Source: Haliotis cracherodii (lineage: Eukaryota). From it: a stretch of DNA of 64,000 nucleotides. Numbering within the stretch: position 1 is the first letter of the stretch; the number at the start of each line of letters is the position of its first letter. The DNA is taken from the NCBI RefSeq assembly GCF_022045235.1, contig NW_027266308.1:45818001-45882000 (forward strand). The letters are read 5' to 3'. The notes under the pieces are model-generated. The model ran no database searches. It had not been told where the DNA came from and saw only the letters and a list, made by a program, of their open reading frames with translations. Positions 1 through 64,000 of the stretch are shown in pieces. The position numbers and the translations under genes were made by a program.

Positions 1-1146
1 ACACGTGTCAGATTTATGTTATTAATATCTATATATGAATAAAATGTTTGAAATTGATCAAAATCTCCTTTCCATTCAGAAGCGAGATGTTCTGGCCTGT
101 TACAGCACATTTCCTTTAAATGTGCATATTGATATACATCAATTTATTTTAACTGTGGTACATTATGCTTATCGTCAGTTATATATTAATATCGATAGAT
201 AGATTTTCAAATTACATCGGAATGAAACATCGGGGGGATATATATTCATTACATTTGGATAAAGTTATCAGCTTCTGTAAGAGTACTAGATGGTATTTAT
301 TCATTGAAAGCATCTTTTCTTTCACTGTAATATAAAAGGAAGATATTTACCGACATCCATATATACTACATGATCAATTCTTCATGAACATTTATTATAG
401 TCACATTGAGCCATCGAGTAAATGAAGCCCTGGTCTTCTATTTCATCCTTTTTACCAAATGGTGCTATCGCACAGATTTGTTATAGTGTGGTATTTGTGG
501 CGTTTCCTGTGGAGTTTGGACATTAGCATAAACATGTGGGTACAGGATGATTTTGTAGTTCAGTTTTTCCGAGGTGTTTTCATTCCGTAAGTTACCTTCT
601 CTCTTAAGTCTTGCGTAAATAAGTGCTGACTTCATAGAAAGATTGAGTTACGTCCTTGTCCAATGGCTGGATAGGTGACTTTTACAATTTGTTAGGTACA
701 GTAAAGCATACTCTTTTTTTTCTACGAAAGATTCAAAGAGCAGCATACGACTCTTGCTCCAACGCTGTTTAATCCACGTTACAACATTCATGGCCTCAGT
801 AAACCTTTCATAAAGTATGTGTTTGTTGCCTGCACATAGCGTTTCTCCTCCCAATATTTGTCTGAAAGAAAAACCGAATTACGTCTGATGTGTACAAGTG
901 CAGAGATTCTGCTAGTTATCAGTGAAGGAAAAACGTTCGTTTTTCAACACAATGGGAACGGTTTTAATGTATCGGTCCAAACATATCTTTTGTCGCTGAC
1001 GCAGCATAATTGAGCTGACGCAGCATAATTGATAAATGCTACTGAGCTTATGATGACACTCGGAGACTTCAATCCACCAGCAGAAACATCGACCAAGTGA
1101 TGACACCAAGTGTTCGCGAAAAGGGGAAGCATTCCCTACTCTATCA

Positions 1147-1182
1147 GTAGCCTGTAGCCTGTAGCCTGTAGCCTGTAGCCTG
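1147..1182. repeat. (TAGCCTG)5 heptamer run; about 2 units at the paralogous site (~15607)
   Basis: Read directly from both copies. Confidence 0.85.
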
Positions 1183-4100
1183 AACCGGTAGCCAATTTGT
1201 CTGTAAACAATCGAGTCTTGACCAGATAATCTAGTGATATTATTTTGTAAATCAGTGATGACACAATTGGATCTTAACTCAACAAGCAACAGAGTCTCTT
1301 CACTTGTAAGCAGCAGACGTAATTCAAAATAACAATATCGTTGAAAGTTGAAACGAGATATCGTTTCACTGGATTGTCTGGTTAAGAGTCGATAGTGTCA
1401 CCACTGTATACTTTTTCATCACTATTTTGCCTTTCTTCGCCCAATGTTTTGGCAGATAATCGAGATTGGTTATTCTCTTGCGTTGACTGAATATTACTTG
1501 AACTGGGACGATGTTATCTTGATGGACTGAAGATTCCGAGTTTCAACATCAGCTCAATAGCTCTTATCAATTATGGTGAGAAATGTTTGGGCTGATACAT
1601 TGAAGCTGCTTAAGACTTTCTCTTTATTTGGAAGCACCAGAATTTCTTTCACTTATACTACCCTGGGTGAAGTCAATTGCTGGTGTCCCCCGTGATATTT
1701 CTGGAATATTGCTAAAAGCAGCGTAAAACAATACTTACTCACGCACATGGTCATGTTAGATGAGCATCTGTTTTGGAGTAACAGTTATTATTTTCAGGAT
1801 TAGCTTTTGAATCCACGACTGGGATCGTTATCATCCTCAGTGCCTATTCTCTATATTTCTTCATATCCCTTACGATGGCCATTCTTTAAATGTTATCCAT
1901 AATCTCGATCGAGAGAATCGAGAGAAGAACATGAGGGTCATTACGAAGGTAACCAAACATTAAGGGGTGATGTGGCAAAGCAAGACAATCATGCCATGAG
2001 TTTTTGCTGCCCCTGTGGTTCAAAAATGAGCATTCACATCAACAAAAGAACTCCTTAATTTATAATTACAATGTCTATATCAACACATTGGCATAACTAC
2101 TTGGCGTATGTTTGTGACGGGTGCACCAATGGGGCAGGATACGCTCACCTTTGGCGAACACCTTTTATCCTCACTATTTGACAGTGATTCATGAACACAT
2201 GCTTTTGATATAGTCGGAAACGCAGAGATTTCTTATGATTATGGAATGCCCCCGTCATATGGCTGTGATATTGCTGAGTGCGGCGCTAAGCAAAAAACAA
2301 AACCAAAAAAACGAGATTATGGAATGAACTTTGTGGCTTTAATTTTATAGATATCCATACCATACCATACATACGAATATGTTTGACTCATATAGAAAGC
2401 TTGTACCTTGATGTTATTAGAAAGTGCATGTTCCGATAACAAATTGGACTACTATTTGTGATATCTGCACGTGAAATTACTATTAATTGAAGAAATAATG
2501 ATGATTTTAATCCACAAATAATCTGCAGGTCCCCACACCACTTTCTTTGCGAGCATTATATGTCACCAACATCGCTACACATAAACGAGTATTGACTCAA
2601 TACAGCTCGATGCAATATGACGTCGGATGTAAGTGATCGAATATGGACAAGAACATGTTCGATGGTACCTCAAAAGTTGTGAAATGTAGGCACCAAGGTA
2701 TTGCGCTGCAGGAATTTTGTTCGACATATAGGAAAAGTTGATTGTTGAAGTCATCTCTTTGTCTTGTCTTGTGGAGAGTGTTTTGTCATTCAGAATCTGT
2801 ATGCATAGATCTAAATATGAGAAAGACGAGACGTTCTCATTTATCTCCTTTATTTCAGTGGAAGGAATATGCTTATTGATGATTATTGAACGATTTCAGA
2901 TCATTGATGTAGATGACATTAAATCATAAAGACATTAAAACTGCACTCGTGTGACCTGCATGATTGTGTGACGTGTCGTCGATTGTGTGTACCGTTGCCA
3001 ATACGACCAACCAACCGTTGTCTGGTTCAGTTTTGATTGCCCATGGGCATTCTTTGTTACATTGTTTTTGTGCAAAAGCATTCGCCCATCCACCCCTGAA
3101 ACATTGTCACTTCTCACATTAACTTCTCTCTAAACCATCTCGCAGAGACTCCTTTACTCCTTATTCTAATTTTTGTGTGAATCATCATTTCTGATGGTTT
3201 ATCTTTTTCCATGAATGAGATTCGGGACACAGACACACGCCTGCGCACGCACGTACTCACGCACGCAATCACGCACGCACGCACCCACGCACCCACACGG
3301 GTAGGGAAGGTGGGTGACTTGAGTTTGGTGTGTCACTGTACCCATATGGAGTGGAATGTTGCTCACAACATCAGGGCGGTTTCAAAGTAAAAGTAATGAA
3401 ACACGGTTGCCGAAGCACACGATTTTAAAGGTATACGGCTGCCATAGGGCTAGCGATTTATGTCCTTGTCACAATTACATTCGGCCAATGATCCACTTTT
3501 CCTTTATCAGGATATATGAGGACACCGTCTGCATGTTTTCAGAGAAGATTCTCATTATTCTCCGATTATACGTGTTTTGCCTATTCAAAGGTTTGGGAAC
3601 CTTGACTGAAACGCCATAGATTGTCACATAATGTTACACAAAGACACATTCTGTCACGAACTTTTTATTCTATAAAACATACAATTGAAATGCTATCGGT
3701 CGATATTTCTGCACAGTTGATAATGGCGGGTTTCTAGCAGTGTTCCATCCTATATGCACATTTCGCTGAAAAAGAGAATTGATTTCAAGACCAGAAACCC
3801 CTTCTTGGACATACATTGATGATTCATGTTTGTTTGTGAACAATATTCCAGCTATATAACAGCGATCTGTAAATAATCAAGTGTGGACCAGTCAATCCAG
3901 TGATCGACATCATGAGCATCAATACACGCATTTTGGACAAGATGACATGCATCAACCAAGTCACCGAGCTTGCCCACCCGATCTCGTCAGTCGCCTCTTA
4001 GTACAAACATGGGTTGTTAATTTTAACCCGGATCTTCACGGGTATTGTTGACTCGTACATATACAGGGGTACATATGTTATATCTATCACAAGCATACTA

Positions 4101-5217
4101 TACCATTTACTATACCATTATACCGAATCTGACCACCCAATTCCGTTAGTTGCATTTTACGCCAAGCATAGCCGCCTTTTACGGCAAGAATGGGTTGCTG
4201 AAGACCTATTCTACCGCGGATCTTCACGGGTGTACTGCAGTAGAAAGGGAAAAGAATTTGTATTGTCTTCCTTTTTGTCTGGCGTTATGTTATTGTTGCA
4301 CTTTCTCATGTTCCTCAGCAGATGTCAAAACCTTTAACTGGCCATATATTTGACAACGCGGTAATTTCAAAGCAATCTTGATGCATGTGGTTGATGCTAT
4401 CAAGCCATTCTTGGGTTAGCCTTGTGATTAAAGCGTTTGTTCGTCACGGGTTCCCTACATTGTTACTATGTATGAAGCCCATTTCTGGTGTTCTCCGCCC
4501 TGATATTGCTGGAATAATACTAAGAGGGGCGTCAAACCATACGTACTCACTCATTCAATCAACAGATACCAGGGTAGCAAGATTCTAGGACTTGCATAAT
4601 TGACATGTTTGCCCGTCAATCGAGTTGTACACATTGTGATAAAGGTGTATTTCGTTCTCTGTGTGGTTTGATAAATAAACAGATATTTGGACATTCCCTC
4701 CATTGCCCTAATAATGTAACAATAATCCCCAAAGGGGCATTAAACATCAAATTCACTTCTCACTCATGAACAAAGCAGTCGGTTTCCAACATCAATCCTG
4801 AATACAGGATTACCTTACGTTAACGTTGCTCTTACTTTCTCCAGTCGATTCGGAAGATTTGGATGCTGGTTCTCAAATAAATCACGTTATCATATCAGAC
4901 AGCCACCACATTGAATGAGAACGAGAGAAACATCAAACATTTTACACCTGACAAACTGTTGGTAGATACATAAAAGGATACTTAAAACAGAACGTGTAGA
5001 ATATTTTCCGGAATGAAAAAGGGAGTGGTTTATGACATCATGCCTTTATTATTTTGCTCAGATGCCAGGATAGCAAGATGCGAAGACCTGCAGAGTTTTC
5101 CTTTTTTTGTCCGCCATCGTGTTATTGCTGCAGTATTTTACACATTGGCAATAACACCTTGCAACAGAGTCTAACAATTATGGACAATACAGAGAATGTT
5201 TAATATTTTTTCAACTT

Positions 5218-8200
5218 TCAATTACCTATATCGTTGTTCTCAGTTTCTTCTGTCGATTCTGATAACTCAGAGGACGATTCTGTAAATATAAGGCACGTCA
5301 TCCTGTCAACTAGCCATCCCATAGCAGTGGGGCCAGTCATTTTAAGTAACTGTTACAGTACATGATTCAGTGACGACTGCGACATTTATAGATATCTAAA
5401 GGGTGAACACATACTAGAATAATCTACATTTCTTGAGATGCATTGGTAACACGGACACTATGACACATTTGTCGTGTTTTTGCAGGCTTTCTCTCATTGT
5501 AATATTTCAACGATCATTTCATTTCGGAAGTTAAACCTCCCACTCAGTCATCACTTACATATTGTCAAAAGTGATTTTCTTTTAACATGTAACCAAGATA
5601 AACGATTACCTTTTTCCTTAATCTCAGTTTCCTCTGTCGATTCTGAAGATTGAGAGGACGATTCTGTAAATATAAGGCACGTCATCCTGTCAACTAGCCA
5701 TCCCATACCAGTTGGGCCAGTCATTTTAAGTAACTGTTACAGTACATGATTCAGTGACGACTGCGACATTTGAGACATCTAAGAGGATGAACACATACTA
5801 GAATAATCTACATTTCTTGAGATGCATTGGTAACACGGACACTATGACACATTTGTCGTGTTTTTTGCAGGCTTTCTTTCATTGTAATATTTCAACGATC
5901 ATTTCATTTCGGAAGTTAAACCTCCCACTCAGCCATCACTTACGTATTGTCAAAAGTGATTTTCTTTTAACATGTAACCTAGATAAACGATTACCTTTTT
6001 CCTTAATCTCAGTTTCCTCTGTCGATTCTGAAGATTCAGAGGACGATTCTGTAAATATAAGGCACGTCATCCTGTCAACTAGCCATCACATAGCAGTTGG
6101 GCCAGTCATTTTAAGTAACTGTTACAGTACATGATTCAGTGACGACAGCGACATTTGAGACATCTAAGTGGATGAACACATACTAGAATAATCTACATTT
6201 CTTGAAATGCATTTGTAACACGGACACTATGACACATTTGTCGTGTTTTTGCAGGCTTTCTCTCATTGTAATATTTCAACGATCATTTCATTTCGGAAGT
6301 TAAACCTCCCACTCAGCCATCACTTACGTATTGTCAAAAGTGATTTTCTTTTAACATGTAACCTAGATAAACGATTACCTTTTTCCTTAATCTCAGTTTC
6401 TTCTGTCGATTCTGAAGATTTAGAGGACGATTCTGTAAATATAAGGCACGTCATCCTGTCAACTAGCCATCACATAGCAGTTGGGCCAGTCATTTTAAGT
6501 AACTGTTACAGTACATGATTCAGTGACGACTGCGACATTTGAGACATCTAAGTGGATGAACACATACAAGAAAAATCTACATTTCTTGAGATGCATTGAT
6601 AACACGGACACGATGACACATTTGTCGTGTTTTTGCAGGCTTTCTTTCATTGTAATATTTCAACGATCATTTCATTTCGGAAGTTAAACCTCCCACTCAG
6701 CCATCACTTACGTATTGTCAAAAGTGATTTTCTTTTAACATGTAACCTAGATAAACGATTACCTTTTTCGTTACTTTCAGTTTCTTCTGTCGATTCTGAT
6801 AACTCAGAGGACGATTCTGTAAATATAAGGCACGTCATCCTGTCAACTAGCTATCGTATAGCAGTTGGTTCAGTCATTTTAAGTAACTGTTACAGTACAT
6901 GATTCAGTGACGACTGCGACATTTGAGACATCTAAGAGGATGAACACATACTATAATAATCTACATTTCTTGAGATGCAATTGTAACACGGACACTATGA
7001 CACATTTGTCGTGTTTTTGCAGGCTTTCTTTCATTGTAATATTTCAACGATCATTTCATTTCGGAAGTTAAACCTCCCACTCAGCCATCACTTACGTATT
7101 GTCAAAAGTGATTTTCTTTTAACATGTAACCTAGATAAACGATTACCTTTTTCCTTAATCTCAGTTTCCTCTGTCGATTCTGAAGATTGAGAGGACGATT
7201 CTGTAAATACAAGGCACGTCATCCTGTCAACTAGCCATCACATAGCAGTTGGTTCAGTCATTTTAAGTAACTGTTACAGTACATGATTCAGTGACGACTG
7301 CGACATTTATAGATATCTAAAGGATGAACACATACTAGAATAATCTACATTTCTTGAGATGCATTGGTAACACGGACACTATGACACATTTGTCGTGTTT
7401 TTGCAGGCTTTCTTTCATTGTAATATTTCAACGATCATTTCATTTCGGAAGTTAAACCTCCCACTCAGCCATCACTTACGCATTGTCAAAAGTGATTTTC
7501 TTTTAACATGTAACCAAGATAAACGATTACCTTTTTCGTTACTTTCAGTTTCTTCTGTCGATTCTGATAACTCAGAGGACGATTCTGTAAATATAAGGTA
7601 CGTCATCCTGTCAACTACCTATCGTATAGCAGTGGGGCCAGTCATTTTAAATAACTGTTACAGTACATGATTCAGTGACGACTGCGACATTTGAGACATC
7701 TAAGTGGATGAACACATACTAGAATAATCTACATTTCTTGAGATGCATTGGTAACACGGACACTATGACACATTTGTCGTGTTTTTGCAGGCTTTCTCTC
7801 ATTGTAATATTTCAACGATAATTTCATTTCGGAAGTTAAACCTCCCACTCAGCCATCTCTTACCTATTGTCAAAAGTGATTTTCTTTTAACATGTAACCT
7901 AGATAAACGATTACCTTTTTTCTTAATCTCAGTTTCTTCTGTCGATTCTGAAGATTGAGAGGACGATTCTGTAAATATAAGGCACGTCATCCTGTCAACT
8001 AGCCATCCTATAGCAGTTGGGCCAGTCATTTTAAGTAACTGTTACAGTACATGATTCAGTGCTGACAGCGACATTTATAGATATCTAAAGGATGAACACA
8101 TACTAGAATAATCTACATTTCTTGAGATGCATTTGTAACACGGACACTATGACACATTTGTCGTGTTTTTGCAGGCTTTCTCTCATTGTAATATTTCAAC

Positions 8201-11200
8201 GATCATTTCATTTCGGAAGTTAAACTTTCCACTCAGCCATCACTTACGTATTGTCAAAAGTGATTTTCTTTTAACATGTAACCTAGATAAACGATTACCT
8301 TTTTCCTTAATCTCAGTTTCTTCTGTCGATTCTGAAGATTCAGAGGACGATTCTGTAAATATAAGGCACGTCATCCTGTCAACTAGCCATCACATAGCAG
8401 TTGGGCCAGTCATTTTAAGTAACTGTTACAGTAGATGATTCAGTGACGATTGCGACATTTGAGACATCTAAGAGGATGAACACATACTAGAATAATCTAC
8501 ATTTCTTGAGATGCATTGGTAACACGGACACGATGACACATTTGTCGTGTTTTTGCAGGCTTTCTCTCATTGTAATATTTCAACGATCATTTCATTTCGG
8601 AAGTTAAACCTCCCACTCAGCCATCACTTACGTATTGTCCAAAGTGATTTTCTTTTAACATGTAACCTAGAAAAACGATTACCTTTTTCCTTAATCTCAG
8701 TTTCCTCTGTCGATTCTGAAGATTCAGAGGACGATTCTGTAAATATAAGGCACGTCATCCTGTCAACTAGCCATCAGATAGCAGTGGGGCCAGTCATTTT
8801 AAGTAACTATGACAGTACATGATTCAGTGACGACTGCGACATTTATAGATTTCTAAGTGGATGAACACATACAAGAATAATCTACATTTCTTGGCCATTC
8901 TTGGGTTAGCCTTGTGATTAAAGCGTTTGTTCGTCACGGGTTCGGTTCCCTATATGGTTACTGTGTATGAAGCCCATTTCTGGTGTTCTCCGCCCTGATA
9001 ATGCTGGAATATTACTAAAAGCGGCGTCAAACCATACGTTCGCACTTACTCAATCAACATATGCCAGGGTAGCATTCCCTCAATCGCCCTAAAAATGTAA
9101 CAATAATCCCTAAACGGGCATTAAACATCACATTCACTTCTCACAGTCGATTTCTAACATCAATCATGAATACAGGATTATCATCGTCGTTGCTCTTACT
9201 TTCTTCAGTCGATTCGGAAGATTCGAATGATGATTCTCAAATATATCACATCATCATGTCAGATAGCCACAACATTGAATGAGAACGAGGGAAACATCAA
9301 ACATTTTACACCTGACAAACTGTTGGTAGATACATAAAAGGTTTCTTAAAACAGAACGTGTAGAATATTTTCCGGAATGAAAAAGGGAGTGGTTTATAAC
9401 ATCATGCCTTTATTATTTTCTTCAGATGCCAGGATAGCAAGATGCGAAGACCTGGGTTCCCTACATTGTTACTATGTATGAAGCCCATTTCTGGTGTTCT
9501 CCGCCCTGATATTACTGGAATAATACTAAGAGGGGTGTCAAACCATACGTACTCACTCATTCAATCAACAGATACCAGGGTAGCAAGATTCTAGGACTTG
9601 CATAGTTGACATGTTTGCCCGTCAATCGAGTTGTACACATTGTGATAAAGATGTATTTCGTTCTCTGTGTGGTTTGATAAATAAACAGATATTTGGACAT
9701 TCCCTCCATTGCCCTAATAATGTAACAATAATCCCAAAAGGGGCATTAAACATCAAATTCACTTCTCACTCATGAACAAAGCAGTCGGTTTCCAACATCA
9801 ATCCTGAATACAGGATTACCTTACGTTAACGTTGCTCTTACTTTCTTCAGTCGATTCGGAAGATTTGGATGATGGTTCTCAAATAAATCACGTTATCATA
9901 TCAGATAGCCACCACACTGAATGAGAACGAGAGAAACATCAAACATTTTACACCTGACAAACTGTTGGTAGATGAAAAAGGGATTGGTTTATGACATCAT
10001 GCCATTATTGTTTTCTTCAGATGCCAGGATAGCAAGATGCGAAGACCTGTAGAGTTTTCCTTTTTTGTCCGTCATCGTGTTATTGCTGCAGTATTTTACA
10101 CATTGGCAATAACACCTTGCAACAAAGTCTAACAATTATGGACAATACAGAGGATGTTTAATATGTTTTCAACTTTCAATTACCTTAATCGTTGCTCCCT
10201 TTTTTTCTTTTGGCGATTCTGTAAATATAAGGCACGGCATCCTGTCAACTAGCCATCCCATAGCAGTGGGGTCAGTCATTCTAAGTAACTGTTACAGTAC
10301 ATGATTCAGTGACGACTGCGACATTTATAGACATTTAAGCGGGTGAACACATACAAACATAATCTACATTTCTTGAGATGCATTGGTAACACGGACGCTA
10401 TGACACATTTGTCGTGTTTTGTGTGGCATAAGAATGCACAGATAAACAAGGAAACATCATTTACAATGACCAGCTGGTGGTAGATAAATAAAAAGATAAC
10501 AAACAAGTTAGAAAGAGAAAATGATCGCAGGCTACCTAATGCCATAAGCTACCTATTTCGAAATAACCTTGCTTGATTGTAAAGAGTTGATGACATCAGT
10601 ATCGCTTGATATTTCAACCGTTCCACGAATGGAAGAAAAACAATGTGTATATAAACCTAATAAGCTTCTATTTGGCTTTCAAGATTGCGGATTAACCAGG
10701 TTGTAAAACACACGGTGTATTGAATAAACATTGCACCGGTACAGATGATTGACATTCATACAAAATTAAGGTGATCTGCCCTTTTTTCAGATAAAAGAGA
10801 TTAAATTGTTTGTATAGTAATAATTTCATGTTCATTCTTATCAGTGTTGATGTCTTTACAAAATTACTGCCCCGTCGTGGTTAGGAACGCCCACACACAC
10901 CATCAAGTGATGGTCCAAAAGATTGTTCCTTCCATGTAAGATTTGGTTCCATTCATGTCATTATAAAACACGATTTGTTTTACATTGGTCCTCATTTCAC
11001 TAAGATAATTAGATAATTCTTTCACAGATGTACAATTTTTTTTAACACCAAGGATGTCTTTCGAAACATATCAGTTTAGATGATTGCGTCTTTCTTATAT
11101 TACCTGTCAAGTAGCACTAGATGAGCTACAGAACACGCCTCTCAACCTGAACATTAACTACATGATTACCTTCAATATCACGCTTCACTTCTTCTGTTGA

Positions 11201-13980
11201 CTCCGAGGATGATGAGGAAGAGGAACCAGAGGTTGATTCAGAGGAAGATTCTAATGGTGACAGATTTAACAAATATTAGTGAAATGTTGGTTGTTTTGTT
11301 CTATCAATCTATATTTCTCCTATCCTCCTACATCTTGAATGGAAAACTGTTTCCATTATGTCGACAGTGACAACTGTCACAGTTCTGGACATCTAAAAAA
11401 GATGAACTCGTGGAAATATAGTCTTCGTGCTGTGGAGCCTCAACATGCAATTACCTTCATCGTTGCTCTTGCTTTCTTCTGTCCATTCTAATGATTCATA
11501 GCAGTGGGGTCAGGCATTCTAAGTAACTGTTACAGTATATGATTCAGTGACGACTACGACATTTATAGATAACTAATTGGGTTAACACATACAAGAATAA
11601 TCTATATTTCTGGAGATGCAGTGGTAATTTGTAGTATATTTGTATATGGAATACTCATGAAATATACCTTCATCATTGCTGTCACCATCTTCTGTCGATT
11701 CTGAGGAGGATTCCGAAGACGATTCTAAATTGAATAATTTAACACATTTGCTTATCAAATGCTCATGTAATAACAAATAAATCTAGACATACTTTGATCA
11801 TGTGTCCCTAAAATTCTAATGGTTGATGCATGAAAGGATAAAACAGAAAAAATAGAGAACGGAGGGAGAACTGTCCAGCATACTGGTAAAACACTAATTC
11901 TCATATAACTATGTTTCACGTATGAAGGGTCTTTTGACTGCAACTGCGTCAGTAGAAACTTACAAGCTTCAATTCGCGGAAGGCTGGGGACTATGGTTTA
12001 TACCGTCATGTTTTTATCTGTTTCACTGTTATGTGGGATGGCTAGACGCCAGAACATAATTATCAGGCTTTCTCTCATTATGATATTGCAACGATACTTT
12101 CACTGCGGACGTCAAACCACCCACTCAGCCATAACTTACTTATTGTAAAAAGTGATGTAACCTAGATAAACGATTACCTTCATCATTGCTCTCATCTTCT
12201 TCTGTCAATTCTGATGATTCAGGGGATGATTCTACAAGTATTAAGTACGTCAACATGTCAACTAGCCATTGTATGACATTGAAATGCACAGACAAGTGAG
12301 GAACATACAATACCCTGACGAGCTGGTGCTAGGTAAATAAAAGGATAAAAAACAAGTTAGAAAGAGAGAATGAGCGCGGGCTTCATTACGCTTTTAGATA
12401 CATATTTCGAAATAACCTTGTTCGATTATAAAGAGTTGATGACATCAGTATGTCTTGATATTTCAACCGTTCCATGAATGGAAGGCAAAATAGTGTGTAT
12501 TAACCTAATAAGCTGCTATATGACTTTCAAGATTGCGGATTAACCAGGTAGAACACACGATGTCTTGAATAAACATTGCACAGGTATATATCAGTGACAT
12601 TCATACAAAATTAAGGTGTTCTGTGCCCCGTTGTTACTTTTTTCATATAAAATTGATGAAATTGTTTGTATAGTAATAATTTCTTTTTCATTCTTAGCAG
12701 TGTTGATACCTCAACTCAATTAGTGTCCCTTTGTGGTTAGGGACGCCCACACACTCAAATCATCAAGTGATGGTCCAAAAGGTTGGCACCGTTCACGTCA
12801 TTAAAAAGCATGTGTTTTGCGATTGGTCCTGAATTTATTCAGATGATTAGATAATACTTTCACAGATGTAAATTCTTTTTAACACCAAGGATATGTCTTT
12901 CCTAACATTTCAGTTTAGATGATTGCGTCTTTCTTATATAACCTGTCAAATAGCACGAGATGAGCAACAGAACACGCCTCTCAACCTGAACATTAACTAC
13001 ATGATTACCTTCAGTATCACGCTTCACTTCTTCTGTGGACTCCGAGGATGATGAGGAAGAGGAACCAGAGGATGATTCAGAGGCAGACTCTAATTGTAAC
13101 AGATTTAACAACTATTAGTAAAATATCGGTTGTTTTGATCTATGAATCTATATTTCTCCTATCCTCCTATATGGTCTGTGGAAAACTAAGTGTGATCAGG
13201 AAGCAATTCTAAAATAGCTGTTTCCTGTAGATGGATTGTGACAACTGTAAGAATTCTAGATATCTAGAAAAGATTAATTGGAAGAATGGTCTTTATTTCT
13301 TGAGATTCATTGGTAGCTGAATGCTATTACATGCTTGTTTTGTTTTTAAAGGGCACATTAAAGGGCAGATTTTCATACTAAAGGGCAGATTTTCATACTT
13401 TAAGACATACCTAATCACAAATGTTTGACCAAAATTAATTTGAAAAACGGAGGGAACATTAAAAATACGATAAAAACTGACAGGCGAAATAGTGCCCCGA
13501 AGGCATAAATTCGCCTCTGGTGATAAAACAGGTTCCTAATGTTTGACGTGCTGCGCAATTTGAACGATGAGCTGGGGCCAGTTTGTCTGCTTCCGCCTCG
13601 GATTTTTTAATCGAATTAAAGGGCAGGTGGTTATGTTGCCCAAACAGTATGTAAGTCATAAAAATCTAGTTTCAGACATTAGTTGTTATGGTAATTATTC
13701 ACAATGTCAAGTTCAAAGGTCATTTCACACACTCGCCCCTTCTATTATCAGTCCATCAGGAAACAGTTGTATGTTTGTGGATTTGGCCTAATTTTGTTCG
13801 GTTTATGGTAACATAAATGCAAAAGTGCTTTGTTAGTCATTTAAATGCCACTCAATCACTTGCAACGTAATCATTTTCATTACCTTCAAAAGCTTCCCTA
13901 ATGTTTCCTCCTCGAATGCGACTACCTTCAGTCAGAGTGATTGACACCAGGAGAACGGAGAGCAACACCTGTACGATCAT
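5218..13980 (-). CDS. Gene A: predicted secreted Ser/Glu-rich acidic phosphoprotein built from phase-1 micro-exons (~305 aa)
   Basis: ATG at 13980. Signal-peptide exon CDS 13980-13884 (MIVQVLLSVLLVSITLTEG-SRIRGGNIREAFE, donor GTAATG). GT-AG micro-exons: 13089-13009 (ESASESSSGSSSSSSSESTEEVKRDTE), 12231-12178 (ESSPESSELTEEDESNDE), 11724-11668 (ESSSESSSESTEDGDSNDE), 11250-11170 (ESSSESTSGSSSSSSSESTEEVKRDIE). Then ten 54-nt exons: 8736-8683, 8352-8299, 7968-7915, 7584-7531, 7200-7147, 6816-6763, 6432-6379, 6048-5995, 5663-5610, 5279-5226 (ESSSESSESTEETEIKEK-type). All are multiples of 3, phase 1-1 and stop-free. The 3' end is uncertain; read-through of the last donor gives TGA at 5220-5218. Confidence 0.75.
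5221..8892. repeat. 384-bp tandem array (~9.5 units), each unit carrying one 54-nt coding micro-exon of gene A
   Basis: Exon ends fall at 5226, 5610, 5995, 6379, 6763, 7147, 7531, 7915, 8299 and 8683 (spacing 384-385). The acceptor (cctt[a/g]tatttacag) and donor (gtaat) are retained in every unit. Confidence 0.97.
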
Positions 13981-14193
13981 TTTGCACTGAAACATATTGA
14001 CATTTTGTAATAAGCATGCGTTTTTCTTCTTTTGGCGGTGTTAGAAATTCATTTGTTTCATGCAGTGAAACGAGACCAACTACATAGTTGTTTGTTAACA
14101 CAAGCATACCAACACTTTAGTATTCCAGTATGGACGATGATGTTAAAAAATCGTAAGCTACTGTGAAAAAAACCCACAATGGTTCGTACTTAC

Positions 14194-14340
14194 CTGCGAA
14201 AGTGAACTGGTGAATTCTTAGAATCTTTCTGATCAACAGGGCATTTATATAGTACTTTAGATAACGTCATTATTATCAAATATTCTTAAAATGCGACATC
14301 TGGAGGATAATTATTCATGTCATCTGAATAAAGTAACCAT
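14194..14340 (-). promoter_or_regulatory. Gene A core promoter and non-coding exon 1
   Basis: TATATAAA on the minus strand at ~14251-14244. TGACGTTA (CRE-like) at ~14269-14262. Exon 1 ends at 14194 with a strong CAG|GTAAGT donor. The exon 2 acceptor (tgtttcag) lies 6 nt before the ATG. Confidence 0.7.
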
Positions 14341-16899
14341 CTTCTTACCTAAAACACTATGCACACGGTAAGTCAACTTGCAACAAAGTACCAAATGAAA
14401 TAAGCTCAAAGATCACGTATCGTATCTAAAACATGCTGGTCAGCACACTTCACTTTTGAATGTGTATGTCGATATCAAATGATCAGGAAACTCGTGTCAG
14501 ATTTATGTTATTTATATCTATATATGAATAAAATGATCAAAATCTCCTTTACATTCAGAAGCCAGATGTTCTGGCCTGTTACAGCACATTTCCTTTAAAT
14601 GTGCATATTGATATACATCAATTTATTTTAACTGTGGTACATTATGCTTATCGTCAGTTATATATTAATATCGATAGATAGATTTTCAAATTACATCGGA
14701 ATGAAACATCGGGGGGATATATATTCATTACATTTGGATAAAGTTATCAGCTTCTGTAAGAGTACCAGATGGTATTTATTCATTGAAAGCATCTTTCCTT
14801 TCACTGTAATATAAAAGGAAGATATTTACCGACATCCATATATACTACATGATCAATTCTTCATGAACATTTATTATAGTCACATTGAGCCATCGAGTAA
14901 ATGAAGCCCTGGTCTTCTATTTCATCCTTTTTACCAAATGGTGTTATCGCACAGATTTGTTATAGTGTGGTGTATGTGGCGTTTCCTGTGGAGTTTGGAC
15001 TTTAGCATAAACATGTGGGTACAGGATGATTTTGTAGTTCAGTTTTTCCGAGGTGTTTTCATTCCGTAAGTTACCTTCTCTCTTAAGTCTTGCGTAAATA
15101 AGTGCTGACTTCATAGAAAGATTGAGTTACGTCCTTGTCCAATGGCTGGATAGGCGACTCTCACAATTTGTTAGGTACAGTAAAGCATACTCTTTTTTTT
15201 CTACGAAAGATTCAAAGAGCAGCATACGACTTTTGCTCCAACGCTGTTTGATCAGCGTTACAACATTCATGGCCTCAGTAAACCTTTCAAAAAGTATGTG
15301 TTTGTTGCCTGCACATAGCGTTTCTCCTCCCAATATTTGTCTGAAAGAAAAACCGAATTACGTCTGATGTGTACAAGTGCAGAGATTCTGCTAGTTATCA
15401 GTGATAGAAAAACGTTCGTTTTTCAACACAATGGGAACGGTTTTAATGTATCGGTCCAAACATATCTTTTGTCGCTGACGCAGCATAATTGATAAATGCT
15501 ACTGAGCTTATGATGACACTCGGAGACCTCAATCCACCAGCAGAAACATCGACCAAGTGATGACACCAAGTGTTCGCGAAAAGGGGAAGCATTCCCTACT
15601 CTATCAGTAGCCTGTAGCCTGTACCGGTGGCCAATTTGTCTGTAAACAATCGAGTCTTGACCAGATAATCTAGTGATATTATTTTGTAAATCAGTGATGA
15701 CACAATCGACACAGCAGAGTCTCTTCACTTGCAAGCAGCAGACGTAATTCAAAATAACAATATCGTTGAAAGTTGAAACGAGATATCGTTTCACTGGATT
15801 GTCTGGTTAAGAGTCGATAGTGTCACCACTGTATACTTTTTCATCACTATTTTGTCTTTCTTCGCCCAATGTTTTGGCAAATAATCGAGATTGGTTATTC
15901 TCCTGCGTTGACTGAATATTACTTGAACTGGGACGATGTTATCTTGATGGACTGAAGATTCCGAGTTTCACCATCAGCTCAATAGCTCTTATCAATTATG
16001 CTGAAATGTTTTTGTGCTGATACATTGAAACTGCTCAAGACTTTCTCTTTATTTGGAAGCACCAGAGAATCTTTCACTTATACTACCCTGGGTGAAGTCA
16101 ATTGCTGGTGTCCCCCGTGGTATTTCTGGAATATTGCTAAAAGCGGCGTAAAAGAATACTTACTCACGCACATGGTCATGTTAGATGACCATCTGTTTTG
16201 GAGTAACAGTTATTACTTTCAGGATTAGCTTTTGAATCCACGACTGGGATCGTTATCATCCTCAGTGCCTATTCTCTATATTTCTTCCGTCGGGATACAA
16301 TGACACACGAAGTCGCCTGACTACCCGATCCATTAAGTTGCCTCTAACGACCAGCATTGGTGAGCAATTCTCACCAGGAATACCCAAGAATCCCTACATG
16401 GTACAGGTTGTTTGATAGTGGCCCCACGTTGCATTATCTAAATGTTGTCATGATCCAATAGTCAGTTGTTTCAGAATTACTTCACTTAATGCACTGCCTT
16501 CTACGTTTAGCCGATTGGAGAGTATCCATTCATTACTGAATTGATATCCGAGATTTCGATAAGTAAAACTACACACATGTCTTTTTGGTTGTTGGAAGTT
16601 ATTATGAATGATATTGTATTTTATAAACACCGATAGTTATTGTTGTTCAGTTCTTTATAATCTCAGTCAACTACAAAATAAAAGCTATAAAACCATTTCC
16701 ATATTCATCTGAAAATTCTGCCGAAAGCAAGCCGATTGTACGATTCCGACTATATCATGAGCATGTGTTTATAAATCACATTCAAATAGAGGTGATACCA
16801 GGTGTTCGCGAAAAGGTGAACGTATCCTAACCCCACCAGTGGCACCCGTCACAAACACATGCAAAGGCAAGGGAGATGAATTGTTCACTTGAAAACATG

Positions 16900-17050
16900 G
16901 GAACATATGTTGATTAAACAACTTCTGAGCAAGAGTCGTACGAGGCTCTTTGAAATCTTGGAAGAAAGAAAATGTTCGATTGTATCTCAAAAGTTGTGAA
17001 ATGTAGGCATTAAGGGATTGAGCTGCAGGAATATTGCTCGACAAATAGGA
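16900..17050 (-). mobile_element. Penelope-like RT C-terminal fragment; related remnants at ~640-830 (+), ~15120-15300 (+) and ~2640-2735 (-)
   Basis: SSNIPAAQSLNAYISQLLRYNRTFSFFQDF resembles the SSNIP...Y.SQLIRY.R region that follows the RT in these elements. Confidence 0.65.
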
Positions 17051-18979
17051 AAAGTTGACTGTTGGAAAGTTGAAGTCTTCTCGTTGTCTTGTCTTGTGGA
17101 GAGTGTTTTGTCATTCAGAATCTTTATGCATAGATCTAAATATGAAAAAGACGAGACGTTCTCATTTATCTCCTTTATTTCAGTGGAAGGAATATGCTTA
17201 TTGATGATTATTGAACGATTTCAGATCATTGATGTAGATGACATTAAATCATAAAGACATTAAAACTGCACTCATGTGACCTGCATGATTGTGTGACGTG
17301 TCGATTGTGTGTATCGTTGCCAATACGACCAACCATCAGTTGTCTGGTTCAGTTTCGATTGCCAATTGGCATTCTTTGTTACATTGTTTTTGTGCAAAAG
17401 CATTCACCCACCCACCCCTGAAACATTGTCACTTCTCACATTAACTTCTCTCTAAACCATCTCGCAGAGAATAGGACTCCTTTACTCCTTATTCTAATTT
17501 TTGTGTGAATCATCATTTCTGATGGTTTATCTTTTTCCATGAATGAGATTCGAGACACGCATACGCCCGCGCACGCACGTACTCACGCACGCAATCACGC
17601 ACGCACGCACGCACGCACCCACACGGGTAGGGAAGGTGGGTGACTTGACTAATGAAGTGTCACTGTACCCATACGGAATGGAATGTTGCTCACAACATCA
17701 GGGCGGTTTCAAAGTAAAAGTAATGAAACACGGTTGCCGAAGCACTCGATTTTAAAGGTTTACGGCTGCCATAGGGCTAGCGATTTATGTCGTTGTCACA
17801 ATTACATCCGGTCAATGATCCACTTTTCCTTGATCACTGTATATGGAGGACACCGTCTGCATGTTTTCAGAGAAGATTCCCTTTATTCTCTTGGAACTGA
17901 TAAAGATGTTTTTGCCTATTCGAAGGTTTGGGAACCTTGACTGAAACGCCATAGATTGTCACATAATGTTACACAAAGACACATTCTGTCACGAACTTTT
18001 TATTCTATAAAACATACAATTGAAATGCTATCGGTCGATATTTCTGCACAGTTGATAAAGGCAGGTTTCCAAGCAGTGTTCCATCCTCTATGCAAATTTC
18101 GCTGAAAAAGAGAATTGATTTTGAGACCAGAAACTCCATCTTGGACATACATTGATGATTCATATTTGTTTGTAAATCTGTAAATAATCAAGTGTGGACC
18201 AGTCAATCCAGTGATCGACATCATGAGCATCGATAAACGCATTTGGGACAAGATGACATGCATCAACCAAGTCAGTGAGCTCAACCACCCGATCTCGTCA
18301 GTCGCCTCTTAGTACAAACATGGGTTGCTGAAGACTAATTTTAACCCGGATCTTCACGGGTATTGTTGACTCGTACATATACAGGGGTACATATGTTATA
18401 TCTATCACGAGCATACTACACCATTTACTATGCCCACTATACCATATTCCTACAGTATTTTTATATTTCATCATAGTTCTTGTTTCTAAACACAGTTTAA
18501 AAATGTGACTACATCGTCTACATATCATCTGATAATATCAAGATTACTTTGTTTTTCTAGATGCTGCAGTAGATTGTTTGGTTGGTTTCTTGTTTTACGC
18601 CGCACTCGGAAATATTCCAGCTATATGACGGCGGTCTGTAAATAATCGAGTCTGGAATAGACAATCCAGCGAGCCTGACCACCCCATCCCGTTAGTTGCA
18701 TTTTACGACCAGCATAGTCGCCTTTTACGGCAAGACTGGGTTGCTGAAGACCTATTCTACCGCGGATCTTCACGGGTGTGCTGCAGTAGAAAGGGAGAAG
18801 AATTTGTATTGTCTTCCTTTTTGTCTGGCGTTATGTTATTGTTGCACTTTCTCATGTTCCTCAGCAGATGTCAAAACCTTTAACTGGCCATATATTTGAC
18901 AACGCGGTAATTTCAAAGCAATCTTGATGCGTATATGAAGAATTGAGGATTTAATAGACTTAATGAATATTGTGTATTA

Positions 18980-21900
18980 TCAATTGATTTTATAGATGAA
19001 TATATCGTTACCTAAAAGTAACCTAGTAAAAGCTATCATAGTCGGTAACTGCAACATGCGTTTCCTTGTTTGTTGTTTAATGGCGGTTTGTAAATTATCA
19101 AGTCTTGACCAGAAAATCGAGTGATTGACACCATGTGCATAAATCTACGCTATTGGGATACGATGACATGTATCAACAAAGTAAGCAAGCCTGAACAGTG
19201 AACACCCGACCTCATTAGTCGCTCTTACGACAAACATAGTCGCCTCCTATGGGTTGCTGAAGACCAAGACTGGTCTTCACAGGTAGCAACATCACATGAC
19301 AAGATACGTTCAAACAAGTAGAGTCGTCCTTTCACAAAAGGCAGATGTAGCACAAGGCTATGACATTCTCGTCGTGTTTTTTCTACTGCACCCATAAACG
19401 TAAGATTACCTTCTTCGTTCTCATTTTCTTCTGAGGATTCTGAGGAGGATGACGAAGATGAAGATGACCCAGAGGATGATTCAGAAGATGATTCTAAAAT
19501 CAGTAAGAAACCTTCACAAATCAAATGATTATATTATATAATGGGAATATAACAAAGAGCTAACAAACTGAGTGCGGACAAAGTATGCAAGAAAATAGGG
19601 ATAACAACCTGGTTAAGTGGATCGAAAATATTTCAAATAACCATTATCCAAATATGAACGGTTGATGCTTGCAATAGGACTATTTCAAAATAGCGAAACA
19701 TAGTTGTATGCTTTATCCTGATATAAGAATGCCGTAGTTGGTTCTCTGCTTGGTGTGAGTTGAATAAAGTATTGGGCGTTTGCCTGACAGGAGCATTAAA
19801 CATCTCACTCATTTCTCCTTAATGGCTAAATCATAGGATTTTAACACAGGATTACCTTCCTCGCTGTTCTCACTTTCTTCTGTCGACTCGGATGATTCCG
19901 ATGATGATTCTTAAAAATAAACATGATATTTTCACGTTGAAAGGCCACACAGCGTCCAGGAACGAGAGGAGAAACGTAGAGCATATGGCATCCTGACAAA
20001 CTTACAGAAAGGATGTTTAGATGAAAGTGAAAATGAGAGTCAAAAGCATGTGGTTGATGCTATCAAGCCATTCTTGGGTAAGCCTTGTGATTAAAGCGTT
20101 TGTTCGTCACGGGTTCGATTCCCTAAACGGTTACTATGTATGAAGCCCATTTCTGGTGTTCTCCGCCCTGATATTGCTGGAATATTACTAAAAGCGGCGT
20201 CAAACCATACGTACTCACTCACTCACTCACTGAACAGATGCCAAGGTAGCAAGATGCTAGGACTTGCATAGTTGACCTGTTTGCCCGTCAATCAAGTTGT
20301 ACTCATTGTGATAAAGCTGTATTTCGTTCTCTGTGTAGTGTGATAATGAACAGAGATTTGGACATTCTTTCCATCGCCCTAATAATGTAACAATAATCCC
20401 AAAAGGGGCATTAAACATCACATTCACTTCTCACTCTTGAACAAAGCAGTCGATTTCTAACATCAATCCTGAATACAGGATTACCTTTCGTCATTGCTCT
20501 TACTTTCTTCAGTCGATTCGGAAGATTCGGATGATGATTCTCAAATAAATCACATTATCATGTCAGATAGCCTCCACATTGAATGAGATCGAGAGAAACA
20601 TCAAACATTTTACACCTGACAAACTGTAGATCCAAAAAAGGATACTTAATACATAACGTGTAGACTATTTTCCTGAATTAAAAAGGGAGTGATTTATGTC
20701 ATCATGCCATTATGGACAATACCGAGGATTTTAAATAATCTTTCAGTTACCCTCATCGTTGCTCTCGCTTTCTTCTGTCGATTCTGATGATTCAGAGGAT
20801 GATTCTGTAAATATAAGGCACGTCATCCTGTCAACTAGCCATCACATAGCAGTGGGGTAAGTCATTCAAAGTAACTGTTACAGTACATCATTCAGTGACG
20901 ACTGCGACATTTGTAGATATCTGAGAGGGTGAACACATAAAAGAATAATTTTGAAAGAGAAAATGATCGTGGGCTTCATAACGCTTTTAGATACCAATTT
21001 CGAAACAACCTTGCTTGATTATAAAGAGTTGACATCAGGATCTCTTGATATTTCAACCGTTGCACGAATGGAAGACAAAATAGTGTGTATTAATCTAATA
21101 AGCTGTTATTTGACTTTCACGATTGCGGATTACCCAGGTTAACACACGATGTCTTGAATTAACATTCGCACAGGTATAGATCAGTGACATCCATACAAAG
21201 TTAAGGTGTTCTGTCCCCTGTTGTTGCTTTTGTCAGATAAAAGAGATGAAAGAGTACGTCTGATAATATGTTCTTTTTTCATTCTCATCAGTTTTGATAT
21301 CTTTACTTAGTCAATTCACCTTTATGGTTAGGATCGGCGCCACACTCAAATAAAATGGTGATTGAAAATATTTTGACATTGCAACGATAATTTCATAGTA
21401 GACGTTAAACCACCCACTCAGGCTTTAAAATATTATTAAGTGATGTAACATGTAACCTAGATAAATGATTGCCTTCATCATTGCTGTCATCTTCTTCTGA
21501 CGATACTGATGATTCAGAGGATGATTCCATAAGTATTAAGTACGTCAACATGTCAACTAGCCATTGTATGACATTGGAATGCACAGACAAACGAGGAACA
21601 TATGTTACCCTGACGAGCTGGTGCTAGGTAAATAAAAGGATAACAAACCAGTTAGAAAGAGAAAATGATCGTGTGCTTTTAGATACATATTTCGAAATAA
21701 CCTTGTTCGATCATAAAGTGTTGATGACATCAGTATGTCTTGATATTTCAACCGTTCCATGAATGGAAAGCAAAATAGTGTGTATTAACCTAATTAGATG
21801 CTACATGGCTTTCAAGATTGCGGATTAACCAGGTTGTAGAACACACGATGTCTTGAATATACATTGCACAGGTATAGATCAGCGACAATCATACAATATT

Positions 21901-24900
21901 AAGGTGTTCTGTGCCCCGTTGTTACTTTTTTTCATATAAAATTGATGAAATTGTTTGTTTAGTAATAATTTGCTTTTCATTCTTAGCAGTGTTGATATCT
22001 TAACTAAATTACTGCTCCTTTGTGGTTAGGAACGCCCTAACACTCTAATCATCACGCGATGGTCCAAAAGATTGTTCCTTCCATGTAAGATTTGACACCG
22101 TTCACGTCATTAAAAAGCATGTTTTTGCGATTGGTCCTCAATTTATTCAGATAATTAGATACTATTTTCACAGATGTACAATACTTTTGAACACCAAAGA
22201 CATGTCTATCCAAACATTTCAGTTTAGATGATTGTATTTTTCTTATATAACCTGTCAAGTAGCACTAGATGAGCAACAGAACACGCCTCTCAACCTGAAC
22301 ATTAACTACATGATTACCTTCAGTATCACGCTTCACTTCTTCTGTGGACTCCGAGGATGATGAGGAAGAGGAACCAGAGGATGATTCAGAGGCAGACTCT
22401 AATTGTAACAGATTTAACAACTATTAGTAAAATATCGGTTGTTTTGATCTATGAATCTATATTTCTCCTATCCTCCTACATCTTCTATGGAAAACTGTTT
22501 CTATTATGTGGATAGTGACAACTGTCACAGTTCAAGACATCTGAAAAGGATAAACTCGTGGAAGAATAGTCTTCGTGCTGTTGAGCCTCAACTGGAGGCA
22601 ATTACCTTCATCGTTGCTCTCGCTTTCTTCTGTCGATTCTGATTATTCATAGCAGTAGGGTCAGGCATTCTAAGTAACTGTTACAGTATATGATTCAGTG
22701 ACGACTGCGACATTTATAGATATCTAATAGGCTGAACACATACAAGAATAATCTACATTTCATGAGATGCAGTGGTAACACGGACGCTATTACACATTTG
22801 TCGTGTTGTTGCTTATGGAACACTCATCAGACATTACCTTCATCATTGCTCTCACCTTCTTCTGTCGATTCTGAGGAGGATGACGAAGATGACCCAGGGG
22901 AGGATTCCGAAGGCGAGTCTAAATTCAATAATGTATCCCATTTACTTATCAAATGCTCAGGAAATAACAAATAAATCTAGACATACTTTGATCATGTTTC
23001 CCTAAAATTCTAATGGTTGATGCATGAAAGGATAAAACAGAAAAAATAGAGAAAGGAGGAAGAACTGTCCAGCATACTGGTAAAACACTAATCCTCAAAT
23101 AACTATGTTTCACGTATGAAGGGTTTCCTGACTGCAATTGCGTCAGTAGAAATTTCCAAGCTTCAATTCGCGGAAGGCTGAGGACTATGGTTTATACCGT
23201 CATGTTTTTATCTGTTTCACTGTAATGTGGGATGGCTAGACGCCAGAACATAATTATCAGACTTTCTCTCATTGTGACATTGCAACGATACTTTCACTGC
23301 GGACGTTAAACCACCCACTCAGCCATCACTTCATTTTTGTCAAAAGTGATTTTCTTTTAACATGTAACCTAGATAAACGATTGCCTTCATCATTGACCTT
23401 ACCTTCTTCTGTCGATTCTGAGGAGGATGACGAAGATGACCCAGGGGAGGATTCCAAAGACGATTCTAAATTCAATAATTTATCCCATTTACTTATCAAA
23501 TGCTCAGGTAATAACAAATACATCTAGACATACTTTGATCATGGTTCCCTAAAAGGATAACAAACCAGTTAGATAGAGAAAATGATAGTGGGCTTGATAT
23601 CGCTTTTAGATACATATTTCGAAATAACCTTGTTCGATTATAAAGTGTTGATGACATCAGTATGTCTTGATATTTCCAACGTTCCATGAATGGAAGGCAC
23701 AATAGTGTGTATTAATCTAATAAGCTGCTATATGGCTTTCAAGATTGCGGATAAACCAGCTTGTAGAACACATGATGTCTTGAATAAACATTGCACAGGT
23801 ATAAATCAGTGACATTCATACAATATTAAGGTGTTCTGTGCCCCGTTGCTATTTTTTTCATATAAAATTGATGACATTGTTTGTTTAGTAATAATTTGCT
23901 TTTCATTCTTAGCAGTGTTGATATCTTAACTAGAGTACTGCTTCTTTGTGGTTAGGAACTCCCTCACACTCTAATCATCAAGCGATGGTCCAAAAGATTG
24001 TTCCTTCCATGTAAGATTTGACACCGTTCACGTCATTAAAAAGCATGTTTTTGCGATTGGTCCTCAATTTATTCAGATAATTAGATACTATTTTCACAGA
24101 TGTACAATACTTTTGAACACCAAAGACATGTCTATCCAAACATTTCAGTTTAGATGATTGTATTTTTCTTATATAACCTGTCAAGTAGCACTAGATGAGC
24201 AACAGAACACGCCTCTCAACCTGAACATTAACTACATGATTACCTTCAGTATCACGCTTCACTTCTTCTGTGGACTCCGAGGATGATGAGGAAGAGGAAC
24301 CAGAGGATGATTCAGAGGCAGACTCTAATTGTAACAGATTTAACAACTATTAGTAAAATATCGGTTGTTTTGATCTATGAATCTATATTTCTCCTATCCT
24401 CCTACATCTTCTATGGAAAACTGTTTCTATTATGTGGATAGTGACAACTGTCACAGTTCAAGACATCTGAAAAGGATAAACTCGTGGAAGAATAGTCTTC
24501 GTGCTGTTGAGCCTCAACTGGAGGCAATTACCTTCATCGTTGCTCTCGCTTTCTTCTGTCGATTCTGATTATTCATAGCAGTAGGGTCAGGCATTCTAAG
24601 TAACTGTTACAGTATATGATTCAGTGACGACTGCGACATTTATAGATATCTAATAGGCTGAACACATACAAGAATAATCTACATTTCATGAGATGCAGTG
24701 GTAACACGGACGCTATTACACATTTGTCGTGTTGTTGCTTATGGAACACTCATCAGACATTACCTTCATCATTGCTCTCACCTTCTTCTGTCGATTCTGA
24801 GGAGGATGACGAAGATGACCCAGGGGAGGATTCCGAAGACGAGTCTAAATTCAATAATTTATCCCATTTACTTATCAAATGCTCAGGAAATAACAAATAA

Positions 24901-27153
24901 ATCTAGACATACTTTGATCATGTTTCCCTAAAATTCTAATGGTTGATGCATGAAAGGATAAAACAGAAAAAATAGAGAACGGAGGGAGAACTGTCCAGCA
25001 TACTGGTAAAACACTAATCCTCAAATAACTATGTTTCACGTATGAAGGGTTTTTTGACTGCAATTGCGTCAGTAGAAATTTCCAAGCTTCAATTCGCGGA
25101 AGGCTGAGGACTATGGTTTATACCGTCATGTTTTTATCTGTTTCACTGTAATGTGGGATGGCTAGACGCCAGAACATAATTATCAGACTTTCTCTCATTG
25201 TGACATTGCAACGATACTTTCACTGCGGACGTTAAACCACCCACTCAGCCATCACTTCATTTTTGTCAAAAGTGATTTTCTTTTAACATGTAACCTAGAT
25301 AAACGATTGCCTTCATCATTGACCTTACCTTCTTCTGTCGATTCTGAGGAGGATGACGAAGATGACCCAGGGGAGGATTCCAAAGACGATTCTAAATTCA
25401 ATAATTTATCCCATTTACTTATCAAATGCTCAGGTAATAACAAATACATCTAGACATACTTTGATCATGGTTCCCTAAAAGGATAACAAACCAGTTAGAT
25501 AGAGAAAATGATAGTGGGCTTGATATCGCTTTTAGATACATATTTCGAAATAACCTTGTTCGATTATAAAGTGTTGATGACATCAGTATGTCTTGATATT
25601 TCCAACGTTCCATGAATGGAAGGCACAATAGTGTGTATTAATCTAATAAGCTGCTATATGGCTTTCAAGATTGCGGATAAACCAGCTTGTAGAACACATG
25701 ATGTCTTGAATAAACATTGCACAGGTATAAATCAGTGACATTCATACAATATTAAGGTGTTCTGTGCCCCGTTGCTATTTTTTTCATATAAAATTGATGA
25801 CATTGTTTGTTTAGTAATAACTTGCTTTTCATTCTTAGCAGTGTTGATATCTTAACTAGAGTACTGCTCCTTTGTGGTTAGGAACGCCCTCACACTCTAA
25901 TCATCACGCGATGGTCCAAAAGATTGTTCCTTCCATGTAAGATTTGACACCGTTCACGTCATTAAAAAGCATGTTTTTGCGATTGGTCCTCAATTTATTC
26001 AGATAATTAGATACTATTTTCACAGATGTACAATACTTTTGAACACCAAAGACATGTCTATCCAAACATTTCAGTTTAGATGATTGTATTTTTCTTATAT
26101 AACCTGTCAAGTAGCACTAGATGAGCAACAGAACACGCCTCTCAACCTGAACATTAACTACATGATTACCTTCAGTATCACGCTTCACTTCTTCTGTGGA
26201 CTCCGAGGATGATGAGGAAGAGGAACCAGAGGATGATTCAGAGGCAGACTCTAATTGTAACAGATTTAACAACTATTAGTAAAATATCGGTTGTTTTGAT
26301 CTATGAATCTATATTTCTCCTATCCTCCTATATCGTCTATGGAAAACTAAGTGTGATTAGGAAAACATTCTAAAATAGCTGTTTCCTGTAGATGGATTGT
26401 GACAACCGTCACCATTCTAGATATCTAGAAAAGATAAATTGGAAGAATGGTCTTCATTTCTTGAGATGCATTGGTAGCTGATTTCTGTGACATGCTTGTT
26501 TTGGTTTTTTTAAAGGGCACATTAAAGGGCACGTAAACTCAACATACTCACTTTGCAGATTTTCATACTTTAAGACATACCTAATCACAAATGTTTGACC
26601 AAAAATAAATTTGAAAAACGGAAGGAACATTGAAAATACGATAAAAACTGACAGGCGAAATAGTGCCCCAAAGGCATAAATTCGCCTCTGGTGATAAAAC
26701 AGGTTCCTAATGTTTGACGTGCTGCGCAATTTGAACGATGAGCTGGGGCCAGTTTGTCTGCTTCCGCCTCGGATTTTTTAATCGAATTAAAGGGCAGGTG
26801 GTTATGTTGCCCAAACAGTATGTAAGTCATAAAAATCTAGTTGCAGACATTAGTTGTTATGGTAATTATTCACAATGTCAAGTTCAAAGGTCATTTCACA
26901 CACTCGCCCCTTCTAGTATCAGTCCATCAGGAAACAGTTGTATGTTTGTGGATTTGGCCTACTTTGTCCCGCATATGTTAACATAAACGCGAATGTGCTT
27001 TGTTAGCCATTTAAATGTCACTAAATCACTTGCAACTAAATCATTCTCATTGAGCCCAAACGTAGGAATACCTTCAAAAGCACCCCGAATGCCTATGCCT
27101 TCAGTCAGAGTGACTGACACCAGGAGAACGGAGAGCAACACCTGTACGATCAT
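18980..27153 (-). CDS. Gene B: paralogous predicted secreted Ser/Glu-rich acidic phosphoprotein (~280-290 aa)
   Basis: ATG at 27153. Signal exon CDS 27153-27072 (MIVQVLLSVLLVSVTLTEG-IGIRGAFE, donor GTATTC). Micro-exons: 26250-26170, 25391-25329 (or to 25311 with a GC donor), 24844-24764, 24324-24244, 23465-23403 (or 23385), 22918-22838, 22398-22318, 20804-20751, 19909-19856, 19493-19410 (ESSSESSSGSSSSSSSSESSEENENEE). Candidate terminal exon starts at 19011 after ttacttttag and encodes GNDIFIYKIN*, TGA at 18982-18980, with ATTAAA at 18955-18950. Confidence 0.8.
21990..26340. repeat. 1926-bp near-identical tandem duplication (~2.3 units), each with three 81-nt exon modules plus one truncated exon
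   Basis: Homologous exons at 22318/24244/26170, 22838/24764 and 23385/25311. Identical ORFs recur at 1926-bp spacing in the ORF track. Confidence 0.95.
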
Positions 27154-27306
27154 TTTGCACTGAAACATATTAACAATCACATTTTAGGCATACAGATGAA
27201 TACATTGTGTCATATATCTTGCTTGTCATACAGTTGAAACAAAATATAATCTCTGCAAGAGTAACGTCTAAAGCTCAGCTAAGATACGTACGTGGAGCCT
27301 AGTCAC

Positions 27307-27450
27307 CTGTGAGTATGAACGGTTGGGTTCTTTGTAGATAAATTGCTGCACAACAGAGCGTTTATATAGCGTTGCAGATATAACGTCACTGACAGATATA
27401 TCATCAGAATGAAATATCTGGGGGATATTTATTCATTGCATTTCATGGTG
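27307..27450 (-). promoter_or_regulatory. Gene B core promoter and non-coding exon 1
   Basis: TATATAAA on the minus strand at 27368-27361. TGACGTTA at ~27388-27381. Exon 1 ends at 27307 with CAG|GTGACT. Same layout as gene A. Confidence 0.7.
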
Positions 27451-28772
27451 GGAGTAGGGTTACAAACTGGACATTTACTGAATAATGAAACACTTAGAAA
27501 TCAATGTTTAATATATTGTTCCTAATTCTGGCTCATTTAACAGCACAATGCAATGCTACACAGGGTGTTTGGATTCTTTTGAAAAACATAACTGTTCCAG
27601 ACAAAGAAATTGTTCAGCTCCTTTTTTTCCATCCCACACCAGAATATTTAATGGTAGGTCCCTTATCATTTTTTACAGTCATTTTCAGATGTTTGAGGAA
27701 ATAATATTTTCTAATAGAATGAAACCTCTTTAAGTCGGCCTTAGTTATCTCGTGCATTGGATTAAGAATATGTATGATTGTGGTAGCAGCACTTTACGTA
27801 AATATAATTGAAAAAGAATTTTCGCGTATGGTTTGGATACTTATTTAGGATACATTTATTTGGAATATGGTTAGCAGCTTATATGTAGGGCAGGGTTACT
27901 GGAATTATGTGACCGCGGATTGTTACTTACATATGTACCTCGTGGATGGGGTCAACATTTTAGGACAAAACATGATGTTATTCAGATTTATTAACATGCG
28001 GTGAGTTGGATCTATTTGGTTCTGATGATAAATTATTTTTCAATCAGTGATGTTCAGTTAGTATTGATTTGAAAAAACCCACCATATATAAGTTAAATCA
28101 AAGATAAGTAAATGGTGATTAGACAAGAATAAGTGAATAATCCATATTTATGTAAACATCAATAATGTGCTAGTTTCTTCTCAAGGTCCGCCAATAGAGG
28201 GCATGAGAAAATACATCATTCAAATTATATCTACATCTACCTTTTGTATCTAATATGTGAATATTTTTATAGGCCTTTATCACAGGTTAATATTGCCAAC
28301 AATCAGTGAGCAAGGTGATGGTGTATATCCAGCTGGTGCTTCGTACAGTTAACAGATGTACTGTAAGCCCCAGGGTCCTCTGTATGGTGGGCTAACATTG
28401 GTTTATATTCACAGAACGTAGTGGAATTAATACCATGTGGGTTCCCCCAAACACATAGGTTTTGCTTGATTCTTTGTGATCTCAGAAAAAAACACAAGTT
28501 AAATTCTTTCAAGACATTTGTGTTTTTAAACTTTGTACACCACTATCCCACACGATAAACATCATTCCTTGATCCATGGGGCATTTGTTTCTAGACGTGG
28601 TGACCATAGATGAACATTCGACACAACGGTGTTTGACTGCAGTTACATATCTGTCTTCAAAGGTTCAGAATAATTAGTCAAAATTAAAGCAAATGCAATC
28701 TGAAGGTTACTAAGAAAACAATATGTGAAATGAATATGACTTCCTAATTGACCATGTAAATTAATCTTCATT

Positions 28773-28965
28773 GGCACAAATTGTGCTGCCCTTCTTGCTG
28801 ATCTGTTTATTTATGCATATGAATCGGAAGTTCTGCTCGGATTAGCAAAGTCAAAACAAGGTAATTTGGCCAAGACGTTGAATTTAACGTTAAAGATTGG
28901 GTATATTGATGATCTGATTTCGTTTAATAATCATAAAAATAGCCACTTCCCTTCCACTTATTAAT
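28773..28965 (+). mobile_element. Penelope-like reverse transcriptase fragment
   Basis: In-frame GTNCAALLADLFIYAYESE...LAKTLNLTLKIGYIDDLISFNN, showing the RT G-x-N-C-A and YIDD motifs. Confidence 0.8.
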
Positions 28966-30102
28966 AATTACCCACCTTATCTGAACATATCTGTGGCCAC
29001 CGCGTTTCATAACAAAATGAAGCATGGATCGAGGAGTGACGTTTTAAGTTTGTCATTTTGAATAATGGTGTAAAAGGTTGCTTAATATTTTGACAGAATT
29101 GAATTTGGTTCTTTCGTGAGATTGCAAAGATCCAAGCAAATCCTTGGAATTTTTTAGAATCGACATGGTACCAGTACTAATTCCACTTGTTTCAATACTT
29201 CAATATTTAAGAAAGTCGTTCCATGATTGTATTAAGGATTAAGGAACAAATTCTTTGGAATAATATCAAATGTTCCCTTTTAGGAGTGTAGATTACACGT
29301 CAGAAACATAAATATCACCTGTCAAGTATTTATGCATAACATTTGGCGACAGATGTGTCCATGAAACAGGCCTTAGATGTGCATTCTGCTATCAAATTCC
29401 TTAACTTTCCAAACTGTGTTAGTTTATAACAGTAGGCGTAAAATGTATTAATCGAAAATAGGTATGGTTTTAAGGACATATGTTCTACATGTATCATGCG
29501 ACATAGCTAGCTGTCTCACGCGCCTTTTCATTTTCAATACTGATATCAAATTAACGCATTTAACTGGCCAATACGTGCAGCCTATAAACATCGTTTAATT
29601 GTTATCTCAAAAGAGCTCGATGACAAAGAATAAATCTTTATTCAGGCGGTATTAAGACATATTGATGAAATGAGCATGTCATCTTAGAACAGACATCATT
29701 ATAGCATTTGTGTATCATTATTCATTAAGTTATTAATCAAAGTAGTTTGGATTTCCAACAGACACCTTGAAATATATACATGTAGCTATCCAATGAAAAT
29801 AATAACGTATTAACATTAGCATTTTATGAGTAATTCTGTATTGTAGAAATCATGAGAACCTGTTGGTTCTACTACGGAATTAATAGATCCGAATGATTTC
29901 GCCGTCTTAAAAATGTTTTGGTTGGTATTTAATTCCTCTACAATTTGCATAATGACCAATAGTTGCGTCAGTTTTTTCTCGTTCAGTATGGTCAGTGAAT
30001 TCCTGGCTCAGGATCAACCGCAACATCAATAGCGCGACGTCGTCATAATGGTTTAATTCGAACTATAGTTCATCCCTTTGAAACACCTACAGGCAAAAAG
30101 CT

Positions 30103-30441
30103 GTGGTGAAATGGGGTTTAACATCGCGTCCAAGATTATTGCACGTATATAGCGACGTGCATGCACATGTGTGTGTGTGTGGCTGCTTCTACTGGTCCGG
30201 ACTGATGCCGATTAAAACTGCTAGCCCACTGAGTTACCATGCCGCAGTTTATCATGAATACCCCACTCAGACACAGTATACTGACTCCGAGCCGACCAGT
30301 CCTCGTTTTAGCCACTTAGGCGCCAGACAGGGTAACAACAAGTACCATATTTTAACGTCTTTTGGTTTGACGCAGCCGGATATCGAACCCCGGACCTTCC
30401 GCTCTACGGGCGGAGGCTCTACCACAAGACCACGGAGGCGG
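30103..30441 (-). mobile_element. tRNA-derived SINE (fourth family); second copy at ~43025-43250
   Basis: Minus-strand head ccgcctccgtggtcttgtggtagag...ggttcgatatcc. The body is shared with 43025-43250. Confidence 0.7.
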
Positions 30442-31824
30442 TTACTGGCAAATAGCCAGCGGTTTGATGCCAAAGTTGACGCTAATTTTACTGCAATCAT
30501 TTTTTTCAAAAAGCGTTTATATATTATTTAATATATTGATTCAAACAATGTAGGTTGGTTACAGCAAAAATCAAATCTGCAATTGTCCTTTCATGTATTG
30601 TCCCTACATGGATTAGTATTATTCTCTCCTGAATATTACTTCCTGATGACCATCAGAAACTAAAATGACCATCAGAAACTAAAATGATGTCCGATGAAAT
30701 TCAGTATGTAAACTTAAAATATGTACCATTGGTTCTTGTGTTTGAACAGTTGACTTGCATTTGCATGTGTTTGTGATGTGATCATACGATGGGACAGGCT
30801 ACGCTCCCCTTTTCGTGAACACATGGTATCATCACAATTTAATGGTGATTCATAAATACATGATTATGATATACTTGGAATCTTACTGTGGAGTCAGCTT
30901 TAAGCAGACATTTCTTATGGTTAGGGAAATGGCCATGTTTTAAAATGTTTTGTGACAACAGTTTAATTAGGATATCTGGACAGTTTCCTTTTTGTTGTGG
31001 GGACGTCGGTTACGGTATTGGAATCAATCAGGTGTTTTTTTCCCTTTAAGGTGTTGTTGTGTGGGCGAGAAATGTACAGGAGAAATGAAAGCAAACCAAA
31101 TTGTTCTCTGTAACATACGTGCGGGTATAAATATTCACATTTCATGTTATATTGATGAACCACTCTTTCCTCGAAACCGAATCATATCCTTCAGGAATAG
31201 ATTATTGCATTAGAATTATCAGGTGAGAATCCATATATAAGAAACCTCAGCATATATGGACATCACTTTTACTCTCTATCGTAATTTGATAAAATGCAAT
31301 ATTTGTTATGCATTGAGAATTGCTTATGCTGTATTGCGTGGTCGTTTTTCTGTTAGATATATGTTCCTTTTTATTCAATGTCCATTGCAGTATCTGTAGC
31401 TATATATTTATTCAAACATTGCAGATTGGTTTCAAAATACACGTCCAAACTGCAACTGATTCTATATGCGGGTTAGTTTATGTTCCTTTTCATCATTACC
31501 TTCTTGATGAGTGAGTGAGTGAGTGAGTGAGTATGGTTTTAGGCCGCTTTTTGCAATATTCCAGCAATATCACGACGGGGGACACCAGAAATGGGCTTCA
31601 CATTGTACCTATGTCGGGAATCGAAACCGGGTCTTCGGCGTGACGATCGAACGCTTTAACAGCGAGGCTACCCGATCGCCCCACCTTCTTTATGAAGTTT
31701 GTTTATGTTTTGCGAGTTGTTTTAAGCCTATCCGGTCAGTTTCATTTTCCGGTCTCGTGGCGTCGGTTCCGGTGTTTGAGCGCACCTTACTCTTATTTCT
31801 CCTGCTATATGTAGGTTTGTTACG

Positions 31825-32237
31825 TACGGCAGCGTAGTGGGGTCACAGTGAATGTTTTGGGGGTCTAAGTATCTCCTACGTAGGACTTAGTACCTTCTAC
31901 GTAGGACTTAGTATCGCCTACGTAGGATTTATTATCTCCTACGTAGGACTTAGTATCGCCTACGTAGGATTTATTATCTCCTACGTAGGACTTAGTATGG
32001 CCTAGAATTACTATCTCCTACGTAGGACTTAGTATCATCTGCGTAGGACTTACTATATCCTACGTAGGGCTTACTATCTCTTACGTAGGACTTAGTATGG
32101 CCTAGAATCACTATCTCCTACTTAGGACTTACTATCTCCTACGTAGAAGATACTAAGTCCTACGTAGGAGATAATAAGTCCTACGTAGGAGATACATAGA
32201 CAAACAAAATTCACCGTGGCCCTACTACGCTTCCGTA
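31825..32237. mobile_element. TA-flanked MITE filled with ~21-bp tandem repeats that have a palindromic CCTACGTAGG core
   Basis: ~35-bp inverted termini (tacggcagcgtagtggggtcacagtgaat / attcaccgtggccctactacgcttccgta). The internal repeats switch orientation near 32145. Confidence 0.8.
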
Positions 32238-32854
32238 GATACGCGTGCTTTACACTGAAATGTCTGAAGGCCACCAGGCTTCTATATCATAAACTGCCTG
32301 GAAAAATAAAGTATACACCCATATTTGATGGTGGCTAAAAATGAAACATTTTGTGTTATCTCCTTGTCGTGTCATTTTTAAGTGTAAACTTTCCTTTGCC
32401 CCGCACTTAATATCAAATCCTGTCAAAAGGAAGGGGAAACTGTATTAGTTCGAATGTGTTGCTAAAATAATGAATTACGACTCCTTTGCGGTATGTTGTT
32501 GATTGACTTGCGTACGGTTGCCCTTTGTATTGCCCGCCATTCCACCTCGAGAACAAGCCAAAGCCGGGTCACGTTGGCGGGTGCCGGGTCTCTGGTGTTA
32601 CACGCTCAGCCCCAGAATATCCCACAGTTGTGGACATGTCAGGGGACTTAATTAATACACAGGCATTTTCATAGGATCTTTCACCTTACACACCTTACTT
32701 TCACCTCCATGACAAAATAACACATACATGTATATCACGTCAGTTTTATATACGCCCAGTGCATCTGAACTGTCCCTGAATCAACCATCTGCTAGATGAG
32801 TATATGTTGTATATACGGTTGTGAGGTCGGCCCATCATGTCAATGAGTTTACTA

Positions 32855-33115
32855 ATATATAATGAACGTGTCTGCACTTTCTGTTTTTCAAAGGGACATT
32901 ACCATGTAGAAGATGAATTCCATGTTCTTATGAGTTGTGACCAGTACTCCAGAGCAAGAGGAAACTCTTTTCCCAAGCGTCTCGTTACCCCTCCCCCTAT
33001 TGAGAATTTTATAAGACTTATGTCAGCTGAAAACGAACAAATTATAAAAGGCTTAGGTAAATTTCTCTCCCGAGTCATGAACATCGAAAGGAAACACAGT
33101 GTGGAACGGTAAATC
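32855..33115 (+). mobile_element. 3' remnant of a non-LTR retrotransposon ORF2
   Basis: ERVCTFC...VEDEFHVLMSC matches the C-terminal CCHC zinc-knuckle pattern of LINE ORF2 proteins. Confidence 0.7.
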
Positions 33116-33573
33116 ATAATTAAATCTACCCAGCATGCAAATATATATACAGTATATTTCCGGTGGCCTGAAGTACCGAATACATTTGTCTGTCTGTCTG
33201 ATATCAAATCCGTAATCATCTAATCTGCCATTATGTATCACGCAGTTTATTTAGGGTTATCTGGACAGTTTGCTTTCAGGCATGGTAATGTAGGTTCCAG
33301 AAAAGATATATACAGGGACAATGGGCGTGGGGAAATATGCTCTGTAACACATGCGGGGACGTCTACAAAGCGGAAAATATTTCTTTTCATGAAAGACTCA
33401 TCTACCATACCTTGGAGGGCACACATCCAATGTAGTCAACGTACCCTATATACTACCGACAAAAATAGGGGAACTGATGAAATGATAGAGTAATGACGAT
33501 ACATTTCTGTAAAATTATTTCAGGGAGCGCACATCACTATCTTGTGTGTCCACCATTTTGGACGATACATACA

Positions 33574-34372
33574 CGACTCCTTTGAGGTATGTTGTTGATT
33601 GACTTGCGTACGGTTGCCCTTTGTATTTCCCGCCATTCCACCTCGAGAACAACCCAAAGCCGGGTCACGTTGGCGGGTGCCGGGTCTCTGGTGTTACACG
33701 CTCAGCCCCAGAATATCCCACAGTTGTGGACATGTCAGGGGACTTAGCGGGACAGTCCTATGGCGTATTGACTTCTCGTCGGAGATAATCGGTGACGACC
33801 TGGGCACGATGTGGTCTGGCATTGTTATCTTGCAGTTTAAAACTTCCGCAAATAATAATACAGTATGAAACAACTACTGACGCTAAATTCCGTCAACATA
33901 TCGATGGCCAGTCAAATTTCTATTCACAAGAATCAAATCAGTTCGACTGTCATGTGTGATACCGCCCCACACCATGACACTACCAGCCCCATACCGATCA
34001 TGGCCAAGAATTGTTGCCCTGGCATACTGCTCGCTGTAACGGCGCCAAAAAAGGTTATCTGCCATCTGTGACTCGGAGGCAAAACCTTTATTCGTCTGTA
34101 AACATGGTATAGTGCCATTGGCGCACAGCCAGTGCCAGGTGTTGCCTACTAGGTCACCAATTCTTTTGCGGCTTATGGTAAGCTATTAGGGTCACACCCT
34201 TCACAGGACGCCTTGTTTTCAGGCGGGCTGCATGGAGTCTGTTTTTAACGGTAGATGTTGAAATTCGCCTTCCTGTTATTGTACGGGATTCTCTATTGAT
34301 ATCAGAAGCAGATTTGAGTCATTTGCCTAGTGCAATTAATGTAATGAAGCGATCGCGTATAGGTGTCGTTTT
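33574..34372 (-). pseudogene. Decayed Tc1-like transposase; part duplicated at 32478-32650
   Basis: Minus-strand fragments DRYGAGSVMVWGGI...LTGHRYVD and QDNNARPH...PAKSPDM, which are Tc1 DD34E-region motifs. Interrupted by stops and frameshifts. Confidence 0.8.
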
Positions 34373-34740
34373 TTAGGCCTGCCACGCCCAGGCCCCATTG
34401 GATAGATGGGTGGGTTGGGGGGAAGTATGTGTGTGCATGGGATATAGGTATGTATATTTTAATGTAAGTATATTTGAATGCATGTATACCTGTGTAGATG
34501 GATTAATGGATATACGTATATATATGGGTGAGGGATTGGTTGCATGTAGTATTACGCATTTCATATATTATATTATTATATGTCTTTTGAACCTTAAGTT
34601 TTCAGTGTTTCGGCGACTGTTTTCAGTCTACTTGAGCTTTGAAACACGTTTGAACTTTTGTCAAATTCAATTTCCATGCGTATACATTCTTTCGCTATGC
34701 AGTTTACATAAAATACACCTTAAAATCCTGTCAATAAGAA

Positions 34741-34905
34741 GGGGCGATCGGGTAGCCCGGTTGTTAAAGCGTTCGCACGTCTCGCCGAAGACCCGGGTTC
34801 GATTCCCGACATGGGTACAATGTGTGAAGCCCATTTCTGGTGTCCCCCGTCGTGATATTGCTGGAATATTGCTAAAAGCGGCGTAAAACCATACTCACTC
34901 ACGCA
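34741..34905 (+). mobile_element. Short tRNA-derived SINE (second family); other copies at ~4413-4555, 8904-9050, 20076-20230, 31508-31682 (-) and 43686-43840
   Basis: GGGTAGCC..GTTAAAGCGTTCG...GGTTCGATTCC head, a shared core gaagcccatttctggtgtccc, an (ACTC)n tail and the TSD tgtcaataagaag. Confidence 0.85.
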
Positions 34906-36186
34906 GTGTCAATAAGAAGAAAAAGACAATAAACGGCAAGGAATGTTCCAGGTGAAACAATGAAGAGCTTAGTCCAGATACAGACGTTTTCATTGGATCT
35001 TTCACCTTGCAGCTCGATGACAAGATTAACACATAGCACGTCAGTTTCATATACGCCCGGTGCATCTAAAGTGTCCAAGAATCAACCATCTGCTGGATGA
35101 GCAGTTGTTGTATATGCAGTTATATGGTCGGCCCATCGTTTCAAATAGTTTACTGATATCAAATTGGTATACTCATCTATTTGGCCAATATGTATCATAC
35201 ATAACTTATGTAACATATTAACACTTTTATCAGAAAACGGATACTGTAACATCATTTGTATATTGGCTTAAGATTTCAAGGACATACCCTATAATTTCCT
35301 AACATAGTGTAGCTAGTCTCTCGTACAGACCAATAGAACAAATATCTGAAATTTTCAAAGAAAGCCTATACTATACTATCTTGGCACACCTAGATGAAGA
35401 GATTCTTTGGGTTCCTTTCTATATTATATCAAAATACAATTTAACAAAGGCAAATCCGAAAATATTTTCATTTCACAGTATAAATGTTAGCCTACAGTGC
35501 AGGCGAAATTGTAAACCTAAAGTGAAATGCCAGACCAAAATGTTATTTGTTTGTTTGTTGTTTAACTCTGCATTCAGCAATGTGAATAGTCGAGTCTGGA
35601 CTAGACAATTCAGTGATTGATATCATGAGCATCGATCTACACAGTTGGGATACGATGCAATGCATCAACTAAGTCCGCGATCCTGACCACTCGATCCCGT
35701 TAGTCGCCTCTGACCTCCCGATCCATTGAATCGCGTCTTACGGGACAAGAATGGGATGCTTAAAAAATTCTACCCAAGATTTTCACGGGGCTAGACCAAA
35801 TGTAACCTTATCGGGCCGGGTGTTTCCAAGTTTTGCATACCAATGTTTTGAATGGAGATATTGTAGATTGGTTTGTATATCAGTGGAGCAGTCACCACTT
35901 GTAACTTGGTTTTATAGCACTATTTATAATACATTCATTCATTTAAACATTTGGGGTGGGAAGTAGTGAATACGCAGATTAAACTTAAATTGTAATTTAA
36001 TGTAAACGTGAGAGATGTTTTCAAAGAGCCAATTACGCCTACGATCCGCAATCGTATTTCGTATCAAATAATTCGCTTTAACCAGATTCTACTTTTTGTA
36101 GTACCCTTACATGCTGCCATGATAGAAGCAGTTTCTGCATAGTCATATTTACATCGCATGATTCCTTGAAAACTTTGCGAATTTAG

Positions 36187-41695
<5,509 letters not shown>

Positions 41696-42246
41696 ACCGG
41701 CCTAGGAGTAACATATTTCACAATCTGTCAATATAAATCATTCGTGTACGATACAAGTGCTGAAAGAACAGGGCTGTCAAGTTTGAACATTGGGGACAGG
41801 AACCTGTTCATTGTTTATTGGTGAAGTTATCCAATTCAGGCTAATTTACTCACAGGATAATGAAGACAGTTAGCTCTTCAAATGTAATGACAGAGTAAAG
41901 AAAGTTATTGTTCTCATTAACTAAATACAATTAGTCCTTGTCCACAAAAAAAATATCTCATTTTGTCTACTGGGACTTGCATCTTCATTCTGAATGTGAA
42001 TCATAGCAAAATAAACCGTTATGTCTGTAATTTGTCCTTTTCATTCTTGAAGATTGTAATTTGAAACTTTGGATTGTCTGTTCGGTTTCCCTACATTGTC
42101 ACAGCTATATTGGAGGAACACAAGAGACCCACTCTATGAAGGTGCTGCTGTTCATGGTGTGGCTACAGCGTTGTCTGCCATTCGCATTCATACATTACTG
42201 AACGAATGTTCAAAGCAGCATTAAGCCAAAGTCGCTCTTTCATAAT

Positions 42247-42520
42247 CAGGGGCACGTCATAATCATCCAAGGCGCCGCGATTCACTGTGCAGAGTTGCGT
42301 CCATTGGGCACGCCAGAAACCTATAATTGTGGGTTCGAATCCTGGTTCCTCGCCCCGATTATGTTTCTAGGTTTGTCAGCACCATACCTGTGCTCGTGGG
42401 TTTCATCAAAGTGGTAAACGTCTGAGACCTGCATCCCTTCGGGCTTTCAACCCATATTAAGCTGACACGCCGTGATATAACTGGAATACTGTTAAAGCGG
42501 TGTTAAACCCAACTCACTCC
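42247..42520 (+). mobile_element. tRNA-derived SINE (same family) downstream of PSMA6
   Basis: TSD ctctttcataat at 42235-42246 and 42521-42532. The tail ends ...aaacccaactcactc. Confidence 0.85.
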
Positions 42521-45500
42521 CTCTTTCATAATTATAAATACACTGACATTGTCCACTCAAGTCCTAGGGGAAATGTCATGTCAATGTGGTAAAAGAATTT
42601 CTGACATTTCAAACCGCAAACATTGCAAGCACTGAATTCATGAGTGTCAATTAAAATGAGGATCAATGGTTACAATGTGTGACCATGGACTGTTGCTCAT
42701 GGTAAATGGTAATCACTGATTAGTGGTGTCCAGATTGAGCTGGACTATTGCTCACCGTCATGTTAGACATCACTCACTCATGGGTGAACAGTGTTCCATG
42801 TTCCTGTCGACACCCCATTGCTAGTTGTAAGAGGTGACTAAAGTGGGAATCTGTTAGCATTCTGGTTTAGATTTGGTCCCTTGATGAGGTCAGACTTGAT
42901 GATGTGATTGATGTGTTGACGTACCCTGAAGGTCGGGTCACTGCTCATAATATCAATTCCTAGTTTGGTCCAGATTCATTATTTACAGTTCGAAGTTTGA
43001 ATATTACTTAGTGCAGCAGGTGAGGTGAAATGGGGTTTAAGATGCCATGCCACAGTTTAACATGAATACCTCACTCAGACACAGTGTATTGATTCTGGGC
43101 CGACCAGTCCTTGGTTTAGCCTCTTAATGTCGATCGCCAGACAGGGTAACAACAAGTACCATCTTTTAACGTCTTTTGGTATGATGTGGCTGGGGATCGA
43201 ACCCAAGACCTTCTGCTCTCTGGGCGGACGCTCTACCACTAGACCACAGTAGTAAACAACAAGGACACACTGATCCATGAGTGCCTCAAATTGATATCCT
43301 CCACACTCCCACGGTAATAACTGCGAGTAATTGCGGTGCATCTGGGCCTTTGAAAAAAGAACCACTGTATGACAATGACAATATAAAACACAGAGAAACG
43401 GTTTTCAGTTAATACTTTATTGTCATTTGGCATGATATGATTTTTCATGTATTGTTCAACATGATGAGAGTCAATAAGTACCGGTTATCCCCCTTGTAAA
43501 TATATTTGTTCATTTATCCAACACATCTAAGCACTACACTGACATTGCACAATAATTTACATATTCACAGCCTGAACTGTTCATTAAATAATTTTTTGAA
43601 TACCAACATGTTAAATGCTAATACTAACTGTGTGAGATTTAATTCAAAGTTGAACCAGTTCAAGTTGTTATGTCTTGTGGGCAGTGGGGTGACCTAGTGG
43701 TTAAAGTGTTTGCTCATCACGCAAAAGACCCCCGTTCGATTCCCAACATGGATACAATGTGTGAAGCCCATTTCTGATTCCCCTGTCATGATATTGCTGG
43801 AATAGTGTTAAAAGCAGTGTAAAACCATACTCACTCACTGATGTCTGAAGAAGAGGATTATACCTACATGTTTCATATTCATTAAGATCAAATATCCCCA
43901 GCGTACACAGACATAATTTATAGACTTTATTCATGTACCCTCAAAACCTCAAATGTAACTTGTAATCTAAATAGTAATTCATTAAACCAAACCAAAAACC
44001 AAAGGTTCCTTCAGCTGCTTAATGTTGAAAATTAGTGACACAAGTACGACTGAAGTGTTAGTTTCCTTCCTCCATCAGAAGAGTACCATAACCTCAACAT
44101 TCTTCACTAACCTCAAACACATTAAATCCTAAAACAATCATCTATATTGCTATACTACTGCAAATGTTAGAAACACTAATTGCTATTTCGTTAATGTTAA
44201 CTTGGTCATAATCAAGGTTATTGGATAACAATGTGCCTATTTACACCATTATTATTAGCACCATCAATTATACAAAGATTAAAATCAGATCTTTTACTCT
44301 GATATGATGTCTGCATGAAGATCGGAGGACACTTCCATAGGAGGATGTGTCGGGAACCCTGGGTGAACTTTGACCACCCAATTTAAATGAAAAATACATT
44401 GGCTCTTGAGCCAATCAGATGTCAGCTTTCTAAACTGATTTGGCTTCATTTCTTTACCCCAATGCTTTGGAAATTTTGATCTTGAAAACTGACACAAAAC
44501 ACAAATATGTCAATAAGACATCCTTTTGGGTGTGGATGCACTCAGATTCAGATGTGACAGGAAGAATAAATATCCACAAAAGCAAAATGGTCCTACACTT
44601 AACATTAGCCACTAAGAAAGCAGCTTTCTAAGCATTGCCGCACTAGTTTCAAATTGGCGACTTCCATTCCAGACAATGCTTTAAAAGGTATTTTAAATTA
44701 GTCATTCAGTCTGTAACAGTAGTTTTGTGTTAAACTTTAGAGGTTGCATGATTAGAAAACATATTCCACGAACAATGTAACACAAAAATTTGAATATTTC
44801 CTTTTTCCTTTTTTTATTATATGTTTGAATCGTTATCTATCGTGTAGTTGTCCAATATTCGTTCACGAACGTTGATAATACCTAATTTCATTTATCCAAC
44901 ATACTCGTTAATCGGACATAATCATATGCAACAAACAATGTCTGATTAACGGGACTTGACTGTACTTCACTTTTTGCATTCGGAACTCCTTGATTATATT
45001 TGGTTTCAAGATCAGAAATCAGATATGCTTGTTTGAATGCTTCACTCACATGTACCAAGTTTTTAGAAGACTTGATGCCAGTTTGCCCCGATTAGAAAGT
45101 GCCCCTGAAGCAACGTCTGTAGGAGTTTGTCCTCAGATCTTCATGCAGAGTGGTATCATATTGTATAAAGGATCAGACTTGTATGACTATGTTACACTGT
45201 TTAACACAAAGATTGCTTTTGCTTCATTATCATTTAATGTTACCCTGTCTTACCTGCAAGAGAACTTTACAATCTTACAAATCTCAAACTTACTACTTTT
45301 GCCAGGACTCATGACAACAAACATGACATAGTTATTCAGACAAGTTCTATACACTGCACTGAGGCAAATATATTACACAGTACATCAACAACATAATGAT
45401 AAATTCTCAACTGACAGATCAGTAACTATGTTGGTCCTGTACAACATGTACAACAAAGAACTGAGCAATACAAACATTCAATTGTTTCAGGAACAAATAT

Positions 45501-45662
45501 GTTGGATATACAGGTAACGAATAACAACCGACTTAACAAGAGAAGTGTTCATATTTTCAACATAACCCCACAAATATTCAATTCCTAAACAATTCATTTG
45601 GAACCAGCAGTGATGGCCAGATCTGAAAACATATTTATTGACATCTGAAGAAACAATATTTA

Positions 45663-46196
45663 GGGACCGGTCATTTATTGCGGGGGTGGGTGGGTGGGTC
45701 AGAGGCTTTTGATACTGTAATGAAAATATTGACCCTCTCGTAATTCTCGTCATATTTATTGATGACCTTCCCCATGTCCTTGTACATTTTTTTCATGACC
45801 CACCCTGAAAAGACAATATGCAAAAGCACTTTATATTTTATTATAAAATGTCCATTTTTTCATCATCCTCCCCTGATTCCTTCTGACACAGACCCAGACC
45901 CGTGAAGATTCCGGGGTAGAATAGGTCTTCAGCAACCCATGCTTGTCGTAAAAGGTGACTATGTCGTAAAAGGCGACTAACGGGATCGGGTGGTCAGACT
46001 CGCTGACTTGGTTGATGCATGTCATCGATCCCAATGGCGTGGATCGATGCTCATGATATTAATCACTGGATTGTCTAGTCCAGACTCGATTATTTACAGA
46101 CCGCCTCATATAGCTGGAATATTGCTGAGTGCGGCGTAAAACAACCAACCAACCAACCCTCTGACTCACCCCACCATATAATAAATGACTGGTCCC
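45663..46196. mobile_element. PIF/Harbinger-like MITE
   Basis: Terminal inverted repeat GGGACC(G/A)GTCATTTATT at both ends, flanked by TTA on both sides. Confidence 0.75.
45898..46158 (+). mobile_element. SINE-like interspersed repeat (third family), nested in a MITE; other copies at ~3830-4042, 18165-18360, 18575-18778, 19067-19283, 35545-35790 and 55460-55670
   Basis: Runs cccgtgaagat...gcgactaacgggatcgggtggtcag...tagctggaatattgctgagtgcggcgtaaa to an (AACC)n tail. Many diverged copies in the window. Confidence 0.8.
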
Positions 46197-47077
46197 TTAT
46201 CAACGTTGTAGAATACAAAAGTTATCATTAATCTTCCATAGCACGCTCCATGATGCCACACTAAAATGCTATGATGCTATTTAACAAGAATTTTCAACCA
46301 ATCAGATTGCACCCCCTTTCATTATATACTATGTGACCTTCACATGTATATATTTATAACATCCAAAGTGAGGCTCTAAAGGAAGATATCACCTTCATCA
46401 ACCCAAATGATATTGAATTACAATAAATAAATCCAGCAATTATTTTGAATGTGACATTAACCTTAAATGTGGATAGATTTGGAGTGTTATGTAGCTCTAA
46501 AATCACTTACTGTTTTCTAATATTTGACTCCTGATTTTCACAGGACATATATATAAAGACAGACTTGCTCCTACTTAGATTTTTCATTTCAAGTTCGAAA
46601 AAATCATCCTTTTTATTCATTTTAGCCATGTTCATGTAGTGAATCATGTCAGAAGTCCAAAACTTGCAAGTATAAGAAAGAAAAGTAGTGCCACGCCACT
46701 GTAGCTCACCTAGCAATGTAGTCCACAGTTTTAAAATGTCCAACAAAGCCACTAAACTAAAGATGCTGTCAGTGGCCATACTGAAAATGGATTTGACCTG
46801 GAGAAGTTTCAGCTTCAGTGGTTTCTGATGTTTACAGTGCGAAGAAATACATTGTGAGAGAATTTAAAAGCATGGTCAAAGAGCAAAGGTAAAATCAAGG
46901 TCAAAATTTGAAAAAAAAGGCAAAAACGGAATGTGTGTTGAGCCTCACTACAAACTACCCACACACCACATTTCATTACAGTTTGAACACAAAAAACGTT
47001 AAAGTATGGTTGATGTAAATGCTAACAATCTAAAATATTGTTAAAAATGGGAATGTGTTCAGCTCCACTAACTACAT

Positions 47078-47614
47078 CACACTCCGGCGCAGTGGTGACT
47101 TAGCATAACACCACTGCCACAGGCTAATTTGCATATCAGGTGACCAGACTTTTCTCGTTTGTAAACAAACATGCTTTTTCAGACATCAGAATAGAACGGA
47201 CTAATGCAAGTATTTAGGGGCGCTTTACATATTGTTTTGCATCATTACATAAATATGCTACTACAACTGCGACAGTGAGTTGCATGACAATATATTGTTA
47301 CACATCAAAGTGACCGTATCGCTAGCTCTCTGAAGGACTTCGATGACAGCACGTGGAGCCTTGCAACTAATGTAAACATAGGATAACTACGCAAATGGAA
47401 ATAGTTTTACACAATTTAGTTTATTTTTTCAATGAATGTTAAGCATTCTATGACATATGTTGATGTAGATATGTAGACATTTAAAAAATTGAAACAGATG
47501 AAAAACATATGCAATATTTTGAATGGATCGTATAAGATCTGACGAATTGTCACATGGCGCTGGCCTGTGGCAGAGGTACTATGCAGGTCGCATGGAACTC
47601 TGGGTAGGAGAGTG
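47078..47614. mobile_element. Degenerate MITE with imperfect inverted termini
   Basis: ctgccacaggc and gcctgtggcag inverted near the two ends. The direct repeat aactacat flanks both sides. Confidence 0.5.
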
Positions 47615-48502
47615 CAACTACATATGTACCAAATTTCTTTACAATTTGAAAAAAAATGGCTGAATAATGGTCATAATTAGGTTTTTCTATATGGCTGACG
47701 TGTATTCGAATTTCTTGAACAAATTGCTTGTTATTATTGGTGGGAACAATGTATGGGAAGTTTCAGCTTCATTGGTCCAGTGGTTTCTGAGATATTCATG
47801 CGATGTTGCAAACAGGCCATGACATATACTCACATGACTTTCAGTAAGGTGAGCTAAAAGAGGCTACTACATCTAGACACGTCTGAACAGTGTCTAAAAG
47901 TTTTCTGAAACTTTAAAATGTGACATTTCCAGTGGCAAAGTAGAGATAATTTATGGATAACAAATTCTTTATTTACTGTACAGAACCTTATGTCCAGTGG
48001 TTAAACAGGGTCTTTATACTACCTTGTCCTTGGTGTTTCTTACTGAAAATGTCAGGTAAATGGCAATATTGAATACCAGTACTATTTGAAGGACAACATC
48101 TCCAAGCAATCAATCAGTCACATTCAGGCCCAGCCTGGACACTCAAAAATCCCTATCAAAAGATGAGCAGTATAATTTCCTGGGACTATCGTCTTGTATT
48201 AAAGCATATACTAAACATATATAATTCAAACAAAAGCAAAGCAGCTTATAGGCTTGCTTAACATTCTTAAAAATAAAAAAAGACAACAGTTTTGATTTGG
48301 ATCAGTCAGTTCGAACTTACAGTTGGTGATTACCTTGATCTAATTTCTTCTTTTTTTTGATGGGAAAAATAAAAATGATTGTCATGGAATGGATGAGAAA
48401 AATGTAGAAGGGTTGTTTTCCAAGAGGTAACTGGATTCCATTTCCTTAGCTTTGGTAAGAATAATTATTGTACATATGACACTTGTTCTGTTAATGTTTG
48501 TG

Positions 48503-51500
48503 TCAAGAAACAAGTTTGACCGTGTCGTCCTTCAGCCCGTAGAGTATGATGAACTGGCATCTGAAACACACAGAGGACAACAGTATGAAGAATTGCTTTG
48601 ATTTAATACAGCTGGCATTCTAATCATGTTATTTTTTTTTTCTGATGTTTACCGGTATTTCATTTCAAACTGTCAAATATATTTAAGTATATATTGGCAA
48701 CAATGTAACATGCTTTAAGCATATGAATGAAAAGGGTATAGAAATATTTCACATATGAATGAGGGCAATGATCACACAAAGTAGGTTCACTTGCCCTGCA
48801 TCCAGTGGCAGCTGATGTATTGTAACAATACAAATCGTATTGCCCACTGAACACACTGATTGCAGTCCTTCAGAATATGACAGACTTTGCCTTCAATCAC
48901 AGGAAAGTTTCAATGACCTCACTAACCTGTAAGTCATAATTTCTATTCCTTAAAATTGAATATATATATGCTCTTACATATATATAGTATATTCATAAAA
49001 CATCTGATCGATAAAAAATATTTTTGAAATGACTCAATGGTCCGATTATTTATCAAAGTTATAAAACTAATCAAAACAAAAGGGAGGAAACTCCCAAATT
49101 GTTGCATGGTGGGATAACTTAATGTGCTAAGTCACTTGACTTTACACTTGATGGACCACTAAATCATTTGAAAAATTCAGTGTGCACATGTTTGTGACAT
49201 CATCACATTGTGGATTCTTGGACAAAACAGACAATCGTGTGATAAAGACTTATAGCAGGTGGGATGGGGTTTAATATAATGGTTACAAAGTCTAATGAAA
49301 CTGTTTGAAATAATAGCCGATTGCATTAATTGTTTTTATTGAAATACAACATTTCAAATTTTGAGAGATGACATTGTGTTTATATATAAACAGCATGCAA
49401 CTTCTTCAATTTAAACAGAACTTTATATTCCTGTGCTCTAACATTAACATGTACTGTATTCGACGTAATAAGTGCCCAGGATGCTCTCAAATTTAAATTT
49501 AGGGGGCTCTTATTAGAATGTTATTTTGGAGGAAAAAACAGAGTTGAAAGATAAATGTCATGGTTTATGCTGACGTCCTGAACTGTTTATATACGACAGA
49601 TATATTTTTCCTGAATTTAATTGCCCATAAGTAAGGGTGTATATAACACATATATTATATGAGTGCATATTATACACGAATAAATAAGTCTTGTGTACAT
49701 TGATCAATCGGAAGGGGTGCTAATTGGGATTGTTCACTTGCCAATATATTAGCAAATACTGCCTAGGTCGCTTATTAGAGCGGGGCGCTTATTAAGTCGA
49801 ATACGGTAATTGTGTCCTAGGAGACTATGCACTGGCTCTGTATGGCTATGCACATTTGGGCAAAATGGTGAAAGTTGTTTAACTACCTACTGATATCAAA
49901 ACTTACCTTTTCTCAAATTTCAGCGTATGAATTTCATCCATGATGTTTGTCAAGTATTTCCTGTGACGTGGTTGTCTGAAACAATGGAAATATCATGGCT
50001 CAGTCATTACACTATAAGTCCACCAAACAAAACAACCTGAACTGAAAGCACCATGCTTGGTTAACAAACATGGCAGCCAAACATGAACCTGTCTCTGTCA
50101 CATGTGGAAATAATCAGAGATACACGTAAGTACCATAATGCCATCAATACCCTATCTACACATTCTAGTTCAGATGACAACAATAATGGCATTTCCCTTT
50201 TAGCTTCGAAGAATGAGTGAACACGTGAGTTTAAACAATGCGTTCACCATGCTGACAGTATGTCCATCATGTCTGTGAATGTGCAAGAAAACCCAAAGTT
50301 ATGTCATCGGTAATTTTATCATTTTGATGAAATCCACTGATGCTGAAAAAAAACCCACAAGAATCGAAATTAGAGCAAATCTGTGACTTGAACCCTCAGG
50401 CAAAAGAAACTGAACCCTAAGCTTAACAATAACTTCAAACTCTGTTATCACTTTACAATCTTTTCTGAAGAGGCATGAAAGGTCAATTTCCAAATAGCAG
50501 TTAGATCTAGTGCCAGATGGCAGTAAGTACAAATACATTCAATCTAGCTTGATGGATTTTGTTTTACTTACTTTTCTATTACAGAACTGATGCTTGCATC
50601 AAAGTCACCTTCAGTGCCATTTAACTGTAAACAATTCCATATAAACATTATCATTATGCAATGTTAATATGACAATCAATTCATATCAATGAAGCCTCAG
50701 TCCAAAGTATGGGAGTTATTGTCTTGGCACTTAGATCCTGAGTTGCAACACTTCATGTTTCTGAAGACATGAGTGAGTGAGAGAGTTGGGTTTAACCCAC
50801 TTTGAACAATATCCCAGTTATATCACAGTGTGTCAGCTGGATGTGGAAGGAAAGCCCAGTGATGGAGGTCTTGGACGTTAATCACTTTGGTGAAAGCCAC
50901 AAGCATGGCGTGGTGGCAACAGATCTAGAAGTATTGAGGATGTCACACATGGGTGACCCACTAAGTTAAACTGGTCTTCATTAGTGACCATGCCTTCCAG
51001 TGACCACCATTGTGGCCATCTAATCCTCACTCTGTTACCTCCTACACGAAGCATGACATACTGTAAGTAGGCTTCTCACGAGGTGAATACCGTTTGATGT
51101 ACCCTCTTTGCATCGAGTACCCAAAGCTGACCCTGCCAAGTTTGTCATTTACTACAAAGAGATGTGAAGTTTTTTTTGTTGCCATATTGCCAGGTGAGTT
51201 CCAGACCACAAGTTATATATGTTTGTGCTCTGTGCATCACTTACATCTAAAGTCAGTGTTAATATATATTACATGATGCTGTAAGGAGCCTGAATTGCAG
51301 AGATTATTGAGATCGGCAAAATGTCCTTGATGGCAGGGTATATGTATGTAGTTGGACACTGCTGTTACCAAATGTCATTACATATGTAAGATGAGGTAAC
51401 AGTGTTCCCACCCTGCCCGTAACTACCTCCTACCTCGAGGTACGCTGCTATGATGCTCAGCACTGCCTTGTTCAGTTCAACAACGATTACATCGTGAGAT

Positions 51501-54500
51501 TTCCCTGGTAGCCAATGCAAAGCTGATGACAGTTTGTTAAACATCTGAAACAACACAAACACATCTTAACACACGATGTATCCACATCTGACAAAGTGAT
51601 GGCTTGTCATGCAAACTAAATCTTTGGCAAGAATATTCTGTTCAAATTGAGATACTCTCTGAAACACAAGTAATTGCTGCTTTGTAATTGATGACTGGTG
51701 TGGTTTTAGCAATTGATTTCTATACTGCAGCCTTATTTGTGCTATAACAAGAGTGAGTGAGTGAGTTGGGCTTGAACAATAGATCAGTTATATCACAGAG
51801 TGTCAGCTTAATGTGGGAGGAAAGCCATAAGTGATGTAGGTCTTAGATGTTTACTACTTATGTGAGCCCCACGAGCACGGGTATCGTGGCGACATATCAA
51901 GGATCACAATCAGGGCAAATCTGGGATTCAAACCCATGATCAGATCCTGGTATACCTGAGGAGTGCTTTTCTATATAATAACTGCGAATGCTTATACTAT
52001 TTGCCCCCGTGCAATGACAAGATGGATGTGTACAAGAGTCATCCCAACTCATAGACGGGAGGCACGGGTGGCCCAGTCGTCTAAGGCGCCGCGATTTGCT
52101 GTTCCTTGGGCATGCCAGAAACCTATGATTGTGGGTTCAAATCCCGGTTCGCCCCGATTATGTTTCTAGGTTTGTCAGCACCATACCCGTGCTCGTGGGT
52201 TTCACCGAAGTGGTAAACGTCTGAGACCTGCATCACTTCGGGCTTTCCTCCCACATTAAGCTGATACGCCGCGATATAACTGGAATACTGTTAAAAGCGG
52301 CGTTAAACCTAACTCACCATACTCATAGGCAAGTACAATGATGACCATAATCCACACCCTAAAGTATGCTCAAAACACTGCATTATTACCCCGGTCAATG
52401 GGGCAGTGTGTACTTGATTTTCATTCTCAACCCCCCGGGGAGTATGCAATCACAGTGCCCTGTGAGGCGCTAGTTTTTGCTTTAGTTTGAGGCAGGACCG
52501 AAGCCCTAGATACTCTCAGGAGTCAAACGCAGTCATCCATCCAACTACTCTCCAAGACCCCTAATACCTATTCACTTCTCATGACCAGCATGATGCACTC
52601 TCTGGTCACAAACATTCTTCTTCTTAATATGCCGAGCTACTAAACACTCCCAAGCTTCTTAACACTCCACAGCTACTAAACACTCCCAAGCTTCTTAACA
52701 CTCCACAGCTACTAAACACTCCCGAGCTACTAAACACTCCCAAGCTTCTTAACACTCCACAGCTACTAAACACTCCCAAGCTTCTTAACACTCCACAGCT
52801 ACTAAACACTCCCGAGCTACTAAACACTCCCAAGCTTCTTAACACTCCACAGCTACTAAACACTCCCGAGCTACTAAACACTCCCAAGCTTCTTAACACT
52901 CCACAGCTACTAAACGCTCCCAAGCTTCTTAACACTCCACAGCTACTTAACACTCCACAGCTACAAAACACTCCACAGCTACTAAACACTCCCAAGCTTC
53001 TTAACACTCCACAGTTACTAAACACTCTCGAGCTTCTTAACACTCCACAGCTACTAAACACTCCCAAGCTTCTTAACACTCCCAAGCTTCTTAACACTCC
53101 ACAGCTACTTAACACTCCACAGCTACTAAACACTCCCAAGCTTCTTAACACTCCACAGCTACTAAACACTCCACAGCTACTAAACACTCCCGAGCTTCTT
53201 AACACTCCACAGCTACTTAACACTCCACAGTTACTAAACACTCCCGAGCTTCTTAACACTCCACAGCTACTTAACACTCCACAGCTACTAAACACTCCCA
53301 AGCTTCTTAACACTCCACAGCTACTTAACACTCCACAGCTACTAAACACTCCCGAGCTTCTTAACACTCCACAGCTACTAAACACTCCACAGCTACTAAA
53401 CAGTCCCAAGCTTCTTAACGCTCCACAGCTACTTAACACTCCACAGCTACTAAACACTCCACAGCTACTAAACACTCCCAAGCTTCTTAACACTCCACAG
53501 CTACTAAACACTCCCAAGCTTCTTAACACTCCAGAGCTACTTAACACTCCCAAGCTTCTTAACACTCCACAGCTACTAAACACTCCACAGCTACTTAACA
53601 CTCCACAGCTACTAAACACTCCCGAGCTTCTTAACACTCCACAGCTACTTAACACGCCACAGCTACTAAACATTCCCAAGCTTCTTAACACTCCACAGCT
53701 ACTAAACACTCTAGAGTTGCTCTGTATCTCATTTTCTGTGATCGCTATATTTAACACACCTGGGACTCATATTTCCTCTTGATGTTTGAGGTGATGCGTC
53801 CCTCCTGCATGACAAAGAGGAAGTTGAAGGTGATGTTGTTGCAGCTACTGTTGGTGCTGGACTGATTGGTCTCGGAGTAGTTGCTGGACTGGCCGGTGTT
53901 ACTCTTCTTTTCATTACCTGGGGCCATATCCATCGTCTCTCTAGAACAACCAACACAGTGAGCAAGTGAGTTCACCACTGCATGGAACGACATTTCAGCA
54001 TGTCAGCGTAATGTGGCAGGAATGCCTGGAGTGATGTAGGTCTAAAACATTAGCTCTTTTGTGAATTAACGAGTACAGGTTCAGTGTTGACAAACCAAGG
54101 ATCATCATAAGTATGAACCTAGGGCTCAAACTCATGATTATAGAAACTAGGCCTGCCAAAGGGATGCAACTCTGCACAGGATTCCCCCACATGCAACATT
54201 GCATGACTTGCCCCAGTACCATGGCATCTAGCTGCATGCACTCTGTCTATGTATCCATGATGAACAACTATGAAGACCTCACTTAGAAAAGCAACACATT
54301 TCATGCTAACATATTGTCTGTAATCAGCACCAAATATTTAGGCACAATTGTTGGAACAGTAGGAAAATGAGGTAACTGTTATGTGTATGCCAGAAAATCA
54401 AGACTTTTAGGGCTAAAAGAATATAACAGTCTTGACTCTAAGACACCGCCCGCATCATAATAAATTCCACCTCACATTTCCTTTTCATTTCCTTGTTTTA

Positions 54501-57500
54501 AAAAAACTAAAAAATCTAATACTTAAAATCAGTGTGATCCAATAAAGTATGCAGTTACTTCCCTTGAGATGCGCCTGATTTAATGCGCATCTTGTGTTAT
54601 GGTAATGGTGGCAATAGGAGTTTGTATGCTTGTATATGTAGGGAGGCCCTTCCCAGGTTGATGGTACACAACTGTTTATTTGGTTACATACTAGTTTAAA
54701 CAGGCAAAAAAAAAAACTGCCTGCCCGCAGTATATTTTCAAAAGTTATTGGCCTGAGAACCAATTCTTTTATTTTTTTAAGCCTCAAGTTTTGATTTTTC
54801 AGGATTATTTTCTTAAAGAGCCCAAAAAATGTGAGGTTCCTTGAAAATAAAGGCAAACAACTATGTGGGTGAAATGACCCGATCAAAGTGGCATCCTACT
54901 AGTTGACTCACTGTTTTGTGAACTGTTGCTTCTGCTGCAGAAAGTCCACAACCTCGGACATAGGCACCTTCCTCTCCGTCACCCTATCCTTCTCGATGCT
55001 GCGTACCTTCACAAATAAACTTAGCATTACAACCCTCCATTAGATGGTAACTGTATCTACTAAAGCGGCCAATGGGTCAAAATATACATCAGTTGCAATA
55101 AAGGACAAATATATGCAATAATAGTTAAATGTTACGGATAAAGCATTAAATGTTACTAATATTGGTCAAACGAAAGAACAATGTGAACTAAAGAATGTCA
55201 GTGCGCACAAGGGACACCAAGTATGCTAAAGGACAATGTTGACAATAAAGAATGCCAGATTGTTCTGCAATTTGTACAACATTCAAATTTTAATTGGCTT
55301 GTTCCACTGTGTATATGATAAACACTGGCGAAGAACAAATCGACAATGAGGTGCACAATGCATTTGTAATATGTCATTCCTCGTGCACCCACTGTATGAC
55401 GTCATATACATGTTGCGATTAGTCATAGTCAATGGGAAAAGCAGGACGTTTTATTAAATGGGTTTGCTCAGCATTATTCCAGCTATATGACAGCAGCCTG
55501 TAAATAATCCAGTCTGGACCAGACAAGCCAGTGATCAAAATAATGAGCCACAATGCACATCATCAGGGTATGATGACATGCAATCAACCAAGTCACTGTG
55601 CCTGACCACTCGATCCATGAAGCTGCCTCAGGTTGCTAGGGATCAATTCCAAACCGGAATCCCCACAGGGATTCTGCTGAGGGCGTAACGGGTTGAGATG
55701 AAGGTGTATGTTTCACCTTGACTGATCCGGTGTCAGCATCCTTCAGGATGACAATGTGGGAGACGCCCAGCTCCCGGCAGTAGTCACTGATCTCCTCCAG
55801 GCTCTGCAGGTACAACATGACATCTACAGTCACAACTCAAAACAGTATTGTTCCCAAGGAAATTGTTCAGATAAATAAACTTTATAAACTTTTAGATAAC
55901 AAAAGAAAAAGATATGGAATTATATAGATACAGATAATAAATATTACTCATAATGAAGACCATTGTATTTTCTGATCTTCCAAGACAGGAGGCAAAATAA
56001 CATGTTTTCTGTGTTGATTTACACTTAATTTCATTTAACAGAAATGTTTCTGAAAAAATAAAATGAAAACATATTAAGCAAAGCATATATTATCCATCAC
56101 ACAATAATTTTCTTCTACTTTTAGAAAACTCTGGGTAGGAAGAATAATTATCAGCTTGTCCCAAGAAAAGTAAATGTGACTGTGAAAGCTAGTGTTTTAC
56201 CTGCATGGTATCGAAGAGAACCTGTGTCTTGAGTCTCCCTAACCACAAATCCTTGGCTACAGCCAGTCTCTCCCTCAGCATGGGCTTACAGCCGATGGTA
56301 CACACCAGGACATCATATGGACTTGGTGGCTACACATAAGTGGACCAATGTCAGTACAGCAATACCTCACTACCGGTATCTCGGCATGAATGTAGTATTA
56401 GAACTAATGTTGAAAGAACCTTGCTTTTTAAAACTCTGGACATACAAATCTGTAATTCCTCTTATCTGTAGGTTAGCCTGTATGGTATCTGCCACTGAGT
56501 AATTCAAGAGTCTGTTGCCTATACTTTACAGAGGTTACCATGGTTACACAGAATGTGATTCCATCACCTCACTCACCTCCAGATCCTCTGTGATTGCAGC
56601 CACGATTTTTTCAAAGGCAATGCTGACCCCAACCCCAGATGGGATGTGGGATGTTGGGTGCAGCGGAGAAGCAAACTGCTGAATCTGCAGGAAAACACAC
56701 ACAATGTGATACTGATCATGCTTATGTTGTTGCAACTGTTTCCATGTAATGGTTTGTTTGTTGATTACTGCCGCACTCACCAATATTCCAGCTATATGAT
56801 GGCGGTCAGTAAATAATCAAGTCTGGACCAGACAAGCCAGTACCGAAACCTGGTACTATCAACAGATTCTGGCACAACTAACGGATGCACAATGAGTTGA
56901 CATATATATATACGTATCTTTGAAAATGATATGTTGTAATGGCAGTTTTGTCCACAATTAGAGAACAACCAAGGAGCTGGATAATCTGTCCCAAGTGAAT
57001 GAATGGTGTTAATCTATAGCCTTTTTACAATCGACTTACAGCTTTCATTTACAATGGACATATAATCCGTAATTACATGTTTCAAGTAGTTTATTCTATA
57101 TACTGACACTTTAAGAAAGCAAATGTAGAAAAAACATATGGAATGTCAACCCTACAGAGGAACTTCATTGAAGGCAGCTGACTGTTCAGATGACGTAATC
57201 AGCGGTAGAAGCTAACAGTTTTTGTCCACTAGTCCTTATAATGATAACATATAGCAAAACCCCTAAAAATGGCAAATTGCTACTAGTCGTTATGATACCT
57301 TTACTATTGGGCAGTTGGGCAAGGACTACAGGACTAGTGCCAATTTCTAACCATGGTAATGTAATCAATTTGTGACGTCCTGAACAATGGATATCACATT
57401 TTTTTAAAATAATGAAGCACTGCAATGTCATATGGCTTCAGTTGACTAATGAGCATGTGCAAATATTGGGAAGTTATCACACACGATCAAGCTATCCTCA

Positions 57501-60500
57501 TGAGTAATAATAATTATTTTGTTGTGTTTATGTCATGTTTTAAAAGTCATTATTTTCATTTCCCAGTATGTTAACAACAACATTAACAACTAAACAACAA
57601 CAACAATATTCTATTCATAAAGCGCTGAATTTCATCATGGGTGCATGCAGGCACTTTACAGGAAAAGCATTTACAGAAATGTAAAAGCGGTTCTGAAGGT
57701 TCCACTGTGGTCAGAACAGAATCTTCACCTACAGATCTGCCTCATGCAATGTGTACATGTTCTTGTAGTTGTCCAATCATATGGGAATAGCTCTCTGTTA
57801 AACGCTTAAAGAGTTAGTGCTAACTTGATGGGGATTTAGTTCCCAGTGTACAGGCGCTGCACAAAAGTAACATATGTAATCAAGTGAGCTGCCACACGGC
57901 TCCTCCTACCATCTTGTCGTATCTCCCCCCTGCGGCCAGCACCTCTGCAGCACTCTTCCTCTTCCTCTTGACATCCCTCAACACCTGGAAGATGATCCCG
58001 GAGTACTGCAGGTGGCTGTACATCAGGCCCACCGTCACCACAATCTGCAGTAACATAGCTGGGATATGAAACAGGGACACACTTGTTTGTTGGGTGTTCT
58101 ACACCAGGGATTTATCTAGGATTCCAAACTTAATGCCCATGGCAAGCAAAACTGTTCAAAACTGGGATCTAAAAAAATATTTTTTTCCTAAATTCAAAGG
58201 TATTAATGCCTCTTCCACACCAATTGCCCTGTTGTCAATGATATACAAGTCGCCTTTATAAAGCCTTAACTTATAAAATGGAACTGGGAAAATTTTAATT
58301 ACAATTAAGGAGATTTTACTGACATTTGCTGCAGACTTGGGGCAAAACAATGGCCTTTGAGCAGGTCTAGACAAATCCCTGTTCAGTAAGCAATATTACA
58401 CCTATACCTGGAAGTGATTGCATTTGAACCAGATAGAGTGTTTGAGATTATCCGCAACATCCCACGCCATCAGGGTACGGCAACACACAATCACATAGTC
58501 TGACCAACAGATTCAATTGTGTCGTCACTTATGACAAGCAATAGTGAAATAGTCATTTCAAACTGTTATCATATTTGTGAACCAGGACTAGACATCCTTG
58601 TCCATTTGCAGGATTTTTTGTACATTCAGAGGAATTGGTAAGTTTTTAATTCAAATTAAGAAAATGAACTGTTATTTGCAGACTTGAGGTCGAATATTGG
58701 CCTCTGACAAATTCCAGTACTAATTGCAGAGTTGAGGATAATTCTGCAGTTTGTCAGTTCAGGTTCCTCTATGGTCTATTTTAACAGTGACATATCCTTA
58801 CCGGCAGTTTGAGTCCCATGACAGTAGCATGGGTCATCACAGCTTCCATCTCATGCAGCCCCTGCTTAGCTAATGTGCTGGCCTGTCAACAACAAGGATA
58901 GTGAGCATGACAAGAAATAACAATAATAATAATAATAATATGTGCATTTATAATGCACCAAATTCCATTCACCAAGTGGATGCTCATAGTGCTACACTAT
59001 CACGACGAGGGACAGAACTCTAGACTTAATATGCTAGGAACTGATTGATATTAGTGTTTTTTATAACACTTTTGAAAACACTGATCACACAAAATATTTC
59101 TTCTTTTTCTTCTTCATATTTTTGATGAAAATAGATCCAGATCCAAGAAACATATTACATGCAAGATTGATAAACCATGGCTACTGAAATAGTCAAAGGG
59201 CAATGTGAATTCACAAGGTCTGGATAGTTCAATCCGAGAGGAAAGCAAATTTTACTGAATGTCTGGGCTGATGTTCCTCAGTGTCTTACAACATAATGTA
59301 TATAAGTCCTTTTCACAACAAACGTCAGAAAAACCCACTTTAGACATCTTCCCGAGGCAAGTGAGTTAACTGACTATAAAAAACCAGTTTCCACCCTTGC
59401 CGAACTAGGCTGGTATTATGGAGTTACATTTTGGCTGGACTAACGAGTCTATGCATAGTCCAATCAAAATCACGCACCGAAATCAAAATCCGGTTCGTAA
59501 ACTGTCATTCAGATTTCAGTCGATTGCAGGATTTGTAAAACATGTGCACTGCTAACTCGCTGTCAACAGATATTTTCCAAGTCTTTTCATGTCTTTAATC
59601 AAGGTGCTCAAGTGATTTGATGCACTTCGCTATGTAAGAACCGTTTTATCACAATATAGATTTTGATTATCGATCAGATCGTCTTCACTGGAAGCCGCCA
59701 TTTTGTTTGAAACAAATGCAAGTGATATGAGAGGTGGAATCTGATTAGTCCATAGTAGAGGCTTAGAAGGGACATTACTCGCAATAACCACTGGTGGTGC
59801 TATGGTTGAGCCCAGGAATTTCAGCCTAGTTCGGCAAGGGTGGAAACTGGACTTTTAAAGTCAGTTAACTGCCTTGACTTGGGTAGATGACTGTAGAAGT
59901 ATCCATCAAACAAAGTCCAAACGTATGGTACGGCATGTTCCGTAGGTCAGCCCATACTGATAATAAACCATTCCTAATTCTAATGTTCATTCATGAACAG
60001 GAAATCAATTGCTTTGCCTTGAAAAGAGAAATACTTACATGATCTTTATAAATTGTGTAGGTATATAAGGTGCAGTTTTATTTACAATGCAGATACATAA
60101 AAAGAAGCCAATGCAATATTACATGTGCCCGATAATTTAGTTTATCATATAATGGGTAGGTTTCTCGGCAGGATAAAGCCAACGGATAAAAACGATATCC
60201 ATTGGGGTCATATGTGGATAGAGATGCAAGTATAAAAGGTCAAGTAGGACTACTTTCACTGTTTATGAACAAACATGGCGTCGCCCTCGTCATTCGGCGA
60301 TCGAGTCAGAATTAACCATCAGGAATCTGGATAAACTACAGGGATAATTGCCATAATTATCAAAAGAACAGTCTAATATACTGAAAATCAGTGTCTAACT
60401 GTGACGTAGCTAAGGCATTTTATAAGTTTTGGCAACATTGGAGATATAAATTTCGGAACAATTTTGCAAGGGCACAAGGCCTAGCCAAGCGGGATCAGTA

Positions 60501-62864
60501 GCGATATCTGTGCTTGTAGACCTCTGCAGCTTGAAACCTTCTCCACAAATTAAAATAGTTGGATTTTGCCGAAATATGTTTGAATTGTTACCTTGTTTCG
60601 TTTTGTCGCTGTGTGTACATCTGACTACACTTCTTAACGTTATGACAGGACAGACCGACTGTCAACAACGTCTGACCGTGGCCGTGACGTCTCATAGATT
60701 AGGGTTAGAGTAGCTTCCCTTCGACAAAGGGCAGTTACTCTGGCGGACAGACCGATGGATTGCCACGAAAGGCAATGAAAAACAACTGTTGCTTAGCGTA
60801 TATGTTGCTTCGCCACTGTATGAGAAACAGATTTCAGTTGGAACTATATTGGCTGCTGTCACTGTCCGACTGACACATCACTTACCCTGTGACGTAATAA
60901 ATATTAATGCACGCATTCCAGGAAAACTCGCAATGTTTCAGTAATGTTTGAGAGAGAGGGAAAGCGATTTTAAAGCACAGAATTAGTGAGTGAGTTGGGT
61001 TTAACGCCGCTTTTAACAGTATTACAGTTATATCGCGGCGTGTCAGCTTAATGTGGGAGGAAAGCCCGAAGTGATGAAAGCACAGAATTAAAGAATGACA
61101 TTATATGATAAAGAGGTTATCACGCTTGTGTGTTTGGGAATCGTAAATATCCTGTATGAGGAATAAACACTATGTATTTAGCTCGCCAAGGCTCTCTAAA
61201 TACAATGTTTATTCCTAATGCAGGATATTTACCATCCCCAAACACACTCGCGTGATAACCTCTATATATTCCTGATTATGACAGTCATAGGACCTGAAGA
61301 CATTTTGTTTATGCCAGGTGAAGGATAATTTTTATTGCACTTACTAACACACAGTTACCCAAATAAAGCCATGTGTAAGGTATAACTACTTTGTGGGGTT
61401 GGCCTCTCTTGTATGCATATCACATAGGTAGTGTGTTGGGTATCATGCAGGTAGTTGAGCTGAGGGCTCGGCCTATATCCGGTGTCGGCCTTACCCCGGT
61501 AATATACAGTAATCCCTTTTAGGAACTCTTTAAGATGAGAATTTGATACAAGAGATGAGAACGGATGGGGGGTGACTGGTATAAAAACTATAAGCACTAG
61601 GGTGTCTAAGAGTGTCTGTACACAGACCTGCCCCTTGGTCTTTGTGATGATGCGGAGGAAGCTTGCCACCTTGCCGTACTGGCCCTCCAGGTCCAGCAGC
61701 TGGGTGAGGGTGGCCAGGCTGGACTCGGTCAGGCTCACATCACTCAGGCTCTCCAGGGCTGTCTGACGATCCAGCTTGTTGAACTGAACAGCATAACAGC
61801 AAAAGGTGAAATGAGAAAGATGAAGTTAATTACTTTGGTGAAACCTACATGTATGGTACTGACAAACCAAGATCACAATAATGAAGAATGAGGGATTTGA
61901 ACCCACTGTCACCAGATCCTGTTGAAACTAAGGGACACAACTCACAGCAAATTACTTAACCAACAGTCCACACACTATAAATTCAGCCATGATGTCAAGG
62001 CTCCATAGCCAATTTTATATTTTTCACTGGCTAGTCAAAAGATTAAGAATGTGAGTGTCAAAACAATTGATAGATGATCAAACTTAACCGTGGAAAATTT
62101 GCTTGTCATTAAAACAATTGTGTTGATGTAAGATGTGTTATTGACATTAAGATGTTTAATATTTTCATAGTTGAGTATTTGTGGAATCCTGGATGTGACA
62201 AATGAGTCATTCATTGTGTACCTGCACTTCAGCCAGCACAGACAGGACAGCCTTGTGCTTCTCATCCGGGATCCCACAGTGGAGTAGCACCGCCCGCAGC
62301 AGGCAGTGGTGGTTCATCCGGATGTAGCAGTTCTGGGCCTGTGCAGAGCAAACACACGGCAACATGGAGCATGAAAGGCCTTCTTACAATCGTTCAGGTA
62401 ATGTGGACAATGTTTTATGTGAATATAGCAGTATTAACTACTTCCATAGATTGCTTGGCTTCCAGCGTGAATTTTGTATGATGTTTATCTTGAGATAAGG
62501 GTAGTCATATTCTGTCACTTAAGAATTAACAAAAAAAAGAGATACTTGACAATTTCACATTTGTACCCTGAATGTGTCTGAAGAGACAATCATCACAACA
62601 TATAGGCCTTGAATGTTTTTGTATAAATAATTTTAACATGCATATTTATTATGCGCCAAATTCACACCCTAAGGCAAAGCACTACATCATTACCCCAGTC
62701 AGTGGATCAGTGTGCACTTCATTTTCATTCTCAGCTCCCTGGGGAGTATACAACACAAGCATGGTGTACAGTTAGCATGGTACCTGTGAGTACTTACATG
62801 GAGTGAAGGGAACTCCTTGATGCAGTGCTGGACTATCACCAACACTTCAGCATCAGGGATCAAG
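48503..62864 (-). CDS. EIF2AK4: eIF2-alpha kinase GCN2, 3' part (HisRS-like and C-terminal domains); the 5' part lies beyond the window
   Basis: Frame-consistent GT-AG exons: 62864-62798, 62338-62222 (NHHCLLRAVLLHCGIP), 61783-61628, 58882-58802, 58044-57910 (YSGIIFQ...VLAAGGRYDKM), 56684-56577 (GVGVSIAFEKI), 56329-56201, 55803-55717, 55006-54912, 53940-53760, 51544-51434, 50624-50572, 49975-49907 and 48560-48503 (CQFIILYGLKDDTVKLVS*). Motifs match the GCN2 C-terminus as I recall it. Confidence 0.93.
49452..49808. mobile_element. Tc1/mariner/pogo-type MITE
   Basis: TA-flanked inverted termini tactgtattcgacgtaataagtgccc / gggcgcttattaagtcgaatacggta. Confidence 0.75.
52057..52320 (+). mobile_element. 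tRNA-derived SINE (same family), full length; other copies or fragments at ~40652-40880, ~50771-50930, ~51753-51960 and 60986-61076
   Basis: High similarity to 37786-38057. TSD actcatag. The 60986 fragment is flanked by the TSD aaagcacagaatta. Confidence 0.85.
52630..53712. repeat. 18-bp minisatellite (~60 units, two main variants) in an EIF2AK4 intron
   Basis: Interleaved acactccacagctactaa and acactcccaagcttctta units. Confidence 0.97.
59341..59893. mobile_element. MITE with 50-70 bp terminal inverted repeats in an EIF2AK4 intron
   Basis: 59364-59412 (agttaactgact...ccagtttccacccttgccgaactaggctg) is the near-perfect reverse complement of 59822-59870. Confidence 0.8.
61112..61263. repeat. 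~150-bp fold-back palindrome (probably transposon-derived)
   Basis: agaggttatcacgc...gtatttag / ctaaatac...gcgtgataacctct arms around a short loop (ctcgccaaggctct). Confidence 0.85.
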
Positions 62865-63007
62865 CTGAAGTCACAAAGACAGTCACAGATCAAGAGAGAG
62901 AACTAATAGGGTTCAGACAATAGTAATTAAGGCTGCATCAAAAATGCTTTTTGAGGCACATTTTTCTTAAATGTTAAAGATGAAGGTAGGACTTATTTAA
63001 ATATTTT

Positions 63008-63403
63008 TTACTGGAAACAAAAGTGATGTGAAAGGAACATGTTTTCATTATCATCGTTATGAGTAAACCTATCAAGGATCCCTCCATTACATCTTCCCGA
63101 GACAAGAGCATCCACTAGTCTTGTTTCCACCCTTTCCACATCAAGCCCACTTTCCTGTGGTAAATATGATTGGACTATCACACATATTGATAGTCCAATC
63201 AGAGAATGTTTCACAAAATCAACATCCACGACTGGTACACCTTCGTATGAAAGTGATTTACCGCTGCCTGTCTTTGTTGACACGAATATGTCTTTTTCAT
63301 CTCTTAAACACCCCAATGATTGCCTATGTTTTTGTGTCATGGATGAAGATGCGAATGTTTTTGTTATCTGATCGACTAGGTTGTCGCCTACTGTAGTCGC
63401 CAT
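63008..63403 (-). pseudogene. Truncated RecQ/SF2-helicase-like fragment in an EIF2AK4 intron, probably transposon-borne
   Basis: Q..SL.CL..EKDIFVSTKTGSGKSLSY resembles the Q-motif/motif I region of RecQ-like helicases. Later helicase motifs are absent. Confidence 0.55.
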
Positions 63404-64000
63404 TTTTGTGAAGCAATACGAGATTAGAACAGCGGATTGGATATTGCATTTTCAATACAAGGGGCACAACTCCTACTTGAGGGGGTGCCAGGGTCAAGCC
63501 AAGAAAAGTGGCCTTGATTTGGCAAGGGTTTGAACTTGGCTTTGGTATAGGCTAGTGGACATGTGTGTCTCGGGAAGATGCCTCCCTTATGATAGAGCCA
63601 AATGTCAGAACACACGAGACAGGACACACCTTCCTGGAGTTGGAGTGATGATGTCAAATGCACACTCTGTCATTTCACGTGGATGCAGTCCAAAGAATTT
63701 CTTCTCTCTGAAAACCCGCTCCAAGCTGAATCTCTTCAGGTTCAGGATGTTGTTCCGTGCTATGTATCTTGCAAACGGAACCTGCAAAGTATTTGTTTTA
63801 GTTTTGTCAAGTGCTTGATAAGCTCTTGTAGCAGACTTTCTGACATTTTCCATGCATGTGTTCTATTCTATAGACATCATCAGTTTCAAAAACAGGTAGA
63901 AACTTAGAGAATCTACCAGCCTAACACATGTTGACATGTGCCAAAATACCCACACAATTTGAATGGCTCCAAATTGTAGTTCCAGTGAGTATTGCACTGG

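Follow-up and report, generated by a model that had tools for sequence, protein, structure and literature searches.

A tandem cluster of micro-exon genes in black abalone

What kind of gene is built from a long chain of tiny serine- and glutamate-rich exons on one strand of the black abalone (Haliotis cracherodii) genome, and what might its product do? A preliminary description of this locus, within the 64,000-nucleotide stretch of DNA analyzed here (the window), proposed a pair of genes encoding secreted phosphoproteins of casein-like design. Both genes are real, and the unit is a four-gene tandem cluster that runs past the window: genes B (minus strand, 27369 to about 17980) and A (minus strand, 14252 to about 3645) are complete, and paralogs C and D lie just past window base 1. 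Each gene comprises 11 to 29 tiny exons, and the same TATA-box motif precedes all four. All four paralogs are complete: their all-inclusive models end on the terminal-exon stop and yield 306, 349, 527 and 254 aa. Most of the coding sequence sits in micro-exons flanked by the signal exon and the terminal exon; each measures 33–84 nt, is a multiple of three and is bounded by phase 1 on both sides, and all coding introns of the four genes are phase 1. The preliminary description was right about the layout (TATA box, short UTR exon and signal-peptide exon in both minus-strand genes), the AG/GT-bounded chains of symmetric exons in phase 1 throughout, and splicing; its exon sizes (54–84 nt), its micro-exon counts (10 in B and 14 in A, against 13 and 17–18 usable) and its gene ends required revision.

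Gene B is spliced and highly expressed

We compared the window with RNA contigs from four public runs that carry four organism labels and are mostly 90–99% identical to it, and part of this RNA therefore stems from orthologs or paralogs and not from this exact gene. Read depth over 24400–27600 reached 10^3 to 6 × 10^4 in exon bins versus 0–15 in introns. RNA joints 25391>26170 and 24844>26170 have CT..AC ends, equivalent to GT..AG on the minus strand, and fall at predicted exon edges, and backward joints connect the 26250-type acceptor with exon ends 25329 and 24764. In run X3, one contig begins with exon 1 letters, includes the signal exon and continues in frame into the 26250 exon, supplying the splice between signal exon and micro-exons that the preliminary description had asked for; this joint occurs in a single contig of a single run, and 27 letters in the middle of that contig depart from the gene B sequence. 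The cluster genes are thus real, spliced and expressed, as first proposed, and with RNA levels this high an RNA-guided pipeline would probably detect them, although ORF-based annotation had been expected to miss them. The parts of gene B are as follows, read from the DNA where no RNA is named.

27361..27369, minus strand: TATA box CTATATAAA
27292..27339, minus strand: untranslated exon 1, start approximate, donor CCAC/GTACGT at 27292/27291 (RNA, X3 record 19)
27072..27159, minus strand: exon 2, made up of a 6-nt UTR segment, start codon ATG at 27153, predicted signal peptide, short N-terminal tail IGIRGAFE and phase-1 end (X3 contig)
26170..26250, minus strand: micro-exon of 81 nt, ESASESSSG..STEEVKRDTE (depth up to 61,000; RNA joints at both edges)
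25329..25391, minus strand: micro-exon of 63 nt, GT donor after 25329 (joints 25391>26170, GT..AG, and 26250>25329)
24764..24844, minus strand: micro-exon of 81 nt (joints 24844>26170, GT..AG, and 26250>24764)
24532..24564, minus strand: micro-exon of 33 nt, ESTEESESNDE, skipped in some contigs (bin depth 137–4061; joints ending at 24532)
22318..24324, minus strand: second copy of a 1,926-bp exon block plus a third 81-nt exon (RNA joints that go back 1926, the repeat period); exons 24324-24244, 23465-23403, 22918-22838, 22638-22606 and 22398-22318
21473..21526, minus strand: dead exon copy, acceptor AG changed to GG and donor GT to GC
20751..20804, minus strand: micro-exon of 54 nt, ESSSESSESTEESESNDE (acceptor fits loose ends at 24575 in X1, X2 and X5)
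20504..20539, minus strand: micro-exon of 36 nt if donor GTAAGA is used
19856..19909, minus strand: micro-exon of 54 nt
19410..19493, minus strand: micro-exon of 84 nt, last cassette of gene B, ..SSESSEENENEE
18980..19011, minus strand: terminal exon proposed earlier, GNDIFIYKIN and stop, unsupported
17980..18101, minus strand: true terminal exon, acceptor ctctttttcag, protein end AKFA, stop 18090-18088, AATAAA at 18004, poly(A) site approximate (RNA)

Several exon boundaries were settled by the unaligned ends of RNA contigs. We did not use an earlier reading of the exon 1 donor at 27307/27306, because 15 loose letters in X3 record 19 match 27309-27295 with one mismatch and point to 27292/27291; the X3 contig over exon 2 spans 27086-27162 at depth 905. 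A GC donor considered for the exon starting at 25391 is unused, and the GT donor after 25329 serves instead (63 nt). For the dead copy at 21526, RNA loose ends reading GATACTGAAG/AATCATCCTC run on into a 20804-type exon, and a loose end of X3 at 24574 joins the 54-nt form of a 20539-type exon to a 19909-type exon. The long form of the gene B 20539 exon (to 20485) is 55 nt, one A more than the X3 RNA form, and this 1-nt insertion would shift the frame if the distal donor were used.

The gene end proposed in the preliminary description was replaced. Its GNDIFIYKIN stretch (19011-18980) occurs in genes B and C only and is flanked by interspersed-repeat copies, and RNA uses the exon starting at 18101 (read depth covered 24400-27600): all four runs show loose ends at 24776 with the letters ..GAAGAAG/CGAAATTTGCATAGAGGATGG, identical to 18101-18081. 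Alternative joints exist: 26170 meets either 25391 or 24844, and the 33-nt exon is present or absent between 24764 and the following 81-nt exon, in contigs that mix organism labels and paralogs such that splicing variants and gene differences are inseparable. Three runs with the same species label contained almost none of the sampled words, which by itself does not prove absence.

Gene A and its exon-plus-intron array

Gene A follows the same plan. RNA for gene A or its 384-bp array was not seen in the contigs of the four runs, and the parts below come from DNA alone, with tandem repeats finder (TRF) support for the array.

14244..14252, minus strand: TATA box CTATATAAA
14194..14222, minus strand: untranslated exon 1, start approximate, donor CGCAG/GTAAGT
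13884..13986, minus strand: exon 2, made up of a 6-nt UTR segment, start codon ATG at 13980, predicted signal peptide, tail SRIRGGNIREAFE and phase-1 end
9200..13089, minus strand: non-array micro-exons 13089-13009 (81 nt), 12231-12178 (54), 11724-11668 (57), 11250-11170 (81), 9877-9842 (36) and 9235-9200 (36)
11487-11455, minus strand: candidate micro-exon of 33 nt
5226..8736, minus strand: tandem array of ten 54-nt exons, each followed by an intron of ~330 nt; exons start at 8736, 8352, 7968, 7584, 7200, 6816, 6432, 6048, 5663 and 5279
4836..4871, minus strand: candidate micro-exon of 36 nt
3645..3765, minus strand: terminal exon, a copy of the 18101 exon of gene B, end AKCAYRMEHC, stop 3736-3734, AATAAA at 3669

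Exon 2 has an identical copy in gene C, and gene C also carries the terminal exon. A reading of gene A as truncated, or as having no terminal exon, is refuted by the exon that starts at 3765. At 35 nt, one further cassette copy (10218-10184) counts as degenerate.

The 384-bp array spans 5238-8893 in 9.5 copies with 94% matches (TRF), and its unit occurs only in this cluster. All ten array exons keep an open phase-1 frame and intact AG/GT borders. Gene A has 10 exon-plus-intron units and gene C has 21, whereas gene B carries 2.5 copies of a 1.9-kb block. Unequal crossing-over of these units would account for the differing cassette numbers among the genes; the number of cassettes that a gene holds would set the length and module content of its protein, and cassette skipping during splicing probably adds more variation. 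A repeat unit of this kind, in which exon and intron are homogenized together and introns are as alike as exons or more so, resembles that of spider Flag silk, a gene that Hayashi and Lewis in 2000 reportedly described as iterated exon–intron modules, but the large exons of silk code for structural motifs rich in Gly/Pro and are neither micro-exons nor acidic.

Sequence variation in the array bears on whether the cluster encodes a functional protein at all. Array exons are no more conserved than introns (π 0.069 versus 0.0375), and cassette copies at 21526, 10218, 9235 and 20539 are visibly decaying, as would fit a transcribed repeat whose open frames are a by-product of a GAA/TCN-rich satellite. 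However, diversity between array units is weighted to third codon positions (0.13, compared with 0.025 and 0.05 at the first and second), and splicing is precise with very high RNA depth. Divergence among the four paralogs reaches about 20%, yet over 11–29 exons each retains the signal exon, its canonical splice sites, the phase and a closing stop. A repeat with no protein function is therefore the least credible explanation we considered, and a highly improbable one.

Predicted secreted proteins dense in kinase motifs

The four models have open frames of 254–527 aa that are 34–49% Ser and 24–35% Glu (58–74% Ser plus Glu). Every chain exon encodes a module of the ESSSESSESTEE type (E-S-S-S-E-S-S-E-S-T-E-E type), in line with the preliminary description. 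The N terminus is hydrophobic and signal-like, and each predicted protein contains 26–75 S-x-E and 56–82 S-x-S sites. In the exon 2 peptide, a 15-residue uncharged hydrophobic core precedes Ser20 or Ile20, with small residues occupying −3 and −1, a pattern that suggests signal-peptide cleavage after TEG. The serines are predicted to be phosphorylated, since these sites fit the consensus S-x-E/pS of the secretory kinase Fam20C (PMC4094399), and Fam20C-domain (PF06702) matches above the Pfam cut-off are present at no fewer than three loci in the genome (two on contig C12 and one on C5).

Pfam returned no matches for the exon peptides, the low-complexity exons have no detectable similarity to anything, and queries shorter than the joined protein found no database or literature match. 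As far as could be checked, the abalone genes are undescribed and the general kind of gene is already known. On balance, we consider it probable that the cluster is a lineage-specific, tandemly duplicated family encoding a secreted acidic Ser/Glu protein.

From these features we propose a working model that we consider moderately probable as a whole. A TATA promoter would drive a transcript with a short UTR exon, a signal exon, 9 to 27 symmetric phase-1 cassettes and, last, a tiny terminal exon. Its protein would enter the secretory pathway and shed a 19-residue signal peptide. The remainder is predicted to be an intrinsically disordered polyanion of about 235–510 residues, with Ser making up about one third to one half, Glu one quarter to one third, and the unmodified chain bearing net charges between −56 and −141. 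Golgi Fam20C-type kinases would then phosphorylate the dense S-x-E and S-x-S motifs, and the resulting poly-phosphoserine/glutamate chain may act through multivalent charge, most likely by sequestering Ca2+ or by binding mineral or another cationic partner in a secretion.

Relation to known systems and possible functions

Phase-0 introns are a defining feature of SCPP genes, a family descended from SPARC/SPARCL1 and also recognized by its place in the vertebrate SCPP cluster. Like vertebrate SCPP genes (caseins, osteopontin, DMP1, DSPP, statherin), the abalone genes leave exon 1 untranslated, place a signal peptide in exon 2 and follow it with small S-x-E exons; they too form tandem paralogs, and their products are secreted, disordered and acidic (in abalone by prediction). 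Abalone exon 2 also matches SCPP exon 2 in carrying the predicted signal peptide and the first mature residues, with the X3 contig spanning exon 1 letters to the first cassette. SCPP introns, however, are phase 0, and those of abalone genes A–D are all phase 1, with no demonstrable sequence similarity between the families. The earlier comparison (same plan, different intron phase) is borne out, and because the abalone introns are not phase 0, the likeness is at most one of convergent design.

A parallel in exon structure comes from the micro-exon genes (MEGs) of schistosomes, which likewise place most of their coding sequence in symmetric micro-exons of at most 81–84 nt between signal-peptide and terminal exons, encode secreted products and generate variants by cassette skipping (PMC10526429, PMC4350168); in abalone, secretion is predicted and skipping is probable. 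MEGs are trematode families of unrelated, often hydrophobic sequence with many exons under 36 nt, whereas the abalone cassettes (33–84 nt) are all of one Ser/Glu type and were amplified with their introns as tandem arrays. In protein design, sea urchin phosphodontin offers another invertebrate example: it is a disordered protein that carries a secretion signal, contains some 35 short, acidic Ser/Glu repeats (EISSGEGEQPK) and has been proved phosphorylated by experiment (PMC2830187). Its repeat is unrelated, its C-terminus is Asp-rich, its site in tooth matrix is known, and its phosphorylation is shown where that of the abalone proteins is predicted (PMC2830187).

The same composition is open to other uses. 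A mucin-like protein or proteoglycan core, in which serines, including the acidic-flanked Ser-Gly of the 81-nt modules, would bear O-glycans or glycosaminoglycans in place of phosphate and serve hydration, lubrication or mucus structure, would suit a predicted product that is secreted, Ser/Thr-rich, repetitive and disordered, with ESSSG recurring in the 81–84 nt modules. Pro is almost absent and Thr is low, unlike typical mucin domains, Ser-Gly sites are few per protein, and the Glu at Ser+2 throughout is the kinase motif and not a known glycosylation context, leaving this reading unlikely. The KR pair in every 26250-type 81-nt module (EEVKRDTE) could instead mark a precursor cleaved at dibasic sites into smaller acidic active peptides, much as abalone FITZAP is trimmed by proteolysis (PMC6952181), but each protein has only 2–3 KR sites and the array modules carry single or acid-flanked Lys with no dibasic sites; we regard such processing as quite improbable.

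Serglycin packages granule cargo in mast cells, and an abalone polyanion could similarly neutralize and condense cationic cargo in a gland or gamete vesicle and free it in seawater, with no action on calcium or mineral. Extreme expression of a disordered polyanion behind a signal peptide, fast evolution through duplication, and expressing runs with several organism labels in shared studies, which would fit comparative reproductive-tissue studies, are consistent with this role. Abalone sperm indeed use an anionic disordered partner, FITZAP (sp6), with lysin and sp18, and FITZAP resembles the predicted proteins in genus, secretion, great abundance, disorder, negative charge and rapid evolution (PMC6952181). 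The cluster is nonetheless not the FITZAP locus, as FITZAP is a different gene: it is split into two exons and encodes a poly-Asp region, and the mature protein is 3–4 kDa (PMC6952181). The cationic counterpart of the cluster protein is hypothetical, and we give granule packaging a low probability.

For the predicted Ca2+-binding phosphoprotein, shell is one candidate site. Proteins of such composition escape tryptic mass spectrometry; the shell-proteome search suggested earlier gave no match, with SESTEE, ESSSES and MIVQVLL absent from the 28 supplementary files searched for the published shell proteome of Haliotis laevigata, and a major shell-matrix role is weakly disfavored on that account. 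We tentatively suggest, as a possibility well short of even, that abalone independently invented a casein/SCPP-like system: a fast-evolving, massively expressed cluster of secreted poly-phosphoserine/glutamate proteins, tuned in length by cassettes, that would stabilize or transport calcium, in the form of Ca-phosphate or amorphous CaCO3, to build the shell or larval shell or to provision eggs. If this proves true, the abalone cluster would represent a convergent answer to a problem that vertebrates met with SCPPs.

A common plan for two micro-exon genes

We read window positions 1-28000 and found that the minus-strand micro-exon genes A and B share one plan. About 30 nt past a TATA-type box each gene has a short untranslated exon with a GT donor at its end, and exon 2 begins directly after tttcag with a 6-nt leader and then the ATG (27153 in B; 13980 in A). 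Exon 2 encodes the peptide MIVQVLLSVLLVS(V/I)TLTEG and a short tail, and its last base is the first of a codon. A scan for cassettes, defined as AG..GT segments that are a multiple of three in length and open in the phase of the signal exon, returned chains of exons sized 33, 36, 54, 57, 63, 81 and 84 nt. In nearly every cassette the first bases are (G)AATC or (G)AGTC, and the encoded module is E-S-S-S-E-S-S-E-S-T-E-E, closed by a tail that is acidic or contains Lys. A 1,926-bp block is present about 2.5 times in gene B. The main landmarks, including cassettes in decay (numbered by their starts), are as follows.

27369, minus strand: TATA-type box CTATATAAA of gene B
14252, minus strand: TATA-type box CTATATAAA of gene A
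5238-8893: TRF array in gene A, period 384, 9.5 copies, equal to ten copies of a 54-nt exon with its 330-nt intron
21526: decaying cassette, both splice sites lost
20539: decaying cassette, long form with one extra A
10218: decaying cassette, 35 nt
9235: decaying cassette, distal GT donor lost

RNA evidence for splicing of gene B

A word search of public sequencing runs recovered 6-8% of gene B words in five runs, which by our own estimate approximates the proportion of 31-letter words that fall entirely within gene B exons. Four of these runs (X1, X2, X3 and X5) were compared over 24400-27600, a span of gene B only. Depth in these four runs is 137 to 61,000 in exon bins and 0-15 in intron bins, and the joints 25391>26170 and 24844>26170 have CT..AC plus-strand ends, equivalent to GT..AG on the minus strand, that coincide with predicted exon edges. 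Joints that run backward from 26250, one to 25329 and one to 24764, reveal that both exons are spliced onto the next 81-nt exon. They also place the donor of the 25391 exon at the GT after 25329 (63 nt) and not at the GC 18 nt further on. The runs are labelled just 'RNA?', and the precise removal of introns identifies them as RNA.

The joint between signal exon and first cassette is present in one contig of one run, X3 record 19 (185 nt, depth 905). This contig carries 15 letters matching exon 1 (27309-27295), the signal exon (27162-27086), 27 letters resembling the gene A tail and then, from 26252, the first cassette; on manual reading the frame is kept as ..IGIRERSLREAFE-ESASE... The expressing runs bear four organism labels, and most of their contigs match the window at 90-99% identity; orthologs or other paralogs therefore contribute some of the RNA signal. 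In three runs sharing one species label, the word search found next to none of the sampled gene B words, which is no proof of absence and hints at tissue-specific expression. The family transcript is among the most abundant in some abalone tissue. At 24737-25184, low-depth X2 and X5 contigs jump 446 intron bases with non-splice CT..AT ends, which probably reflects an insertion or deletion in the DNA of one species or allele relative to another, seen through unspliced RNA or contaminating DNA.

A terminal exon closes each gene

In all four runs, contigs ending ..GAAGAAG (loose ends at 24776) run on into CGAAATTTGCATAGAGGATGG, which corresponds to window 18101-18081. This exon follows ctctttttcag, encodes Ala-Lys-Phe-Ala-stop in phase 1, and is followed by AATAAA at 18004. 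The preliminary description had ended the gene instead with an exon encoding GNDIFIYKIN (19011-18980). That assignment is contradicted by the RNA, which uses 18101, and by a BLAST check of its distribution: the GNDIFIYKIN exon lies between interspersed-repeat copies and is present solely in genes B and C, the latter one of two paralogs beyond window base 1, and is missing from genes A and D. Copies of the RNA-supported terminal exon lie at the following positions, where negative coordinates count bases beyond window base 1.

3765: gene A
-15602: gene C
-26244: gene D

The copy at 3765 is a real terminal exon, which establishes that gene A is complete and rules out its reading as a truncated pseudogene.

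A four-gene cluster

The signal exon has four copies in the genome, all inside 47 kb of C45, the contig that holds the window. Reading 40 kb beyond window base 1 revealed genes C and D as complete paralogs (C45:45,791,600-45,817,800; TATA at -238 in C and -19663 in D). In each of the four genes, the terminal stop closes a model that includes every exon.

All-inclusive gene models
Gene A: 19 coding exons, 349 aa
Gene B: 15 coding exons, 306 aa
Gene C: 29 coding exons, 527 aa
Gene D: 11 coding exons, 254 aa

The mature predicted proteins contain 34-49% Ser, 24-35% Glu and 26-75 S-x-E sites, with a net charge between -56 and -141. Outside the arrays, gene A matches gene C at 97-99% identity; B is 84-90% identical to A, and B and D share 73-91% identity in exons and introns alike. 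Gene D is older, at ~80% identity, and D-type exon ends were seen among the RNA loose ends. The preliminary description identified a real, expressed gene family, as precise splicing and RNA depth demonstrate, and understated its extent by genes C and D while misplacing the gene ends.

The intergenic DNA that follows gene A (window 1-4400) copies that following gene B (14440-18950) at 88-97% identity, and each spacer carries a (CGCA)n microsatellite (3244-3296 and 17570-17622); judged from this alignment, the entire gene-plus-spacer unit is duplicated. A lone 81-nt-type cassette, ESSSESSSGSSFSSASESTEDMKRDSE, lies at -28962 to -29042, ~29 kb before base 1, with no signal exon detected nearby, and may be the relic of a fifth copy. 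Other repeats in the window are listed here.

31868-32190: 21-bp/100-bp tandem repeat, ~16 copies, 76-81% matches, palindromic core CCTACGTAGG
37110-37919: 345-bp tandem duplication, 2.3 copies, 95% matches, tRNA-like piece GGTTCGAATCCCGG inside
52635-53711: minisatellite, 36/54-bp period, 20-30 copies, 86-89% matches, in a region (52001-54000) of very strong GC skew (-0.40)

Array growth by exon-plus-intron units

Gene A carries 10 array exons and gene C 21, the latter forming a higher-order repeat of 3,759 bp. All 54 genome matches to the 384-bp unit fall inside the cluster, which excludes a genome-wide satellite. We infer that the array exons of A and C are included in mRNA, since 31 of 31 units have intact splice sites and open frames and their variation is weighted to third codon positions (diversity 0.13, against 0.05 and 0.025 at the other two). 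Within the array, diversity is higher in exons (0.069) than in introns (0.0375), a pattern compatible with units that evolve in concert as wholes, two exon types alternating, and one that does not imply constraint. Neither the array nor the alignment of B with D gives a clear contrast between exon and intron conservation, and we do not argue strongly for purifying selection. Amplification of exon-plus-intron units is known from the spider Flag silk gene, which the abalone arrays recall. The different unit numbers of the paralogs (10 and 21), the 3.76-kb higher-order repeat and the intact cassettes beside decaying ones make the locus, whatever its function, a clear case of a disordered secreted protein lengthening and shortening through unequal crossing-over of exon-plus-intron units.

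Comparison with known proteins and proposed function

The family is apparently uncharacterised. All sequence searches used single-exon queries, and the spliced protein may well have a RefSeq or UniProt entry under an automatic name. With phmmer, the 32-aa gene A signal-exon peptide had no match at E <= 0.001 among 1.84 billion cluster representatives, a weak result for a query too short to reach diverged orthologs. A word-index search with 43 stop-free residues spanning the signal exon gave no candidate among proteins of 24-75 aa, and Pfam matched no family to seven exon peptides. Full-text literature searches with three 9-letter motifs found no paper, a survey of literature on serine-rich acidic phosphoproteins of abalone and molluscs found nothing fitting, and the family motifs are absent from the H. 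laevigata shell proteome supplements. FITZAP, an abundant anionic abalone sperm protein, is ruled out as a two-exon poly-Asp gene. The abalone genes share the exon roles, the motifs and the clustering of SCPP genes, but fail the SCPP phase-0 rule. Schistosome micro-exon genes (PMC10526429) are alike in architecture, with no sign of homology, and sea urchin phosphodontin (PMC2830187) is a functional analogue in which phosphorylation is proven, whereas in the abalone family it is predicted.

The evidence directly supports transcription and precise intron removal, an open frame that follows a signal-like peptide, and a very high level of the RNA in some tissue. The signal peptide would be cleaved and the protein secreted, with probable multisite phosphorylation at S-x-E/pS, a motif that PMC4094399 cites as the Fam20C consensus. 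Three loci in the genome, on two other contigs (C12 and C5), encode Fam20C domains.

C12:20,750,000-20,755,000: Fam20C-domain locus
C12:20,866,000-20,871,000: Fam20C-domain locus
C5:29,318,000-29,323,000: Fam20C-domain locus

The two C12 loci lie on opposite strands 115 kb apart, have equal scores over profile positions 129-214, and look like a recent inverted duplication. A poly-acidic chain of this kind would work by multivalent negative charge. For the predicted protein we rank calcium or mineral binding first, ahead of the packaging of cationic cargo and of a glycosylated mucin- or proteoglycan-like role; the proposed phosphoprotein function is plausible.

Black abalone is critically endangered, and an abundant protein of such a species without a described function merits a name and an assay all the more. 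If the proteins are phosphorylated calcium binders, the family would be a second, independent instance of the gene design of vertebrate milk, bone and tooth phosphoproteins, and the evolution of such phosphoproteins could then be tested in a mollusc whose shell has been well studied.

What the first reader, a model, noticed from the sequence alone, without database searches (positions are those of the whole stretch)
5221..8892. A 384-bp 'satellite' that is really an exon-amplification array
Every unit keeps an intact acceptor, a 54-nt phase 1-1 exon and a GTAAT donor. Each gain or loss of a unit would therefore add or remove one 18-aa phospho-module without breaking frame. All ten exons are stop-free. 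Inference: unequal crossing-over tunes protein length and charge, so copy number should vary between individuals. Repeat masking would hide these exons.
Basis: partly seen in the sequence, partly recalled or inferred. Interest (0 to 1): 0.8.

Follow-up and report, generated by a model that had tools for sequence, protein, structure and literature searches.

The report
Tandem exon array in abalone gene
What looks like a 384-base satellite is ten head-to-tail copies of one small exon plus its intron, inside an abalone gene for a secreted, very acidic serine-rich protein; RNA from sister species splices such exons one after another, so this is a clear new example of a known way of lengthening proteins.

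Summary
There are ten 384-bp units (5221-8893). Each has TTTACAG | 54 nt | GTAAT, is stop-free in phase 1, and encodes E-SSS-x-SSESTEETEIKEK.

The array lies in "gene A", one of four tandem paralogues found only at this abalone locus. Each gene has a signal-peptide exon followed by 33-84-nt phase 1-1 Ser/Glu exons. Unit counts are 1, 1, 10 and 21.

Three transcriptome-like runs from two sister species cover array-type exons 100-fold or more deeper than the introns. They include a contig that removes exactly the 330-nt GT..AG intron between two array exons, and exon-exon junction ends in all three runs.

So the "exon-amplification array" reading is supported. Unequal crossing-over is supported between paralogues: 10 versus 21 units beside flanks 97.85% identical, and near-identical dimers.

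Three limits apply:
- Copy-number variation between individuals was not tested.
- Intactness of the ten exons is not evidence of selection, because exons vary as much as introns.
- Phosphorylation is inferred from S-x-E motifs only.

Gene A itself has a damaged 3' end, and no RNA from this species was available. No protein relatives or family name were found.

The kind is known (spider silk genes with homogenised introns, LPA kringle IV-2). This is a new member.

The parts
5221..8893 (-). 384-bp tandem array, about 9.5 units. Each unit is one 54-nt exon plus a 330-nt intron. Two unit subtypes: alpha (E/Q/K...EIKEK) and beta (EL...ESNEK).
8683..8736 (-). array exon U1, E-SSSESSESTEETEIKEK, TTTACAG|...|GTAATCGT
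   Evidence: RNA depth, and a loose end at 8738 showing another array exon spliced in front of it
8299..8352 (-). array exon U2, E-SSSESSESTEETEIKEK
   Evidence: joint 8352->8683 (330 nt removed, GT..AG) and exon-exon loose ends at 8299 in three runs
7915..7968 (-). array exon U3, E-SSSQSSESTEETEIKKK
7531..7584 (-). array exon U4 (beta type), E-SSSELSESTEETESNEK
7147..7200 (-). array exon U5, E-SSSQSSESTEETEIKEK
6763..6816 (-). array exon U6 (beta-type exon with an alpha-like intron, so a mosaic), E-SSSELSESTEETESNEK
6379..6432 (-). array exon U7, E-SSSKSSESTEETEIKEK
5995..6048 (-). array exon U8, E-SSSESSESTEETEIKEK (same nucleotides as U1)
5610..5663 (-). array exon U9, E-SSSQSSESTEETEIKEK
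5226..5279 (-). last array exon U10, E-SSSELSESTEETENNDI, donor GTAATTGA
   Evidence: in run X18 it is spliced to a downstream exon that matches the neighbour gene's exon at window -14471
13926..13995 (-). gene A exon 1: ATG, signal peptide MFQCKMIVQVLLSVLLVSITLTE, ends in phase 1 (GAAG|GTAGTC)
   Evidence: this exon plus its promoter occurs only four times in the genome, all in this cluster
13009..13089 (-). gene A exon 2, 81 nt, ESASESSSGSSSSSSSESTEEVKRDTE
12178..12231 (-). gene A exon 3, 54 nt, ESSPESSELTEEDESNDE
11668..11724 (-). gene A exon 4, 57 nt, ESSSESSSESTEDGDSNDE
11455..11487 (-). gene A exon 5, 33 nt, EWTEESKSNDE
11170..11250 (-). gene A exon 6, 81 nt, ESSSESTSGSSSSSSSESTEEVKRDIE. 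An exon of this type is spliced straight onto an array-type exon in sister-species RNA.
   Evidence: loose end at 8354
10184..10218 (-). decayed copy of the terminal array unit. It keeps TTTACAG and GTAATTG, but the exon is only 35 nt and would break the frame if included. Also present in the neighbour gene.
9820..9877 (-). 'T-like' pseudo-exon copy 1. Acceptor TTTGAG has G at -3. It is 58 nt to GTAAT, or ends in a stop (..SNVNVR*) if read through. It lies in a roughly 530-bp insert copied from the region after the array.
   Evidence: RNA depth 0-4
9180..9236 (-). older T-like copy 2, donor lost (approximate end)
4814..4871 (-). T-like copy 3, directly after the array. Possible default last coding exon of gene A (EPASKSSESTGESKSNVNVR*).
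   Evidence: RNA depth about 0 in sister species
4381..4384 (-). junction of a roughly 360-bp deletion in gene A, relative to the neighbour gene and gene B, that removes the exon used after the array in sister-species RNA
8894..9056 (+). tRNA-derived SINE-like high-copy repeat abutting the array's upstream end. Other copies at 4399-4561 and 9405-9567.
   Evidence: family D19; word depths of 1e4-1e6
20751..20804 (-). the single array-type exon of paralogue gene B (ESSSESSESTEESESNDE)
21926..26331 (-). gene B: a separate 1926-bp multi-exon block repeated about 2.3-3 times at 93-98% identity. This is a second exon-block amplification in the family.

Best explanation
The 384-bp array is a tandem amplification of one exon-plus-intron unit. 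It lies inside a gene (gene A, minus strand, about 13995 to 4800) for a secreted, intrinsically acidic Ser/Glu-rich protein. Gene A is one of four tandem paralogues found only at this abalone locus. Each gene starts with a signal-peptide exon ending in phase 1, followed by a string of short phase 1-1 exons, each beginning with a split Glu codon. The 54-nt exon is symmetrical and its 330-nt intron is as homogeneous as the exon. Out-of-register pairing between units (unequal crossing-over or gene conversion) therefore adds or removes whole 18-residue modules: net charge -5, six Ser and two Thr, four S/T-x-E sites. Shown: the anatomy, the restriction to this locus, the different unit numbers in the paralogues, nested recent duplications, and consecutive splicing of array-type exons in RNA of two sister species. 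Inferred: that gene A's own array is translated, that the modules are phosphorylated by a Golgi Fam20C-type kinase and bind cations, and that copy number is polymorphic.
For: Anatomy. Locus-restricted: all 52 unit matches lie in C45:45793459-45843308, and exon 1 plus promoter occurs only 4 times in the genome. Paralogues carry 1, 1, 10 and 21 units, and all 31 array exons are intact. Gene A and its neighbour are 97.85% identical over 4326 bp of flank yet differ two-fold in unit number. The neighbour has alternating alpha/beta dimers 99-100% identical and a perfect 3834-bp self-identity at offset 3759. The unit tree has two clades, each mixing both genes (98/99 support), so an array of at least two units predates the gene duplication. 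RNA: word depth 1604/1265/926 in bin 8237-8433, against 0-30 in intron bins. Joint 8352->8683 skips 330 nt with CT..AC, which is GT..AG on the minus strand, at depth 4044. Loose ends at 8299 (three runs) and 8738 are the ends of other array exons. The loose end at 8354 is an EEVK-type exon spliced onto an array-type exon. The loose end at 5226 is the downstream exon. Motifs and charge. Fam20C-domain genes are present.
Against: The RNA runs are from sister species (organisms B and C), are labelled RNA only by guess, and are k-mer contigs. They cannot say how many units one transcript holds, or whether they come from the orthologue of gene A or of its neighbour. The junction contig has only 20 nt on its shorter side. 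Probable RNA runs of this species held none of the words. Gene A has lost the exon that follows the array in sister-species RNA. It also carries a 35-nt frame-breaking pseudo-exon with strong splice sites, and an inserted T-like copy, between exon 6 and the array. Exons are not more conserved than introns: 9/54 versus 54/304 variable sites, pi 0.075 versus 0.055, and 7 nonsynonymous versus 3 synonymous changes. No protein relative was found, and the motifs are absent from an abalone shell proteome's supplements.
Confidence: 0.78

Rival explanations
1. Gene A is a decaying paralogue. Its array exons are young relics that are not productively translated, and the functional array-bearing gene is the neighbour just left of the window (21 units). 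Transcripts of gene A would end or go out of frame before or after the array.
For: A roughly 360-bp deletion removes the exon that follows the array in sister-species RNA. A roughly 530-bp insert carries a T-like pseudo-exon with an in-frame stop ahead of the array. The 35-nt pseudo-exon has strong sites. There is no excess conservation of exons. No RNA of this species holds the words.
Against: All ten exons and their splice sites are intact, and exon 1 plus promoter is 100% identical to the neighbour's. The 35-nt pseudo-exon is also present in the neighbour, whose type of transcript is seen spliced in frame. The T-like acceptor has G at -3 and is skipped in sister species, where its RNA depth is about 0. 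A stop right after the T-like exon at 4871-4814 would still give a complete reading frame.
Confidence: 0.2
2. The array, or its unit number, is an assembly artefact.
For: Tandem repeats are prone to mis-assembly. The neighbour gene holds a perfectly identical 3.8-kb duplication that could be one.
Against: Gene A's units all differ from one another (91-98% identity) and form a mosaic of two subtypes. A DNA run of the same species has contigs inside the array at depth 164, against 11-35 on nearby unique contigs. Intron contigs of the unit are also present in two sister species.
Confidence: 0.03
3. The units are mutually exclusive alternative exons (one chosen per transcript, as in Dscam), not an additive array.
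For: The units are near-identical tandem exons with small coding differences (E/Q/K, EIKEK/ESNEK).
Against: Array exon to array exon junctions are seen in all three RNA runs, one at depth 4044.
Confidence: 0.03
4. The array is a non-coding satellite that only happens to resemble an exon.
For: It is a tandem repeat with no indels and no excess exon conservation.
Against: It is restricted to this gene cluster, sits in register with the gene's phase 1-1 exon series, and is spliced in RNA.
Confidence: 0.02

Closest known systems
Spider silk genes with repetitive, homogenised introns (flagelliform spidroin; Argiope MaSp2.1a/2.2a)
   Same: Introns delimit each repeated coding unit. Introns are as homogeneous as the exons or more so. 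Unequal crossing-over between intron copies is the proposed driver. Argiope shows two intron types in an alternating pattern (PMC9779670, read). The neighbour gene here shows alternating alpha/beta units.
   Different: There is no sequence relationship. The units here are far smaller (18 residues, 384 bp) and the protein is acidic and Ser/Glu-rich, not Gly/Ala/Pro-rich. The animal is a mollusc and the function is unknown.
Human LPA kringle IV type 2 repeat (established knowledge, not tested here)
   Same: A tandem genomic unit containing whole exons plus introns. The frame is kept by exon symmetry, and copy number sets protein length.
   Different: The LPA unit is about 5.5 kb with two exons and encodes a folded domain, and its polymorphism between individuals is documented. 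Here polymorphism is untested and the module is disordered and low-complexity.
54-bp exon series of fibrillar collagen genes (established knowledge)
   Same: A string of 54-nt exons, each encoding 18 residues, thought to descend from amplification of one primordial exon.
   Different: Collagen exons are phase 0-0 Gly-X-Y units with ancient, diverged introns. Here the exons are phase 1-1 and the introns are young and 92-100% identical.
Secreted Ser-x-Glu phosphoproteins (caseins and other SCPPs, DSPP/phosphophoryn, phosvitin; mollusc and sea-urchin acidic matrix phosphoproteins)
   Same: Signal peptide, extreme Ser/Glu content, dense S-x-E/pS motifs of the Golgi casein kinase type, and a predicted disordered polyanion. 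A fam20C homologue acting in shell formation is reported in a pearl oyster (PMC5824888, title and abstract only).
   Different: No homology was detected. SCPP genes have phase-0 introns, and DSPP repeats lie within one exon. Phosphorylation, tissue and mineral association are unknown here, and the motifs are not in the H. laevigata shell proteome supplements.
Lineage-specific mollusc secretome genes with repetitive low-complexity domains
   Same: Rapidly evolving, taxon-restricted, secreted and repetitive (context: PMC5400390 abstract; PMC6003135).
   Different: Those repeats are mostly described at the protein or cDNA level. An exon-plus-intron unit as the repeating element was not found described for molluscs in my searches, which were limited.

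Membership tests
Tandem exon-plus-intron amplification array (Flag/MaSp2-type, LPA KIV-2-type) | Head-to-tail genomic unit that contains complete exon(s) and intron(s) | tested here: met
   384-bp period; 54-nt exon plus 330-nt intron, repeated ten times
Tandem exon-plus-intron amplification array (Flag/MaSp2-type, LPA KIV-2-type) | Symmetrical exon phase, so that unit gain or loss keeps the reading frame | tested here: met
   Phase 1-1, 54 = 3 x 18. Exon 1 ends in phase 1 and all other family exons are 33-84 nt and phase 1-1.
Tandem exon-plus-intron amplification array (Flag/MaSp2-type, LPA KIV-2-type) | Repeated exons are spliced consecutively into mRNA | tested here: met
   GT..AG joint 8352->8683 and exon-exon loose ends in three runs. 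The runs are from sister species only and are k-mer contigs, so this is not assigned to gene A itself.
Tandem exon-plus-intron amplification array (Flag/MaSp2-type, LPA KIV-2-type) | Introns homogenised to the same degree as the exons or more | tested here: met
   pi 0.055 for the intron versus 0.075 for the exon; variable sites 54/304 versus 9/54
Tandem exon-plus-intron amplification array (Flag/MaSp2-type, LPA KIV-2-type) | Unit number changes over short evolutionary time or between individuals | tested here: inconclusive
   10 versus 21 units in paralogues 97.85% identical in their flanks, and 1 unit in each older paralogue. Variation between individuals was not tested, and part of the 21 may be an assembly duplication.
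Secreted Fam20C-type phosphoprotein (functional class) | N-terminal signal peptide | tested here: met
   MFQCK-MIVQVLLSVLLVSITL-TEG read by eye. No predictor was run.
Secreted Fam20C-type phosphoprotein (functional class) | Dense S/T-x-E/D (and S-x-pS) motifs | tested here: met
   4 S/T-x-E plus 3 S-x-S per 18-residue unit, giving 35 plus 29 in the array. Fam20C-domain genes are in the genome.
Secreted Fam20C-type phosphoprotein (functional class) | Demonstrated phosphorylation and secretion | not testable with these tools
   Needs phosphoproteomics of the expressing tissue or its secretion
Vertebrate SCPP gene family (membership by descent) | Sequence or structural homology to SPARCL1-derived genes; phase-0 introns | tested here: not met
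   All introns are phase 1. No Pfam or sequence hit.
Satellite DNA | High-copy non-coding arrays at many sites or in heterochromatin | tested here: not met
   Only 52 matches, all within one 50-kb gene cluster, and spliced in RNA
Mutually exclusive exon cluster (Dscam-like) | Only one exon of the cluster per transcript | tested here: not met
   Array exon to array exon junctions in RNA
Mollusc shell matrix protein | Detected in shell extracts or expressed specifically in mantle | tested here: inconclusive
   Motifs are absent from the 28 supplementary files of the H. laevigata shell proteome. Poly-phosphorylated peptides poor in Lys/Arg are hard to detect, and the tissue of the RNA runs is coded.

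The most novel reading that the evidence does not exclude
An abalone-specific, very highly expressed family of secreted polyanionic proteins changes its length through intron-mediated unequal exchange of 384-bp exon-intron units, with alternating alpha/beta homogenised units. This would be a molluscan convergence on the architecture known from spider silk genes. Unit number would be polymorphic within populations and would alter a cation-binding or mineral-related property of the secretion.
Probability: 0.3. Interest if true: 0.6.

Novelty: new member of a known kind. Interest (0 to 1): 0.45.

Why it matters
It shows that a block which repeat finders would report as a 384-bp tandem repeat is the main coding part of a gene. 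Under full inclusion, about 180 of roughly 300 mature residues come from the array. No protein with this module turned up in the two very large protein collections searched, which would fit these genes being missed or mis-modelled, though a short low-complexity query is a weak test. The four paralogues carry 1, 1, 10 and 21 units, with nested duplications of different ages. That makes them a compact natural series for studying how homogenised introns drive exon amplification. If the protein is a secreted phosphoprotein, they would also show how charge and length of a mollusc secretory polyanion evolve.

Tried and rejected
- **Word-index protein search.** Query was the contiguous translation of one unit (61 aa). 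No candidate shared three 5-residue words within the 34-107 aa length range.
- **Pfam scan.** Four stop-free pieces were scanned. Only sub-threshold low-complexity noise came back.
- **phmmer against 1.84 billion representatives.** 0 hits at E <= 0.001. This is weak evidence, because only 19 of the 61 query residues are coding and they are low-complexity.
- **Literature.** Seven searches and three papers were read. No described abalone protein carries these motifs. A peptide-string search returned only unrelated words.
- **H. laevigata shell proteome supplements.** The motifs are absent.
- **X18 downstream-exon sequence.** It is absent from the window at up to 3 mismatches. It was later found, with 2 mismatches, in the neighbour gene left of the window.
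- **Rejected: selection inferred from intact exons**.
- **Rejected: genome-wide satellite**.
- **Rejected: mutually exclusive exons**.
- **'Goes back' joints in the DNA run.** They were too weakly anchored to read as copy-number variants.


Full report
**Observation**

Tandem Repeats Finder reports one array at 5238-8893: period 384, 9.5 copies, 94% matches, no indels. Reading the sequence and scanning it shows that the exon-like segment is on the minus strand. Ten times over there is CCTT[A/G]TATTTACAG | 54 nt | GTAAT. The exons lie at 8736-8683, 8352-8299, 7968-7915, 7584-7531, 7200-7147, 6816-6763, 6432-6379, 6048-5995, 5663-5610 and 5279-5226.

In phase 1 each exon reads (E)SSS-E/Q/K-S/L-SESTEETEIKEK, or a variant ending in ...ESNEK or ...ENNDI, with no stops. 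It did not name the strand.

**Context**

The genome is an abalone, according to earlier notes of this scan; I did not verify this myself. The window is C45:45818001-45882000 of a 1.18-Gb assembly.

On the minus strand there is a gene I call gene A. Its exon 1 (13995-13926) encodes MFQCKMIVQVLLSVLLVSITLTE and ends in phase 1. Five short Ser/Glu-rich phase 1-1 exons follow, of 81, 54, 57, 33 and 81 nt. The array comes after them.

- A paralogue, gene B, starts at about 27.15 kb. It has a single array-type exon (20804-20751) and a separate 1926-bp multi-exon block repeated about 2.3-3 times.
- I fetched 42 kb to the left of the window and found two more paralogues. Gene Z (signal-peptide exon near window -510) has 21 array exons between -5154 and -13493. 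Gene Y (near -19909) has one.
- All 31 array exons of genes A and Z keep their splice sites and reading frame.
- The 384-bp unit occurs nowhere else in the genome: all 52 matches lie within about 50 kb.
- Exon 1 with its promoter occurs only four times, all at this locus.

So this is a small locus-restricted gene family, not a satellite.

**Are these real exons?**

It did find three small transcriptome-sized runs of two sister species, with 7-9% of the words. I laid these on window 4100-10000.

- The bin containing exon 8352-8299 has word depth 1604, 1265 and 926 in the three runs. The bin with exon 8736-8683 has 270, 410 and 76. Purely intronic bins have 0-30.
- One contig (depth 4044) joins 8352 to 8683. 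It skips 330 nt whose ends are CT..AC, which is GT..AG on the minus strand. This is exact removal of the predicted intron between two array exons.
- In all three runs, contigs that end at 8299 continue with GATTCAGAGGACGATT, which is the end of another array exon. At 8738 one continues with the start of another array exon.
- At 8354, contigs continue with the reverse complement of ...GAAGAAGTGAAGCTTGATGCTGA. That is an EEVK-type exon (compare exons 2 and 6) spliced directly onto an array-type exon.
- At 5226, one contig continues into a different exon. I later found that exon, with two mismatches, in gene Z at window -14471.

Together these show transcripts of the form: ...EEVK exon, array exons in series, last array exon, downstream exon. 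The runs are labelled RNA only by guess, but the exact GT..AG junctions and an exon-to-intron depth ratio of at least 100 make DNA implausible.

The limits are real:
- The runs are from other species.
- They are k-mer contigs that cannot count units per transcript.
- Near-identical units cannot be told apart.
- The junction contig has only 20 nt on its shorter side.

**How the array evolves**

Gene A and gene Z are 97.85% identical over 4326 bp of upstream gene body, yet they carry 10 and 21 units.

- The units fall into two well-supported clades: alpha (E/Q/K...EIKEK) and beta (EL...ESNEK). Each clade contains units of both genes (98/99 support). An array of at least two units therefore existed before the gene duplication.
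- First and last units of the two genes correspond at 98%.
- Inside gene Z, alpha/beta dimers are 99-100% identical.
- A 3834-bp stretch of gene Z is perfectly identical to itself at an offset of 3759 bp. This is either a very recent block duplication or an assembly artefact.
- Unit U6 of gene A combines a beta exon with an alpha-like intron, so it is a mosaic.

This pattern is what unequal crossing-over and gene conversion between homogeneous units produce. Variation between individuals was not tested. A DNA run of the same species shows only that unit-internal sequence is multi-copy: depth 164, against 11-35 on nearby unique contigs.

**Is intactness evidence of selection? No.**

Among 16 distinct 384-nt units:
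- 9 of 54 exon sites and 54 of 304 intron sites vary.
- pi is 0.075 in the exon and 0.055 in the intron.
- The exon changes are about 7 nonsynonymous to 3 synonymous.
- Donors are invariant (0 of 6 sites). Two of 20 acceptor-region sites vary.

About 7% of possible single-base changes in this exon would create a stop. Ten events without a stop therefore has a probability near 0.46 (my estimate). "All ten exons are stop-free" reflects youth and homogenisation, not proven constraint. The RNA evidence carries the exon claim.

**Gene A's own problems**

Compared with gene Z, gene A has two changes around the array.

- A roughly 530-bp insert (9981-9454) is copied from the region after the array (97.9% identity). 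It brings in a 'T-like' pseudo-exon (9877-9820).
- A roughly 360-bp deletion at 4381-4384 removes the exon that follows the array in sister-species RNA. This agrees with an earlier first-reader note, s1-823477.

The T-like exon has three copies in gene A (9877-9820, 9236-, 4871-4814).
- It is 58 nt long, which breaks the frame, or it ends in a stop (..SNVNVR*) if its donor is read through.
- Its acceptor is TTTGAG, and G at -3 is disfavoured (established splice-site knowledge).
- Its RNA depth is about 0 in the sister species, where it is skipped.

Both A and Z also carry a 35-nt decayed unit with strong splice sites between exon 6 and the array.

Gene A may still be complete, by ending at the T-like exon after the array, or it may be decaying. 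I put about 0.2 on the second.

**Likely function**

Under full inclusion, the array contributes 180 residues: 59 Ser, 20 Thr, 64 Glu, 18 Lys, net charge -47. Each unit has four S/T-x-E sites and three S-x-S sites that could be primed by them. The genome has Fam20C-domain genes at three loci.

A signal peptide, dense S-x-E motifs and very high expression fit a secreted polyanionic phosphoprotein, as in caseins, phosphophoryn or invertebrate matrix phosphoproteins. This is inference only.

No relatives were found by word search, Pfam or phmmer against 1.84 billion representatives. The motifs are absent from the supplements of an abalone shell proteome. The tissue of the RNA runs is hidden by coding.

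**Comparison with what is known, and verdict**

The closest known architecture is that of spider silk genes, in which repetitive homogenised introns delimit each coding repeat. That includes the alternating intron types reported in Argiope MaSp2 (PMC9779670). From general knowledge, LPA kringle IV-2 and the 54-bp exon series of collagens are also close.

This is therefore a new, well-documented member of a known kind, in an apparently undescribed abalone gene family. It is not a new mechanism. It is interesting as an annotation lesson and as a compact series (1, 1, 10 and 21 units) for studying exon amplification. I score it as moderately interesting.

Noticed in passing
window about 1-14300 versus 14500-27500, and left of the window: A segmental duplication with a period of about 14.5 kb carries the whole gene plus its downstream flank (for example 4324-4214 matches 18870-18760, and the (CGCA)n microsatellites at 3244 and 17570 correspond). 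At least four gene copies lie in tandem.
   Followed up: partly
G000:C45, window coordinates -5259..-9092 and -9018..-12851 (loci L014, L016): Inside the neighbour gene's array there is a perfectly identical 3834-bp stretch at an offset of 3759 bp. It is either a very recent block duplication of about ten units or an assembly artefact.
   Followed up: partly
window 8736-5226, minus strand, frame 0: The array exons are also open in a second frame, which reads NRPLNLQNRQRKLRLRKK (strongly basic). Inclusion of the 35-nt pseudo-exon at 10218-10184 would shift translation into that frame. This is probably just a consequence of the T-poor sequence.
   Followed up: no
window 4399-4561, 8894-9056, 9405-9567, 20067-20229, 34751-34913: A tRNA-derived SINE-like element on the plus strand (GGTTCGGTTCCC box-B-like motif) with very high word depth in all runs. 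One copy sits exactly at the array's upstream boundary, and each T-like pseudo-exon is followed by one. This suggests the [unit - T-like - SINE] block was duplicated as a whole.
   Followed up: partly
window 4100-4300: A very high-copy repeat (word depth up to about 9e5 in a DNA run) with many contigs ending at 4231. It is probably the end of an abundant transposable element.
   Followed up: no
window 52491-53720: An 18-bp minisatellite of about 60 or more copies (unit roughly GTTTAGTAGCTGTGGAGT on the minus strand) with GC skew -0.40. It is full of stop codons, so it is non-coding. It lies just downstream of what looks like a coding exon ending ...KRKYESQ|GTGTGT at about 53760.
   Followed up: no
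window 21926-26331: Gene B has its own exon-block amplification: a 1926-bp unit with four Ser/Glu exons, repeated about 2.3-3 times at 93-98% identity. Block amplification is therefore recurrent in this family.
   Followed up: partly
window 20539 region; 9877-9820; 4871-4814: The T-like exon is 55 nt in gene B and 58 nt in genes A and Z. It looks like a former 54-nt phase 1-1 exon disabled independently by small insertions, and it is now skipped.
   Followed up: partly
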